Positions 1 through 64,000 of a stretch of 64,000 nt of DNA are shown in pieces. Each line of letters begins with the position of its first letter. Within the stretch, counting starts at the first letter, position 1. The DNA lies in contig NC_068988.1 of the NCBI RefSeq assembly GCF_001194135.2, forward strand, positions 84,215,326-84,279,325, given 5' to 3'. A program made the position numbers and the translations under genes. The DNA is from Octopus bimaculoides (lineage: Eukaryota). The notes beneath the pieces were generated by a model that was not told where the DNA came from, made no database searches, and saw nothing but the letters and a program-made list of their open reading frames with translations.

Positions 1-300
1 CAACTGTCTCACTAGAAATAAGGCATCAGTAGTGCTTTTACCTGGCACGAACCCAAACTGCATCTCATCTAAATTGATTCGCTCCCTAATTAGTTGGGCT
101 ATGACCCTCTCTGTAACTTTCATAACCTGATCTAACAGCTTGATGCCTCTGTAATTAATTGTATCTAAAGCGTCCCCTTTACCTTTGTAGCAGTTGACTA
201 TGATGCTGCTACACCAGTCATTGGGTATGACTCCTTCGTGTATCACCTGGTTCGTAATACGGGTGACTAGGCTATAGCCAACACTGCCAGATATTTTGAG
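1..300 (-). mobile_element. RTE-clade LINE reverse transcriptase fragment (continues off the window edge)
   Basis: 100 open codons on the minus strand: LKISGSVGYSLVTRITNQVIHEGVIPNDWCSSIIVNCYKGKGDALDTINYRGIKLLDQVMKVTERVIAQLIRERINLDEMQFGFVPGKSTTDALFLVRQL. These are RTE RT domain 0-2 motifs (IPxDW, KGKGD, NYRGIxLL, QFGF..GxSTTDA). Confidence 0.9.
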
Positions 301-540
301 CCACTGCCAGATCTGATTCGAAATTCTCGTCTGTATTATTTTTCACCCATTTGTTATCTTATTTCTATTGAAATAAACCAGATCCAACTTCCCATACCTA
401 CTCCACAATGTCATTCTAAAAATATACGAACACACCATTTAAATCTTGAAGCATCAAAATAATGTGTGATTAATTCAAAACAATGTGATTAAATAAGTAT
501 TACATTTAACAAAGAAATCTGAATGCTAAAGGATTGAAAC
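300..540 (-). mobile_element. piggyBac-type MITE copy
   Basis: Reverse-orientation homolog of the 28200 element, ending aatgctaaaggattgaa. Confidence 0.65.
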
Positions 541-869
541 ATTAAAAAGAATTCATCTTGTTTGTTTCTTGTTACAGCTATTTTCTTGTGATAGCATGAG
601 TTAGATGAATGTGTTACTGAGGTATCATTTTACAACCAGATGCCTTTCTTGTCACTAAACATTGCCTGTCTTTTAAGTAAGGGATCTCTTATTCTACTTG
701 TCGTTGAAAGTACAGAGCCAACTGACAATTTAACAGGAAAATAACAAACCTCACTGCTTGTCACTCAACAAAGTGCATGAGATGTAAACATACGTGCACA
801 CACTTGCATTCACACTCACATACAGACACACTCACATCACATCATACCCTGTCTGTTTTGTAAAACACT

Positions 870-1045
870 ATGAGCCAATGAGAAAACCTTTACATGGTTC
901 TTGACTAGGAATAGCAACCAAATGAGCAGATGGATACACATAATGTAATCTTAAGTACACTCTAAGAAAAAGACAGGATAGTCGTGGCTGGAGTGCTTTC
1001 GGTCATAACTTTGCTCAACAAGGGTTAACTTGGGGCTAAACAATG
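870..1045 (+). mobile_element. Interspersed repeat family G; also at about 5595-5790, 6470-6620(-), 14640-14850, 43650-43860, 52030-52130 and 57000-57110(-)
   Basis: Shared gacctgctagaaatagcagccaaat...gatggtca...tttgatcata...gggctaaacaac motifs. Confidence 0.6.
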
Positions 1046-2404
1046 AAACATTTTGCACTGATTGGTCTGTGATTATCAGCTGGCACATTTGACACACATA
1101 TTTATGCATGATTGGGCTGTGATTGAAATCAAATCTTTATTTCAAATAAAATCACCAAAATATTGGTCACATTTTGTTGAAAATTTGAAGTTGATCAAAA
1201 TATCAACAGCAACAAATCTCTATTTTGTGAAGAACAAGAGAGTAGGAAGGGGGAGATAATTATGTTTCGGTTTCCCCTGATTAACTATAAATGTTTCTCC
1301 TCCCCATGAAAGCTGCTGGGCTGACTTATTTCTTAACAAACTGCATAAAGATCTCACACTAGAATGTTGAGTATTTTGTTAAGCATCCAGTGCTGGGCTC
1401 AGATCCTTCATCTGCATTACCCATGGATGTAGTGGACTCTGCTAGGTTAACTTGCCTCAAGCATTATAGGAATAAAAACAAAGATTCCTGGTAGTTTACC
1501 AATTCTGTCTTTAGTTAGCAGAGTTCTTAACTGAACAGTGTATCAGGAGGGTTGGACTTCTGATGCATATAAATGGAGCTATTTATATGAACACACACCA
1601 ACACTACCATTGTGCTACAAGAAAATACAATGCCTGATCTATGGGGTCATTGGCTCTTGTACCTATCATGTCCCATACTGCACTGCACATTGGTCCATTT
1701 ACATCCACCACATCTGCTTCTGATCTGCAGTTATAAGTTTTCATCATAATTCAAAAAAATTTTTTTTTTCTTTTAGGGCTTTAAGACAGTTTTGTAGCAA
1801 GATACTTTTTATGAGAAGTGGTTGTTAGCTCCTAACTCATTCCTCCTTTTGGAACCAGTTGACATTCTCATTTGAATGAATAACCAGGCAGAGATCAGCT
1901 GGTTGTAAGAGAGAGAGAGGGGGGGATTGATTTTAATAAATGACTGGTGTTTTATTTTGACTATGGAAATATGCAGGATTTGAACGAAAGAGCTGGAACA
2001 TATACAGCAAAGGATCTGACTGACTACTGTTTATATCTCTATTTAAATGTCGCTGGACTTCAGTGAATTGTGGATCAATCCATTAAGATTTCTTATAAAG
2101 CCCAAATTATATAATGAGAATGTTGTTTGCAGCTGTATTCAATCCATAAGAAATAAAATTTTGTTAAGCTTGGGTTTGGTGGGTAAAGTGAGAAAGAATG
2201 AGAATAAAAATACACACACACACAAAAAAAAAAAAGGCCTCTTAAATTTGTGTCACCTTTTGTTGATACACTTTCTGAAACCAGTAATGCCATAGAAAAT
2301 TACACACAGCACCAACTAACAAGACCAGTTGCTGAAATCACCATCTTAGATTACAAACTATTATTATTCTAATAATAATAATAATTATTATTATTATTTT
2401 TATT

Positions 2405-3360
2405 CGTAGTAGTTAATGGCTGAATTGATAGAGGGTAAAATGCTTTGCAGTATTTATGTCCCTTTGCTCTGATTCCAAATCTCATGAAGGTTGACTGCTT
2501 TTCATTGCTCTAGTGTCAATGAAATAAGTGTCTCTCAAGTATTGGAGGTTAATTTGACTATGCTTTTTCCCTGTAAAATTCGTGTCCCTGTGCCACTGGG
2601 GTAGACTTTATCCATCATTCAGTTTAACACTAACATCTGGTTCTTAGGTAGCTTTAGTGGAGTCCACTCTGTTGCAAGTATTTGAACCAGCTCTTATCTG
2701 AAGATAGCTTGATATCCTGTTGGAGGTCCTGTAATGTGATGTATGCGTTGCCTTTCCGTTCCCATTCCATAGAAATAAAAAAAAAAGATTTACTATTCTT
2801 CAGGCAGCAAGCAGGTAGAATCATTACTGTGTCAGATTAAATGCTTAATGACATTTCTTCTGACAATTCTGAGTTAAAATTCTGCCAAGGTTGACTTTGC
2901 TTTTTATCCTTTTGGGGGTCAATAAAACAAATTGACCTCCCTTACCCCTGAAATTAGCTGACCTTATGCCAAAACTTGGAATTGTTATTATTAGGGTAGT
3001 GAGCTGGCAGAATCATTAACATGAAGACGAACTGCTTTGTGACATTTCTCACTCTTTGAGTTCTGAATTCAAATCCCACTTTGGTCAACTTTGCTTTTCA
3101 TGCTTTTGGGATCAATAAAATAAAGTATCAGTCAAGTACTGGGGTTTATTGTAATCAACTAATTTCTTTTCCCCAAAGTAGAATTATTATTTTCCAAAGT
3201 TGTGACGACTACATTGATAAAAGACAAACTTTTTTGCAGTAAGTATTTAGATCTGTCCCTTTGTTTTGAGCCCAAATTGCTCGAAGGTTGACTTTGTTCT
3301 GGGGTTAGTGTCAGTAAAGTACTTGAGGGTAAGGTTTACTTGACCATATCAGCATCAGTA
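2405..3360 (+). mobile_element. Cluster of 4-5 diverged SINE-A copies
   Basis: Same unit motifs; preceded by (AAT)n/(ATT)n at about 2360-2400. Confidence 0.8.
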
Positions 3361-4761
3361 CTGCACACTGCTAAGTTAAGTAACATAAACACAAGAAGCA
3401 ATGTTTTTTAAATTTTTTTTCAAATGGTGTTAAGGTAGAGACCGATATAGTAGCAGTTACACATATACATATGCATACACTAATATACACGAATACACAC
3501 GCACGCAGCAGGATGCCACAGTTTCCATCTACCAATTTCATTCTCAAAGCATTGCACTGATCAATCTAGGACAAGACACTTAAGATAACACACTGAAACC
3601 ATTCAAGATTATGTGGTTGTGGAGCAAACCTCTTTAATACATAGCCATATGTGTGCCTATGTACACATGCATACCTACACACGCACTCACACTCACTAAT
3701 AAATATTATAAAAGGAAAATGTTATAACATCCACTGTAAATCATACAGCTATGCTAACCACCTCTACTACGTCTAATGACTTTACAGCCTTTGACCATAC
3801 TATATACACACACACACACATATATGCTCTTTTTTCATTTTATTCTGTTACTAACTTCAGGCTGACATTAATAAATGAATTAAAAAAAAGATAAACAAAC
3901 ATGCTGAGAGTGTGGGTGGGAGATGCATTTTTATTCATATATAAATAGTTTGTTCTTGAGGTTGAGTTCCTGGACTACCATCTACTTGGTAGTAAGTTCA
4001 AATCATGAAAGGGATACTCCTGAGCAAGGCATTTAATATTCTAATTGCTCCAGTTTGCATGAGTGACTATAAAAATAGTCTCTTTCTCTCTCTCTCTCTC
4101 TACTTCATGACAGTGGTTCCTTGAAGGAAGAAAGGTTAGGTTGGGTGGGCATTCATCATCGTAATTACTTGAACAACAACAAATTATCTCATAGAAGCAA
4201 GTTAATGGATACAACTATTTGTGGGTGTGGCCACGGATGTGTGTGTGTGTTTTGTGTTAGGTGAACTAGCGTTGGGTGTGAATTGTAATGATAGTATTGT
4301 AGCTAGACTATAACAAAATAATGGTGGTGGTGGAAGAGGAGGTTCATGGTGGTGAGGGGACTGTTACTTCTGTTGGTTAGACAGTCTGTACAAGGCACAT
4401 GTAAACTGGGTATAATGCTACTACATGGTAGGGAGGCATAGTGTAATAAGGTGGGTGAGACATGGGGTATTGAATGTGGCGGCTGGAGAGACATGTTGAG
4501 ATATGATCCATTGAATTTGATGCAGTGATTTTGGAATGGATTACACAGCTATTGCGGATTGCGTATTGGTTTTAGATTAGTAATAGAATGTAGCAGTGAA
4601 GATGGGAATATGTTTGTTTCTTTCAAAGTGCTTTCTCCCCCACCCTCTGTCTATTTCTTCCTTCTATCTCTCTCGCAACTTGTACAAGTTAACCTTTACA
4701 ACACAAACTTTTCTGACATTGCTGCTAGCTTTATAATAATACAGAAACATTTGTTTTAGAG

Positions 4762-5000
4762 CAGTGGGTTTTCAACTGTTGTCCATATAAGATTTTGTTA
4801 AACATTTATGTGCCATAAACTGGTTATACTTCTAATGGTACACAAAATATTTCAACAATTTTTTAATACAATTCCTAACAGTACTCAATTATAAAAATAT
4901 GATAGGATTTAATGTAAACATTGAATGGCTATGAGGGTCCAATAGAGTAAAATAGGAATCAAAGGAGTCCATAGGGAACAACAATTGTTGAGAGTCGCTG
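4762..5000 (-). mobile_element. hAT/Buster MITE (239 bp)
   Basis: Ends CAGTGGGTTTTCAAC and GTTGAGAGTCGCTG; 8-bp TSD ttttagag/ttttagtg. The internal sequence is the reverse complement of part of the 15130 element. Confidence 0.8.
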
Positions 5001-6234
5001 TTTTAGTGTTCATATTTAAATAAAACATTCTATTGTAAATTTTCCTAAGAACCTTTCTATCAACTACATCCCACATATCAATTGAATTTTAAGTTATTTT
5101 ATTTCTAATTATTTTGCAAAATTAATTGAAACAGTGTATTTCACATAAAAATAAAGATGGCCATAGGAGGGTTAAGGTTATATAATTTAACATGAACACC
5201 ATTCTGCCTTCTTTTATTATGGTCTCTTTGAACAAATTAGCTAACTAGTTGCTGACTTCCTCTACCCTGCATATCCACCTCCTTTATGTTCCTTTATTCC
5301 TATTGTAGCTTGCACTAAATGAGCCCCACCTCCACCCACTATCTGTCTTCCTTTGAAGACTTCCCATTGAAGACTTCCCATTTGACTCCTCTCCTTGTCC
5401 ATAGTTTATCTTCAGACTGCAAACACACAGATGTTCAGAGTGAACACCAGCCCCGTCAATTTTACCAACCTGGGAGAGACTACAAAAGTCAGAGCTGTTG
5501 GCGAACTTGTGACCAATAATAATTAGTGCAGATATTGTCTATCATATCTGTCATTGCAACTTTTGGTCCCATAACATGACTACTGAAAACCAACAAGCCA
5601 GTGAGAGAAAGCTTGTTTCTGTGGTCCCTAAATCTACTAGAAATAGCAACCAAATATGTCATGTCTTTTAAAAGGAAGGACATGCCGGATGTGTTTGAAA
5701 AACATCGTCTGAAAAAGAGAGAAACAAATATGGTAAAAACTGCTGTATCAGGTCTGGCATTAATCACATGTTGGGTGCAGAAGAAACCCATTTCTTTTAT
5801 GTTGTGATATGGGTGCTTCTCTTTTATATCAATTCTATAGACTTTGCAGGGTTCACATGATCCTTTGACCATTCTGCCATCTTTGATACATTTTCAGTAT
5901 TTTTCCTATGTAACACTTTAAACTATGTGACTGCTATTTTAAAGGATAGGGTTTTTGAAAGAAAAGATTGCTAAAGTTTGGATTCGGATCAATTTGAAAC
6001 AGTGAATTTGTATTATAGAGCTAGGGTCTGTCTCAAGCATGTTGGTATCAAAACAGTTAACTTTGAAATTGCTCTATCTACCCAGCCATTAAATGAGTAC
6101 TGAAGGATAGAAAAAACTTACACAAAGGGGTTTGTTACCTCCTGTGGATATATGGCAGCTAGAAGACTTGCTGCTGTTGTTACTGTTTAGCCCCAGGTCA
6201 CTCTCGATCCTGACATAATGGATTCAAATTTTGG

Positions 6235-6435
6235 CACAAAACTAGCAAGTTTGTGGTGGGGAGATAAGTTGATTACATCAACTCCAGTTTGCAACTAGTA
6301 TTTATTTTATCAACCCCTGAAAGAATGAAAAGCAAAGTCAAACTCGGCGGAATTTGAATTCAGAATGTAGGAGATGGACAAAATTCCACTAAGCATTTTG
6401 TCTGATGTGCTAATGATTCTGCCAGCTCACTGCCT
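6235..6435 (-). mobile_element. SINE-A copy
   Basis: Reverse-complement unit motifs. Confidence 0.8.
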
Positions 6436-6939
6436 TTGATCCTGATATAATCAAGTGTTTCCTCTGTGGTCTTCATTTTTCTTTCTTATATAGTGTATCT
6501 TGGGACTGCATCATCTGGTGTGTCCTTTGTTTTTTTTTTTATGATGAGAAAGTGTGGTTTCATGTTAATTTGGCTACTATTTCTTGCAGGTAGAGTGACC
6601 ACGAAAAGGTGAGTGGTTGTAATCCACTGGTGTTACATTGAAATCAGCAGTTAATCATCCATTGATGGATACCTCTGACAGTGGGAAGTTAATTAATCCT
6701 CAGCGGACAGACTACAGTTGGATTGATTAGAGAGTATTCTATTTGTAGATTTTGTCTTCATACATGCTGTTAAGATATTGGGATCTGTTGCTACCTCCCA
6801 CTCTCTGTCTCTCTAGTATCTGCCTCTATCCCACATAGACAAATCAATAAATTATGCAATGTGATCATCAGTAAAATAATTCAATAATGTTCTGTGGTAG
6901 TTATTACAATATGTGATATCATATCAGTGTTGTATATTA

Positions 6940-6987
<48 letters not shown>

Positions 6988-8072
6988 ATATATAAACAGA
7001 CTAGTTTATATCACTATATCAGAGTTGCATATATACAAACATAGACTAAAGGAAATGTATCTCCACCACTTTCAACAATGACTTTTCAGTTTGGCCAACT
7101 GAACTACTTGCTTATTGAATTATCTTATCATTGGATGAGTATTCCACAGACATATGTATCCTTAATATAAATCATGGAATGGTCAGAGTGACACAACGTG
7201 GGACAAGGCTGGAACCTTCTGATATAATCCATTTGATTGACCTCTATGTAATTTCTATTTGCCCAATTACATTTACAAGACTTCAGTTGACTTGAGACTA
7301 GGGTAAATGACTCTTTACACAAGATGCTATACCGTGGAATTGAATTTGGGACTTCGATGTGAGCAGCCATGCTGTAATTGTATATTTTGCATATAATTTA
7401 ATAACTATTTACTCTGACATATCAAGCATCAGTGGTATGTGCTAACTTGCAACACATGTTGTGTTTTGTATGCGTATGTGTGTGTATGTATACGTATATA
7501 TCTATATATGTATGTATGGCACTGAGAGAGAGGGGTGATATTAGTGGTTAGGCATTGGAAAAATGTATCCATGGAACTAAAGAGCTCAGTTTTTTTAATA
7601 TGCTGTTAAACTCCAATACATTATTATTTCAATGTAATAGCGATGGAAACATATTTTTATCTTGTTTCAGTCATTAAACTGTGGCCATCCTGGGATACTA
7701 CCTTAAAGGGTTTTAGTCAAATGAATTGACCCCCGAGTACCTTTTTTACTTTTTTTTAAAGCTTGGTACTTCTATCAGTCTGTTTTGTCAAACTGCTAAG
7801 TTTCTGGAATGTAAACACACCGACACTAGTTATGAAGCAGTGATGGAGGACACACATGCACTCATGACTGGCTTCTTTCAGTCTACTTTTACCAAATCTA
7901 CTCACAAGGTTTTAGTTAGCCTGAGGCTGTAGTAAAAAGATACTTGTCCAAGGTGCCATGCAGTGGGACTGAACCTGGAACCATATGATCGGGAAGTAAA
8001 TTTTTTACTACACAGCCATACCTGCACCTGGAGAAAAACCACATGGCTACACCCTTACACACACACACTGCT

Positions 8073-8104
<32 letters not shown>

Positions 8105-8434
8105 TCACACACAAATGCAACACATCTGTGGTATACCAGCATATAACAGTGGTTATATCTGTATGAGTATTTGTAACTGTTGGCATTGTTGTAAGGATTG
8201 GTAACTGTCTGTTGGAACCAATAATAGATGAATGAAACTAGTCTAATTATGTATGTGTGTGTCTGGTCCATCTAGTCTGTGTATCTGATCTTTGTCTGGT
8301 TTCTGTAACTTTGGTGGGATAGTTTATTGATAAAATTGTTTAGATATATCTATGCTGCAAATTTTAGCAGCAGCAGTTTGCATACTGAGTCATCTGTGTT
8401 ATTTCTAATGTTGTTGTTTTTGCTTTTACTGCAG

Positions 8435-8555
8435 TTACTGCATTATAAATAATACAACTATTCAGGATAAGATAGACACAAGAATATTAGTGAGATGGAA
8501 GACATTTAATCCTAGGATCCTATCCTCCTGGTTCAATGCTGCTGAGATTTCTCAT
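8435..8555 (+). CDS. Candidate 121-nt coding exon, product unidentified
   Basis: Branch-like CTAAT near 8405, a long T-rich tract, CAG acceptor (8433-8434) and CAT|GTATGT donor. One frame is open: YCIINNTTIQDKIDTRILVRWKTFNPRILSSWFNAAEISH. No homolog recognised. Confidence 0.3.
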
Positions 8556-9229
8556 GTATGTACAAGACCCTCTAATTATTAGGGAGGGAAACAGTCTATT
8601 TTGATTAACACTACTACGTGAGTGATGCTTTTATATTGTTTTAAACATTTCAGTCAGGTTGAAAGGATTCTGCATATGATCTTTGCTGACTCTTTGGGGG
8701 TCCTGTTAAATCAGTGCAGTTAATGCTTAGTTTGAACCCTGTATGCCAATGATTGGAGGAAAAATCTGTTGTTCAGCACAATAGCAGCGGCCAGCAAAGC
8801 CTGCCCTGCATTGAACTACCATAATAGAAATGGTTGCAATGTGTCCTTAAATCTAATTTTTCAATCTTGGGCTCACACTGAGTTGTTTTCAACCCGCATG
8901 TTCATACAGTCAAGTGAGTGTAGTTCCTTCTTCAAAGTTTAGTTTCTTCTCTGTAGAGAAGAATGTATTGAAGAAGGCCAATCTTGTTGATTTTGAAGTC
9001 CTTGATTATTAAATGTTTTGAAACTTGGTGTAGGCACTCCATGATAGTCTTCATTGGTAGCCTTTTCAGAAAGACTCAAAACACTATTAATGGAATCAAT
9101 CCAACTGTTTGAAATGTAATATGTATGTATCCATTGTCAATTGTACTTTGTTTGCAGATTGGTGTATTGGCCCAAGATAAGGAAATAGAATTAATTATTA
9201 TTTCATTGAAATTTTGGTAAGCATGATAA

Positions 9230-9500
9230 GCTGTGCATAACAAGTGACTGTATTGGTAGGGATGTGTGGTATGAATGGTTGATAGATGCTGATTGGAAAA
9301 GGTAGTATGTACTGAAAGTGAAAGTTGACTTGTGGCAGATGACTAGAATAAAGGATGGGAAGATGTGTGGTAATGTCAGATCATAGTCTGTTGCGCATCA
9401 CACATGAGATGACAAAAAGATTTGGATTAAATTGTGATATACTGTACAAGGAGGCTGGCTGATGTAAACCTATACCAGTGTAGAAAAGCATGTTAAAATA
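9230..9500 (+). mobile_element. Decayed RTE LINE 3' end
   Basis: Resembles an RTE C-terminus and 3' UTR (...acctataccagtgtagaaaagcatgttaaa), similar to SINE tails elsewhere in the window. Highly diverged. Confidence 0.35.
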
Positions 9501-10177
9501 GATGTTGATGAATAGGGATCAGGAGGAAAGTGTTGAAAAAAAACCCAAAAAAAACCAGCCTCTCAGAAGTTGCCTCCACGCTGGTTTGACATCAAGAGTT
9601 TTAGTCAGTACTCTGTCTGGGACACAGATCATCTGTTGGCTGAGTGGAACAGATAAGAAGTGGTTGCTTTTCAAAGATCTTAGTAGATAAAGCTGCTGGT
9701 TGGTGGGTGGATGGTTGTTTGGGAAGGTAAAGTAAGGTGAGGGTGGTGTGCAAGACACTGGTGTATCAACGAAGTGTAATGTTGTTTACAGTTGTGTGTA
9801 GAGCTGGGGTTTCTTTTCCACCCATACCCAGCTCCCTAGTTGTTCTGAAGAAGGATGTTGCATAGATAACAACTCCCTGAACAAATTCCTTTATTGATGA
9901 GAAAGTCTAGATAGAACTCTCTATAAATAACATTTTTTCTACCTTTATGCTGTTGAGTGATGTAGATTTATTTATTATTTTTAGCCTTTCTGGCAAATCT
10001 GTAACACGTTTCTTTACCCTCTGTACCATATTCTTCACATACACCCCCATCACTCTTTTTCATTCATTTTATTTTTGTGTAAATTCTCACACTTTTTTGA
10101 CCCACCTCTGTAACACCCCCTCCACTGTTACCCTTGTGCTAATGAAAGAAATTATTATTATTATTATTACTATTATT

Positions 10178-10620
10178 AAGGTGATGAACTAGCAGAATTG
10201 TTAGCAAGCTGGGTGAAATGCTTAGCAGTGTTTTGTCTGTCTTTACATTCTGAGTTCAAATTCTGCCAAGATTGACTTTGCCTTTCATCCTTTCAGGGTC
10301 GATAAATAAAGTACCAGTAAAACACTGGGGTCGATGTAATTGACTTGTCCCCTCCCCCCAAATTTCAGGCCTTGTGCTGATAGCAGAAAGGATTATTATG
10401 GTTATTAAGGCAGCAAGCTGGCCGAATCGTTAGCATGCTGCGCGAAGTGCTTCGCAGTATTTCGTCTGCCACTACATTTTGAGTTCAAATTCTTCCAAGG
10501 TTGACTTTGCCTTTCATCCTTTCAGAGTTGATAAATTAAGTACCTGTTGAGTACTGGGGTTAATGTGATCGACTTACCACCCCATCCAAAATTTCAGGTC
10601 TTGTGCCTACAGTAGAAAAG

Positions 10621-10655
<35 letters not shown>

Positions 10656-10896
10656 CATCATTACTATTACTATTATTATTATTAAAACAGTGAGCTGGCA
10701 GAATCATTAGCATGCCAGGCAAAATGTTGAGCAACATGTCATCCATCTTTACATTCCAGGTTCAAATGCCACTGGGGTTGACTTTGCCTTTCATCTCTTC
10801 AGGGTCAATAAAATAAGTACCAGCTGAGCATTGGAGTTGATATAATTGATTTAGCCCCTTCTTCAAAATTGGTGGCTTTGTGTGAAAATTTGAGAC

Positions 10897-10930
<34 letters not shown>

Positions 10931-11885
10931 GAGGCAGTGAGCTGGCAGAATCATTAGCAAGCCAGAAAAAATGCTTAGCAACATTTCGTCTGTCTTTACA
11001 GTCTGAGTTCAAATTCCATCAAGGTCGACTTTGCCTTTCATCCTTTCAGGGTCTCAAAAATAAGTACCAGTTGAACGTGGCGGTCAGTGTAATCAACTTA
11101 CGCTCTCTCTTGAAATTGCAGGCTTTGTGCCAAAATTTGAAACCATTATGAAACATGTTGGACAAAATGCTCAGCAGCCTGTTTTTCAAACTTTACGTTC
11201 ATTCTGAGTTCAAATTCCATTGAAGTTGACTTTGCTTTTCATCCTTTTGGGGTCAATAAAAATGAGAACCACTTGAGCACTGAGGTTGATGTAATCCCTT
11301 CCCCTATCCTATAAAAGTGTTGGCCTTGTGCCAAAATTTGAAACCATTATCATCATCATATAAGCAATGTGCTGGCAGAATCATTAGATCACTGAACAAA
11401 ATGCTTAGCAGTATTCCATCAGCCTTTACATTCTAAGTTCAAATTCTGCTGAGGCTGACTTTGCCTTTCATCTTTTTGGAGTTGATGAAATAATCAGTTG
11501 AGCACTGGGGTCTATGTAATCAACTCGCCCCCGCCCCCAAAATTTTGGTCCTTGTGCCTATATTAGGAAGGATTATTATTATTTGAGTGGTTGATGGCAG
11601 ACTAAATCTCATGTATTTTGTCATTCTTTTATGTTCCATATTCAAATCCTGCCCGATCCTTCTGTCTTTCAGCCTTCCAGAATCTATAAAATGACTACTA
11701 ATCAGGGTTTGATATCCATTACATCAAATATACCAGCTCCCTTAAAATGCATGTGCTTATGTTATCATCATAGTAGTCAGGATGGTAGGGCTTCAGATAA
11801 AATGCCTTGCAGTATGTGTTGTTGGTCATACATTCTTAGTTCAAATCCTGCCCAGGTCAACTTTGCTTTTCATCCCGTTTTGGTT
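10178..11885 (+). mobile_element. Head-to-tail array of about 8 tRNA-derived SINE-A copies linked by (ATT)n
   Basis: ~215-bp units: head ggcagtgagctggcagaatc, B-box-like gagttcaaattc, central gactttgcctttcatcctttcggggtcgataaa (resembles the Meta/MESC domain, from memory) and tail ggccttgtgcc...(ATT)n. Units start near 10179, 10407, 10685, 10931, 11149, 11362, 11585 and 11775. Confidence 0.9.
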
Positions 11886-12706
11886 TAAACTCTTGAATTT
11901 TTATAATGCCTAAATTGTCAATATGCAGAAACAAAAAAAAATGAATTTATTTTTCCAGCTTGTTTTAGGATAAAGTATATTTTTTTGGTGTTACAAATTA
12001 AGTTTTCTTACACACATACATTGAGTTTAGTATAAAAATATTTCATAACACATCTAATAACATAAATTAACTTCATATGATCTTAAAATCTCAACCTTCT
12101 AAAGGGTGTAACAAATAGTGCTATTGCTATCAAAATGTATGTAAAGAATTGAAATTTTGTAAAATAATTTTGTTTCTTGTGAGCCTGACCCAAGCCTTGC
12201 AATTGAATTCCGGAGACAGAAACTGAAGAAGTCTGTCATGTATCTGTGTGTGTGTGTGAGAGAGCGAAAGAGAGAGAGAGACCATTATACAAATAGTGTT
12301 GTTTGCTTCCAATCTTCTGTGAAATTATGTCCTGTCTGGGGGTTGTGGAGAAATATTACCATTGTTGGTAACAAGTCAAGGTTATTGATAGAAGGGCCAT
12401 CTATCTGTAGAATATCTGCCTGAAATTTCATCTGACCCATGCAAGCATAGGAAAGTAAGCATCAAAATGATGATGAAATTAATCCATATGTTGGTAATCC
12501 TGCAACAACTGCCAGATATTAAATGTTTGTGTTTATACAGAGCTATTTGTGTTAAGACACAAACATGGTTTCAGGTTCAATTCCACCATGCTACAATTTG
12601 AGTAAATGTGCCTTCTACCAAAATCTCAGTTTGACCAAAGCATTTTTAAATTTGATAAATGAAAAGTTTGTGCAAGTCCCAATAGGAGGACTGCTCTTAA
12701 TTTTAG

Positions 12707-12791
12707 GTGATGATAGACTTCATCCATTTCCTGAGTTAACAACACCACCACTACTACCACCATCCTCAAATGTCTTTACAAACAGCACTCT
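12707..12791 (+). CDS. Candidate 85-nt exon, product unidentified
   Basis: ttaattttAG acceptor and TCT|GTAAGT donor. Open frame DDRLHPFPELTTPPLLPPSSNVFTNST. No homolog recognised. Confidence 0.2.
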
Positions 12792-13783
12792 GTAAGTATT
12801 CTGGTCAGGTTTCTAGTCTGAAGATGATTTGGGAACTCCCAGAAAGAATGATAGCTGCTGGCTTTACTCCTCTGATTCAGCTGTTAAATAAATAATGCAA
12901 AATGTTACTCAAATATGAAGAATGCTTAGGGCTCATCCAGTCTTTCAATTCTGCTGGGTTTTTTTCCTTACAAATTAACAATAGATATTACAGTGTAATC
13001 ACTTGAGCTCCCCTCAACACACACACATGCACAATGGATGTCTCATATAAAATTTTATCTATATATAAACAGTCTCACAGTTAGATAGATAAAAGCAAAA
13101 TTTGTCTGTTCTAATTATCAGATTTATCATTTCCAAATCTTAATTTTTGCATTTTTCTTTATAAAACATCAAGAATTCAAAGAAAGCTTGTTTTTTTTTT
13201 CTTTAGTTTTTCTTTTGTTTTGTTATTTATTTTTATATTTATTTTTTTTAAGTAAAATGGTTTCACCCTGCTTAAGGTATCTCTCACATGCATTACTCTG
13301 CTTCCTCAGAAATGAGTGCACAGCCCCTTGCTCTCTCATTAAATTGAGTATAGTCATAAACAGGGTTTTCTGTTTCTTTTATTCTTTTATTTTTTTATAG
13401 ACAACTTTATAACTTTATTGAAAAGAAATAGCCATTCTCAGTGATTAATGTTATAATAAATAACAACTTCAACTGTTACGAGAGTATTGTAAAGACATTC
13501 TAGAATCGAGCAACTACAGACATATCAAACTTGTTGGACTAAATTGTATGAAAAATAAAGATTTGTAGCACAACTGATTAAAAAAAAAATTAGTGTAGAT
13601 AAAATGCAATTCATATTTGTGCCAGTATGGGATGTTACTCATACCATTTTTCTGGTGAGACAACCACAAGATAAGTGGTTCTTGGCAAAATAACAAACCA
13701 CCATATCTGTTCAAGAAGTATTTACTAGGTGATACTGTACTAATTCAGTATAATAAACCAAATCATGGTCATAGTTGACTTAC

Positions 13784-13817
13784 CTGCCAACAGAGATCTG
13801 ATTTTACCTCCTAAATC
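13784..13817 (-). other. Candidate 34-nt micro-exon of an unidentified minus-strand transcript
   Basis: Minus strand reads ctattttcatgtttAG|GATTTAGGAGGTAAAATCAGATCTCTGTTGGCAG|GTAAGT, a consensus donor and a good acceptor. The only open frame is DLGGKIRSLLA(G); the exon may instead be UTR. Confidence 0.5.
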
Positions 13818-14046
13818 CTAAACATGAAAATAGATTTTGAGACATCAATAATTAGTTTCTTGACATTATCTCCCTTTTTTAGAGTCGAAAACAATAGCTG
13901 CTATTTTTGTCTTTCCTACGAATATGAGCCAAATTTCAATAATAAATTTCTTCCATTCTCCATTCAGTACATTATTCAAATTCATGTCAGTAATTCATTT
14001 TAGTTATGTCCCTTAGTTGATATTATTTTTCACTATGCCTGGCATT

Positions 14047-14345
14047 CATTGACTTGAAGACCTTTGAAAGATGCCATCCTTTAGAATTTGGGAGTCAGTA
14101 ATAAACAGGTTGTAGGTGAATGGCCTATGAGAAGTGTGCAAAGTGAGAGTTAGCAACAAATAAGGAATAAAATTTAGCTGGAAAGAAGGTGTCCTACAAG
14201 GTTTGCTTCTCAGCCTCCTCCTATCTATTATAGTTCTCAAGCTCATAGCAGAGGAGTTTAAGACTGACTGACTGTTGGAACTTCTGTATGCTGATGACCT
14301 TACACTTTTATTTAAATTTGTTGAAGAACTGAAGACATATTCCAA
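14047..14345 (+). mobile_element. Degenerate RTE LINE RT fragment (YADD region)
   Basis: The plus strand translates GVLQGLLLSLLLSIIVLKLIAEEFKTD*LLELLYADDLTLL, preceded by a decayed DLEKAFD-like motif. It contains stops. Confidence 0.8.
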
Positions 14346-15129
14346 GTGTGAAAGCAGAAAACAGTGTAAGATTAAGTTTCTTATTCGATCTTGTAATAAG
14401 AGAAAACAATGACTGATAGTAATGTATGTTTGATCTGTTGTGTGGGTTACTGAAATTTTGCGCATAAATTCCATTTTGTTTCATAGTTATGGTTGTTTAA
14501 AGCATAACGCTCAAGCACACAAATGTGGCAAGCAAAATATCATGAATTAGTTTTAAACTAAGATACTTGGTGGGTAATGTTCAATGTTGGCCTTAGAATA
14601 TACTGTATGATTGCAAGCTCAGCCAAAAGTGTCTAACATTAATAAGTCAGTGTAAGAGCCTGCATGTAGTTATTTGACCTGCTGGAAACATCAGTCATCA
14701 CATTCCACCATATTAAAACAAAAAGGATGTGTTTGCTAATGTGCTAAGAATAACTGTTTAAATAAATGATAGGATGGCCATAGATAGAAACACCTCTGTT
14801 CACAGGTTTGCTGGTTCAGAACTGACCTGTGGTTAAACAACAGTGTGACAATAACCAGATTATTTTTTTATGTTAATCCTTCGAACTTAAGAACATGCTT
14901 TAGTAGGTGTAATTTCATGACTATACCCCCCTTGTAGAGGCAAAAATGAGCAGCCACATTTTTGTGTTTGTTTATGGCTCACTAAGTGGCAGAAACATCA
15001 TTATTTTCAGCTGTAAACAAAGCCATGTGGTCACCTACTTTTGCATGCTCAATAAGTTAACTTCATATGTAAATTAATTTGATTAAACTGGGAAGGTGGA
15101 TATGGAATAATGAATTGTTTAGTGTAGAT

Positions 15130-15703
15130 CAGTGGTTCTCAACCATTTTCTATCTATGAACCCCTTTGGTTACTATTTTATTCTGGTGGACCCCCATAAC
15201 CATTTGATGTTTAAAAACTTCTTTTATAGCTGCTTCTTTCAAAATTCCCATTTTGTTTTTCACACATTAACTTGTGCAGGTTGAACTCAGTAAAACATTA
15301 GAGAAAGAACCCTATCTGTTTCTTGCAATAAATACTTCTAAAGCAGTAAGTTCCCAAACTTCTTCAGGCTGCCACCTCCTTGGCACTTGGGCCACATTCC
15401 TAGCACCCACTCTTCACTCACCACTACAAACACTTTCTGCAACAAATTCAAAACGACTGTATTTCACAAATAAAATTTAACCTAATTAACCCATTATTTT
15501 GTTGGGTTTTTTTTTTTACACCCATAACTCCCTTTTCACTACTCCATTATCATCCCACTTTTTTTCAACACTCCCATGGATCTTCCCACTGCCCACTTTA
15601 GGAATCACTGGGCTAAAGCAAAATTTTTAATGGATCCTTAATATACTACTGTGGGTCTCCAATTTACTATTTTGCTTGCATGGACTTCAGTTGAAAACCA
15701 CTG
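15130..15703 (+). mobile_element. hAT/Buster MITE (574 bp)
   Basis: TIRs CAGTGGTTCTCAACC and GTTGAAAACCACTG; 8-bp TSD gtgtagat/gtgtagag. Confidence 0.85.
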
Positions 15704-15759
15704 GTGTAGAGAATAATTCTATTCCACAATACTTTAGTCCTGATCGGTTGCTGACATTT

Positions 15760-15910
15760 TAAACCTTTAGTTACCATATTTCTGATGAAATACTTCAAAT
15801 TTTGTTTCATTTAATTTTGAAAATAATGAAGAATTCAGTAAAATTACTGACATTAAGATGATGTTTGGAATATAAATCATGAAATTTTGATGGAATGTTT
15901 TAATTTAGAT
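15760..15910 (+). mobile_element. Second TTAA-type MITE family (partial); related pieces at about 5030-5175, 18370-18600 and 46750-46870
   Basis: Shared motifs (tttgtttcaattaattttgaaaataat; aaatcttgaaattttgatgga) and AGGGTTAA-type ends. Confidence 0.55.
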
Positions 15911-17477
15911 CTCTTGAAAACAAGAAGGCTGTGTGTTACAGAACTAGAGGCAGTCTCAGATGGGTTGGTATCAAAAAGGTCAACTGAGTCCTTGTAAGAC
16001 CCACAATCCCACATTAGAATATCTTCACTGGTGCTACTACTCCTGCTGCAGACACAGCCAAGACCATTTCTTAGCTGATAAAATCTGATTGACAAACTGA
16101 TGCAACAAGGCATACAACCAGTAGTTTACAAACACCCTGCTATTTCTTCTACTTCTTATACTAAGGTATCTGCAATAGTGTCAACTCGGAACTTGTTACT
16201 TTCATACACACTCTATGCTGGTCCACCCAACCCATTTATCTCTTCTTTTTCGCCCCACTCTGTCATCCTTGCTGTGTCTTTCCTCCTACACTTGCTCATT
16301 AAAAATCATATTTACCCAATCCTCAGAAATGATGCCTTTCAGAATTTCCCCCACCCATTGGTTTTCTTGTGGACATGTACATTAAGACGTCAAAGATGAA
16401 CATCAGCCATACCACAATGCTAACCTCACCAGTCTGGCCTGTAAAGTAAGTCCAAATGGACTGACTTTATTTAAAAGAACAAAAAAGAAAATTCATAAAG
16501 CTATGTAGTAAGTTAGCTAAACTGTTTACAGATTACTAAATGAGTGTCTTAGGATTTTTTGTCGAACTTTACACTGAAAATATTTGAGTGCCTTTGTGCA
16601 AGGCATGGGTTTTATATATAGTTACGCATTACACATTCTCGAACACACAATGCATACACACTTATTTACACAATTGTGCACATGCACAGACATATGCACA
16701 CACAGATACTCTCTTTCTCTTTCTCTCTCTCACTCGGTCTTATGGGCGCTCACATATGCCTAGAGGTGGGAGTGAACATTCCTTCTCTGAAGGAATATCT
16801 GCCTTTCATCACAGTTTAATGATCTTTGACCTTGTCTTGACAGCAATGAAAATATAAGTGACTGAAGTAAATAGCAGGAAGGAAAAGATAAACTTAAGAA
16901 ACAACTCTTTGTAAACTGGAAATTCATTTGTATAGAAGAGGCTAGCTGTTGATGAACTTCTGCCTGGTGTTAATTTCATACCAGTAATATACTGAGCTCC
17001 TCAGTTATTGCAATCATTGTTGCTGTTCACCTTTTTGGCTTTATCACTAGCTGTTTCTTTGCATATACATTCTTTCTGTTTTGGCCTCCGCATAAACTTT
17101 TAGCTCTGTGCCAACCGGGGAAATCATTGTGAACACAAAGTACCTTCAGCTTCTGTACAAATTGTGTTGGGGGTTTTTCAGTATAACCTTTTATGGACGG
17201 AGTTGAAATTCTTCTGAAATGTTGTGCAGGCATCATTTACATGTAAAGAAAATTTCTCACACCAGAGCTGTACTACCTCTGTGATCGCAAACCTTGAAAA
17301 CAACCTCTCATAAGAACAGAACAACTCTATCTCCTTCAACAATATTGCACTATCACTAAATTACTACAGGTACCAAAAAAAAAAAAAAGCCTTGTCTTAC
17401 ACCTTCTGTATATATAAACAACACATAATTAACACTCCTCAAAGTTACTACAAATGTTAAATTTCAAATTCTCTATC

Positions 17478-17515
<38 letters not shown>

Positions 17516-17589
17516 CACATTCTCAATATTGTATCTTGATGATTATGCTTTTGCTCATGTCAGTTGCTAAAACTGTGACCCAAATTGGT

Positions 17590-17870
17590 GTATTGCTAAC
17601 GTACCTGGGTTATTACTATTGCTACAATAATTCTAAACTCACATTGCAATAGTGTTCACCTATCTGGGACTGAAGTTGCATGAAAAATATTTTAGACCCT
17701 CATTACAGTACTTGTTCACATATCTAGGGACAATGTCATGGATATTCGTAAACAGTTAGAGTACACTTTATATGCTATCTTCACATCTGTGACTACACAC
17801 ACACACACACATGCATACAAACATCGTTACCTCACATTAGACATATCTGAGACAATGCTTCTGTTACATT
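17590..17870. repeat. Decayed ~60-bp-period tandem repeat (5 units)
   Basis: The core c(a/c)tatctg(g/a)gac recurs at about 17600, 17659, 17719, 17781 and 17842. Confidence 0.55.
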
Positions 17871-18764
17871 GACAAGCATCTTATACCACACATTTAAAGC
17901 CATTCAAGTGCAAGGAGTCAATCATCAATACTAACATATATACTGTTTCTTCTTTCTGACTTGTTTATTTGTACATGTGTTGGCTTTCACTTGGAGTGAT
18001 TGAGCTGGTTTCAAACAGTGAATCCAGATCAATGTAAACTGAAGCTAACCCCATCCAGTGAACATAGACTTTTCTGCCCCTTCTATAATACTCTCTGAAT
18101 TAGCTCACTATATGAACATCTTTACTGTAGTTCACTCAGTGCATCTACTTCACACTTTCTTGTCCTTCTTACTGTATCAGTGTTATACAGTAGGAAACTA
18201 AAACACTTTGCTTAATTATATTCCCACTTTAGAACTTAATACTTTTCCAAGTACTAGTAACTCAAGTACTTGACTGTAGCTCTGCCCACAAAATCTATGT
18301 ATTGATTGTTACGGTAGCATTGGTAGAGCATCAGATAAAAAGGTAAAGTAACGCTTAGTTACTTCCTTCTTACATCCTGAATTTAAAACTGAAAACCCTT
18401 TTGATATCAACCTACCTGAAATGACCCAATGTTCAATGATATAAACTTCCTGCTTCAAAGCAATCTAAATTAAAACTCCCATCAAAATTTCATGTTATGT
18501 TTCATTCACCAGGTTAATAATGAAAAGTTTACACTATATTTTTCATTATGTTCAAAATTAATTGAAACAAAAGCAGGGTATTTCAACAGAAATATCTTTC
18601 TCTTGTTTCAACAGTTGGATTATGGCTATGCCGCTGCACCACTGTGAAGGGCTTTAGTTGAATGAATTTTGTTATCTTTTTTTTTTTTTTGTGTGTGTCT
18701 TATTCTACTGGCCTCTTATCCTGAACTGGTGTGGGAGGGACAAACGCAGACACAGATATATGTG

Positions 18765-18799
<35 letters not shown>

Positions 18800-19020
18800 A
18801 TTGTATATACGCAATGTAAACAAACAGTCTCAACACAGCTTCTACCAAATTCACTTGTAGGGCTTGGTTGGCCCATGACTGTAGTAGAAGGCAATGGCCC
18901 AACATGCTGCACAGTGGGACTGAACCCAAAACCTCCTGATTGCAAAGTGGGCTTCTTAAGCATGGTAATCAAAGGGTTAAATTTTGCTGAATTAGACTTT
19001 GCTATTCACGTCCTTTTAAA

Positions 19021-19287
19021 GCAGTGAGGCATGAGAAAATTGTGGTGGATCATGGGGTCCAAAATTAAAAAAATTTTTTTTTTTGAGACAGGGAATTATG
19101 AAGCAAACATAACACTGCCCCTATACTCGGCCTAGCCAAGCATACTGTGTGAAGGCTGTCTGCTACAGTATAACACCATTCTAATGCCCTGGTGTGGATA
19201 TTTCTTTAATAATATTTCATCAATGAGGCATACATTTTTCTGGAAAGTTATAGTGGAGTCTTGGGGAAAATAGGTTGGGAAACACTG
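19021..19287. mobile_element. Probable hAT MITE relic
   Basis: The right end GGTTGGGAAACACTG is followed by ttgTAgag. The left end is uncertain (ttttaaag|CAGTG near 19021, 6/8 TSD match). Confidence 0.45.
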
Positions 19288-19739
19288 TTGTAGAGTTAGT
19301 ATAATGAATAAATACTAGTCATATACTGGGTTCAGTTTAATTCTCTACATGCTTTTCTATATGATGGTGTTACCTTGTACCTATGTGAGAAACTATGACT
19401 GGTCAGATGAGATGGGTATGTGGTAGAGACTATCTTTTGAAGCCTAATTTCCTGAGATTTATCCTGAGCTTTTCTAGCCCCCTACACTTAACAGGCATGA
19501 CCTTTTATAATAACTTATACTTCTTTCTTTGAAACTAAACCCTGAATTAAAATAGAATACCAGAGAACATTGAGAACATTAATGCAATTGTGCATTACAA
19601 GCATCATAATAGGAAAAATTTCAGCTGAATATTATTGATTATTATTATTATTGTTGTTGTTGTTACTACTAGAGACATTAATAGTCATTTGATGCTTGGG
19701 CAAACCAAAAGCAAGTTTTAATCTTAGCTTACATGTTGT

Positions 19740-19741
19740 GT

Positions 19742-19820
<79 letters not shown>
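19740..19820. repeat. Compound (CA)n(TA)n(TG)n(TA)n microsatellite
   Basis: Seen directly. Many other (TA)n, (CA)n and (ATT)n tracts occur, e.g. 6941-6993, 10620-10684, 20393-20437, 24142-24180, 24945-24990, 26397-26442 and 48818-48855. Confidence 0.95.
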
Positions 19821-19821
<1 letters not shown>

Positions 19822-20390
19822 CTTATGTGTGTATAGGTATATGTGCCTGCATATATGTGTACCTGTGTGTAATCTACTTTCAAGATTCGTTTATCTTTTT
19901 ATTTGTTCACTCGTTTATATATTTTATTCTTCATATAGCAGCAAAGTCTGCTATTTTTGTATCCTTTTTGAAGTTCTGATCCGATCTGAAGTCTAAAATT
20001 AGCTTCCCCAATACAGAATAGGCTCAACTTTCTTTTCAGGTAACATTTTAGAGGTGTTTCCTGTCACCACTACCACCACCATCTTCTTCCTGTCTGTCTG
20101 TCTTTACCTACTCTCTGGCTTACTGTGTTTCATTCCATCCACCTCCTCTTTCTTGTGTGTGTGTGTGTGTGTGTGTGCATAATATGCATTTTCTCACTAA
20201 TATGTGTGTGATTCTAACTCTATCATAATATACAGTGTAGCTACCCTCTCCTGGGGCAATTTTTTCTTGTAATTTACTATATTTAAAACCTTATCTTTGA
20301 TATGATAACTTTGCCAAAATGTTTTACAAATCCATTGCTGTCTTACTTTCCTCAGTGTTCTCTTGAAAATGCCCTCATGTCACTTGAAGC

Positions 20391-20436
<46 letters not shown>

Positions 20437-20438
<2 letters not shown>

Positions 20439-23190
20439 AGCAGCAGCTGGTAGAATTGTGAGTTGGAGAAAACACTGTGCAATATTTGTTCTTGGTCTTT
20501 ACATTCTGAGTTCAAATTCCATCAAGATTGTCTTTGCCTTTCATCCCTCCAGGATTGATAAAATAATGTACCAGTCAAGTCAATTGGCTAACCCCATCCT
20601 TAAAATTGCTGGCCTTGTGCCTTTGTTGTTGTTGTTATCATTGAGTGAGAGAGCAGTGCATGCCATCCAAGTGACACTGGGATAAAATATACAAAACCCA
20701 GTATACCCATCATGACTACCCATCTGATAAGGGTACACCAAGCACATGCATCACAACCATATATGCCAAACATGGTCTCATATCAAGACAATCAGTGCAT
20801 GACCTTGCAGGTGGGACCCAGTTAGAATTTTCTTCAGGTCAAGTAACCCATCCTGCTGAAAAGGTCTCTGAATAGGGTTGTTTAAGGATGTTGAATGAAA
20901 TGCCCATGTTTCCTGAGGTGAATTATTCAAACGCCAAAGAATTCCTCTCAACACATGGCTATGAGGCTCTTCCACTACTTCTGCTTGTGATCAGAGATGT
21001 ACATATCGTCAGCCACCAAGGGACATGCTCAACTGGTGATGGTCAAGCAACTGACAAGCAAATTTGTGGTATTGAACAGAATATTTGCTGTAGCCCATCT
21101 AGGTTGACTTTGCCTTTCATCCTTTTGGGGTCAATAAAACAAGTATCAGTTAAGTATTGAGGAGGGGGTCACTGTAATCTACCCCCCCCCCCCCACCAAA
21201 TTTCAGGCCTTGTGCNNNNNNNNNNGCCTTGTGCTTATAGAAAGGATTATTATTAAAGGCAGTGAGCTGGCTGAGTAGTGAGTGTGCCAGGCGAAATGCT
21301 TAGCAGTATTTTACCTGTCTTTACATTCTGAGTTCAAATTCTGCCGAGGTCGACTTTGCCTTTCGTCCTTTGGGGGTCGATAAATTAAGTCCCAGTTGAA
21401 CATGGAGATCAATGTAATAGACTATCCCCGTTCAAAATTTCAGGCCTTGTGCCTATAATAGAAAGGATTATTATTATCATTATTATTAAGGGTAGCAAGC
21501 AGGCCAGATCATTGAAGCAGCTCAAAAATAGAAATATTCCTTGCTGTTTTTCTTCTGATTTTATGTTCCTTGTTCAAATCCAACAAAGATCAGCTTCACC
21601 TTTCATTCTCTTGGGGGCCAATAAGATAAAGTACCTATCAAGTACTAGGGGTTTTGTGCTTTGTTCATAAATTAGAAGTACTTGCTAAGTTGAAAGGCTA
21701 AGAGAATCTTACATTCAATATTAAAAATTCCATTGGAATTGACCTTTTGCACATTGTACTTCTGGGGTTGTTAACAGAAAGTACAAGTTGAGTACTAAAG
21801 TCAATTTAATCAGCTCTATGTCTCCCACTAAATATTTAGTTTTGTGCCCAAATTAGAAATTAATTGCTAGAATCATTAGAGCACCAAACAAAATACTTTA
21901 CAGTATTTGTTCCAATTCTTTAAGTTATGAATTCAAATCTGAATGAAATGTACTTTGCCTTTCTCCTCTTGGCTTCGATATGTGTTGGGGTTGCTAAATT
22001 CAATTAAACTCTTCCCTTCTCCACCACTGGCCTTGTACCTATGTTAGAGATTATTATTATTATGAGGGTGGTGAGCTGGCAGAATTCTGCAGATGTTTCT
22101 GGCTCTTGATGTTCTAAGTTCAAATTCCACATAGGGCAGTTTTGCCTCTCATCTTTTTGCTCTCAATAAAATAATGTACCAGTTAAGAATTGGCGTTAAT
22201 GTCACTGACTAATCACCATTTCCCTAAAATTGCTGGTCTTGTGTCAAAATTTGAAATAATAGTTGAAAAAATTATAACAATAATCCTTTCTACTGTTGGT
22301 ACAAGGCCTGAAATTTTGTGGGTAGGAAGGAATTGATTACACCAACACTTGTATTCAACTGGTAGCTATTTATCCACCTTGAAAGGATAAAAAGTAAAGT
22401 TGACCTTGGTGGAAATTGAACTCAAAACATAACGAATGAAATGCCACTAAGCGTTTTGTCTGACATGCTAACTATGCTGCCAGCTCTAATTATTATCATA
22501 AAGTGGTGAGCTGGCAGAATTGTTAGCACACTGGGCAAAATGCTTAGTGACATTTCTTCCATTTTTACATTGAGTTCAAATTCCACTGAGGTCAACTTTG
22601 CTTTTCATCCTTTCGGGGTCAATGATAAATAAGTACCAGTTGAACACTAAGGTTGCTGTAATCAACTAGTCCCCTCCCTCAAAATTTCAGGTTTTGTGCC
22701 TGTAGTAGAAAGGATAATTATTATTATCGAGCTTGACATAGTTATTTATGATGGATAGAATACTTCTTAGTAATTAGTTACTTGCCTTCTATGTTTTGAG
22801 TTCAAATCCTGCTGGTGGTCATCTTTGACTTTTCTCCTGAATTTGATAAATTTATTACTACTTAAGCACTGTGATCATTTATGGTGACAGTAAGAAACTA
22901 TTGCTATAGAAGCAGTGGAGTATTTAGCTGGACTAAATACCTTACAGTTTTCATTTAATATTTTGAGTCAAATGCTATCTGTGATGACTTCACTGTTCAA
23001 TTGCCCAGGATTTACTAAAAAGAATGTACCAGTTACATATTGAAGTTCAGTTCAGATTGACTATTCTCACAATATTGTGACCCTCTGTTAATGAAAGAAC
23101 TAGTTAAGTTTGGAATTTCTGCACTTTGTGTTCAAATCCCACCATGGTCAACATTGCCTTTCATCCTTTTGGGGTTAGTATAGTACTAGT
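20437..23190 (+). mobile_element. SINE-A cluster (about 11 copies, one inverted at about 22268-22487)
   Basis: Repeated SINE-A motifs separated by (ATT)n. Includes a 10-N gap and an inserted ~460-bp element. Confidence 0.85.
20636..21100 (-). mobile_element. Unclassified ~460-bp interspersed element inserted in the SINE-A cluster
   Basis: A block of distinct composition bounded by a (GTT/ATT)n tail and a truncated SINE-A. It is single-copy in this window, so its class is unsupported. Confidence 0.35.
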
Positions 23191-24138
23191 CTAGAGCAGT
23201 GAATGATGGACAACGTTAGTTTCAGCTGAAATACAGTGTGATATCAGTTCCAACTACTTTGTTAGTATTGATTCTCCCAATACATCATCCTTACAATCTC
23301 TATACAATAACAGCTGACATATGTTGGTTTGTTGGTTGAATTCTCCAACCTTGCTTTACATTGCGTGTAGAGAGAGAAGAAGAGTAAAAAACAGATACAC
23401 AAGAGGTGCAGGATGTTGGAGAGAAATAATCATTGAGACAGAGGGAGTAAATGGCAGTTGTTAAGGCAGAATTCTATTTTGCTGAGACATTTACTTAGTG
23501 ATTTTTTTTTTCAACACTACTTCAGCAAGTACAGCGAAATCTACACTGCTGATGAGGTCATAATTAGATAAAAACATTCCCGAGTTGTCTCCTATACTCT
23601 AATAGAATATTTGCCATTGACGATCATTGACTAATATTGTTTTCATTTTTCTCCACCACAAAATTATTCCTTGTTAGCTTTTTAATGCTCACTGCATTAA
23701 ACATGTTAACACTAATGAAATAACAATTTCTCAATGATGATGTTTTATTATCGACCTCTCTTCCCCCTCGCTCGCTGGAAGGTGTAAAGGGATGTAACTA
23801 AACACCATAATGCACTTTATCCATCACCACTCGGTGTACTACTATTCCACCACCTCCACCACCGCTGCTACCGGTGCCAGCACTACCACCACCATCATCT
23901 TATAATTAACAAATCACTAAGCACTGCTAATGATGACATCAACCTTGTTCCTGATTTCTTCAGATCTTTGTTTCATGATTTAGTAATGAGAAAGTCGGTG
24001 GGACTAACTCTAAGGGCCTTCTTGCACACTTGGTTCTCTTTGGAATGTTCGATTTGACTTGTCCCTCTTTTTCTCCGATTAAGTGCTGAGTTAATAAATG
24101 ACACCAGTCAGTCGCTCCAAACCCCTCCATCTTTCATC

Positions 24139-24184
<46 letters not shown>

Positions 24185-24942
24185 GTGTGTGTGCGCGTGC
24201 ATGTACATATATTTATACGCGCTCATCTATTATCCGGCTTTCGTTTCCTCAATCTCTCTTCTCAAAATATGCTTCTATCATTTCTAATTCCCCACCACTT
24301 GTATTTTATCTGATCCTAGAAGGTAACACACACCGTGACTTCTATGTTAAATGTTCAAATACAGATGTAATACTACTATCACTCACTACATTTCGTTTGT
24401 TCTGTCTTTACATGCCTTCTTCCCTTTCTCTTTTAATCTGACCTGGATTTTCATTTTTCTTCTATTTCTCTCTCTCTTTCTCTCACGTAATATAATTCAT
24501 CTCCCCGTCTCGCCCTCCACTGTTCATTTCCTTCCAAACACCATTGGCCAAATGAAGGAATGTAGTAGTAGTCGCTGCAGCTGCTTTCTTTATCGGGAGA
24601 GATGTGTTATCGCAACAACATCGCTATCTCTTCTCACAATCACTACAACCCCGTACCTTTTCCTATGATATACGTACGTACGTACATATCTATACACACA
24701 CACACACACACACTAGCGCGCATCTAAATATCATATGTAACACCCTTTTTATTGAAATCTTTAACCCCCCCCCCACACACACAGAGATTGATAAAGAAGC
24801 ACTTGATTTCGTGATCAAGGAAGTAAAACTCTAAAGCGGCTTCAATACGCGATATATTGACGAATACAGAGCGGATAATTCTATTTTAACATCTCTATTT
24901 GTTTTAATAAAGGAACTATAGTTTCACCATATGATATAGTTC

Positions 24943-24990
<48 letters not shown>

Positions 24991-24994
<4 letters not shown>

Positions 24995-26180
24995 GCTGTA
25001 TGGTAAGAAGTTTGCTTCCTAACCATTTCCCGGGTTCAGTCCCTCTGCGTTGTACCCTGGGCAAATGTCTACTATAACCTCGGGCCGACCAAAGCCTTTA
25101 TGAGTGGATTTGGTAGAGAGAAACGGAAAGAAGCGCGTCTTGTGTGTATTTGTGTGTCCATCGCCGCTTGACCACCGGTGTTGGTTTGTTTACGTCCCTG
25201 TTATTTAACAGTTCGGCATGAGTCTGGTAGAATCAGTATCAGGTTGATGATTTCGACTAAAAATTCTTCAAGGTGTTGCCCCAGAATGTCCGCAGTCTAA
25301 TGACGGAAACAAGTAAAATATAGGATGCACGTTTGCATATCCACACGTATACACCGAGTTTTTTTTTTTTATTGATGTCTACAAACTATTTTGTCTTCGT
25401 GCAGCTCTTAAACACGACCGTCACTTTCTCCACCATGTCAAACCTACTGACTTCTCAAACAGTTTCTTCAACCTTTCCGGTTTCTTTAATGCAAAGATGA
25501 TGCAAATATGGATCTCTCTTTGTTCCCCTCCGTTCTCTCTCTCTCTGTGCCTGCCTGCCTGCCTGTCTACCTTACAGATAAATTGTAAACAATAGATATT
25601 AAATTTTTGTGATTTGAGGCCCAATTCTTCCAAGTGTTTAGCTCACAACGGCATAGCCATAGCACCAACTACCTGTTGAAGCGTCGTGCACTCTGTGATT
25701 AAATTGTCTTAGGATCATGTGCGTTCATCTACCATGCATATGTTGTTACAGGTAGTGGTGAGATAGTTATAAAGATGTGTTAATGATAAAAAGGGGTTAG
25801 TGTTAAAAACGTACGTACATACATAGTGCTACATACGTACAATCATACATACATAGGACTACCACCATTCTTCAATTATCATCATAGGCGCAGGCGTGGT
25901 TGTGTGGTAAGAAACTTGCTCCCCAATTACATGGTTCCGAGTTCAGTCCCACTGCGTGGCACCTAACCAAAGCCTTGTGAGTGGATTTGGTATATGGAAA
26001 CTGAAAGAAGCCCGTCGTTTATATCTATATATGTCAGTATTTGTCTCCCCCCTCCATCGCTTGACAACCAGTGTTGGTGTGTTCTCGACCCCGTAAATTA
26101 GCGGTTTAGCAAAAGAGACCGATAGAATAAGTTCTAGTGTTTAAAAAAAACATGTCCTGGGGTCGATTTGCTTGACTGAA
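24991..26180 (+). mobile_element. Two SINE-B copies (24991-25322 and 25886-26180)
   Basis: tRNA-like head tggctgtgtggtaagaag...ggttcagtcccactgcg, body gaccaaagccttgtgagtggatttggtag, an internal microsatellite, and tail gcaaaagagaccgatagaataag. Other copies lie at about 3500-3660(-), 7660-8035(-), 12545-12680(+), 18600-18965(-), 28615-29025(-), 42110-42250(-), 57530-57690(+), 58965-59125(+) and 59820-59950(+). Confidence 0.85.
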
Positions 26181-26394
26181 ACTAGCGAGATACATTGTGT
26201 GTGTGTGTGAGTGTGTGTCATTTGGCATTGTAGAAGTGGGATTTGCAAAAAAGTATATTTTAAAATGTCACTAATCATTAATATACAGTGCTCATTAGGT
26301 ACCTTTTTCCATTTACACGATGTGTGTGTATGTGATATCTATCCATTTACAGACATAGTTTTCATTATACATAAAGAATGTTTGATTGCGTTAT

Positions 26395-26444
<50 letters not shown>

Positions 26445-26940
26445 TGTTCTGCATATGCATTTAAAGGGAATGTAAATTATCTTGCATGGCATGGATTTAC
26501 CAGTTGGCCTAGTTATATATATATATGACTCTCACAGACATTTATATGTATACTGGACAGAGAACAGGTGCTCCTATTAAGTAAACAAAGAAACGCGCGC
26601 GCATCATGAGATGATTGCGAATATTGTAATGCGAATTATTAAATGCATTTAGGGCTGTTATTATTAATGTTTGTGTTTATTTCATTTGCATTTTTTTCTT
26701 GTGTCGAGTAAGGCCTATAATTATAAAGCTTTCCATCCGTGGTCGTCTCGTGTTAAGTATTTTTTTTTTTTACCTATGACTATATTATCTAGCGTGCTGC
26801 TCCCTCCACTTAATACAGTAGGGTATGAACTGGTGGGTGAATTGACTGCTGCTTCTAGCATATTCAGCGACCACATGTGGGAGATGTCATATCGTCTTGT
26901 CACAGCTCCTCCCCACTCTTTTTCTCCTTCCAGATATATA

Positions 26941-27159
26941 CTTTTTTACTCTAGGTACAAGGCCCGAAATTTTTGGGAAGTGGGGTGGGGGCAGTCGATT
27001 AGATCGACTCCAGTACGCAACTGGTGCTTAATTTATCGACCCCGAGGGGATGAGGGGCAAAGTTAGCTTTGGCGGAATTTGAACTCGGAACGTGGAGACG
27101 GGCGAAATGCCGCTAAGCATTTTACCCGGCGTGCTAACGTCTCAGCCACCTCGCCGCCT
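26941..27159 (-). mobile_element. CpG-intact SINE-A copy
   Basis: Full reverse-complement unit ending tcgccgcctt. Confidence 0.85.
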
Positions 27160-27750
27160 TTCCCTCCGCATATATAGGCGTAGGCATGGATGTGTGGTTA
27201 TGAAGTTCATTCCCACTCACATGGTTTTTGGTTCAGTCTTACTACATGACGATTTGGGCCTTGTGAATGGATTCGGTCAACAGAAACTTGTTGCAATCGT
27301 CATTTAATGTCCATATTTCATGCTGGCATGGGCTGGGCATAATATACACACGTATACATGCGTTCATGTGTGTATGTGTATTTAACTTCTCTACTCCAAA
27401 TAATGTGAGCTACAAGCTATTGTCATTTCTCACATCAATATATCATCCACCAACTTTGTGCCTTCCAAAGACGTTTCAAATCAGAGATCTCTGACTTGTA
27501 AAACAGCTGTTTGCGAAAGGAAGGGCATCTGGCTGTAAAACAATGCCTCACTGATACATTCTGCTAAAACCCATGCTAACATGGACAAATGGACATATAT
27601 ATGTTAAAATTGAAGCTGAGAGCTTAGAAGATCACAATGGCATGCTCTCGGCTTCAGTTTTAATAATAATAATAATAATAATGAATACATATCCTCTACC
27701 ACAGAGGATTTTGAGCATTCCTTTCTCATTCTTCCAGCATTAAGCAACAT

Positions 27751-27752
<2 letters not shown>

Positions 27753-27802
<50 letters not shown>

Positions 27803-27889
27803 GCGTGTGTATGTGTGTCCCTCTACATATATGGAGCTTATTGGTCAGGTTTTCTTGCATGCTCTCTCTCTCACCCTTTCTCTCTGATT

Positions 27890-27941
<52 letters not shown>
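27753..27941. repeat. Inverted (TG)n ... (CA)n microsatellite pair
   Basis: About 60 bp of (TG)n and about 42 bp of (CA)n flank a ~90-bp spacer. Confidence 0.9.
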
Positions 27942-27944
<3 letters not shown>

Positions 27945-28199
27945 TTGGTAAAGTCATTAGTGTCAGATAAAAATACCTTAGGGTATTTCATTTGGCCCTT
28001 TTCACTTTGAGCTCAAATCCAGCTGAGATGGATTTTGCTTTTTTATCCTTTGGTGTTGATAAATAAATACCAGTCAGTGTTTCTGCAATCTTTATTTCTC
28101 TTTCTCCTTTGGAAGATGTCTGCTGTAGTTAAGCTTGATGAAGGGTGGGCTTTACCAATTTGATGCGGAATGCATGCTCTAGTAATGAGCTGTGCTATT

Positions 28200-28420
28200 T
28201 TAACCTTTTAATAATCAGACTACTCTGTCAAATGTAACGCGTATTTATTCACATTGTTTTGAATTAATCATGCGTTATCTTGCAGCTTTGAAGTATTGAT
28301 GTAATTGTTTATTTTTAGAATGACATTGTAGAGTAGGTGTGAGAGGCTGGATCTGACCAGTTTGGACATAAAATAGAATATTTGGGCCTGATATGGTCAG
28401 TTTAAATGCTAAAGGGTTAA
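28200..28420 (+). mobile_element. piggyBac-type MITE (TTAA-flanked family)
   Basis: TTAA-CCTTT...AAAGGG-TTAA termini. About 220 bp, with homologous copies elsewhere in the window. Confidence 0.8.
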
Positions 28421-28614
28421 GGTAGGTGGATGTAATGAGTGCTGCAGCACTTGTGCCCAGGGGATCCATGAATCAATTACTATAAATTATATATCATTGG
28501 AGATGGCGCCCACTTTAGTCAAGTACATGGGCTTGGATGCATGTATGATATTGTATATAGATATATATACCAGGATATAAAAAGTAAATGTGTATTTTAT
28601 TTCCAATTTCTTTA

Positions 28615-28810
28615 TTTTGTTTGTCATTTGACTGTGGCCATGCTGGAGCACCACCTTTAGTCAAGTAAATTGATCCCAGGACTTATTCTTTCTAAGCCTA
28701 GTACTTATTCTATCGGTTTCTTTTGCCGAACCACTAAGTTACGGGGATGTAAACACACCACCATCAGTTGTCAAGCGATGTTGGGGAGACAAACACAGAC
28801 ACACAAGCAT

Positions 28811-28843
<33 letters not shown>

Positions 28844-28847
28844 TATA

Positions 28848-28886
<39 letters not shown>

Positions 28887-29025
28887 CGGACTTCTTTCAG
28901 TTTCTGTCTACCAAATCCACTCAAAGGCTTTGGTTGGCCCAAGGCTATAGTAGAAGACACTTGCTCAAGGTAGGACTGAACCCAGAACCATGTGGTTAGT
29001 AAGCAAGCTACTTACCACTCCTGCA
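28615..29025 (-). mobile_element. Full-length SINE-B copy with expanded internal (TA)n
   Basis: Reverse complement of the 25886 copy over its whole length. Confidence 0.85.
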
Positions 29026-29808
29026 CCTAACTTTTTTTTTAATATATAGCCATGTTTCAATGAAACTATATTATTTGTCCCATCTGTAAGATAACAGGCC
29101 GTCTACTTTGTGTGTGAGCATGTGTAGATGGATATGTATGCTTATATTAGATGTGTGTGTAAAATCAGTTCACACAATCCTCAACTCCCAAACTTTGGTT
29201 GACAGTCACACTGACTCTTCTCTTTGTAATTAGACTAATCATATATATTTGTTAACATTGATTGAAAGCACACAAATTACATGGCCAGTGTGAATCATGA
29301 GGTTACTTTGTGTCACTGTGACCTGTAAAAGTTTGGGGTTTAAAAGCCATAGCCTTACTATTGTAAATTCTCGAATGTTATTAATGCAGTTACATAGAAT
29401 TAAGTGTAAGACAAACCTTACAAAATTGAAGAGACTGTTTTTAGCAAAATAAATAAAAAATAAAACTTGAAGTAAAAGAGTATAAAAGAAATGAACTATA
29501 AAAATACTGCAAAAGAAAATCAGGTGCATCTTTATTCTTCAATTCAAAAATCTAAAGTATCTTAAAGTTAAAAATCAAAAATTGAATACTTAAAACAACT
29601 TTAAAAAAAGACCATTTTAAAAGAAATAAACTTAAGATATGTAACCCTTCTTTCCTGAGATTAAAGCATTATTGGACTATAAAACTGTAGTGAATGTAAT
29701 ATGAAAGATTCCATTAAATGAAATAAAAACTATATTGTAAAAGGATTGAAAAGTTTATCCTTACAGAATTTAGTAAATACTAGTATTATAACCAGATTTC
29801 ATTCGGGT

Positions 29809-30001
29809 CTACTCAGGCCACATTTTAAAAGTGAGGAATTTTGCCCAAGAGGCCATGCCTTTCAATTGAGCAAACTCAGAGTTGCCATGCGAACGCCCCA
29901 GCACTTTTAACATAGGTGTGTAAATTTTCAGGTCAAGACTTTTTCCTGCATAACTGCTTGTGATACATCTGCCCTTTTCACAAATATATAGTAGATCATA
30001 T
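29809..30001 (-). CDS. Candidate terminal exon of an unidentified minus-strand gene
   Basis: Minus-strand acceptor ttttacacccgtcctacAG, then an open frame YDLLYICEKGRCITSSYAGK...KMWPE*. The alternative frame is MIYYIFVKRADVSQAVMQEKVLT*. AT-rich unique sequence with AATAAA near 29531-29536 follows on the minus strand. No homolog recognised. Confidence 0.22.
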
Positions 30002-31409
30002 CTGTAGGACGGGTGTAAAATCAAATATCCAAATCCCAAGTATACTACATTTTGTTTTTAGTAAAAATTGCTGGTTCTACCAGATTCTCCTTTGTAGCCT
30101 CAAACCAGGATTATTTTCAAATTAGTATCTGAAATTCACCAACTTACTTTTTATGAGACATATTCACCTGTGTAGTTGGATTTATTTAAGCGAAGTGGTC
30201 ATGTTCCTAAGTTCCATTGCAATAAGGATGTATGACTTAGCAAAAAAAAAAAAAAAAAAATCTTGATTGTTGATTGGACAGGTGTTTTGGAAAGACAATC
30301 TAGAGCAGGTGTCACATGAAGCACAAGAGTGTAGTGTACAATTTTTTAGTAAATACAAGACAATTCTCATTTCTTCTCTCCTCACCTCTCCATCTGTCTC
30401 TCTTTTTCCCTTTTTTAAAAAAATATAAATACAGATATAAAGACAACTTCATATCAAAAGAAATTTTGTACTAAATTTTTAAGGTTTGTTTGTGGCTTGT
30501 AAATTAGCGAGATAATTTTTCTCATAAACAGGACAGCATTGTACATTTGATTTTTGGTGTGGTTTCTAAGACTCAATGCTTTTCTTATCAACAATTAATT
30601 TACTGGTTGTATTTGGTGAATTTTATCATGAGATCTGCATTAGGGAGGTTGTTATGTTCTTGACAAAATAGACCAAAGAGACCTTCTAACTGTTTTCTCT
30701 GCTCTTATACAGGGAACCTTCATTAAATCTTACTCTGTTAAGCTGGTAAACTGTATATTGTCAAGCTGGATATTAGATAAAGCAGATGGAATTTGAGTTA
30801 GAGTTGCTATCAGTGTTAGTGTATATATTGTAGGTGTTCTTGGTGAGCATCATACACTCTCCAAAGAAGGTAAATTTATCAAATATTAAGTAAGCTCAAT
30901 AATGTAATAGGGAGCTAATTTTTCTGTCCCCTCTCTAAGATATATACTGCTTCTGCTTCTTTCCAGCATCCTTAACTACTTGGCCTCTTAATTTATCTAC
31001 TGTTTAAACCTATTTGCTCCTTAAACTCATTGCTGTATTCTATCCATATTCAGTTGGTCACTTATATATGATATACTCTTCTGTATTTGCTTCCATGCTC
31101 CACTCTAATAAGCCATGGTGAGAAGTTGATTGTATAAACCTGAAAAATTTAGTTACTGAATCTGATACGTTTTAGAATAATTTAGTTGAATTAAAGTATT
31201 GTGAAGTATTTTGATATAATCTGGCTGTAATTTTTATCAAATTAAATATGCACTTAAGAACAAAGATAAAATCAGATTGAATTAGCTTGAAGCTTGTATT
31301 TTAATTATGTCAGAACATTTGGTTCAACATGTTAGCATAGTGCACACAATATGACAGCAACCTACATATGCAACACAACATAACTTGTGTTACAATTTAA
31401 GGAGAGTTG

Positions 31410-32090
31410 TAATCTAAAGAAAAAGCATCTGTGAGTTAGAAAATGGAACTTACAAAAAAGTTGGTGGCTGGTGCTTTGGTAGCACAAGTTTGTGAAGAGC
31501 TTGATGTCAGAAAGCAAACTGTTTTGGACATAAGATAAGAACTTGTTGCATTTTCTTTGAAAGATAATATTGATATAAATTCTAAATCATATGAGCATCA
31601 AGAACTTTGAAGGTAGAGACTTATTACTCATGATGAAAACCAGAAATGCATTTGCTAAGGAAACAAACACTTCAAGAAGTGGTTAAACGACTTGTGGAAC
31701 TGGGTTGTATTGATGATTGCTGTCCCCAAACTTTCTGCTGATTTGGGTTAGTGCACCTTTTCACCCTGATGGTCACCAGCTTGTGTGTAATTACGCTAAA
31801 ATAAAGTGCATTTTTACCACTCAGTGTTATCTCCACAGTCCAGTCAATGGATCAATATATAACTGTAATCTGCAAGAAATTACAGCTACAAAGATATTTG
31901 GATGAAGTTTTTGTGGTCATAGAAGAGGCTGACCTATGAGAAGACAAGTGAAGATAGGGAACTGTCAGTAACATCGAGTACTATAACTTCAAGTTTGCAA
32001 TATTCAATTTAGTAACTTCATGGAAGGTACTAAAGATAATCATTCTAGCCATCTCTGAAAAGAATTTCTAGATGGTCTATTGGTAGAATA
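31410..32090 (+). mobile_element. Degenerate pogo/Tigger (CENP-B/Jerky-like) transposase
   Basis: 31440-31538 encodes KMELTKKLVAGALVAQVCEELDVRKQTVLDIR*, a psq-type HTH. Decayed GWL and IYNC motifs lie downstream, with many stops and indels. Confidence 0.75.
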
Positions 32091-33369
32091 CAATTTTGAA
32101 GGGTTCAAGACACCTGGTCATGAATGACCATGGGATTGCACCTAGAAAGTTACCCCCCCCCCCCAAGGCACATGCCAAGCAAGGTTGTTTTTTATGGAAG
32201 ACCAGCAATGTGAAATAAAGTATCTTGCTCAAGAACACAATACAGAGCCTGGTCCAGGAATCAAACCCACTCCCTCATTTTTTTTTACCACAATGCTCTA
32301 ACCAATGAGCCTTCACTGGTATTCTCATTGTAAACCTCAGAGGGCAGGTGAAATACATGTCAGAGAAGAGGAGTTCAGAACATGGCTGGAAGACACAACC
32401 AGTAACCTTACACACCAAGTGTTAATAGAAGAAATAGCAGATGAAGTATCATTTTATACATTTTTCTTCATCATTTAACATGCTTGTTCCATGCTGGCAT
32501 GGGTTGGATGTTTTGACAGGATCTGATGGGTCCATTGCCTGCATTGAGCTCCAATGTCTACTTTTGCATAGTTTCTGTGACTCAATGGCCTTCTTAACAG
32601 CAATCAGTTTACAGTGTGTGCTAGCTGTTTTTTCATGGTACTAGCAGTAGTGAAGTTGCCTTGAGGCTTGTAAATCTACAATCCCTGAGGGAAGCGGCTT
32701 GGAGATGTGGAGTTAAAGTATGAGATAAGGGACCAGAGCAGGACAAGTTTTTTGCTGTAGCTGTGTGCATTTTAGAAGATGGAAGGGGTGATTGTAGTGG
32801 ATCGGGGAAGAGATAAAAAAATAGTGATCAGCAACTGATATTCAGCAATATTATTAACATCTTAGAACCTTAAGGAAACTCATTATCTAAAAGTAGCATC
32901 AACAAAGTAAACAACTAAGTCGCTCTCCAAGCCAGTTCGTCTCAACTCTGCTGCAGGTATTAAACCTGCCAATGAAATTGATGGGCCCCTGTTTACTCAG
33001 TCCTATCTCAATTACCTCCGACTTCTCTCTGAGTGGGAGGAAAACCCATTGAACATAATAGCCCAACTAACTCATGATAATCTCTTCCATATCTTCCCTT
33101 TCAACTTCTTTGTCATCTATCACAGGCAAATGAAATTAACAAATTATAGCATTTTTAATCTTGACATACTGTAAGCCTAATTTTATAACATTTATATTGG
33201 CTTTTTATAGTTAAACGTTTACAGCAATTTCTGTAATTTTGTTACTGTTTATCAAGTTTATCACCCAGTGTCTATATTTCCAATATTGTATATGCATACA
33301 ATATTAATCACAGCATTCACTTAGCTTGGGCAGTTGGCTCAGTTTAATGAAGAATCTCTGCATATGTGA

Positions 33370-33860
33370 TCATCATTTAATGACCCCTTTTATCATGCCA
33401 GCAGGTGTTGGATGGGTCAAGAGGAACCAATGAGCCAAAGGGCTGTGCTGAGCTCCAGTGTCTTCTTTGGCATGATTTCTACAGCTAAGTGCCCTTCCTA
33501 ATGCCAACCACTTTATAGTGTATTGGGATAATCTTGAAAGATGTGAGAGTATGAATGAGGAACAGGTGTCTTGCTGAAGAGGTGAATACAATTGGAAAGA
33601 GAGACAGATGTGGTGGGGGCATACCCTCAAGGTACAATGGATATGTACAAGAGAAAGTGAGAATAGGGATAGAGGAACAGAAAAGGTGAGTGTAAAAAGA
33701 GTGTGATATGATTAGAGATGGGAATTAGGTGGATGCAGTAAATATCAGTTGAGGAAAGGAGAGACGAAAATAAGAGTGAGTCAGAGAGGAAGAGATAAGG
33801 GACAGTAAGTAATAGGAATACAGTATGAAGTGTAATGAGGATGAATCTTTTCATCATGAG
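33370..33860 (-). mobile_element. RTE-tail-type SINE/LINE 3' relic; related at about 32465-32830 and 57935-58130
   Basis: Shared catcatttaa(c/t)g...catgctggcatgggttgga...tttctacagctggatgcccttcctaatgccaaccac motif. Confidence 0.6.
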
Positions 33861-34299
33861 GAAAGGTAGTGCCTATCTACTGGGAGGTATTCTCAAACTG
33901 GAAAGCTAGCCTGAATACTTGCTATAGAGTAGACTCTGTGAAAGGCACTAAAGGTGCCAGGTAGTGGTATTCTAAACCAAGCAGTTGCCCATGCATGCAA
34001 GTCATTTTTCTCCATGCCATATTGTCCAAAGGAAAAGTAAAAGCCAGTGCAGCTTGGCACCAGCACGGTCCACAGGAATGGTCATCAAAAAGCAGAGAGC
34101 CAAAATAAATACTGCAAAATGTCTTGCGTGAAGCTTTAACAATTCCACCATCTTGGACTGATACTTTTGGTTGTCAACTTTAAGTTTTGCAGTGCTGATT
34201 AAACAGTTGATCATGGAAGGTAGTGTGACAATATACAAGCAAAAATATTCATAAACACATCAATATATGATTAGTCATCAGGATTTGATTGGTTGTCAA

Positions 34300-34631
34300 A
34301 ACAGTTGCTAGTATGTGTCATAACGCTTCTCTTTAAAAATTATTTCAATAATCGGCAACATAAAATAATTCGAGAAGCTTCAGCTTCTAATAGAATATAC
34401 ATAACTCCGCTTCACTTATTGAGTACTTCATTTTCGTTTGCGAATTTCTCTATCTCTATACGCATACTATTTTCTCCACATCATAACTATTCATTACACA
34501 TCACTCTTTCTGTCTCTCTCTTTGAGGAAGGTGTTACAAACTGAGGAAACTCAGAGTTTTGGGATGGAGTGAAATAAAGCCTTTTCTTCGAATTATTGTA
34601 TAAGCATTATTACATGCTTTCATTCTCCTTT

Positions 34632-34673
<42 letters not shown>

Positions 34674-35483
34674 TGCCTACTGTAATCACCTCAATTCACA
34701 CCTCCCCATTATCTCTTTCTCTCTTCCAGCTGTTAGGTGAGGTGTCACCTAAGCTGCTGCTGCTCTTACTACTACTGTTACTATGACTGGTTGTGATGGT
34801 CTGGCTGATCTCCTTGCCTCCCTCTTTCTGTCGCTCTCGCTCTGTTTTTCCAATAGTGACCACTCGCTTTTCTGTTGCTGTTTGTATTCCTATTTATTAC
34901 ACATTCAGCCACACATATACACGGACAAACGTATAAGACATTTTATGCAGGATGTCATTGATATTTGATAATCACTGTTGTTAATAACCTGAGCAACAAC
35001 GATAAAAATAATCCTGCAATTAGGGATTTTTGTTTTGAAATACAGTTTGCATTGTCCATCTCTCTCTCTCTCTCTGTCTCACACACAACAATTAACCATC
35101 GTCACCGCCATCACAGCTGTTACCACCACCACTATCGACGCCACTATCATCACCACCACGGTTCCCACCGCCACTGCCATCATTGTACTACCACCATCAT
35201 CACCACCACCACCACCTTCGGCTATGTTGTTCGAATCACAGCTTTACATTTTGCTACGATGAACTCTCAATGGGTCTTCTTCCATGTATGTCTTCTTCGT
35301 CAACGCAGTCATGTTTTTTCTTCCCTCTTCAATGTCAGGTAGGAAAAGATGCCTTGTGAAGATTTCCCCCACATTTCATTTACCTTACAACTAAACCAGT
35401 CTCTACGACACTATGCACCAAACCATAATTATATTGCATATTTTCTATTTCATATTTAATATATCTGTTTGATACTTTGCATG

Positions 35484-35526
<43 letters not shown>

Positions 35527-35737
35527 CTTTGTGTAAATATATGTGTATGTTGCATGTCTTTGTATGGCATCTGTGTATGTCGCTTTTATGCGTGCAGATA
35601 AACACTGTTTGTTCAACGTTATACCCATGTAAACATGAAATAGAAAAAATGAGACTCAACCAATCCACTACATTAAATGAGTTTCATATTGTTTGCATTA
35701 AATATTTTTGTCGGAACACACACACACACTCATTCAT

Positions 35738-35768
<31 letters not shown>

Positions 35769-35973
35769 AAATATATTTGCTCTCACAATTAATATACATA
35801 TATTGGCACACGCGCATTATGTGTATTCACACACACTATAAATAAGCATATGTACTTATATGTATATAAATATTATATATCGTGGATGTTGAATTCTGAT
35901 TCGTAAATCATAACGTTAATGTTTTTTTTTAGTTCAATTTCACTTTTCAATATACTCCTCGGAGCCGAGGCAA

Positions 35974-36011
<38 letters not shown>

Positions 36012-36480
36012 CACTCGCTCGCGCACGGACTCTATGCATTTATTATTATAATAATTACTAGGTAGTATTTTCGCCGAAAATTGGGTTCTTTGCATTCGTT
36101 TTATGTTGCATCCCTGTACGCTACAGTCTAAAATTCCCTGCCAAGTTCTACATTAAAATTGCCGCTGGGCTTGGTAAATGTAAAATACAAATTAGGAGGG
36201 TGGGCACATCTTGCCTTCGCTTTGTTTCTGTCTTCTCTAAGTTCATCACATAAATTGACCTGCTGCACAGCGTTTGTTACACACATTCACTCACTCACTC
36301 ACACATACACTCACACACACATTAAAGTCACATGTCATTGATTATATGCAACATGTTATATCGTGTCTGCTAACGGGATTCCTCGGGGTATGTTTATGAT
36401 AAATGAATGTCACATCTGTCATTTTATATCGTATCTACTAATGGATATAAGATGGATACACACATCCGTACATACATACG

Positions 36481-36500
<20 letters not shown>
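34300..36500. promoter_or_regulatory. CpG-retaining putative promoter/5' UTR region of FAK
   Basis: CpG is visibly more frequent than in the flanks. The region has CAC/CAT/ACC triplet low-complexity sequence typical of 5' UTRs and a strong acceptor (tctctttctctcttccAG, 34728-34729). Judged by eye, not quantified. Confidence 0.45.
35259..35338 (+). CDS. Putative upstream coding exon of FAK with alternative donors
   Basis: ATG 35259 with donor CAT|GTATGT (35285/35286) gives MNSQWVFFH at phase 0. ATG 35270 with donor CAG|GTAGGA (35338/35339) gives MGLLPCMSSSSTQSCFFFPLQCQ at phase 0. Both join in frame to the exon at 52202. The region is non-repetitive and CpG-retaining. Splicing is inferred, not demonstrated. 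Confidence 0.4.
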
Positions 36501-36534
<34 letters not shown>

Positions 36535-36729
36535 NNNNNNNNNNNNNNNNNNNNNNNNNNNNNNNNNNNNNNNNNNNNNNNNNNNNNNNNNNNNNNNNNN
36601 NNNNNNNNNNNNNNNNNNNNNNNNNNNNNNNNNNNNNNNNNNNNNNNNNNNNNNNNNNNNNNNNNNNNNNNNNNNNNNNNNNNNNNNNNNNNNNNNNNNN
36701 NNNNNNNNNNNNNNNNNNNNNNNNNNNNN
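36535..36729. other. Assembly gap (N run) between (TA)n and (CA)n
   Basis: N run. Confidence 1.
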
Positions 36730-36776
<47 letters not shown>

Positions 36777-36943
36777 ACGTTTTCATAACGAACTAAACAT
36801 GCGTTATATCACAATCTGCTAATGGATATTTCGCATCCATTGTATATGAGAATACATGCTGATATCCTCTCGTGTGTGGGCGTATCATAAATGAGCATTA
36901 CTGTAGATGAAAAAAAAATGTAATAACCCCTACACACACACAC

Positions 36944-36982
<39 letters not shown>

Positions 36983-38134
36983 ATTTTAGAGATATCAAAT
37001 AATACATTCGAGTTCTTGTGATGTCTCATGTATATGGATACATTTCTATCAAGTTTGGGTATTTTGTCAACAGTTCCAATATGCTGAGAATTTAGTGCTC
37101 TCTGTTACCAGAAGAGTGATTCAACACCTGCAGTTGGACGATAAAAAAAAAAAAAGACTGATATATTTCTATGGGATGCTGCTATTGCATTCAAAATCAT
37201 TGGGTTTTTTTTATTGGTTTTTCATAACTGTTTCTTTGTAACACCTTCCCTCCCACTGTTTGTCTCTGTAACGTCCCTGCGTTTTTTGCCTTTGTGACAA
37301 CTAAGAGAATTGTGTGTGTATATAGATATCTGTAAGCATGTTTGTGTGTGTATACACACACACACATGTGTATGTGTGTGTGTACTTGTGTGCTGTATTT
37401 ACATATACAATGCAACCTCAAATACAATGCCACCTATTTCTTGAACAGAAAAAAAATCAATATTTTTTTGTTTTTAGTCAGCTATAATGCTAGCCTCTCC
37501 CACCCCTCCATCGCAGGCTCCAATGTTTTGTATTAAAATTGTCACATTATACACATGTTGAAATAGTATGCATTGTATACAAGTGTTGCTTTTCTCCCGA
37601 GATAACTTGAACCAACTCTTACGAGTGAATCCACAGAATTGCAACAGTAACCAGCCACACTTGTTGATTACAGACACTTGTCACAGAGACCATCAGCCAT
37701 TTTTGTGATTCCAGTGACAGACACTATACAGTACACACACAGGGACCAAGCGATGAATTAATAGAGCACAAAGCCTGACCAGATACTGTAATGCATTTAG
37801 TCCCTGTGCTCTAATGATTCTGAGTTCAAATCCTCACAATGACAACTTTGTCATTTTGGAAGTCCCAGTACAAGATGGTGGAATGGCAGAATTGATATTA
37901 CATTGGACAAGATGCCTTATGTTATTTCTTCTGGCTCTTTCTGTTTTGACCTCTTGGATGCTGGACTTAATTCATTATTCAATTTAACACTGCTAGGTAG
38001 TGCTTTGATGCCTTTAGCACAGTTCATTCTGTTGCAAGTATCAGCTGAGATCTCTCATTGGAAATAATTTGCTCACTTCCTCTAAAGAGTGTTGGAGATC
38101 TTAAAAAAATAAGATCCTATGTACTGCTCTTTCC

Positions 38135-38335
38135 TCTTTGAGTGGTTGAAACTAAAACTTAAAAAAAAAAATCTTTTCTAATTTTCCATTTTTTCAAACC
38201 ACCTAATTGAGAATGGAAGAACAGTACCTATGATCCCTCATAGGTACTGTTCTTCCATTCTCAATTAGGTGGTTTGAAAAAATGGAAAATTAGAAAAGAT
38301 TTTTTTTTAAAGTTTTAGTTTCAACCACTCAAAGA
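38135..38335. repeat. Near-perfect palindrome (99/98-bp arms, 4-nt spacer TCCC)
   Basis: 38135-38233 is the reverse complement of 38238-38335 except at the poly-A/T run. Confidence 0.97.
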
Positions 38336-39989
38336 CTGATGGAATTACTTTCAAATCAAGGGCCTGATCTGAATCCATTCTCCAGTTGTCCACTTTACTG
38401 TTTAGGGCCTTCCATCCATGCATGTGGGTTCAGATTTTTATCTCCTCTGAACACTGGTCTGGAATATTAAAAGAACTTGATGTAAGATACTTAATGTAAT
38501 CAATAATTGTTCCAGAATTTCACTTTAGAAGTATAATAGGGACTTTTTCTTGAGATACTAGTGGGTACTGTTTTTGTTTTGGTCACATTGATTTTCATGC
38601 CAACCTGTGGCACACTTATACTTGAACTATCCGAGAGCTGATTAGACAGCCAGGTAGTTGTCACTAATTGCTGCAAGGCCTTAAGTTAAGCTCAATGATA
38701 TCTAGAAAATCTAGTAGGGCATTCCCTGCAGTTCAGTCAGTAACAAAGATGGAGAGCTTTGTAGATAGAACACAGTATGCTATGTATATAGTATGCAATA
38801 ATTTGATTCGCCAACTGAAGTCCCCGAGTACACTGCAGTTGACAGAATCAGAACTGTGTGAGTGAGAGAGAGAGGTTCTGCTTAATTGTTCACAATAAGC
38901 AAATGTACTGTTTATCATAGAACGTTGATAAAATGTTATTTTGCTTCTGCCTTTTTCTAAATGTTTTTGTATATAATCTGAAGGAGGAGGGGCAAGGGGA
39001 GTATCTACCTGATGTAGAGAACTATTCTCACATAATGTGTGTTCAGATACACAATATATCTAAAATTAAATAAATTGGCAAGTCAATACTGGAAACCTTT
39101 TAATGATGGGTCTGTTGGATCTAATTCTCACCTCAGCTTTTCTCCAAATGTTATGGCAAAAAACCAAATCTATTTTTGTTTCATGTCCAAAATACACTTG
39201 AAAAGAAAAACTGAAGGAAATTATGTTAGCACCTGCAATGGTCCACAACGAACCAAACCAGATTGTCCAGATTCATGCCACAAACTGTTGTTCTTTGGAC
39301 CTTTTTGTTTTTAGAGCTATAAATATCCAAATTATATATTTAGATTCAATGTTTCATTGAGCTGTTGGGACATTACTGAATGTTTAGCCTTCATGTACTG
39401 ATATGAGAAGTACATGTGAGAGTTATACAGTAATGGTCATATTTTGCCTTCTCTGGGCCCATGGTAGGATCTGCACTTGGTACACAGTGTGTGCACATCT
39501 TTGTGTTTGTTTCTCACCTCCTGACAGTTGTTCATTTGTTTACATTCCTGTATCTTAGCAGAGAGATTGATAGAATATGTACCACACTTAATTACTGGAG
39601 TCAATTTAATCAATTAAATCCTTCAAGGGGGTACCCCAGCATGGCTGCAGTTCATTAACTGCAATAAGTAAAAGAAATGTATAACTCCACACTACATGAT
39701 GCCATAAAATTAAAAATTTAGATGAGACGTGATGAATCTGGTAATTACAAAAATTACCTGATAATTAGGAAAAAATTTTATTCTGACCAGTAGTGAGTCT
39801 TTCAGTAGACAACTCATTTGTGTTAGGGGATGAGATAGAGGTCTTAGATGTTGGCATAACTTTGTTTCTTTTCTTTTTTATTTTAGAAAGGGGAGGGAAG
39901 AGGAACAGTGCCCATGACCTTTGCAGGAAAGCTTGAAATAATTAACTGACATTATTGTCTGCAATGTTCTGAAAATAACTTGCCAAAAT

Positions 39990-41610
39990 TGACGACGCAT
40001 AAAAATAATAATTTCTCCAATTGGTGCAAGGCCACACGTTTTAGGGGAGAATATATTTCTGGTAGCTGACTGATACTGTATTTTATTTTTAAGTCCAGAG
40101 AGATAAATATCAACGCTGACAAAATGTAAAACTCAGAATGTAACAGAGATTTAGTAATTAAATGCTGTAAGTGATTTTTGGTCCTGTGCTGTATTTATCA
40201 TTTGCGATAGCAGAATCAATAAAATACCTTGCTGTATTTAGTTGTCATCACTTTGTTAAATTCAAATCCAGTTCAGAGCAACTTTAAATGTCATCGTTTT
40301 AAAGTCAATAAAATAAAGTGCCTGTGAAGTGAGTGGATTGATTTCATCAACTATATCTCACCCTTGAAATTTATGGTCTTCTTCCTATGTTAGAAAACAG
40401 TTTTAGTATTAGAATGGTTGATTGGCAGAACTATTAGTGTTGGATAAAATGCCTTGAGGTATTTATTCTGGCTTTTTACATTCGAAGTTCAGATCAAAGG
40501 TCAGCTTTGTCCTTCATCCCTTCAGGGTTGATAATATATAGTATCAATCAAACGTTAGGAGTAATGATATTAACCTCGTCACCTCAAAATTGCTGGCACT
40601 TGTCCCTAAATTAGAAACAATTAAGAGTGATGGTTGGCAGAATTATTAGAGTACTAGCAAAAATAACCCCTGGTATTTGTTTTGGATTCTTGCATTCTGA
40701 GTTCAAATTCTGCTGGGGCCAAATTTACATTTCATCTTTTCAGGGTCAATAAAATAAATTTTAATACTGGAGTCACTGATATCAAGTAACCTTATTCCCT
40801 CAGAAACTATTATTATTGTAATTATTATTTACACTCAGAGGTCAAATCTGACAATGTTCATTTTTAAAGAGTGATAAGATAAAGTACTAGCCAAGTACTA
40901 GGTTTGAGGCTATCAACTAATCCCCTCACTTCATAATTAATTACTGGTCTTGTGCCTAGAGTTAGAAACCGTTATTAATCTGGTGGTGAATGTGCAGTAT
41001 TGATGAATGTCCAAGAAAATTTTAATTACGCACTTTAACATTGAGTTGATAAAATAGTTCCATTCAATGTCATGGTTGATTAGTCCTTTCTTACAAATTC
41101 ATACTTTTTTTTTACAAATTCATGCTTAGAAATCATTATTACAATGGCAGAAATCTGGCAGAAACGTTAGCACGCCGGGCGAAATGCTTAGCAGTATTTC
41201 GTCTGCCGTTACGTTCTGGGTTCAAATTCCGCCGAGGTTGACTTTGCCTTTCATCCTTTCGGGGTCGATAAATTAAGTACCAGTTACGCACTGGGGTCGA
41301 TGTAATCGACTTAATCACTTTGTCTGTCCTTGTTTGTCCCCTCTATGTTTAGCCCCTTGTGGGCAATAAAGAAATAAGAAATCATTATTAGGGCTCAAGT
41401 GAAGGGAGTGAGCTGACAGAATTGTTAGCATGACAGGCAACATGCTTAGTTGCACTTTGTCTTTAGGTTCTGCATCCCACTGAGATCAACTTTGCCATTC
41501 ATCCTTTCAGGGTCAATAAACTAAGTACCAGTTGATTATTGGGGTTGATTACATAGACTTGCCTCTTCCCTCGAACTTGTTGGCCTTGTGCCAAAATTTG
41601 AAACCATGAT
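39990..41610 (+). mobile_element. SINE-A cluster in the putative FAK intron (about 7 copies; young copy at 41146-41380)
   Basis: SINE-A motifs. The first copy (about 39990-40160) is inverted, and the 41146 copy retains its CpGs. Confidence 0.85.
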
Positions 41611-44600
41611 TAGGGCTTGGTTGAAGATGACACCAGATGACCCAGTAGTACCCTTTGAGGAACAGATGCCACTGTGATGTTGTTAGAAAAAGCAGGGTGA
41701 GAAGAGATTTGTGGACCAGAGGTTAGTTTGTATTGGCAAGTAGCTATGTGATAATGAGTTCGGTGATATTATTTTAGATGCAGTTTAAGATGCTTTTATC
41801 TTCCTATAAATTCCCATGTTGACATGTTTTGTCATAGACCAAGGAAGCAGTGTCCTTCCACACATCTCAGTTTTCATCATTTTAATGTATACTTTTCTAT
41901 GCTTGCATTGAATTCGTTAAGACAGATTTTCTATGACCAGGTGCCCTCCCTGTCATCAACCCTCATCTGTTTCCAAGTCAGGTAATAGTTTCCCATGACC
42001 AGACATATTTACATGGAGGATTGGGAACAAAGTGCATTGCTAGTTTGACACTGACCTCATTTACAACTCTATCGTGTGATGTTGAGACAAGGTGACACCA
42101 ATACACACACTGTTTACCAAATCCACTCACAAAGCTTTGGTTGACCCAGGGCTTTAGTAGAAGTCACTTGCTCAAAGTATCATACAGTGAGACTGAACCT
42201 GAAACCATGTGGTTGGGAAGCAAACTTCTTATCCACACAGTCATGTCTGGGCCTATATTACATATTACATTCTATAAGGATGCAGCTCACAACATGATGC
42301 TGCATCTATTTTATACTGACATGAGTGGGAGGATTCCTTTTGGAGAAAAATTATGACTATTTTGCATATTCTTAAGACAGTTGTCTTTTTCGGTACACCT
42401 TTTCCCATTTTCTGTTGTTAATTAGTCAGCTATATGTACAGATAGGACTGAAATAACTTGATAAACATCTCTACATCACCAATCATTGAATAAAGAGAGG
42501 TTGGTTATTGGTTTGGTTGGTTTATTGGTGTATCTTGTAATTATTATTACACCAATGTTGGATTTGTAGATTGCAACCAATCTTTCTCCACTCCCATGTT
42601 AGTTTGGATTGTTTAGATAAACAAAAGAAGCGAGAAGGGTGCAGAATATTGAATTGTAACTATTTTAAAGCTTTAGAAGGTTAGGGCTTCATGAGTTTCA
42701 TATAGTTTTTAGATCTATCGACTGCTGTATTCTCTGTTCATTGATGCTACATTGTTAAGTGTTTACCACTCAGTTATTTATACTTCTTACTATTATGTTT
42801 CTTGTTACCCATTACAAGATTATCATCCTGATTTCAAGTTTCACTACAATCATAGTGTTATGTTCCTGGATACAGCAAGATAGTTGTAGCCATGCAAGCC
42901 AAACAAAATTTGTCCTATCTAAAAACCAAAAGGAAGTTAAAGCTTTGTTTGCTGGTTGAGTAGCAAAGGAGAACAGCAGGTGGGATAGGGGTGACAGACG
43001 TCTAGTTTTTCTAAAAATCAATTGCACCGCCAATATATTTACACTTTTTGACAAAAAGCCATCTCTATTCATGCTGACATATTAAAAAACAAAATAATAA
43101 ATGAATGTAATTCATTGCTGCTTTAGTATCTTCGAATATTGAATTATAAATTGGTAGTAGAAAGATTCAACTATTTTTGCTATTTGTCATGAATTTTATG
43201 TTTATAAAAGAATGTAAGAACTTCCAATTAAAAACAAATGCTTGTTGGCACCATTTCATCTTCCTGCGTCAAACCAACTACAAAGCCTCTATGCAGCTAT
43301 TTGATTTTCCTAGAAATGGCTGCCAAATCTCTCAAATTGCACCCTATTTACTGTCTTAAAAATGGACACCTTGGATAAAACAGTACTATGTACACTACCT
43401 CAGAAAACAATTTGAATGATCATAGCTGGAATAGCTTTGATTGTAGGTCTGCTTAGTCAGGACTCATTTAAAACACAGAAAAATAAAGAAATGTCGAACA
43501 CTTATCAACATAAGTTCAATACTTTTTACTAGTTTACAATTTCCTGTGAAAATTTTGAAATATAAAACTGGGTTCAGTGACTCATCCTAGCATTGATTGG
43601 GATTTTACTCTAATTGAGAAGATATAATATTGCAGAGTGCAATCAATACAAACAGGAAACTTCATTATGGTTGCTTAATTTGTTAGAAATAGCAGTAAAA
43701 TCTGCCTCAAATTATAACCCTATTGTCTTAGAAAAAGAAAAGAAAAACAACAGGTCAGACATGTTGGATAATGTAGTGTTGAGAGTTGGTTTGACTGCAT
43801 CACTTTTGATCATGGATTTGCTGGATCAGGTGTGACTGGAGCTATAAACAGTGACAATAACAATATTAGATTGTGTTGGTATCAGAAACAGAAGACCTCA
43901 AGAAATATGTATATATGTGTGTGTATAAATGTATAAATTTTCCAAATGCATCCTGTCCATGCTAACATGCAAAAAAAAAAAAAAAAAAAATGTAAACTAA
44001 TAAGAATTTTAAAAAATCCCCAAATTGGGTAATGGCACATGAATGACTGAATTGAAAACATTTAAACCCCAAGTTTTTTTCCTTTTTTGTTTGTTTGGCA
44101 AAGCTGAAGGGGACTCAGCAGTGGGGATGGAGGATTCTATGACCTAAAAAGTAAATAAATGAGAAAGAAAAAAATGCACTTCTTCCTTGAAGCATCTGAT
44201 TCTTCATGGTAGAAATCAATTTTTCTGCCTTTCACCTCTTCCCCTTCCTCATTCCATATGGAACAATTCTTAAGTAGCAACTAGAAAAGAAAGAGCTAGT
44301 TGATACCATTGTTACTCAATCCAGCAGATCTTAAGGGAAAGGGTGGCAGCTGTGGTAGGGGTTGGATGTCCTATATGGTGATGATGATATAAAAGATTAG
44401 TAGGAAAGTTGGATCAATAATATGGAAAAGATGGTTAATGGCTGGATGAGGAAGAAAATGCACACACATTCACATAATGTAGAAGGAGTTTCAAATCTAT
44501 TAAAATTATATTTGAAGATGTTTTAGCAGGAATTTGGCAGATGTTTTTTTAATTTTATTCTTTGGGGGTTTCAAACAAAATGAAAACAAAAGCTTTTCTT

Positions 44601-45239
44601 TTTCAATCTTAGCCTCCCCCACTTTTTTCCCCCTATTTCCACCATTTTATATAATATTTGTTTTCTTTTATGCATAAGGTATTTAAGGTGAGGTTAGTAT
44701 TGATCTGCCTGAATGAAGTCCCATGTGAGTTGCAGCCAATGTTGTACAAGTTCCAAGTCTGAAAACAGAAAAGAGTGGGAAAGGTGGGGGAAGGATGTGA
44801 GTTTTCCCCAAGAATTAGAAATAAATCAATATTTTAGATTAAAAAAAAAAAATCTAGTCTTTGATTTATTTTTTAATCATACTATGATGACTATTTTTAT
44901 TTTCATATTTAAATACCCTTTTATACTAAAAACTACTCAAATTTCAATATAACATGTAATCCCTTGTCAACCAAGCAAACTGAGGTAATCAGTCATGTAC
45001 CTTATCTAGTGGCACAACCCTGTACTTGTTACATCTTGCTTATTGTGGTAACATGGGTGGGCATATTCTTTTGGGGCAAAGTATAGATATTTACATATTG
45101 TTGAAGCAGTTGCCTTCATAGGTAAACCTTTCTTCCCATCTTGTTGTTAATCGGTCTACTATAATTACAAATAGATCTTGCTTGGTAACTGATTTTCCAG
45201 TGGCATAAATGTATTAGTTGTAAGGTCTTGAATTCATAA

Positions 45240-45730
45240 CCCACATGGTCAATGATGTTTCAACTGTTGCACATCTTGGCTGAGACAATAAGATGCAAGT
45301 ATCAGTTTAAAGGTTCACAGTTCATACCACATCATCAAACTTTAGTCTTCAGCAAAAAAACATTTTAACAGTTAGTGGACAGTCAGATCTAATTTAGAGC
45401 TAATTCACTTTGGAAAAGAAGATATCTGGGCCAACAATTAGACAAATCTTCAGTTATCCATCACAATGATGACATCAAGCTGAACAATCAAATTTATCAA
45501 GTCCTGTAGGCACATCTTCAGTTGTTCAATATACTAGTGAAGTTGATGACCAACAGTCATACCTTTAATTGTCCACTTGAATGAGGATACCAACTGATAT
45601 ATACAGTCACATTAACTATATACTGTTACTATACCAGGAGTGGTAAACGACAACTTGCAGGCCATATCCAGTCCATGACCTCATTCCATCTGGCCTGATA
45701 AATTCAGTGAATATGTGACATTGCAAACAA
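45240..45730 (-). mobile_element. Decayed AP-endonuclease region of an RTE/BovB-like LINE
   Basis: Minus-strand IEQLKMCLQDLINLIVQLDVIIVMDN* resembles the endonuclease motif FY..LQ.L....PKxDVxIxxGDxNA. Heavily degenerate. Confidence 0.4.
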
Positions 45731-46904
45731 AAAATCTTTCGTTTTTTCATTTCTTTTCTTTGGTTCATGGATAATAAAATTTAAAGTAAAGTAGAGCAAA
45801 GTTGTGTAAAGTAGAGCAAGATTTCTTGCAGTTGATAAAAAAAATCTAAGTTTCTTCAGGTGCATAAGTAGTAATTGCTTTCACCTTCCTGAATAAATGG
45901 AATAATTGACTACCAGGGTCTCATATTAATTTATATGACTTATTGATTCTAAGAAAGGTGGGAGTGACAAAAATTGTCTGAGTAAAACAGGTTATCTAGT
46001 TGGTTTACTTTATTTGAAACTACTGTTACTCCCATTCATCTGAACTACTGTTTTAACCATTAACTATATTATTATAGTATAGATGTTATGTCATAGAGAA
46101 GACCTACGCATACACACTGATTATTAAGGTAGCTCTGGAAAATGGAATCACCAGTAGCATTGAAGCAACCTTGGGAAAACTATTAAGAATAAGGAAAGAG
46201 GGAGATACTTTATCTCTACACCATCCTCATCATGAGTAATAATACCAATGTTATGTACTTTCTGATGTAGACATAAACTTATAAACATGTTTGCTGTTAC
46301 ATAGAGAATATGAAAGTACTTTTATAAACATCATTATACATGTATATGATTTCTATAATGGAAACATTGTGTTGAAAGTTAATCTAACAGCTGGACTATC
46401 ATGGTTTCATTTTTATTTCTTAGTAGGAGGGCTTCTGAGATTGGTGAGAGTTGGGGAAGAAGGTATCCATAAAATTGAGTCTGGTCCCAAACACTAGCAA
46501 CAGAGTGGAAACCACTAAAATCATCGAAGGTGCCACATGGTGGTGTTAAATCATATGATGAACTAAGTCATATGATGACCATGTAGGTCATGGTAGGATT
46601 TGAACTCGGAACACTAAGAGCCAGAACAAATACTGCAAGACATCAAGTCCAACATAGTTCCACCAATCTATTATCTTGTATTGGGATTTTTTTTTTTTTT
46701 ATTGAGCTACAAAAGAATGGAAAGTGAAGTTGAACTCTTTGCACTCACCACAGGCTCAATATACTTGATTCAGGTAGGGAATGAATTAAAAATCACTTTT
46801 ACAGAAAACTTGATTTGAAGATTTGAAATTTCATATTGATAAAAGCCAAAAATGCTTTTGGAAATCAGAATCAAACATTTTATGTAAATGTATGTAAATG
46901 TATG

Positions 46905-47483
46905 NNNNNNNNNNNNNNNNNNNNNNNNNNNNNNNNNNNNNNNNNNNNNNNNNNNNNNNNNNNNNNNNNNNNNNNNNNNNNNNNNNNNNNNNNNNNNNNN
47001 NNNNNNNNNNNNNNNNNNNNNNNNNNNNNNNNNNNNNNNNNNNNNNNNNNNNNNNNNNNNNNNNNNNNNNNNNNNNNNNNNNNNNNNNNNNNNNNNNNNN
47101 NNNNNNNNNNNNNNNNNNNNNNNNNNNNNNNNNNNNNNNNNNNNNNNNNNNNNNNNNNNNNNNNNNNNNNNNNNNNNNNNNNNNNNNNNNNNNNNNNNNN
47201 NNNNNNNNNNNNNNNNNNNNNNNNNNNNNNNNNNNNNNNNNNNNNNNNNNNNNNNNNNNNNNNNNNNNNNNNNNNNNNNNNNNNNNNNNNNNNNNNNNNN
47301 NNNNNNNNNNNNNNNNNNNNNNNNNNNNNNNNNNNNNNNNNNNNNNNNNNNNNNNNNNNNNNNNNNNNNNNNNNNNNNNNNNNNNNNNNNNNNNNNNNNN
47401 NNNNNNNNNNNNNNNNNNNNNNNNNNNNNNNNNNNNNNNNNNNNNNNNNNNNNNNNNNNNNNNNNNNNNNNNNNNNNNNNNNN
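46905..47483. other. Assembly gap (N run)
   Basis: N run. A 10-N gap also lies at 21216-21225, flanked by a duplicated gccttgtgc. Confidence 1.
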
Positions 47484-47493
47484 TATATATATA

Positions 47494-47753
47494 TATATAT
47501 AAAATATATAGTTTTGGGGAAAATAACCAATTTTCAAGAACTCATTGATGAAAATCCACTATCACATATTATTATATTTATATTATTATTATATTATATT
47601 ATATTATATTTATCTTATGATATTTACTTTACTTTATATTATACTCATTTATTGTGCTTTTAATTATTAATTTTTCTATATGTGATAGTGGATTTTCATC
47701 GATGAGTTCTTGAAAATTGGTTATTTTCCCTAAAACTATATATTTTATATATA
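47494..47753. mobile_element. Foldback/MITE with ~76-bp TIRs and an AT-rich spacer in (TA)n
   Basis: Arms at about 47494-47569 and 47678-47753 with two mismatches; TA flanks; immediately next to an assembly gap. Confidence 0.75.
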
Positions 47754-47879
47754 CTTTATCTATAAGGCTCAATTTAATTTTAATTTTTTATAAATTGATT
47801 TTAATTGAGTTTTTTTACCTGTAATTTTGGATTTTGTCCCTAATATTATTACTTTATTAGAATCACTTTTCAGAATAAC

Positions 47880-48255
47880 ATCAAAAGATTTTTAAAAAAT
47901 CACCTTGGGCAAGTGTTTTCTACCGTAGCCTTGTGAGTGAAATTGGTAAATGAAAACTGAAAGAAGCCTGATGTATATTTGTGTGTGTGCACACACGCAC
48001 ACATGCATGCTACTCTCGCTTTGCCCTAACATCATGTGATAGTTGTAAGCAAGCGTCACCATTATGCAAGTAGTGTTCTTTGTTTCTAATTTTCCAAGAC
48101 ATTGTCTGGTAACGGGAAATATTACTTTACTTGGAAACAAGTGAGGGATCGCAGCATAAAGGGCATCCAACTGTAGAAAATCCACCTCAACAAATTCTGT
48201 CTTACTTATGCAAGTATGGAAAAGCAGACATTAAAATGATGATGATGATGATATT
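47880..48255 (+). mobile_element. SINE-B head with alternative 3' body ending (GAT)n; related pieces at about 12230-12480, 41860-42110(-), 58185-58400 and 59480-59770
   Basis: Shared motif ggaagggcatccagctgtagaaaatctgcctcaacaaattc...catgcaagcatggaaaag...aaatgatgatgatg. Confidence 0.75.
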
Positions 48256-48815
48256 TCATAAGCACACTAAGAACTTTATTATTCCACAGTACTGTTGCGC
48301 AGTCCACTTTTAAAATAAGAGAATAAATTAGTTATCAAAAAAAAGAAAAAAAAAAAAAAGGATTTTTCATCTTCAGATGTGATATTACTTTTGTAGTAGG
48401 TATGTAAAAAAAAATTAATTTCCTAAGGATGCAGGTGGGAGAGCATAGGGAAGGTTGGGAACACACTAAACAAAGTGGACTGTCTTAGTCACATGGCACA
48501 TGTTTACATCTCGGTAGACTGGGCTATCACCTAGTATCTATATTATATACAGCTAGGTGGACTGGCCCAATCTGTCAAGTGCCATGACTACAGACACTGT
48601 AGTCATGGCACTTCCCCTACTCTCTTGCATTTCTAGTCAGACAACCTATTCTCTGTCCTCTTCACCCCATCCACCTCATAGTATCTCTCTCTTTCTCCCC
48701 CCCCCCACCTTCCCAATACATCTCTACTTTCCATCCATCATCACCATTACCAGAAATGTTAATGTTTTTGTCAAAGTATAGTGGTGGTACATTTGTATGA
48801 AATTGCCAGTGGACT

Positions 48816-48858
<43 letters not shown>

Positions 48859-49544
48859 ACGGCTAAATGTCACTGTAGGGACAATCTAATCTGAACTTCT
48901 GGTATATTTCTCTGACTCTCCATTTACTGCAGCCCGTTGTTTTGTTTCAGACAGAAACCACACCTTTTTGCCTTTGGAGGGTGGCAGTGGAATTTGTATT
49001 TGTTTGTGTAAAGCTGTGTCTGCGTGTGTGTGTGCACCAGTGCAGTGTATGTATGTATGTATGTATGTATGTATCTTTCCATATGCATGTATCAGTGACG
49101 TGTGTATGGCTGTGCGTATGCCTCTGTGTGTATGTAAGTCTGTGTCCATGTATGTCTGAATGCGCTTGCCTCCTGGTGTATATGTGAGTCTGCATGAATG
49201 TACCCTACTAATAATGCTATAAAACACACTATCTCCCTTCCCCTTTTATTCGAGCAAGTATTCTCCAAGATCTTTTTTTCTCTTTTTTTTTTTTTTTACT
49301 ATAACTGGTTGGGTGGGGAAAATATGTCGAAAAATCCAAGTGTACTCACTGTATTAGATGGTTATGAAGGTTAGTATTTGTCACTTGAACTGGCAGGTCT
49401 CCCCCATTTGAGGATACCTTCTTCGTGCCATTCCACCAGTCTCAGAAGCCCTTTTAAACAACTTTCTGCTCAGTGAGAGTGGAGATAGGGGAATGTAGTA
49501 CAAGGGTATACAAAGGCTCAGTCACCAGGTATGTGTTAGTGCAA

Positions 49545-50140
49545 TAATAATTCTTTCTATTATAGGTGCAAGGCTTGAAATATTGACGGAGGGAGCTACT
49601 TGGCTACATCAGCCACAATGCTCAACTGTTACCTACTTCATTGCCTCAAAAGGATGAGAACAAAGTTGACCTTAACAGCATCTGGAGTTGAAAGAAATAC
49701 TGATAAACATTTTGTCTGATGTACTAATGATTCTTCCAGCTCACTGCCTTAATAAAAATAATTTCAAATTTTGGTACAAGGCCAGCAATTTCAGGGAAGG
49801 GGCCTAGTCAATTACATCAATCCCAGTGTATGACTAGTGACTTATTTTATCAACCCTGAAAGGTTGAAAAGTAAAGTTGACCTCACCAGAATTTGAATTC
49901 AGAATGTAGAGCCAGAAGAAATGCTGCTAAGCATTTTGTCTGGCATACTAATAATTCTGCTAGCTTGCTGCCTTAATAATTTCTAAAATAAGCATGAAGC
50001 CATAAATTTGGTGGAAAAGGAATAGTTATTCAGTACTTGACAGGTAGATTATTTTGTTGGTCCTTAGGATCATTGAAGGCATGTTGGCCATAATGGGATT
50101 TGGACTCTGGACCTAAGTATTTCACAGCATTTTGTCCCTT
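49545..50140 (-). mobile_element. Three tandem SINE-A copies in reverse orientation
   Basis: Reverse-complement motifs (aaaggatgaaaggcaaagtcgacc; gaatttgaactcagaa; ctgccagctc). Confidence 0.85.
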
Positions 50141-50819
50141 GCTCTGCTAAGTCTGTGAGAATCTAAAGTCTTGGTATTAAGCACTGTAATCACCAACTGA
50201 CAAAGGAAAGGATAACAGACTGTATATACCTGGACCACATATCTATCTATCTATCTATATATATATATGTGTGTGTGTGTGTTTGGTGAATACTAGTTAT
50301 TACATCAGTATTTGGCTGAAAATTTGTGAGTTTTAGCCTTAAATTACTGTGCTTTTCCTGATTCACTTCACTAATAATTCAGCACCCTTAATGCTCAAAA
50401 TTATTTCACGTTTATTGACCCCTGGATAGCGAAACAAATACCCCCTCCCCAAAGGTTAATGCTGACCATTTTGTCAACTTCTGTTCTAATTAAACTGAAT
50501 ACAAGGCAGAATGGTCACAGTCACAACACCTACTTACTGTATGTCTGCTGGATCAGGGGTGACTTCAGCTAAACAGCAATATAACACTGTATAACATTGT
50601 TAATCTGTTGCTGCTGGGTGCAAAGTGTCAATATCTAACAGTGAAAGTTACTTAGGACAAAAGCAGCAGATTTGGGTGGGGCAGTCACGGATGTTGGGTC
50701 ACAGATGAGATGATGCAGGATTGAGAAGAAGGGTGGTACATTTTATTTGTAGACATGTCCACGCATAGCTAAGTTCTAAAGCCCTTAACGTTTCAGACAT
50801 TGCTCTAACTTGTTGTCCA

Positions 50820-51242
50820 TAAGCGCTCTAGCATTTAAACCAGCCATATCCAGCCGAAATATTCTATCTGGTTTATGCTCAAACTAGCCAGATCCTGCTT
50901 CTTGCGCCTACTTTATACTGTCATTTTAAAAATATACAATCATATTATTAAAAATTCGAAGCTATAAGATAATGTATGATTAATTCAAAACATTGTTGAT
51001 AGATGGCAGAGTGATCTGAATGCTAAAGGGTTAAATCAGCTATATCCAGTCCAAATATTCTACTTGGTTTATGCTCAAACTAGCCAGATCCTGCCTCTCA
51101 CACCTATTTTACACTGTCATTCTAAAAATATATAACCATCTCATTAAAAATTGAAAGCTATGAGATGATGCATGACTTAATTCAAAACAATGTGAATAAA
51201 TAAGCGTTACATTGGACAATAATCTGAATGCTAAAGGGGTAA
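50820..51242 (-). mobile_element. Two tandem piggyBac-type MITE copies
   Basis: Two ~210-bp homologous units, each ending AATGCTAAAGGG(T/G)TAA (51034 and 51242). Confidence 0.8.
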
Positions 51243-52201
51243 GGAACAGTGAAATAACCAGGATTAAAATTCCAAATACAGCTGATGTTTTATACATTTG
51301 AAACAAGGCATTTTGTCCTACATAGCCTCTGTTCACCTAAAAATTTATACTAAAGATACCAGATCAGATGTTAATAACAATACTATAGGTACCAGATAAT
51401 TTGGGATGTTAATAATGTGCTATCTCTGTCCTCCAGTAAAAAAAAAAATGCTTCTCAATTCTATGACCTCTGCTCTACTTCTCCACACTGACCTATTGGG
51501 TAGTAAATGTTAAAATGTTCATACTAATTAGGTCTTATATCACAAAAAAATATTCTCTAAATAGTCTTATAAAGAATGTATTAAAACTTTTTTTTAACAC
51601 TGATATTTTTTTAACTGCTTTATCAAAGGGTTTATAGCTAGCTCATCTGTGAATAACAGTGCTACACTAATTTCTTTTCAAATAACTTAAATATGTTCAA
51701 TATAAACTAAAATCAAAATGACATTTCTGTGACATATCGTAAAAAGAAGAAAATAAAAAAAAAGCATTAATGAGACAAACAATCACGTTTTCTTCTCATG
51801 GCTGTTGGGTTTGTTATACAGAGGCTGCTTTTTACATTTTATATGCTGTTATACATAGGCTGTTCTTTGCATTTTATGTGATACAATGTCATCTACTCAG
51901 TGGTTCAGCACATTTGTCATCCTCTTTCTCTCAAGCTAATATTTCTCACTCCCTCATTCTCACTGTCCTCCACATTCTCTCTTTCCCTTTCACATTTTTC
52001 ACTTTCTAAACACATGTGTATGCACAAATAACACAGCTGTAGATACTCCTAAAAATAAATTAGGCTGATTACAGTTGAAATATGGTTTGATCATAGGTCT
52101 GTTTGATCATTATTGATCTTGGGCTAAACTACATTTGATTTTATGATACATGATTTGTTATGAATCAATATTTATTATTTTTTTTTTTTTCCCCATTTCA
52201 G

Positions 52202-52423
52202 ATTGCTCAATGGAGTAAACTGTGGCGTTTGATTCAGGGCAGTGACTGTGACACATGTCGAGACTTGGGTGTTGATTTGGCACCCAGTGGTGCTTCTTCT
52301 CAGCTAGATCAAGAGCTTGATCACAGAGTGAAGCGTTTTCTGATGGAGCGTCATATACTTCGCATCCATCTTCCAAATGGAGGATTCAGTATGGTGAAAT
52401 ATGGCGATGCAACCGACATTAAG
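52202..52423 (+). CDS. PTK2: Focal adhesion kinase (FAK/PTK2) exon encoding the N-terminal start of the FERM domain
   Basis: Seen: polypyrimidine tract plus CAG acceptor (AG 52200-52201) and AAG|GTAAAT donor (GT 52424-52425). The 222 nt give 74 open codons ending MERHILRIHLPNGGFSMVKYGDATDIK. Knowledge (from memory): this matches the FAK FERM start (human MERVLKVFHYF...IIRHGDATDVR; invertebrate L(K/R)VHLPNGGFNxVKYGDATDIK), with a phase-0 intron after DATDxK/R. ATG at 52343 may be the conserved start. No further FAK exon was found before 64000. Confidence 0.88.
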
Positions 52424-52499
52424 GTAAATATATGTTTATTTCACTCTTTTTTTTTGTCTTTAAAGTTAAAATTGAATCTGTCTGCAAATCAGAGTGTCT

Positions 52500-52690
52500 G
52501 TAGGGCCAGTGATAAGGATATATCTGTCAAATGTATTGCTTATCTATTCACGCTGTTTTGAATTAACCACACATTGTCTTGTAACTTTGAGATTTCGATT
52601 ACATGATACTTTATTTTTGGAATGACATTGTAAGGTATGTCTGACCAGTTTGAACATAAAAACAACTATATGTTGGCCAGATAAGGTCAT
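52500..52690 (+). mobile_element. piggyBac-type MITE copy just downstream of the FAK exon
   Basis: Homologous to the 28200 element; ends aatgttaaatggttaa. Confidence 0.65.
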
Positions 52691-53094
52691 TTCAAATGTT
52701 AAATGGTTAAACAATGTCTTTCACTCACTTCCTCATGGTACCATTTTTAAAAATTATTCTAAAGAAGGTGAAAAAGGAAAAACACTACAAACCATTTTCT
52801 TATTAACTAAATATACTGATATTTTGATGACTTATATCAGGTGTTAAGACATCACATCACATATAAGTCAATCTAATATATACATATAAATCATACCCAG
52901 TCATGCTGTGAAAATTACTAGGTGGTAGAGCCCAAGTTAAGTGTACCATTGATACTCATCAAGCCCAGTGTGTCACAGTTAAACCACTGTAATGGAGATA
53001 TGCGCACTTCATAAATATCGTGTTAGGTTCAAAATATTACACAGCATTTAGTAAGCTATATTGTGTATATATAATGTTGATATACATTATATAA

Positions 53095-53372
53095 AGACCC
53101 CCTTCAGTCATGAATGACCATGGGATTCTACCTAGAAAGTTCCCTTTCCGAGGCACAAGTCCAGGCAAGGTTGTTTATGGATGACCAGCAGTCACCCATT
53201 CATATCAGCCTCCCCTCTCCATGCCATCGATCTTATCCAAGAGAAAGGCAAATACAGCTTGGCATCAGTAATGTCACAACTCCTTTCTACATCAGAGTGA
53301 ACTGGCGCAATGTGAAATAAAATGTCTTGCTCAAGAACACAACACACAGCCCAGTCCAGGGTTTGAACTCAC
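53095..53372 (-). mobile_element. SINE-C copy; related copies at about 32105-32320 and 59150-59440
   Basis: Shared gaatgaccatgggatt...cctagaaagtt...aaataaa(g/a)tgtcttgctcaagaacacaacac...gaactcactac, which is the tRNA-like head on the minus strand. Confidence 0.75.
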
Positions 53373-53479
53373 TACATTATATATATATATATATATATAT
53401 ATTTAAAGTCACCACAGTGAAATTATATATGTATGTATTATGTATATATACTGCATTATGTTATATATAAACAATATAT

Positions 53480-53875
53480 ATATCTACTACATATGTGGGA
53501 AATCCTGTCTGTGGGTGTGTTTGAGGAGTTGTTAGTGAACTCCTTCTACATCATTTTATCGATTTTGGTGAAACTTGGTATGTGAGTAGAACTCGTGTCT
53601 GGAAACCACATGGCATACTCAGATTGTTAAAAAAAAAATCGATAATAGGGCCCCTGGAAGGGATCCTTATATACATCTATTTCATTTTAACAGCCAAGGG
53701 AAACAACCCATTCATTTTCCTAAATCATTTAGTATAAATCAAATTGAGTATGCTTATTTCTTAGTATTTGAACTGTAAGTTATGTTCGCAATTTATCCAG
53801 TACAACCCTTAAACAAGTAAATAGTATTTTTCTAAACAATAGATCCACTTATTTCGGTTAGTGGATCTATTCACG
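53480..53875. mobile_element. DINE-1/HINE-like (Helentron-associated) element relic
   Basis: ctgtctgt... followed by atcgattttggtgaaacttggtatg, a motif typical of DINE-1/HINE elements (from memory). GC-rich imperfect hairpin near 53647-53668 and a 12-bp hairpin at 53838-53871. Confidence 0.45.
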
Positions 53876-53904
53876 AATATACCAACACTAACGCTGCTGA
53901 GAGT

Positions 53905-54170
53905 AATATTCTCTGGGAGTGCACAAAAGCCCTTTTCAGAGTTATTTACTTTGACTTGTTATTATCTCATATCTGATTAGCCTGTTGTTACGTAACATGC
54001 TTCACGATTTTAGTATACATACCTTATTAGTATTTCCTCCTATGTTCTATATACTCTGGGAATGCATTAAAGCCCTTTTCAGGGCTACTTTATTTGAATT
54101 CTTACTATCGGGTAAATATTTCATGTTATTACATAACTGACTTCACAATTTGGGTATTTATAACTTATTG
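53905..54170. repeat. Degenerate ~145-bp tandem duplication
   Basis: ctctggga(g/a)tgca(c/t)(a/t)aaagcccttttcag...ttac(g/a)taac...cttcac(g/a)attt occurs twice (starting near 53909 and 54054). Confidence 0.7.
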
Positions 54171-55710
54171 GGAATTCCTAAAAACAAGATCCTTGACTTT
54201 TTTGAGTTGAAACCTCTGTTGAGTCTCCATAAACTTTCAACAGGCCTGTTTATATTTAAGGGAACATGGATATTTTGGATACCCTCCATGTGGTTATTTG
54301 ACCTTTTAGTCATAACAGCCAAATATCTTTTAAATCACTATCATCTTTAAAAATCAAAGAACCCTTTCATTGACCAATATAGTCATAGAATGCCTGAAAT
54401 GGTGGTATGGGTGTGGTTAGAATGTCTGGATGTCTTTGTTTATTAGTCATTCTGTTCTCAACCAGGCTTGGTTAAGAGCTAAATAGACAACTGTTACATA
54501 TAGAATATGATAATGTTTGAACAAAAGGCAACCAAGGTTAATTTATGTCTTTGATGACATAACATATGATGTAAGTTGTTGTGTTTGTGTCTGTATATCA
54601 ACTTAAGTCTTGCTTGTGCGTGTGTATTCAATGTCAATAACTTACTACTGATTTGACTATGAACCACTCAATTATGAAGAGGGAATGGGACGTTTTTTCT
54701 TTCTTTGTGTGTGTGTACATATCAGTGAAGCAGTTATATATATATGCCTTGTCTCGGGGATTGGTTAGGACACAATAAGCTGTTGTGCAGTAATGATAGC
54801 ATTTGAAATTTAAAATCATGTGGGCAGATATTCAGAACTTTAATCTCACTGTAATTGTGTCTTGAAAAAAATATTAAATACATCCTAATTATTTATTTAT
54901 TCATTTCAATGTTACATGAAGGTTTCTGTGGTAACATAGGTGGGATGTTCTCTTTTCGTTTGTTTGGATTAATTTGTTGTTTTCACAGTTGAGTGCTCTT
55001 TCCTATTGCGAGCCACTCAACTGTGAAATAGGTGTGGAACTGGCTTTATGAATGAAACAAACTAAGCTAGAGTTACTGTTGCAGTGAGAGTACCTTAGAT
55101 GTCATGTCCACCTTAATTTGTGGTTTGTTGTTGTTATTAGAGTTATGAGGTGTTTTATCAGGCCCCAGGTGTTTAACTTCACCATTGTCATTTCGTTGTT
55201 TTTATGCAGAACACTATATTCTACATTACCTCAGTAATGTTGGTAGGATTAGGTCACACCACATTATCTGAAAAAAAAAAAAATATATAGTGATAGACTC
55301 GTGTCTTGTATAAGAGGGGGAGGAGGAAGTTTATCTCTTATTCTAGTGTTTTTTAACTACATCACCTCGGGTTCACTTATCTGTTGGTAAGAATAGGTGC
55401 TAGATAATCTGAGGAATGTTACCTGTCTACATTGGGGTCCTATCCAGAGAAAATATTTTCATTTTGCTTCTTGCAACAATATTTATTCCAACTCTATTGA
55501 TTCTGAATTCAAATGACATCAACGTCTACTTTGACTTTCATCATTTGGAGTCAATAAGAAAAAAAGTACCAATCCAGGGCAATGAATAAGTGGAACTATA
55601 AGAAAATTTGACCAGATGCCTTGTGGTATTTGATAAGGTCCTTTGCGTTCTGATTTCAAATCCCATTATGGCTTATTTGAGCAGTAGGCTTAATCTGTTG
55701 CCTGGTTTAG

Positions 55711-55938
55711 TTAATCCTTTAGCATTCAGATTACTGAGTCAAATGGGATGTTTATTTATTCACATTGTTTTGAATTAACCATGTATTGTCTCATAGCTTC
55801 AAGACTTCAGTGATATGATTGTTTATTTTTAGAATGACATTGTAGGGTAGGTGTGAGAGGCTGAATCTGGCTGGTTTGAACATAAAACAGGTAGAATATA
55901 AGGGATGGATATGACTGCTTTGAATGTTAAAGGGTTAA
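55711..55938 (+). mobile_element. piggyBac-type MITE copy
   Basis: TTAAtcctttagcattc...aatgttaaagggTTAA. Confidence 0.8.
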
Positions 55939-56195
55939 TACCACCACCTGGTACCCTGAGTGCCATTAGAAGACCCTACTCTGTTGCAAGTATTTGAGTT
56001 TGGGTCTCTGGTTTAAGGACCCTCCTTCCCAGTGTTGGATGGCCTATAAAAGGTCGTGGGCAATGCCCCACTTTCTAACTAAAACATTGAAGTTGGCGCT
56101 GAGGAGCATTGACCTTTCAAAATGGATCTTTCTACTCAGAGCATATCATTCCACTGAAAGCTGGACAACTTACATAAGTGATATTATTTGAGACT

Positions 56196-56423
56196 TTAAC
56201 CCTTTAACATTCAGATTGCTGTCAAATGTAATGTTCATTTATTCACATTGTTTTGAATTAATCATGCTTTATCCTTGTAACTTGGAGATTTCGATGATGT
56301 GATTGTTTACTTTTAGAATGACATTCTAGGGTAGGTATGAGAGGCTGGATCTGGTTAGTTTGAACATAAAGCAGGTAGAATATTTGGTGCCTGATATGGC
56401 TGGCTTAAATACTTAAAGGTTAA
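56196..56423 (+). mobile_element. piggyBac-type MITE copy
   Basis: TTAAccctttaacattc...aaaggTTAA. Confidence 0.8.
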
Positions 56424-57703
56424 GGTTGTTAAATTTCACTGTCCCTCTGGCTCTTGCTTATACCTATTAATATTTATGTGAGATCAAATATCTTGGTTGG
56501 GAAATCAGTTCAGATATTGGAAAACTAACTGCAAGTTGTTTACTATATCCTGTTGCCAACTTTATTTTGTGTCTGTGAAGAGGTGAGTTCTGGCAGTATG
56601 ACTCACTGCTGCAAGCTGTTCTAGCAATGCATTGCTGTTCCTTGGCTTGAAGTGTCCAGTTAAATTCTTTTCATAGGAACACTTCTTTGTAATAATCCAA
56701 TGTTAAGTGCTTTGTTATTATGATATGAGTACTGGCCCTCTGTAGATTTATGGTTGGGAAATGTCTGAATTTAATTGATGTTATAAATGTGAGTAATTAA
56801 GAAATTTGAATAAAGACATGAGTGGCACATTACTGATTAATTGGGTGGAGGATAATTTGAAGGAGACTGGGTTTGCTATTTTTAGCTCCATTATCATCGA
56901 TCCAATAGGTATGTTGTTGTTTAACCCTTGGTTGACCTGCATCAAACAGTGTTCCAACCTTGGTCACCCCATCTTTTTGTGTATATGTTAGAGACTACAT
57001 CGTGCAGTGTATTCTTATTAAGATGATGTATGATTTGAGGGAAATTTGGCTGCTACTTTTAGCAAGTTGAACAGCTGCATAAAGACTTCACTGTCGACTC
57101 ATTATTTTGTGTCTTGTTTGGTGGTGGTTGATGGCTGCAGCCACATGAAACTCCAAATTAGATTAAAGAGTCAGGAATATTAAGTTTGTAACATCTATTA
57201 TATCAATGAGATGCATAGAAAAAAAAATGTTTCTGAAGTTCAGTCCTAGCCTGAACACGCTTGTACATATATTCTAGTCATCCATTTATGAGGTCTTATA
57301 TACACACATGCAAGCATGCATAGACATGCATTCCTATACTCTTAGAAGAAGAGGGGTGAAAGTATAATATGAACTCTACTAAAGTGTTTGTCTAATCCTT
57401 CAGTTTAATATTAAACTGTTTTATTGTAACTTGACATAAACACACACATAAAGAATAAAAGCAATGATCTTTTTTTTTTATTCTTCTAACACGTGGATAT
57501 ATATATGTATGTATACAAATGAAAGAGAGGAGTTAAGAAGCTTGTTTCCTATGTGGTCTTAGTTTCAGCCACACTGTATAATGTCTTGGACAAGTCTTCT
57601 ACTATAGCTCTAGGCTAACCAAAGCCTTGAGAGTGTGTTTGGTAAGCAGAAACTGAAAGAAGCTTTGTGTGTGTGTGTGTGTGTGTTTGTGTGTGATCAG
57701 TGT

Positions 57704-57933
57704 TTAACCCTTTTGCATTCTGATTTTTCTATCAAATATAATACTTATTTATTCACTTTGTTTTGAATAAATTAAACATTATCTTGTAGCTTTGAGGTTT
57801 TGATGATGTGAACATTTATTTTTTTAGAGTGACATAGTAGAGTAGGTGTGAGCGGCCAGATCTGGCTAGTTTGAACATAAAACAAGTAGAATAGTTTGGC
57901 CGGATATGGCCAGTTTGAATGCTAAAGGGTTAA
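57704..57933 (+). mobile_element. piggyBac-type MITE copy
   Basis: TTAAcccttttgcattc...aatgctaaagggTTAA. Confidence 0.8.
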
Positions 57934-58976
57934 TGTTCATTTTGCATGCTGGCATGGCTTGGGTGGTTTGACCAGAGGTGTCAAGCTGGAGAGTTACATA
58001 AAGTTCCAGTCTGATTTGGCCTGGTTTCTATGGGTGGATGCCCTTCCTAATATCAACCACTTTACAGAGTGTGCCTTTATTGTGACACCAGCGCAAGCAC
58101 TTTTAGATGGCATCAGTAAGGACTCTTGTAGGCCACTCCTTGTGTGTGTGTGTGTGTGTGTGAGTACTTGTGTGTCTTCTTTCTGACATCACATGATGGT
58201 TATAAATGAGCAACTCCATCATGTGTTGTTCATTTTCAGCCTTCTGTGAAAAACATATCTGACCATGGGAAATATTACCATGCTTGTAAACAAGTGAAAG
58301 TTGGTCACAGGAAGGACATCCAGCTATAGAAAATTTACCTCAACAAATTCTGTTTGATCCATGCAAGTATGCAAAAATAGACATTAAATGATGATGATGT
58401 ATGTGTAAAGTAATTATAGCACCTGATAACAAATAGAGGCCAAACTGCTTGTAACATTTTACTAAAAACAAAAATAATGAGTAAATTAGTCTGAAATAAA
58501 TATTTCCTTCACCAGTCACTAATTATACGTTGGTCTCACTTTGTTCATTACAGTAATGAGATGAGGTCATGGATTCCACCAGTCAGAAACTGAAATTTTT
58601 TTTTATCTTAATTATCACAAATTGCTCTTTGAAGCAGATTGTTTTATATAAATTAATGGTGTGCCCTACTTTGTCACTGCTCTATACACATTCAGTGTAT
58701 ACATAGATTAGCTGTGTGTCCTACTGTATTTATTAGTCTACACTACAACTCTCCTTAGTCTTATGCATCTGTTGTCAGATTATAAGGATTGTTGCTGAAC
58801 TTTGCATGATTAGAAGTATCCATCAATGGATGATGGGGGACACTTGGTCAAAAAAAAAAGTTTTACACTTATGCTTTCTCATGCTAGCATGATTGGGGAT
58901 GATTTGTACAATTGTAGTAATTGTTTTTATCTTCTAGGTAACTGTGCTTCCCTCTGTAAACAGGCATGGTTGTGTG

Positions 58977-59054
58977 GGTAAGAGGTTCACTCCACAACCA
59001 AGTAGTTTCAGGTTCGGTAAGAGGTTCACTCCACAATCTAGTAGTTTCAGGTTC
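58977..59054 (+). repeat. 39-bp tandem duplication within a SINE-B head
   Basis: ggtaagaggttcactccacaa(cc/tc)(a/t)agtagtttcaggttc occurs twice. Confidence 0.9.
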
Positions 59055-61644
59055 AGTCCCACTATGGAGCTCCTTGGGCTAGTGTCTTCCACTATAGTGA
59101 TAGGTTGACCAAAACCTTGTGAGTTGGTTTGTGTGTGTGTGGGGGGGGTGCTTAACAGTATGTATGTCCATGACAGCTGGTATCACACTTGTACTAATTA
59201 TTTTAGGTGCCTGACTGGTCAGAAGCAGACACATATTTTCTCAGCCTTCCCATTCTTGACCTATCAAAGCAGATATGACAGCTGCAGTCTGCTACTATTC
59301 ATTTTCAGCAGAGTACACTGGTGCAATGTGAAATTATGTAGCTTGTTCAAGGACACAACATGCCACCCAGTCTAGGAACCAAACTCACGATTTTTATGAT
59401 TGCAAGTTCAGGCATCCTAATCACTATGCCACATGCTTTCACTATTAATATATGTATGTATGTGTGTGTGTGTGTGTGTGTGAGAAAGTGCATTTGTTTT
59501 GTGTCTCTTTGTTTTGCATAACGTGTTAATTGTGAATAAATGTCATTGTCATTCATGTGTTGTTGTCCAGTTGTAATCTCCCACAAAAAATCTGTTCTAT
59601 CATTGTGCTGGTTGTGTCTTAAGGATGTAGGGAAATATTACTCAGATTGAAAACAGGTGAAGTCTGGTGAAAAGAAGAGTATTTGTTAATAGTAAATCTG
59701 CCTGAATGAATTTTGTCTGACTCATGCAGGCATGGAAAAGTGGGCTTTAAAACAGTGACATTGTGGTGGATAGCTTGTATGGTTGTAGTTGTTTTTTGTT
59801 TTTTTTTTATGATTGCATGCTGTTTCCTTGACTGTGGTTAAGAGGTTTGCTCTGTAAACATATTATTTCAGGTTTCAAATCAGTGCATAGCTCCTTAGTC
59901 AAGTATCTTTTACCATAGTCTCTAGTCTACCAAAGCCCCATGAGTGAAAACAATACAGAAATCCATCAGAGAAACTGTTCCTGTTCTGAAGTGGTAGACT
60001 TAATAACATTCAGGTTAGGTCTCAAGTTTGCAGATGACTTCCTCCTTTCACCTACCAATCTCAGAGATTTTGATGAGGATCAGGGAAATTACATTTCCTC
60101 TTCTGGTTAAGTAATATATGAAAAAAAACCCCCAAAAAACACTCTTTTAGTCAGGTCTTGTTCAAAAGTATGATACAGCACAATGAGCACAATGGCTGAG
60201 GGTATTTTCACGAGAGATTGCAAATGAACAACAGCACTTAAATGACAGATATTTGTTCATAATTAGCAAACTGTGAAACAAAGAGATACAAATGCACTCT
60301 CTCTCTCATACACACTCACACATACTCTGAAGGGATATGGCTCAGTGGTTAGTATATTTGAGCTTGCAATCATAAAATTGTGATGGAGGTGGTGGTGGTG
60401 TCTGAACTTTAATCATTACGTAGTCAGTTGGTTGTGACTTTTGGTACCTTTCATTTGCTCCCTTTCCATTGTATTTTTTAAATATTTTAAATATGACAAA
60501 TCTTAATACATGGACTGTGACAAAAATGAATCCAAGGGCTCGGTCTTTGGGAATGTAATAATGCTTGTTATGATAAGGAAGAGTGACTTATGGTTTAACA
60601 TTCATATTCTCTTTTATGATTAATGGTTTTTTAACATTCTATATAATATTTAAATTCAAAATCAGTTTATCTGTATACCTGTTTCAGTTTTTGCAAAATC
60701 AATTTATTGTGATGCAAAAATGTTTCAACTGCGTTTCTAGGTCCTGGAGTCCTTAAAATGAGATAAAATATTGTTCCTTATTTTATTGTTATAAAAATTT
60801 TCCACCCATTCAAAGAAAAGACAAAAATTTACTAGCCCTTTTTTGTGCAAACATACTGATATACCACACTATATATTTTTGTTTAAAGTAATAAACCTCG
60901 ATGAAATATGTAAACCTATTTATTTTTCTTTGTGGGTGAGAAAATATTGGATTTGTCCTGACAGGTTACATCTCTTTTGGAGATTAATTGAAGACCATGT
61001 ACCCTCATTTTCTCTCTAGAGAGTGATGAACAGCTTTTAGCTTGTAGGTGTTTGATGAAACCAGTCAGAACAATTCCAATATTTTTGTTGCCATAGACAG
61101 TCAAACATTTGTTTACATTTCATGACAAGGTTTATAATTTAAAATTCTGGGTATATCTACAATAAATTTTAAATTACCCAAAGTACACAATATGTGTATT
61201 TAATTAACCATGTTATTAATGATGCATAATCATAGAAATTATATTGGCCGTTCAGCTAGATTCTGGCTTAATTAGTTATTATCAACATGCCCCTCCTAAA
61301 ATTTCCTTACACCTGTTGCTAATATAGAAATTTACTGCTGCTTATTTCTTTCCACTTGAATTTTTTCAAATTTAAAGTTTGATTACAACTTTATTGTTGT
61401 CTTACTTTGGTGTTTCTTTAAATATTTTTTTGTTCTTCCTGCAATATAGGGTTAATTACAATTAACCCACGAGTGCTTAATTGTATATTTTATCATGAAG
61501 CCTATAATTAGTATGCACTAAATTTTCCATTAATTATATTATTCATAGAAATCTACTCTCCTCTCGGTATTTTTTCTTAATTCATTAACATGTGTACTAT
61601 ATAGCACTTATTAGTCATTAATAATAATAATGATAATAATAATA

Positions 61645-61932
61645 GATCAGATACCAGGAAACCCCAAAATGGCTGAACTTCAAAAGATAGTGCTCATGGG
61701 AACTGCCCATATCCTATGTAAAATACTGTCTATGTGATCTCAAATTTTAAAACAAACACATAATTTTCTTATGGTTTCTTAAACATTCTCTAGAACAACA
61801 CTATGTACAAATCCAAATATATGGTACCCTAGGCATAACACCTACATGAACTTCTAACTTGTTGTCTCTTGAGGTCTCTGGGTGAGACTTGGATCCAACT
61901 TGTACAAATGCAAAGCAAAAGTCAAATATAAA
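61645..61932 (+). mobile_element. 5'-truncated R4/Dong-like (RLE) non-LTR retrotransposon 3' end in a (TAA)n tract
   Basis: 61648-61737 encodes QIPGNPKMAELQKIVLMGTAHILCKILSM*, matching the R4-clade C-terminal motif LQKxVLLGTAxILRKVL. A 3' UTR follows, and (TAA)n lies on both sides, the known Dong target. Confidence 0.75.
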
Positions 61933-61986
61933 ATGATAATAATAATTATGATAAACTTGTTTCAACAAAATGACATCTTTCTAATG

Positions 61987-64000
61987 TAGTGGTTCTCAAA
62001 CTTTTCAAAAAATTTTATATGCTAGTCCCCTTACTGTTTTTTTGTTGATTTGTGGTCCCTTATTAAATGCAGGATAATTAACATGGAAAAAATGACATAC
62101 ATTTGTGTACCATAATTTCCAGACTATGAACTGCACTGCCCATAGACCTACAATCTATTCCACACAATACCCCATTGAGATACACATGAAAATATGGGGA
62201 ATCAGTTGATCAATTTGTTACAAAACAAATGAGAAATGAAAACAGTTCAAAAATATTCCCCGCATCCAATATTAACAACTGCATAAGACCCATTTATGCC
62301 CATTTGGTAGAAAGAAACCACAGGTCATACATTGAAAACTACGGTATATATATGTACATAACTGTGGTTCTTGAACTTTTAGCATCACCTTCCCCTTTCA
62401 CCGTGTTTGAGATGTTATTCCTCCCCATTGTCAGGTCATTCCTCATATTGATTATCCAAGAGGTGTATTTCAACCAATTTAGCTATTTTCAACAGAAGAA
62501 TTTTAATAACATCCCAAAATGTACAGAAGTTTCGACCAATTGGACCACTAGTATGCACAGAAAACCACAATTTTATTAGAACCATTTTCTTCTCCTCCCC
62601 TGAAGGTTTGCCATCCTTTTTCCTGAATCCCTAATACATAACATAACAAAAATTATATAAGAATTTATTTATTCACAAAAGCAGATCAACTGTTGTTTTA
62701 TTTTCAGTAAGGTAACCAGCTCTTCTATGTTTGGTTCTGTTTTAAAGAGGGCAACCCTCATTTCTGGTGTGACATCCAGTCAATTTCGTGACTTCATTTT
62801 GATAGCAAAGAGAGTGGAAAATGCAGTCTCACACTCGTATGTGGTTGGAAATGGCATCAGTACTTTAAGTGACATCTTTGTGGCAACAAGATATGACCAT
62901 GCCATTTCAATCCAAAATTTGGAACAGCACATTTCATGGATAAGACATTTTGCACCTCGATCATTGATTAAATCAATGAACTGCTCTTGAATTGTCTTCT
63001 GTTGGCAGATCATTAACAGAGAGTACAAACAGGTTCCTGATGAAGTGGAAGTAATTGCCAAAGTCATGAAAATCAGGAAAATAAAGAGAATATTTCTCTG
63101 CCAAGTATTGACACGTTTCATGTGTTCAATGATATTGTCATTGACTTGAAGATCATTTTCATCAATAAACATGTTTAAGTTGAGGAAAAGATGCAAAGTT
63201 CTTTCTATCCAACTAGGGGTGCCAAAGTTCAAGCTTCATTTTGAAAACAGTTTTTCATGAGAATGAAGCATGATTATATCTTTCCCTTGCAGTGAAAGAT
63301 TGATGGCATTTACTGACTCGAATATGACCACCAAAAGTGCCAAGCACTTCAGAAAATGAACATCAGAGAATCTGGTGTGCAAATCTGACTTGGCATCTTG
63401 CAAAATATAGTGGACTTATTTTCGCTGAAGGAGGACCCTCTTCATTATTTTTCCTCTCAAGTGCTATAGAAACGTTTCGAATTCAAAATCACTTTCTTCG
63501 CACAACTCAGCAAACAGACACGAGTAGAGAATGTTCGCTTTGATGAAGTTCACCACTGTACACATATAATACAGAACGTTTTTTAACTTACCAGACATGG
63601 GTTTCACCATTAGTGTTTGTCGATAAATTATGCAGTGTGTACCAATTGCACTTGGGGATTTTTCTTTCACCAAAGCCTGAAAACCAGAATGACAACCAAG
63701 CATTGCCGGAGCACTATCAGTGCACACACCAATGACATGCTCTCTGTTGATATCATGTGCCTCAAAAAATTTGTCCTCTTTGTTAAATATTTCCCTTGCA
63801 GTTGTTTTGGTGCTAAGGGGTCCGCAAAACAGGAATTCGTCTTCCAGGTGATGGTTAACGTACATAGATGCAAAGTTGGGTTAAGTTGGAAACATCTGTT
63901 GTTTCCTCAAGCTGGATCATGAAAAAGTTAAGAAGCGAATTGTGAATCTTAGAGATCAACTGCGACAGTGTTATCAGATGGTTTAGTTATTCGTCTGCTA
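61987..64000 (-). mobile_element. hAT (Buster/Charlie-type) DNA transposon with inactivated transposase; runs off the window end
   Basis: Minus-strand motifs IQLEETTDVSNLTQLCIYVR, EDEFLFC, VCTDSAPAMLG, THCIIYRQTL, NLSLQGKD and LMPFPTTYECETAFSTLFAIKMKSRN, interrupted by stops, frameshifts and deletions. TIR TAGTGGTTCTCAAAC at 61987 is preceded by ttcTAatg (nnnTAnnn Buster target). Confidence 0.92.

Follow-up and report, generated by a model that had tools for sequence, protein, structure and literature searches.

A coleoid cephalopod FAK/PTK2 gene appears, from the sequence, to begin in the 64,000-nucleotide stretch of Octopus bimaculoides DNA analysed here (the window), which would hold its 5' end with the first two coding exons. 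FAK exon 2 lies at positions 52202-52423 of the forward strand, between the flanking sequences ag and gtaaat, and translates as IAQWSKLWRLIQGSDCDTCRDLGVDLAPSGASSQLDQELDHRVKRFL (47 codons) followed by MERHILRIHLPNGGFSMVKYGDATDIK. The whole exon was aligned with Patella vulgata FAK1 (XP_055956032.1) in a tblastn search (E = 3e-21), and a profile search matched P. vulgata FAK1 (P0008, 1181 aa) with 117 bits. Pfam analysis of the Patella protein identified FERM (FERM_N_2, FERM_M, FERM_C_FAK1), kinase and FAT domains; no Pfam domain was matched by the 97-aa window fragment alone, in keeping with its short length. Exon 2 is the one FAK exon in the window recognisable by homology, and later exons lie past position 64000. 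Positions 52202-52342 (+ strand) encode the exon 2 part of a pre-FERM extension, which is conserved among sequences from bivalves, gastropods and cephalopods, and positions 52343-52423 (+ strand) encode the start of the FERM F1 lobe, ending at the donor aag/gtaaat.

The coding part of the putative first coding exon occupies positions 35270-35338 (+ strand), where the ATG at 35270 opens a frame of 23 codons, MGLLPCMSSSSTQSCFFFPLQCQ, that ends at the donor cag/gtagga (GT at 35339) and joins exon 2 in phase 0. We infer that 35338 would be spliced to 52202 in vivo and that ATG 35270 would be used as the start codon. The intervening putative phase-0 intron 1 (35339-52201, + strand, approximately 16.9 kb) is interrupted by two assembly gaps (36535-36729 and 46905-47483). 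A further gap, of 10 N, lies upstream of the intron at 21216-21225. All three border on (AT)n/(AC)n microsatellites and touch no exon, so that no reading frame rests on them; their effect is limited to the length of intron 1 and a small exon that might be hidden. Both exons are also present, 14.5 kb apart, at the gap-free locus of the cuttlefish Acanthosepion pharaonis (L004). Exon 1 is surrounded by a promoter-like zone at 34500-36500 in which CpG is not depleted (observed/expected 0.5-1.05, against a window median of 0.18-0.19), and exon 1 of A. pharaonis also lies in a CpG-undepleted zone. A further zone of this kind is found at 23.5-27.5 kb of the window.

A long N-terminal extension of FAK had been proposed in the first-pass annotation of this DNA, with the caveat that 47 open codons could arise by chance. 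Protein-level conservation across molluscs upholds the extension as genuine coding sequence. Exon 2, with its acceptor and donor, also occurs in a clam (Meretrix), in a cuttlefish, in limpets (Patella RefSeq FAK) and in further mollusc contigs; acceptor, donor and frame were common to four and later to at least ten mollusc sequences, in which every indel has a length divisible by three. Over the first 19 codons of the extension, pN was 0.02-0.16 versus a pS of 0.5-1.0 in mollusc comparisons; pairs that include the window gave a pN of 0.14-0.16, equal to that of the FERM part, at a saturated pS of approximately 0.8. For the extension of the window against that of the cuttlefish, pS was 0.63 and pN 0.11. 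The extension is made up of a W-rich basic amphipathic motif, IAQWSKLWRLIQ (hydrophobic moment 0.54), the DCDTC cysteines, an acidic linker and a VKRFL helix, and the motif IA[QR]WS[KR]LW..I is kept in bivalve, gastropod and cephalopods. This pre-FERM segment, a Trp-rich basic amphipathic helix with an acidic linker and one or two cysteines that are conserved, is common to molluscs and would therefore be older than their divergence. No ATG precedes the MER codon within the extension in any mollusc species compared, indicating that the start codon lies in an upstream exon. The same lack of an ATG would suit 5' UTR sequence that is open by chance, and 47 open codons in a single species are not rare, but conserved splice sites, frame and motif, saturated synonymous sites, in-frame indels and the RefSeq annotation of the region as coding in Patella leave this explanation with next to no weight and dispose of the earlier caveat.

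Two alternative upstream starts had been proposed for the extension, and the one reading MGLLPC...CQ before the IAQW of exon 2 is upheld by an orthologous cuttlefish exon. A. pharaonis exon 1 (L004 10001-10066) encodes MGLLPCLPCSPQSQIVSALRCQ, is followed by gtaagg and precedes exon 2 by 14.5 kb, and the PTK2 model CAE1317506.1 of this species begins MGLLPCLPCSPQSQIVSALRCQ and continues with IAQWSK. Start codon, MGLLPC, phase-0 donor and exon-2 distance match between the window and the cuttlefish. MGLLPC is identical through four synonymous changes (the codons GGT/GGC, CTT/TTA and CCA/CCT differ), while the same substitutions read in the other frame each alter an amino acid. In the MGLLPC frame, exon 1 gave a pS of 0.76 and a pN of 0.27, a noisy estimate because two species and 22-23 codons were compared. 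The exon 1 peptides are reciprocal best Smith-Waterman matches that end exactly at the donors (0-1 of 500 shuffles reached the score), MGLLPC occurs once in the window, and the two exons alone align between the window and L004; intron sequence does not. The donors scored 4.5 and 7.5 bits by PWM in the two species. On the + strand of positions 1-52201, 9 phase-0 ATG..GT candidates equal or exceed the MGLLPC exon in donor score, and 56 equal or exceed the other proposed start; the in-frame join alone is not beyond chance, and it is cross-species conservation that singles out the MGLLPC exon. The cuttlefish join rests on a BRAKER gene model, CAE1317506.1, which is fragmentary or junk after exon 2, and more than half of the proteins in the A. 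pharaonis annotation were flagged as inconsistent or fragmented (PMC13218726). Judged by these alignments, the MGLLPC exon is conserved between two deeply diverged coleoids.

The other proposed start, ATG 35259 with a donor GT at 35286, would give MNSQWVFFH joined to IAQW in phase 0, and the choice between the two donors had been suggested to act as an isoform switch. GTATGT is a usable donor and ATG 35259 is conserved; however, the site (cat/GTATGT, 35286-35291, + strand) is weak at 2.3 bits, its cuttlefish equivalent is ctt/GTTTAC at -8.8 bits, four of the nine residues are altered in the cuttlefish (N to K, V to A, F to Y, H to L) while the overlapping MGLLPC frame changes synonymously only, and the 56 chance candidates have donors that are no worse. 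This start was rejected for its weak donor, missing in the cuttlefish, and its unconserved peptide; a real second isoform of this kind is very improbable, the proposed donor switch falls with it, and one conserved first coding exon was found in the window. It could also be argued that the true first coding exon lies in a gap, in the 23.5-27.5 kb zone or beyond the window, and that the exon at 35270 is a coincidence which a gene predictor also picked in the cuttlefish. At least nine chance candidates with donors as good, the second CpG-undepleted zone, and the three alternative ATG-bearing first exons that Patella RefSeq models join to exon 2 in phase 0 would allow this, but reciprocal matches at the exact start and donor, the single occurrence and synonymous substitutions of MGLLPC, and the collinearity of exons 1 and 2 in both species make it quite improbable. 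Beside the exon at 35270 there may be additional alternative first exons, in the gaps or beyond the window.

ATG 35259 (35259-35261, + strand) is out of frame with the MGLLPC ATG and 11 nt upstream of it. Its context, with a conserved A at -3, is better than that of the MGLLPC start codon, which has T at -3 and G at +4. In a transcript spliced at 35338, ATG 35259 would begin an overlapping uORF of 36 codons with its stop at TGA 52230-52232; L004 has an equivalent 35-codon uORF with the same stop, and ATGAAnTCTCAATGGG is common to both, although the uORF peptide is not conserved between the window and the cuttlefish. The conserved ATG is better read as the start of this uORF than as that of MNSQWVFFH. 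The out-of-frame ATGs noted earlier at 35224, 52210 and about 52255 are likewise present. If it lies within the mRNA, ATG 35259 would capture most scanning ribosomes, and it probably limits or regulates MGLLPC initiation, which would occur by leaky scanning past the overlapping uORF.

An extension of this argument is that translation starts mostly from ATG 35259, that little MGLLPC protein is made, and that the main product begins at MER (52343), either because ribosomes reinitiate once past the uORF or because transcripts carry different 5' exons; the conservation of MGLLPC would then reflect a minor or tissue-restricted isoform. The conserved ATG and its A at -3, the uORF stop at the same exon 2 TGA, and Patella RefSeq isoform X8, which begins at the MER-equivalent MDRSILKV, agree with this account. 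Against it, the 47-codon extension shows clear purifying selection at the protein level in every mollusc seen and is therefore translated from an upstream start, and the MGLLPC codons change synonymously only while the uORF peptide is unconserved, so that we regard it as unlikely. The MER codon had also been described as the conserved start; in human FAK, about 33 residues precede the FERM core, and MER is therefore not a canonical start. The reading that we prefer, a FAK gene with the 35270-35338 exon, MGLLPC as a lipid-anchor start and uORF-gated translation, is one that we infer in part, and we assign it a probability of roughly 0.6.

The MGLLPC motif (35270-35287, + strand) looks like a fatty-acid attachment signal, with predicted N-myristoylation at Gly2 and S-acylation at Cys6. 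It fits PROSITE PS00008 (G-L-L-P-C-M in the window, G-L-L-P-C-L in the cuttlefish), a low-specificity pattern defined as G-{EDRKHPFYW}-x(2)-[STAGCN]-{P}, in which position 6 takes a small uncharged residue. Leucine at position 3 and cysteine, not serine or threonine, at position 6 are permitted by N-myristoyltransferase but suboptimal. The narrower consensus G-x-x-x-S/T given in a review (PMC5492501) is not matched because position 6 is a cysteine. No in-frame ATG lies upstream of the ATG GGT at 35270 in the window, and L004 has an in-frame stop six codons before the MGLLPC ATG; Gly2 would therefore be N-terminal, although the conserved out-of-frame ATG 35259 competes with this start. The exon 1 cysteines are C6, C15 and C22 in the window and C6, C9 and C21 in the cuttlefish; Cys6 is conserved, the rest shift, and Cys3 is absent. 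In the proposed mechanism, the initiator methionine would be removed and Gly2 N-myristoylated by N-myristoyltransferase, Cys6 and perhaps other exon 1 cysteines would then be S-acylated, and the acyl groups together with the downstream amphipathic helix would tether both the N-terminus and the FERM domain of FAK to the membrane. AlphaFold, however, gave the conserved helix no confident placement. That coleoid FAK carries a native N-myristate and probably a palmitate on Cys6, in an arrangement conserved since the octopod-decapod split, gated by the uORF and placed before the mollusc-wide Trp-rich pre-FERM helix, is a tentative proposal to which we give somewhat less than even odds. If true, it would be a natural counterpart of engineered membrane-anchored FAKs.

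A comparable start is found in c-Abl 1b (MGQQPGK), where the choice of an alternative first exon determines myristoylation and the myristate, bound to the kinase C-lobe, is an autoinhibitory latch; as predicted for octopus FAK, a short first coding exon leads into a Met-Gly-x-x-Pro tyrosine kinase. A Gly2 myristate on FAK might likewise act chiefly within the molecule, as a latch or regulatory element and not as a constitutive anchor, in which case the MGLLPC isoform would lack constitutive activity. Pro5 is shared with c-Abl 1b, the conserved amphipathic helix next to it could form a regulatory module with the acidic linker, and purifying selection on MGLLPC is equally compatible with a latch. 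FAK is not known to have a myristate pocket, however, the several exon 1 cysteines fit myristate-plus-palmitate anchoring better, and AlphaFold did not dock the extension onto FERM in a construct without the kinase domain; a latch is accordingly rather unlikely. Alternative first exons, as in c-Abl, are also found in Patella FAK, whereas the octopus window has the one conserved first exon.

The predicted octopus FAK resembles the Src-family SH4 proteins in having Met-Gly on a tyrosine kinase and a cysteine at residue 6, as in the Fyn start MGCVQCK, with myristate and palmitate predicted in FAK. In dual-acylated SH4-type N-termini the palmitoylated cysteine is usually Cys3, with Cys5/6 in Lck/Fyn. 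Octopus FAK lacks Cys3, shows no basic cluster within residues 1-10 and has no sequence homology to SH4, and its putative acylated segment is followed by FERM, in contrast to unique/SH3/SH2 in the Src family. Vertebrate FAK (PTK2) is a FERM-kinase-FAT kinase that likewise has a short, poorly ordered pre-FERM segment and is activated by membrane engagement, but has no Met-Gly start, Trp-rich helix or separate MG...C start exon. The earlier statement that canonical FAK lacks lipidation is outdated, given that human FAK has been reported to be S-palmitoylated at C456 by ZDHHC5, a modification reported to promote membrane localisation (PMC10795333). Membrane-anchored FAKs have been laboratory constructs, namely CD2-FAK (PMC2120934) and myristoylated FAK (PMC3206343), and the view that artificial anchoring makes FAK constitutively active is consistent with CD2-FAK.

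The Patella vulgata (XP_055956029-36) and cuttlefish (CAE1317506.1) models share with the window an exon 2 containing [IV]A[RQ]WS[KR]LW, a cysteine and an acidic linker, the same acceptor, and an upstream ATG exon in phase 0. The cuttlefish model also shares the MGLLPC start. The Patella first exons (69, 34 and 18 aa) have no Met-Gly, although one has a CCGC cysteine cluster; the MGLLPC motif is therefore not general to molluscs. Neither the Patella nor the cuttlefish FAK records mention a lipidation motif. A modified form of the pre-FERM helix, VPPWPEVW, was observed in contigs from metagenomes.

Exon 2 (52202-52423, forward strand) is flanked by an ag acceptor and a gtaaat donor and translates as IAQWSKLWRLIQGSDCDTCRDLGVDLAPSGASSQLDQELDHRVKRFL, the 47 codons preceding the MER codon at 52343, followed by MERHILRIHLPNGGFSMVKYGDATDIK. 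Sequence and coordinates were as given in the first-pass annotation, and both of the joins it proposed, from ATG 35259 (variant 1) and from ATG 35270 (variant 2), enter exon 2 in phase 0. A profile search matched the 1181-residue Patella vulgata focal adhesion kinase 1 isoform X4 (P0008), which contains FERM_N_2, FERM_M, FERM_C_FAK1, tyrosine kinase and Focal_AT domains, and tblastn aligned Patella FAK1 to exon 2 with E = 3e-21. In the window, an approximate human FAK query matched nothing beyond the 17 residues of FERM core in exon 2. No other FAK exon was recognisable in the window by tblastn with human and Patella FAK; as the Patella protein matches exon 2 only, exon 3 is not within the window. 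In vertebrate FAK, too, residues precede the FERM core.

Three genomic ORFs of other organisms matched exon 2 in a protein search, and an exhaustive profile search recovered further ones; one homologue contig, L002, derives from a Meretrix clam sequencing run. All homologues have the same reading frame, the same acceptor (cag or aag directly 5' of [IV]A[RQ]WS) and the same donor following DATD[IV]K, and their lengths differ by whole codons only. By Nei-Gojobori counts, synonymous sites are saturated among the exon-2 homologues (pS ~0.8), while pN over the first 19 extension codons is 0.14-0.16, which in pairs including the window does not exceed the value for the FERM part; between the window and the cuttlefish Acanthosepion (Sepia) pharaonis, exon 2 gives a pS of 0.66 and a pN of 0.09. 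The combination of saturated pS and low pN refutes the chance-ORF or UTR reading. Conservation of frame, splice sites and replacement sites across mollusc homologues thus bears out the proposed N-terminal extension, and we put the probability that it is coding sequence at about 0.97. None of the homologues found has an ATG 5' of the MER/MDR codon, so that its start codon must sit in an upstream exon.

The candidate for that exon occupies 35270-35338 (forward strand), from ATG 35270 to a GT donor at 35339, and encodes MGLLPCMSSSSTQSCFFFPLQCQ. An in-frame join alone does not make it special, since 56 phase-0 ATG..GT candidates upstream of exon 2 have a donor at least equal to that of variant 1, and 9 have one at least equal to that of variant 2. 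A profile search matched CAE1317506.1, annotated as 'PTK2' of A. pharaonis, which starts MGLLPCLPCSPQSQIVSALRCQ joined to IAQWSKLWRLIQGSECDTC. On its own this record is weak evidence, because it is a BRAKER gene model whose later portion is low-complexity junk and because errors are known to be frequent in the A. pharaonis annotation (PMC13218726). The comparison of cuttlefish genomic sequence with the window, unlike the gene model, is not weak evidence. When the 46-kb cuttlefish FAK locus (L004) was compared with the 64-kb window, alignable sequence was limited to exon 2 (78% identity, E = 5e-53) and an exon-1 block, and the sequence flanking the exons was randomised. The putative cuttlefish exon 1 lies at L004 10001-10066, with the donor cag/gtaagg, 14.5 kb upstream of exon 2 and without an intervening gap. 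The exon-1 peptide of each species found its best match in the upstream region of the other, ending exactly at the donor (35338 in the window, 10066 in L004), with a score equalled by 0-1 of 500 shuffles.

Two starts compete for this block. The first-pass annotation had proposed a switch by donor choice between variant 2 and variant 1, the latter starting at ATG 35259 on the forward strand and leaving through a GT at 35286 to give the peptide MNSQWVFFH. The MGLLPC codons of variant 2 differ between window and cuttlefish as GGT/GGC, CTT/TTA and CCA/CCT, every difference being synonymous; over the whole of exon 1 this frame gives a pS of 0.76 and a pN of 0.27, compared with 0.45 and 0.32 in the other frame. 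Read in the variant 1 frame, the substitutions change four residues (N to K, V to A, F to Y and H to L). Against a generic donor matrix, window and cuttlefish score 4.5 and 7.5 bits at the variant 2 donor; at the variant 1 donor the window scores 2.3 bits and the corresponding cuttlefish site, ctt/GTTTAC, -8.8. The start at ATG 35270 is therefore borne out by a cuttlefish counterpart with a conserved donor, and the proposed switch is not supported. It is conservation that singles out 35270-35338, which is probably a genuine first coding exon. An in-frame ATG at 35288-35290 encodes Met7 of the window protein and is not conserved, being Leu in the cuttlefish; leaky scanning to it would yield a non-Gly N-terminus (MSSSSTQ...).

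ATG 35259 itself is conserved in the cuttlefish (ATGAAnTCTCAATGGG). It lies at 35259-35261 in the window and at 9990-9992 in L004, out of frame and 11 nt 5' of the MGLLPC start, and both species have A at its -3 position. When splicing uses the variant 2 donor, it opens an ORF of 35-36 codons that overlaps the MGLLPC start and ends in both species at the same exon-2 TGA (52230-52232). This ATG is read as a putative conserved overlapping uORF or an element close to the start site, not as an isoform, and may act in translational control through leaky scanning. The uORF is the main caveat on the amount of MGLLPC protein made.

A profile built from the two exon-1 ORFs found no matches. Exact look-up of window ORFs spanning exons 1 and 2 returned no contigs, and hence no RNA-derived ones; a metagenome scan yielded no cephalopod transcript, though more exon-2 homologues were found. 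The Patella RefSeq FAK1 isoforms (P0008 and P0113-P0123) use three alternative ATG-bearing first exons, of 69, 34 and 18 residues, each of which enters the IARWSRLW exon in phase 0, and one further isoform begins at MDRSILKV. An upstream start exon is therefore normal architecture for FAK in molluscs. The Patella first-exon peptides had no match in the window. The longest carries a cysteine cluster, WFSVCCGCS, that resembles an S-acylation site, and N-terminal membrane-anchoring motifs may therefore differ in kind between molluscs.

The Met-Gly...Cys end supplied by the first coding exon resembles SH4 and Abl-1b N-termini. Fyn has Cys6 and c-Abl 1b has Pro5, at the same positions as the Cys and Pro of MGLLPC. 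The sequence M-G-L-L-P-C-[ML] agrees with PROSITE PS00008, as had been claimed, and the additional cysteines are present, two within exon 1 in each species. A narrower N-myristoylation rule, G-x-x-x-S/T (PMC5492501), is not satisfied by MGLLPC. The IAQWSKLWRLIQ segment after exon 1 is basic, with a net charge of +2, and amphipathic, with a hydrophobic moment of 0.54. The motif fit, the cysteines and this segment make a predicted myristoyl/palmitoyl membrane tether plausible; that the protein is actually myristoylated we hold at slightly under even odds. AlphaFold2 modelled the FERM domain of Patella extension plus FERM confidently (pLDDT >90), with no docking of the Trp-rich ARWS helix (pLDDT <50), so that no structural mechanism can be claimed.

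Membrane recruitment of FAK is normally transient and relies on FERM-PIP2 contacts and FAT-paxillin binding; FAK forced onto the membrane becomes activated. The constitutive activity of CD2-FAK (PMC2120934) agrees with the first-pass annotation on membrane-anchored FAK; its statement that canonical FAK is not lipidated is contradicted by reported palmitoylation of human FAK at C456 (PMC10795333). If the tether is real, a lineage with a conserved acylation signal on its main or alternative FAK N-terminus would be a natural experiment in how autoinhibition deals with being permanently close to the membrane. Database annotation for Patella and A. pharaonis already contains the gene structure implicitly; the searchable literature yielded no description of a pre-FERM extension in molluscs or of a FAK acylated in nature. 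What emerges from the comparison is a pre-FERM module conserved among molluscs, consisting of a Trp-rich helix, Cys and an acidic linker. Mollusc FAK gene models should include it, and those starting at MER/MDR are truncated.

The pre-FERM motif was seen in cephalopods, one gastropod and one bivalve, and the Met-Gly start, among the sequences compared, in the two cephalopods only. Metagenome homologues of exon 2 (L006 517-825, L007 55-261 and L009 3952-4089) begin cag/VPPWPE[VI]W and continue into a stretch rich in Ser and Arg. Where the exon begins, metagenome VPPWPEVW and mollusc ARWSKLW have the same W-x3-W spacing, which hints that the module may predate molluscs.

Assembly gaps lie in the putative intron (36535-36729 and 46905-47483, both bordered by (AT)n/(AC)n runs) and upstream of exon 1 (ten Ns, 21216-21225). 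No reading frame crosses any of them, and they affect only intron length and the chance of a hidden exon. CpG is strongly depleted across the window (median observed/expected 0.18) except at 23500-27500 and 34500-36500 (0.5-1.05). Exon 1 lies inside the second zone, and cuttlefish exon 1 in a comparable one, which, as indirect evidence, fits a promoter nearby. The first zone, in which no conserved exon was found, could be another promoter, serving either a neighbouring gene or an alternative first exon of FAK. Neither an Rfam scan nor a tRNA scan of the window gave a hit.

Directly 5' of exon 1, an imperfect ACC/ATC-rich low-complexity run (caccaccacc..., 35100-35215) gives spurious His-rich and Thr-rich ORFs in several frames, and the interval 34.6-36.8 kb has a high density of (CA)n, (TA)n and (TG)n microsatellites. 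Just 5' of cuttlefish exon 1, L004 4837-9400 is a 4.5-kb CT-rich minisatellite in which every 23-41-bp unit contains CG; it inflates CpG observed/expected there, and the 1472-residue 'gene' annotated on it, without a Pfam domain, is almost certainly a spurious model. Two minus-strand segments at the window ends resemble transposon remnants, 1-342 with a weak RVT_1 match (E = 0.0014, under the curated cut-off) and 63467-63880, without a Pfam match, transposase-like by eye.
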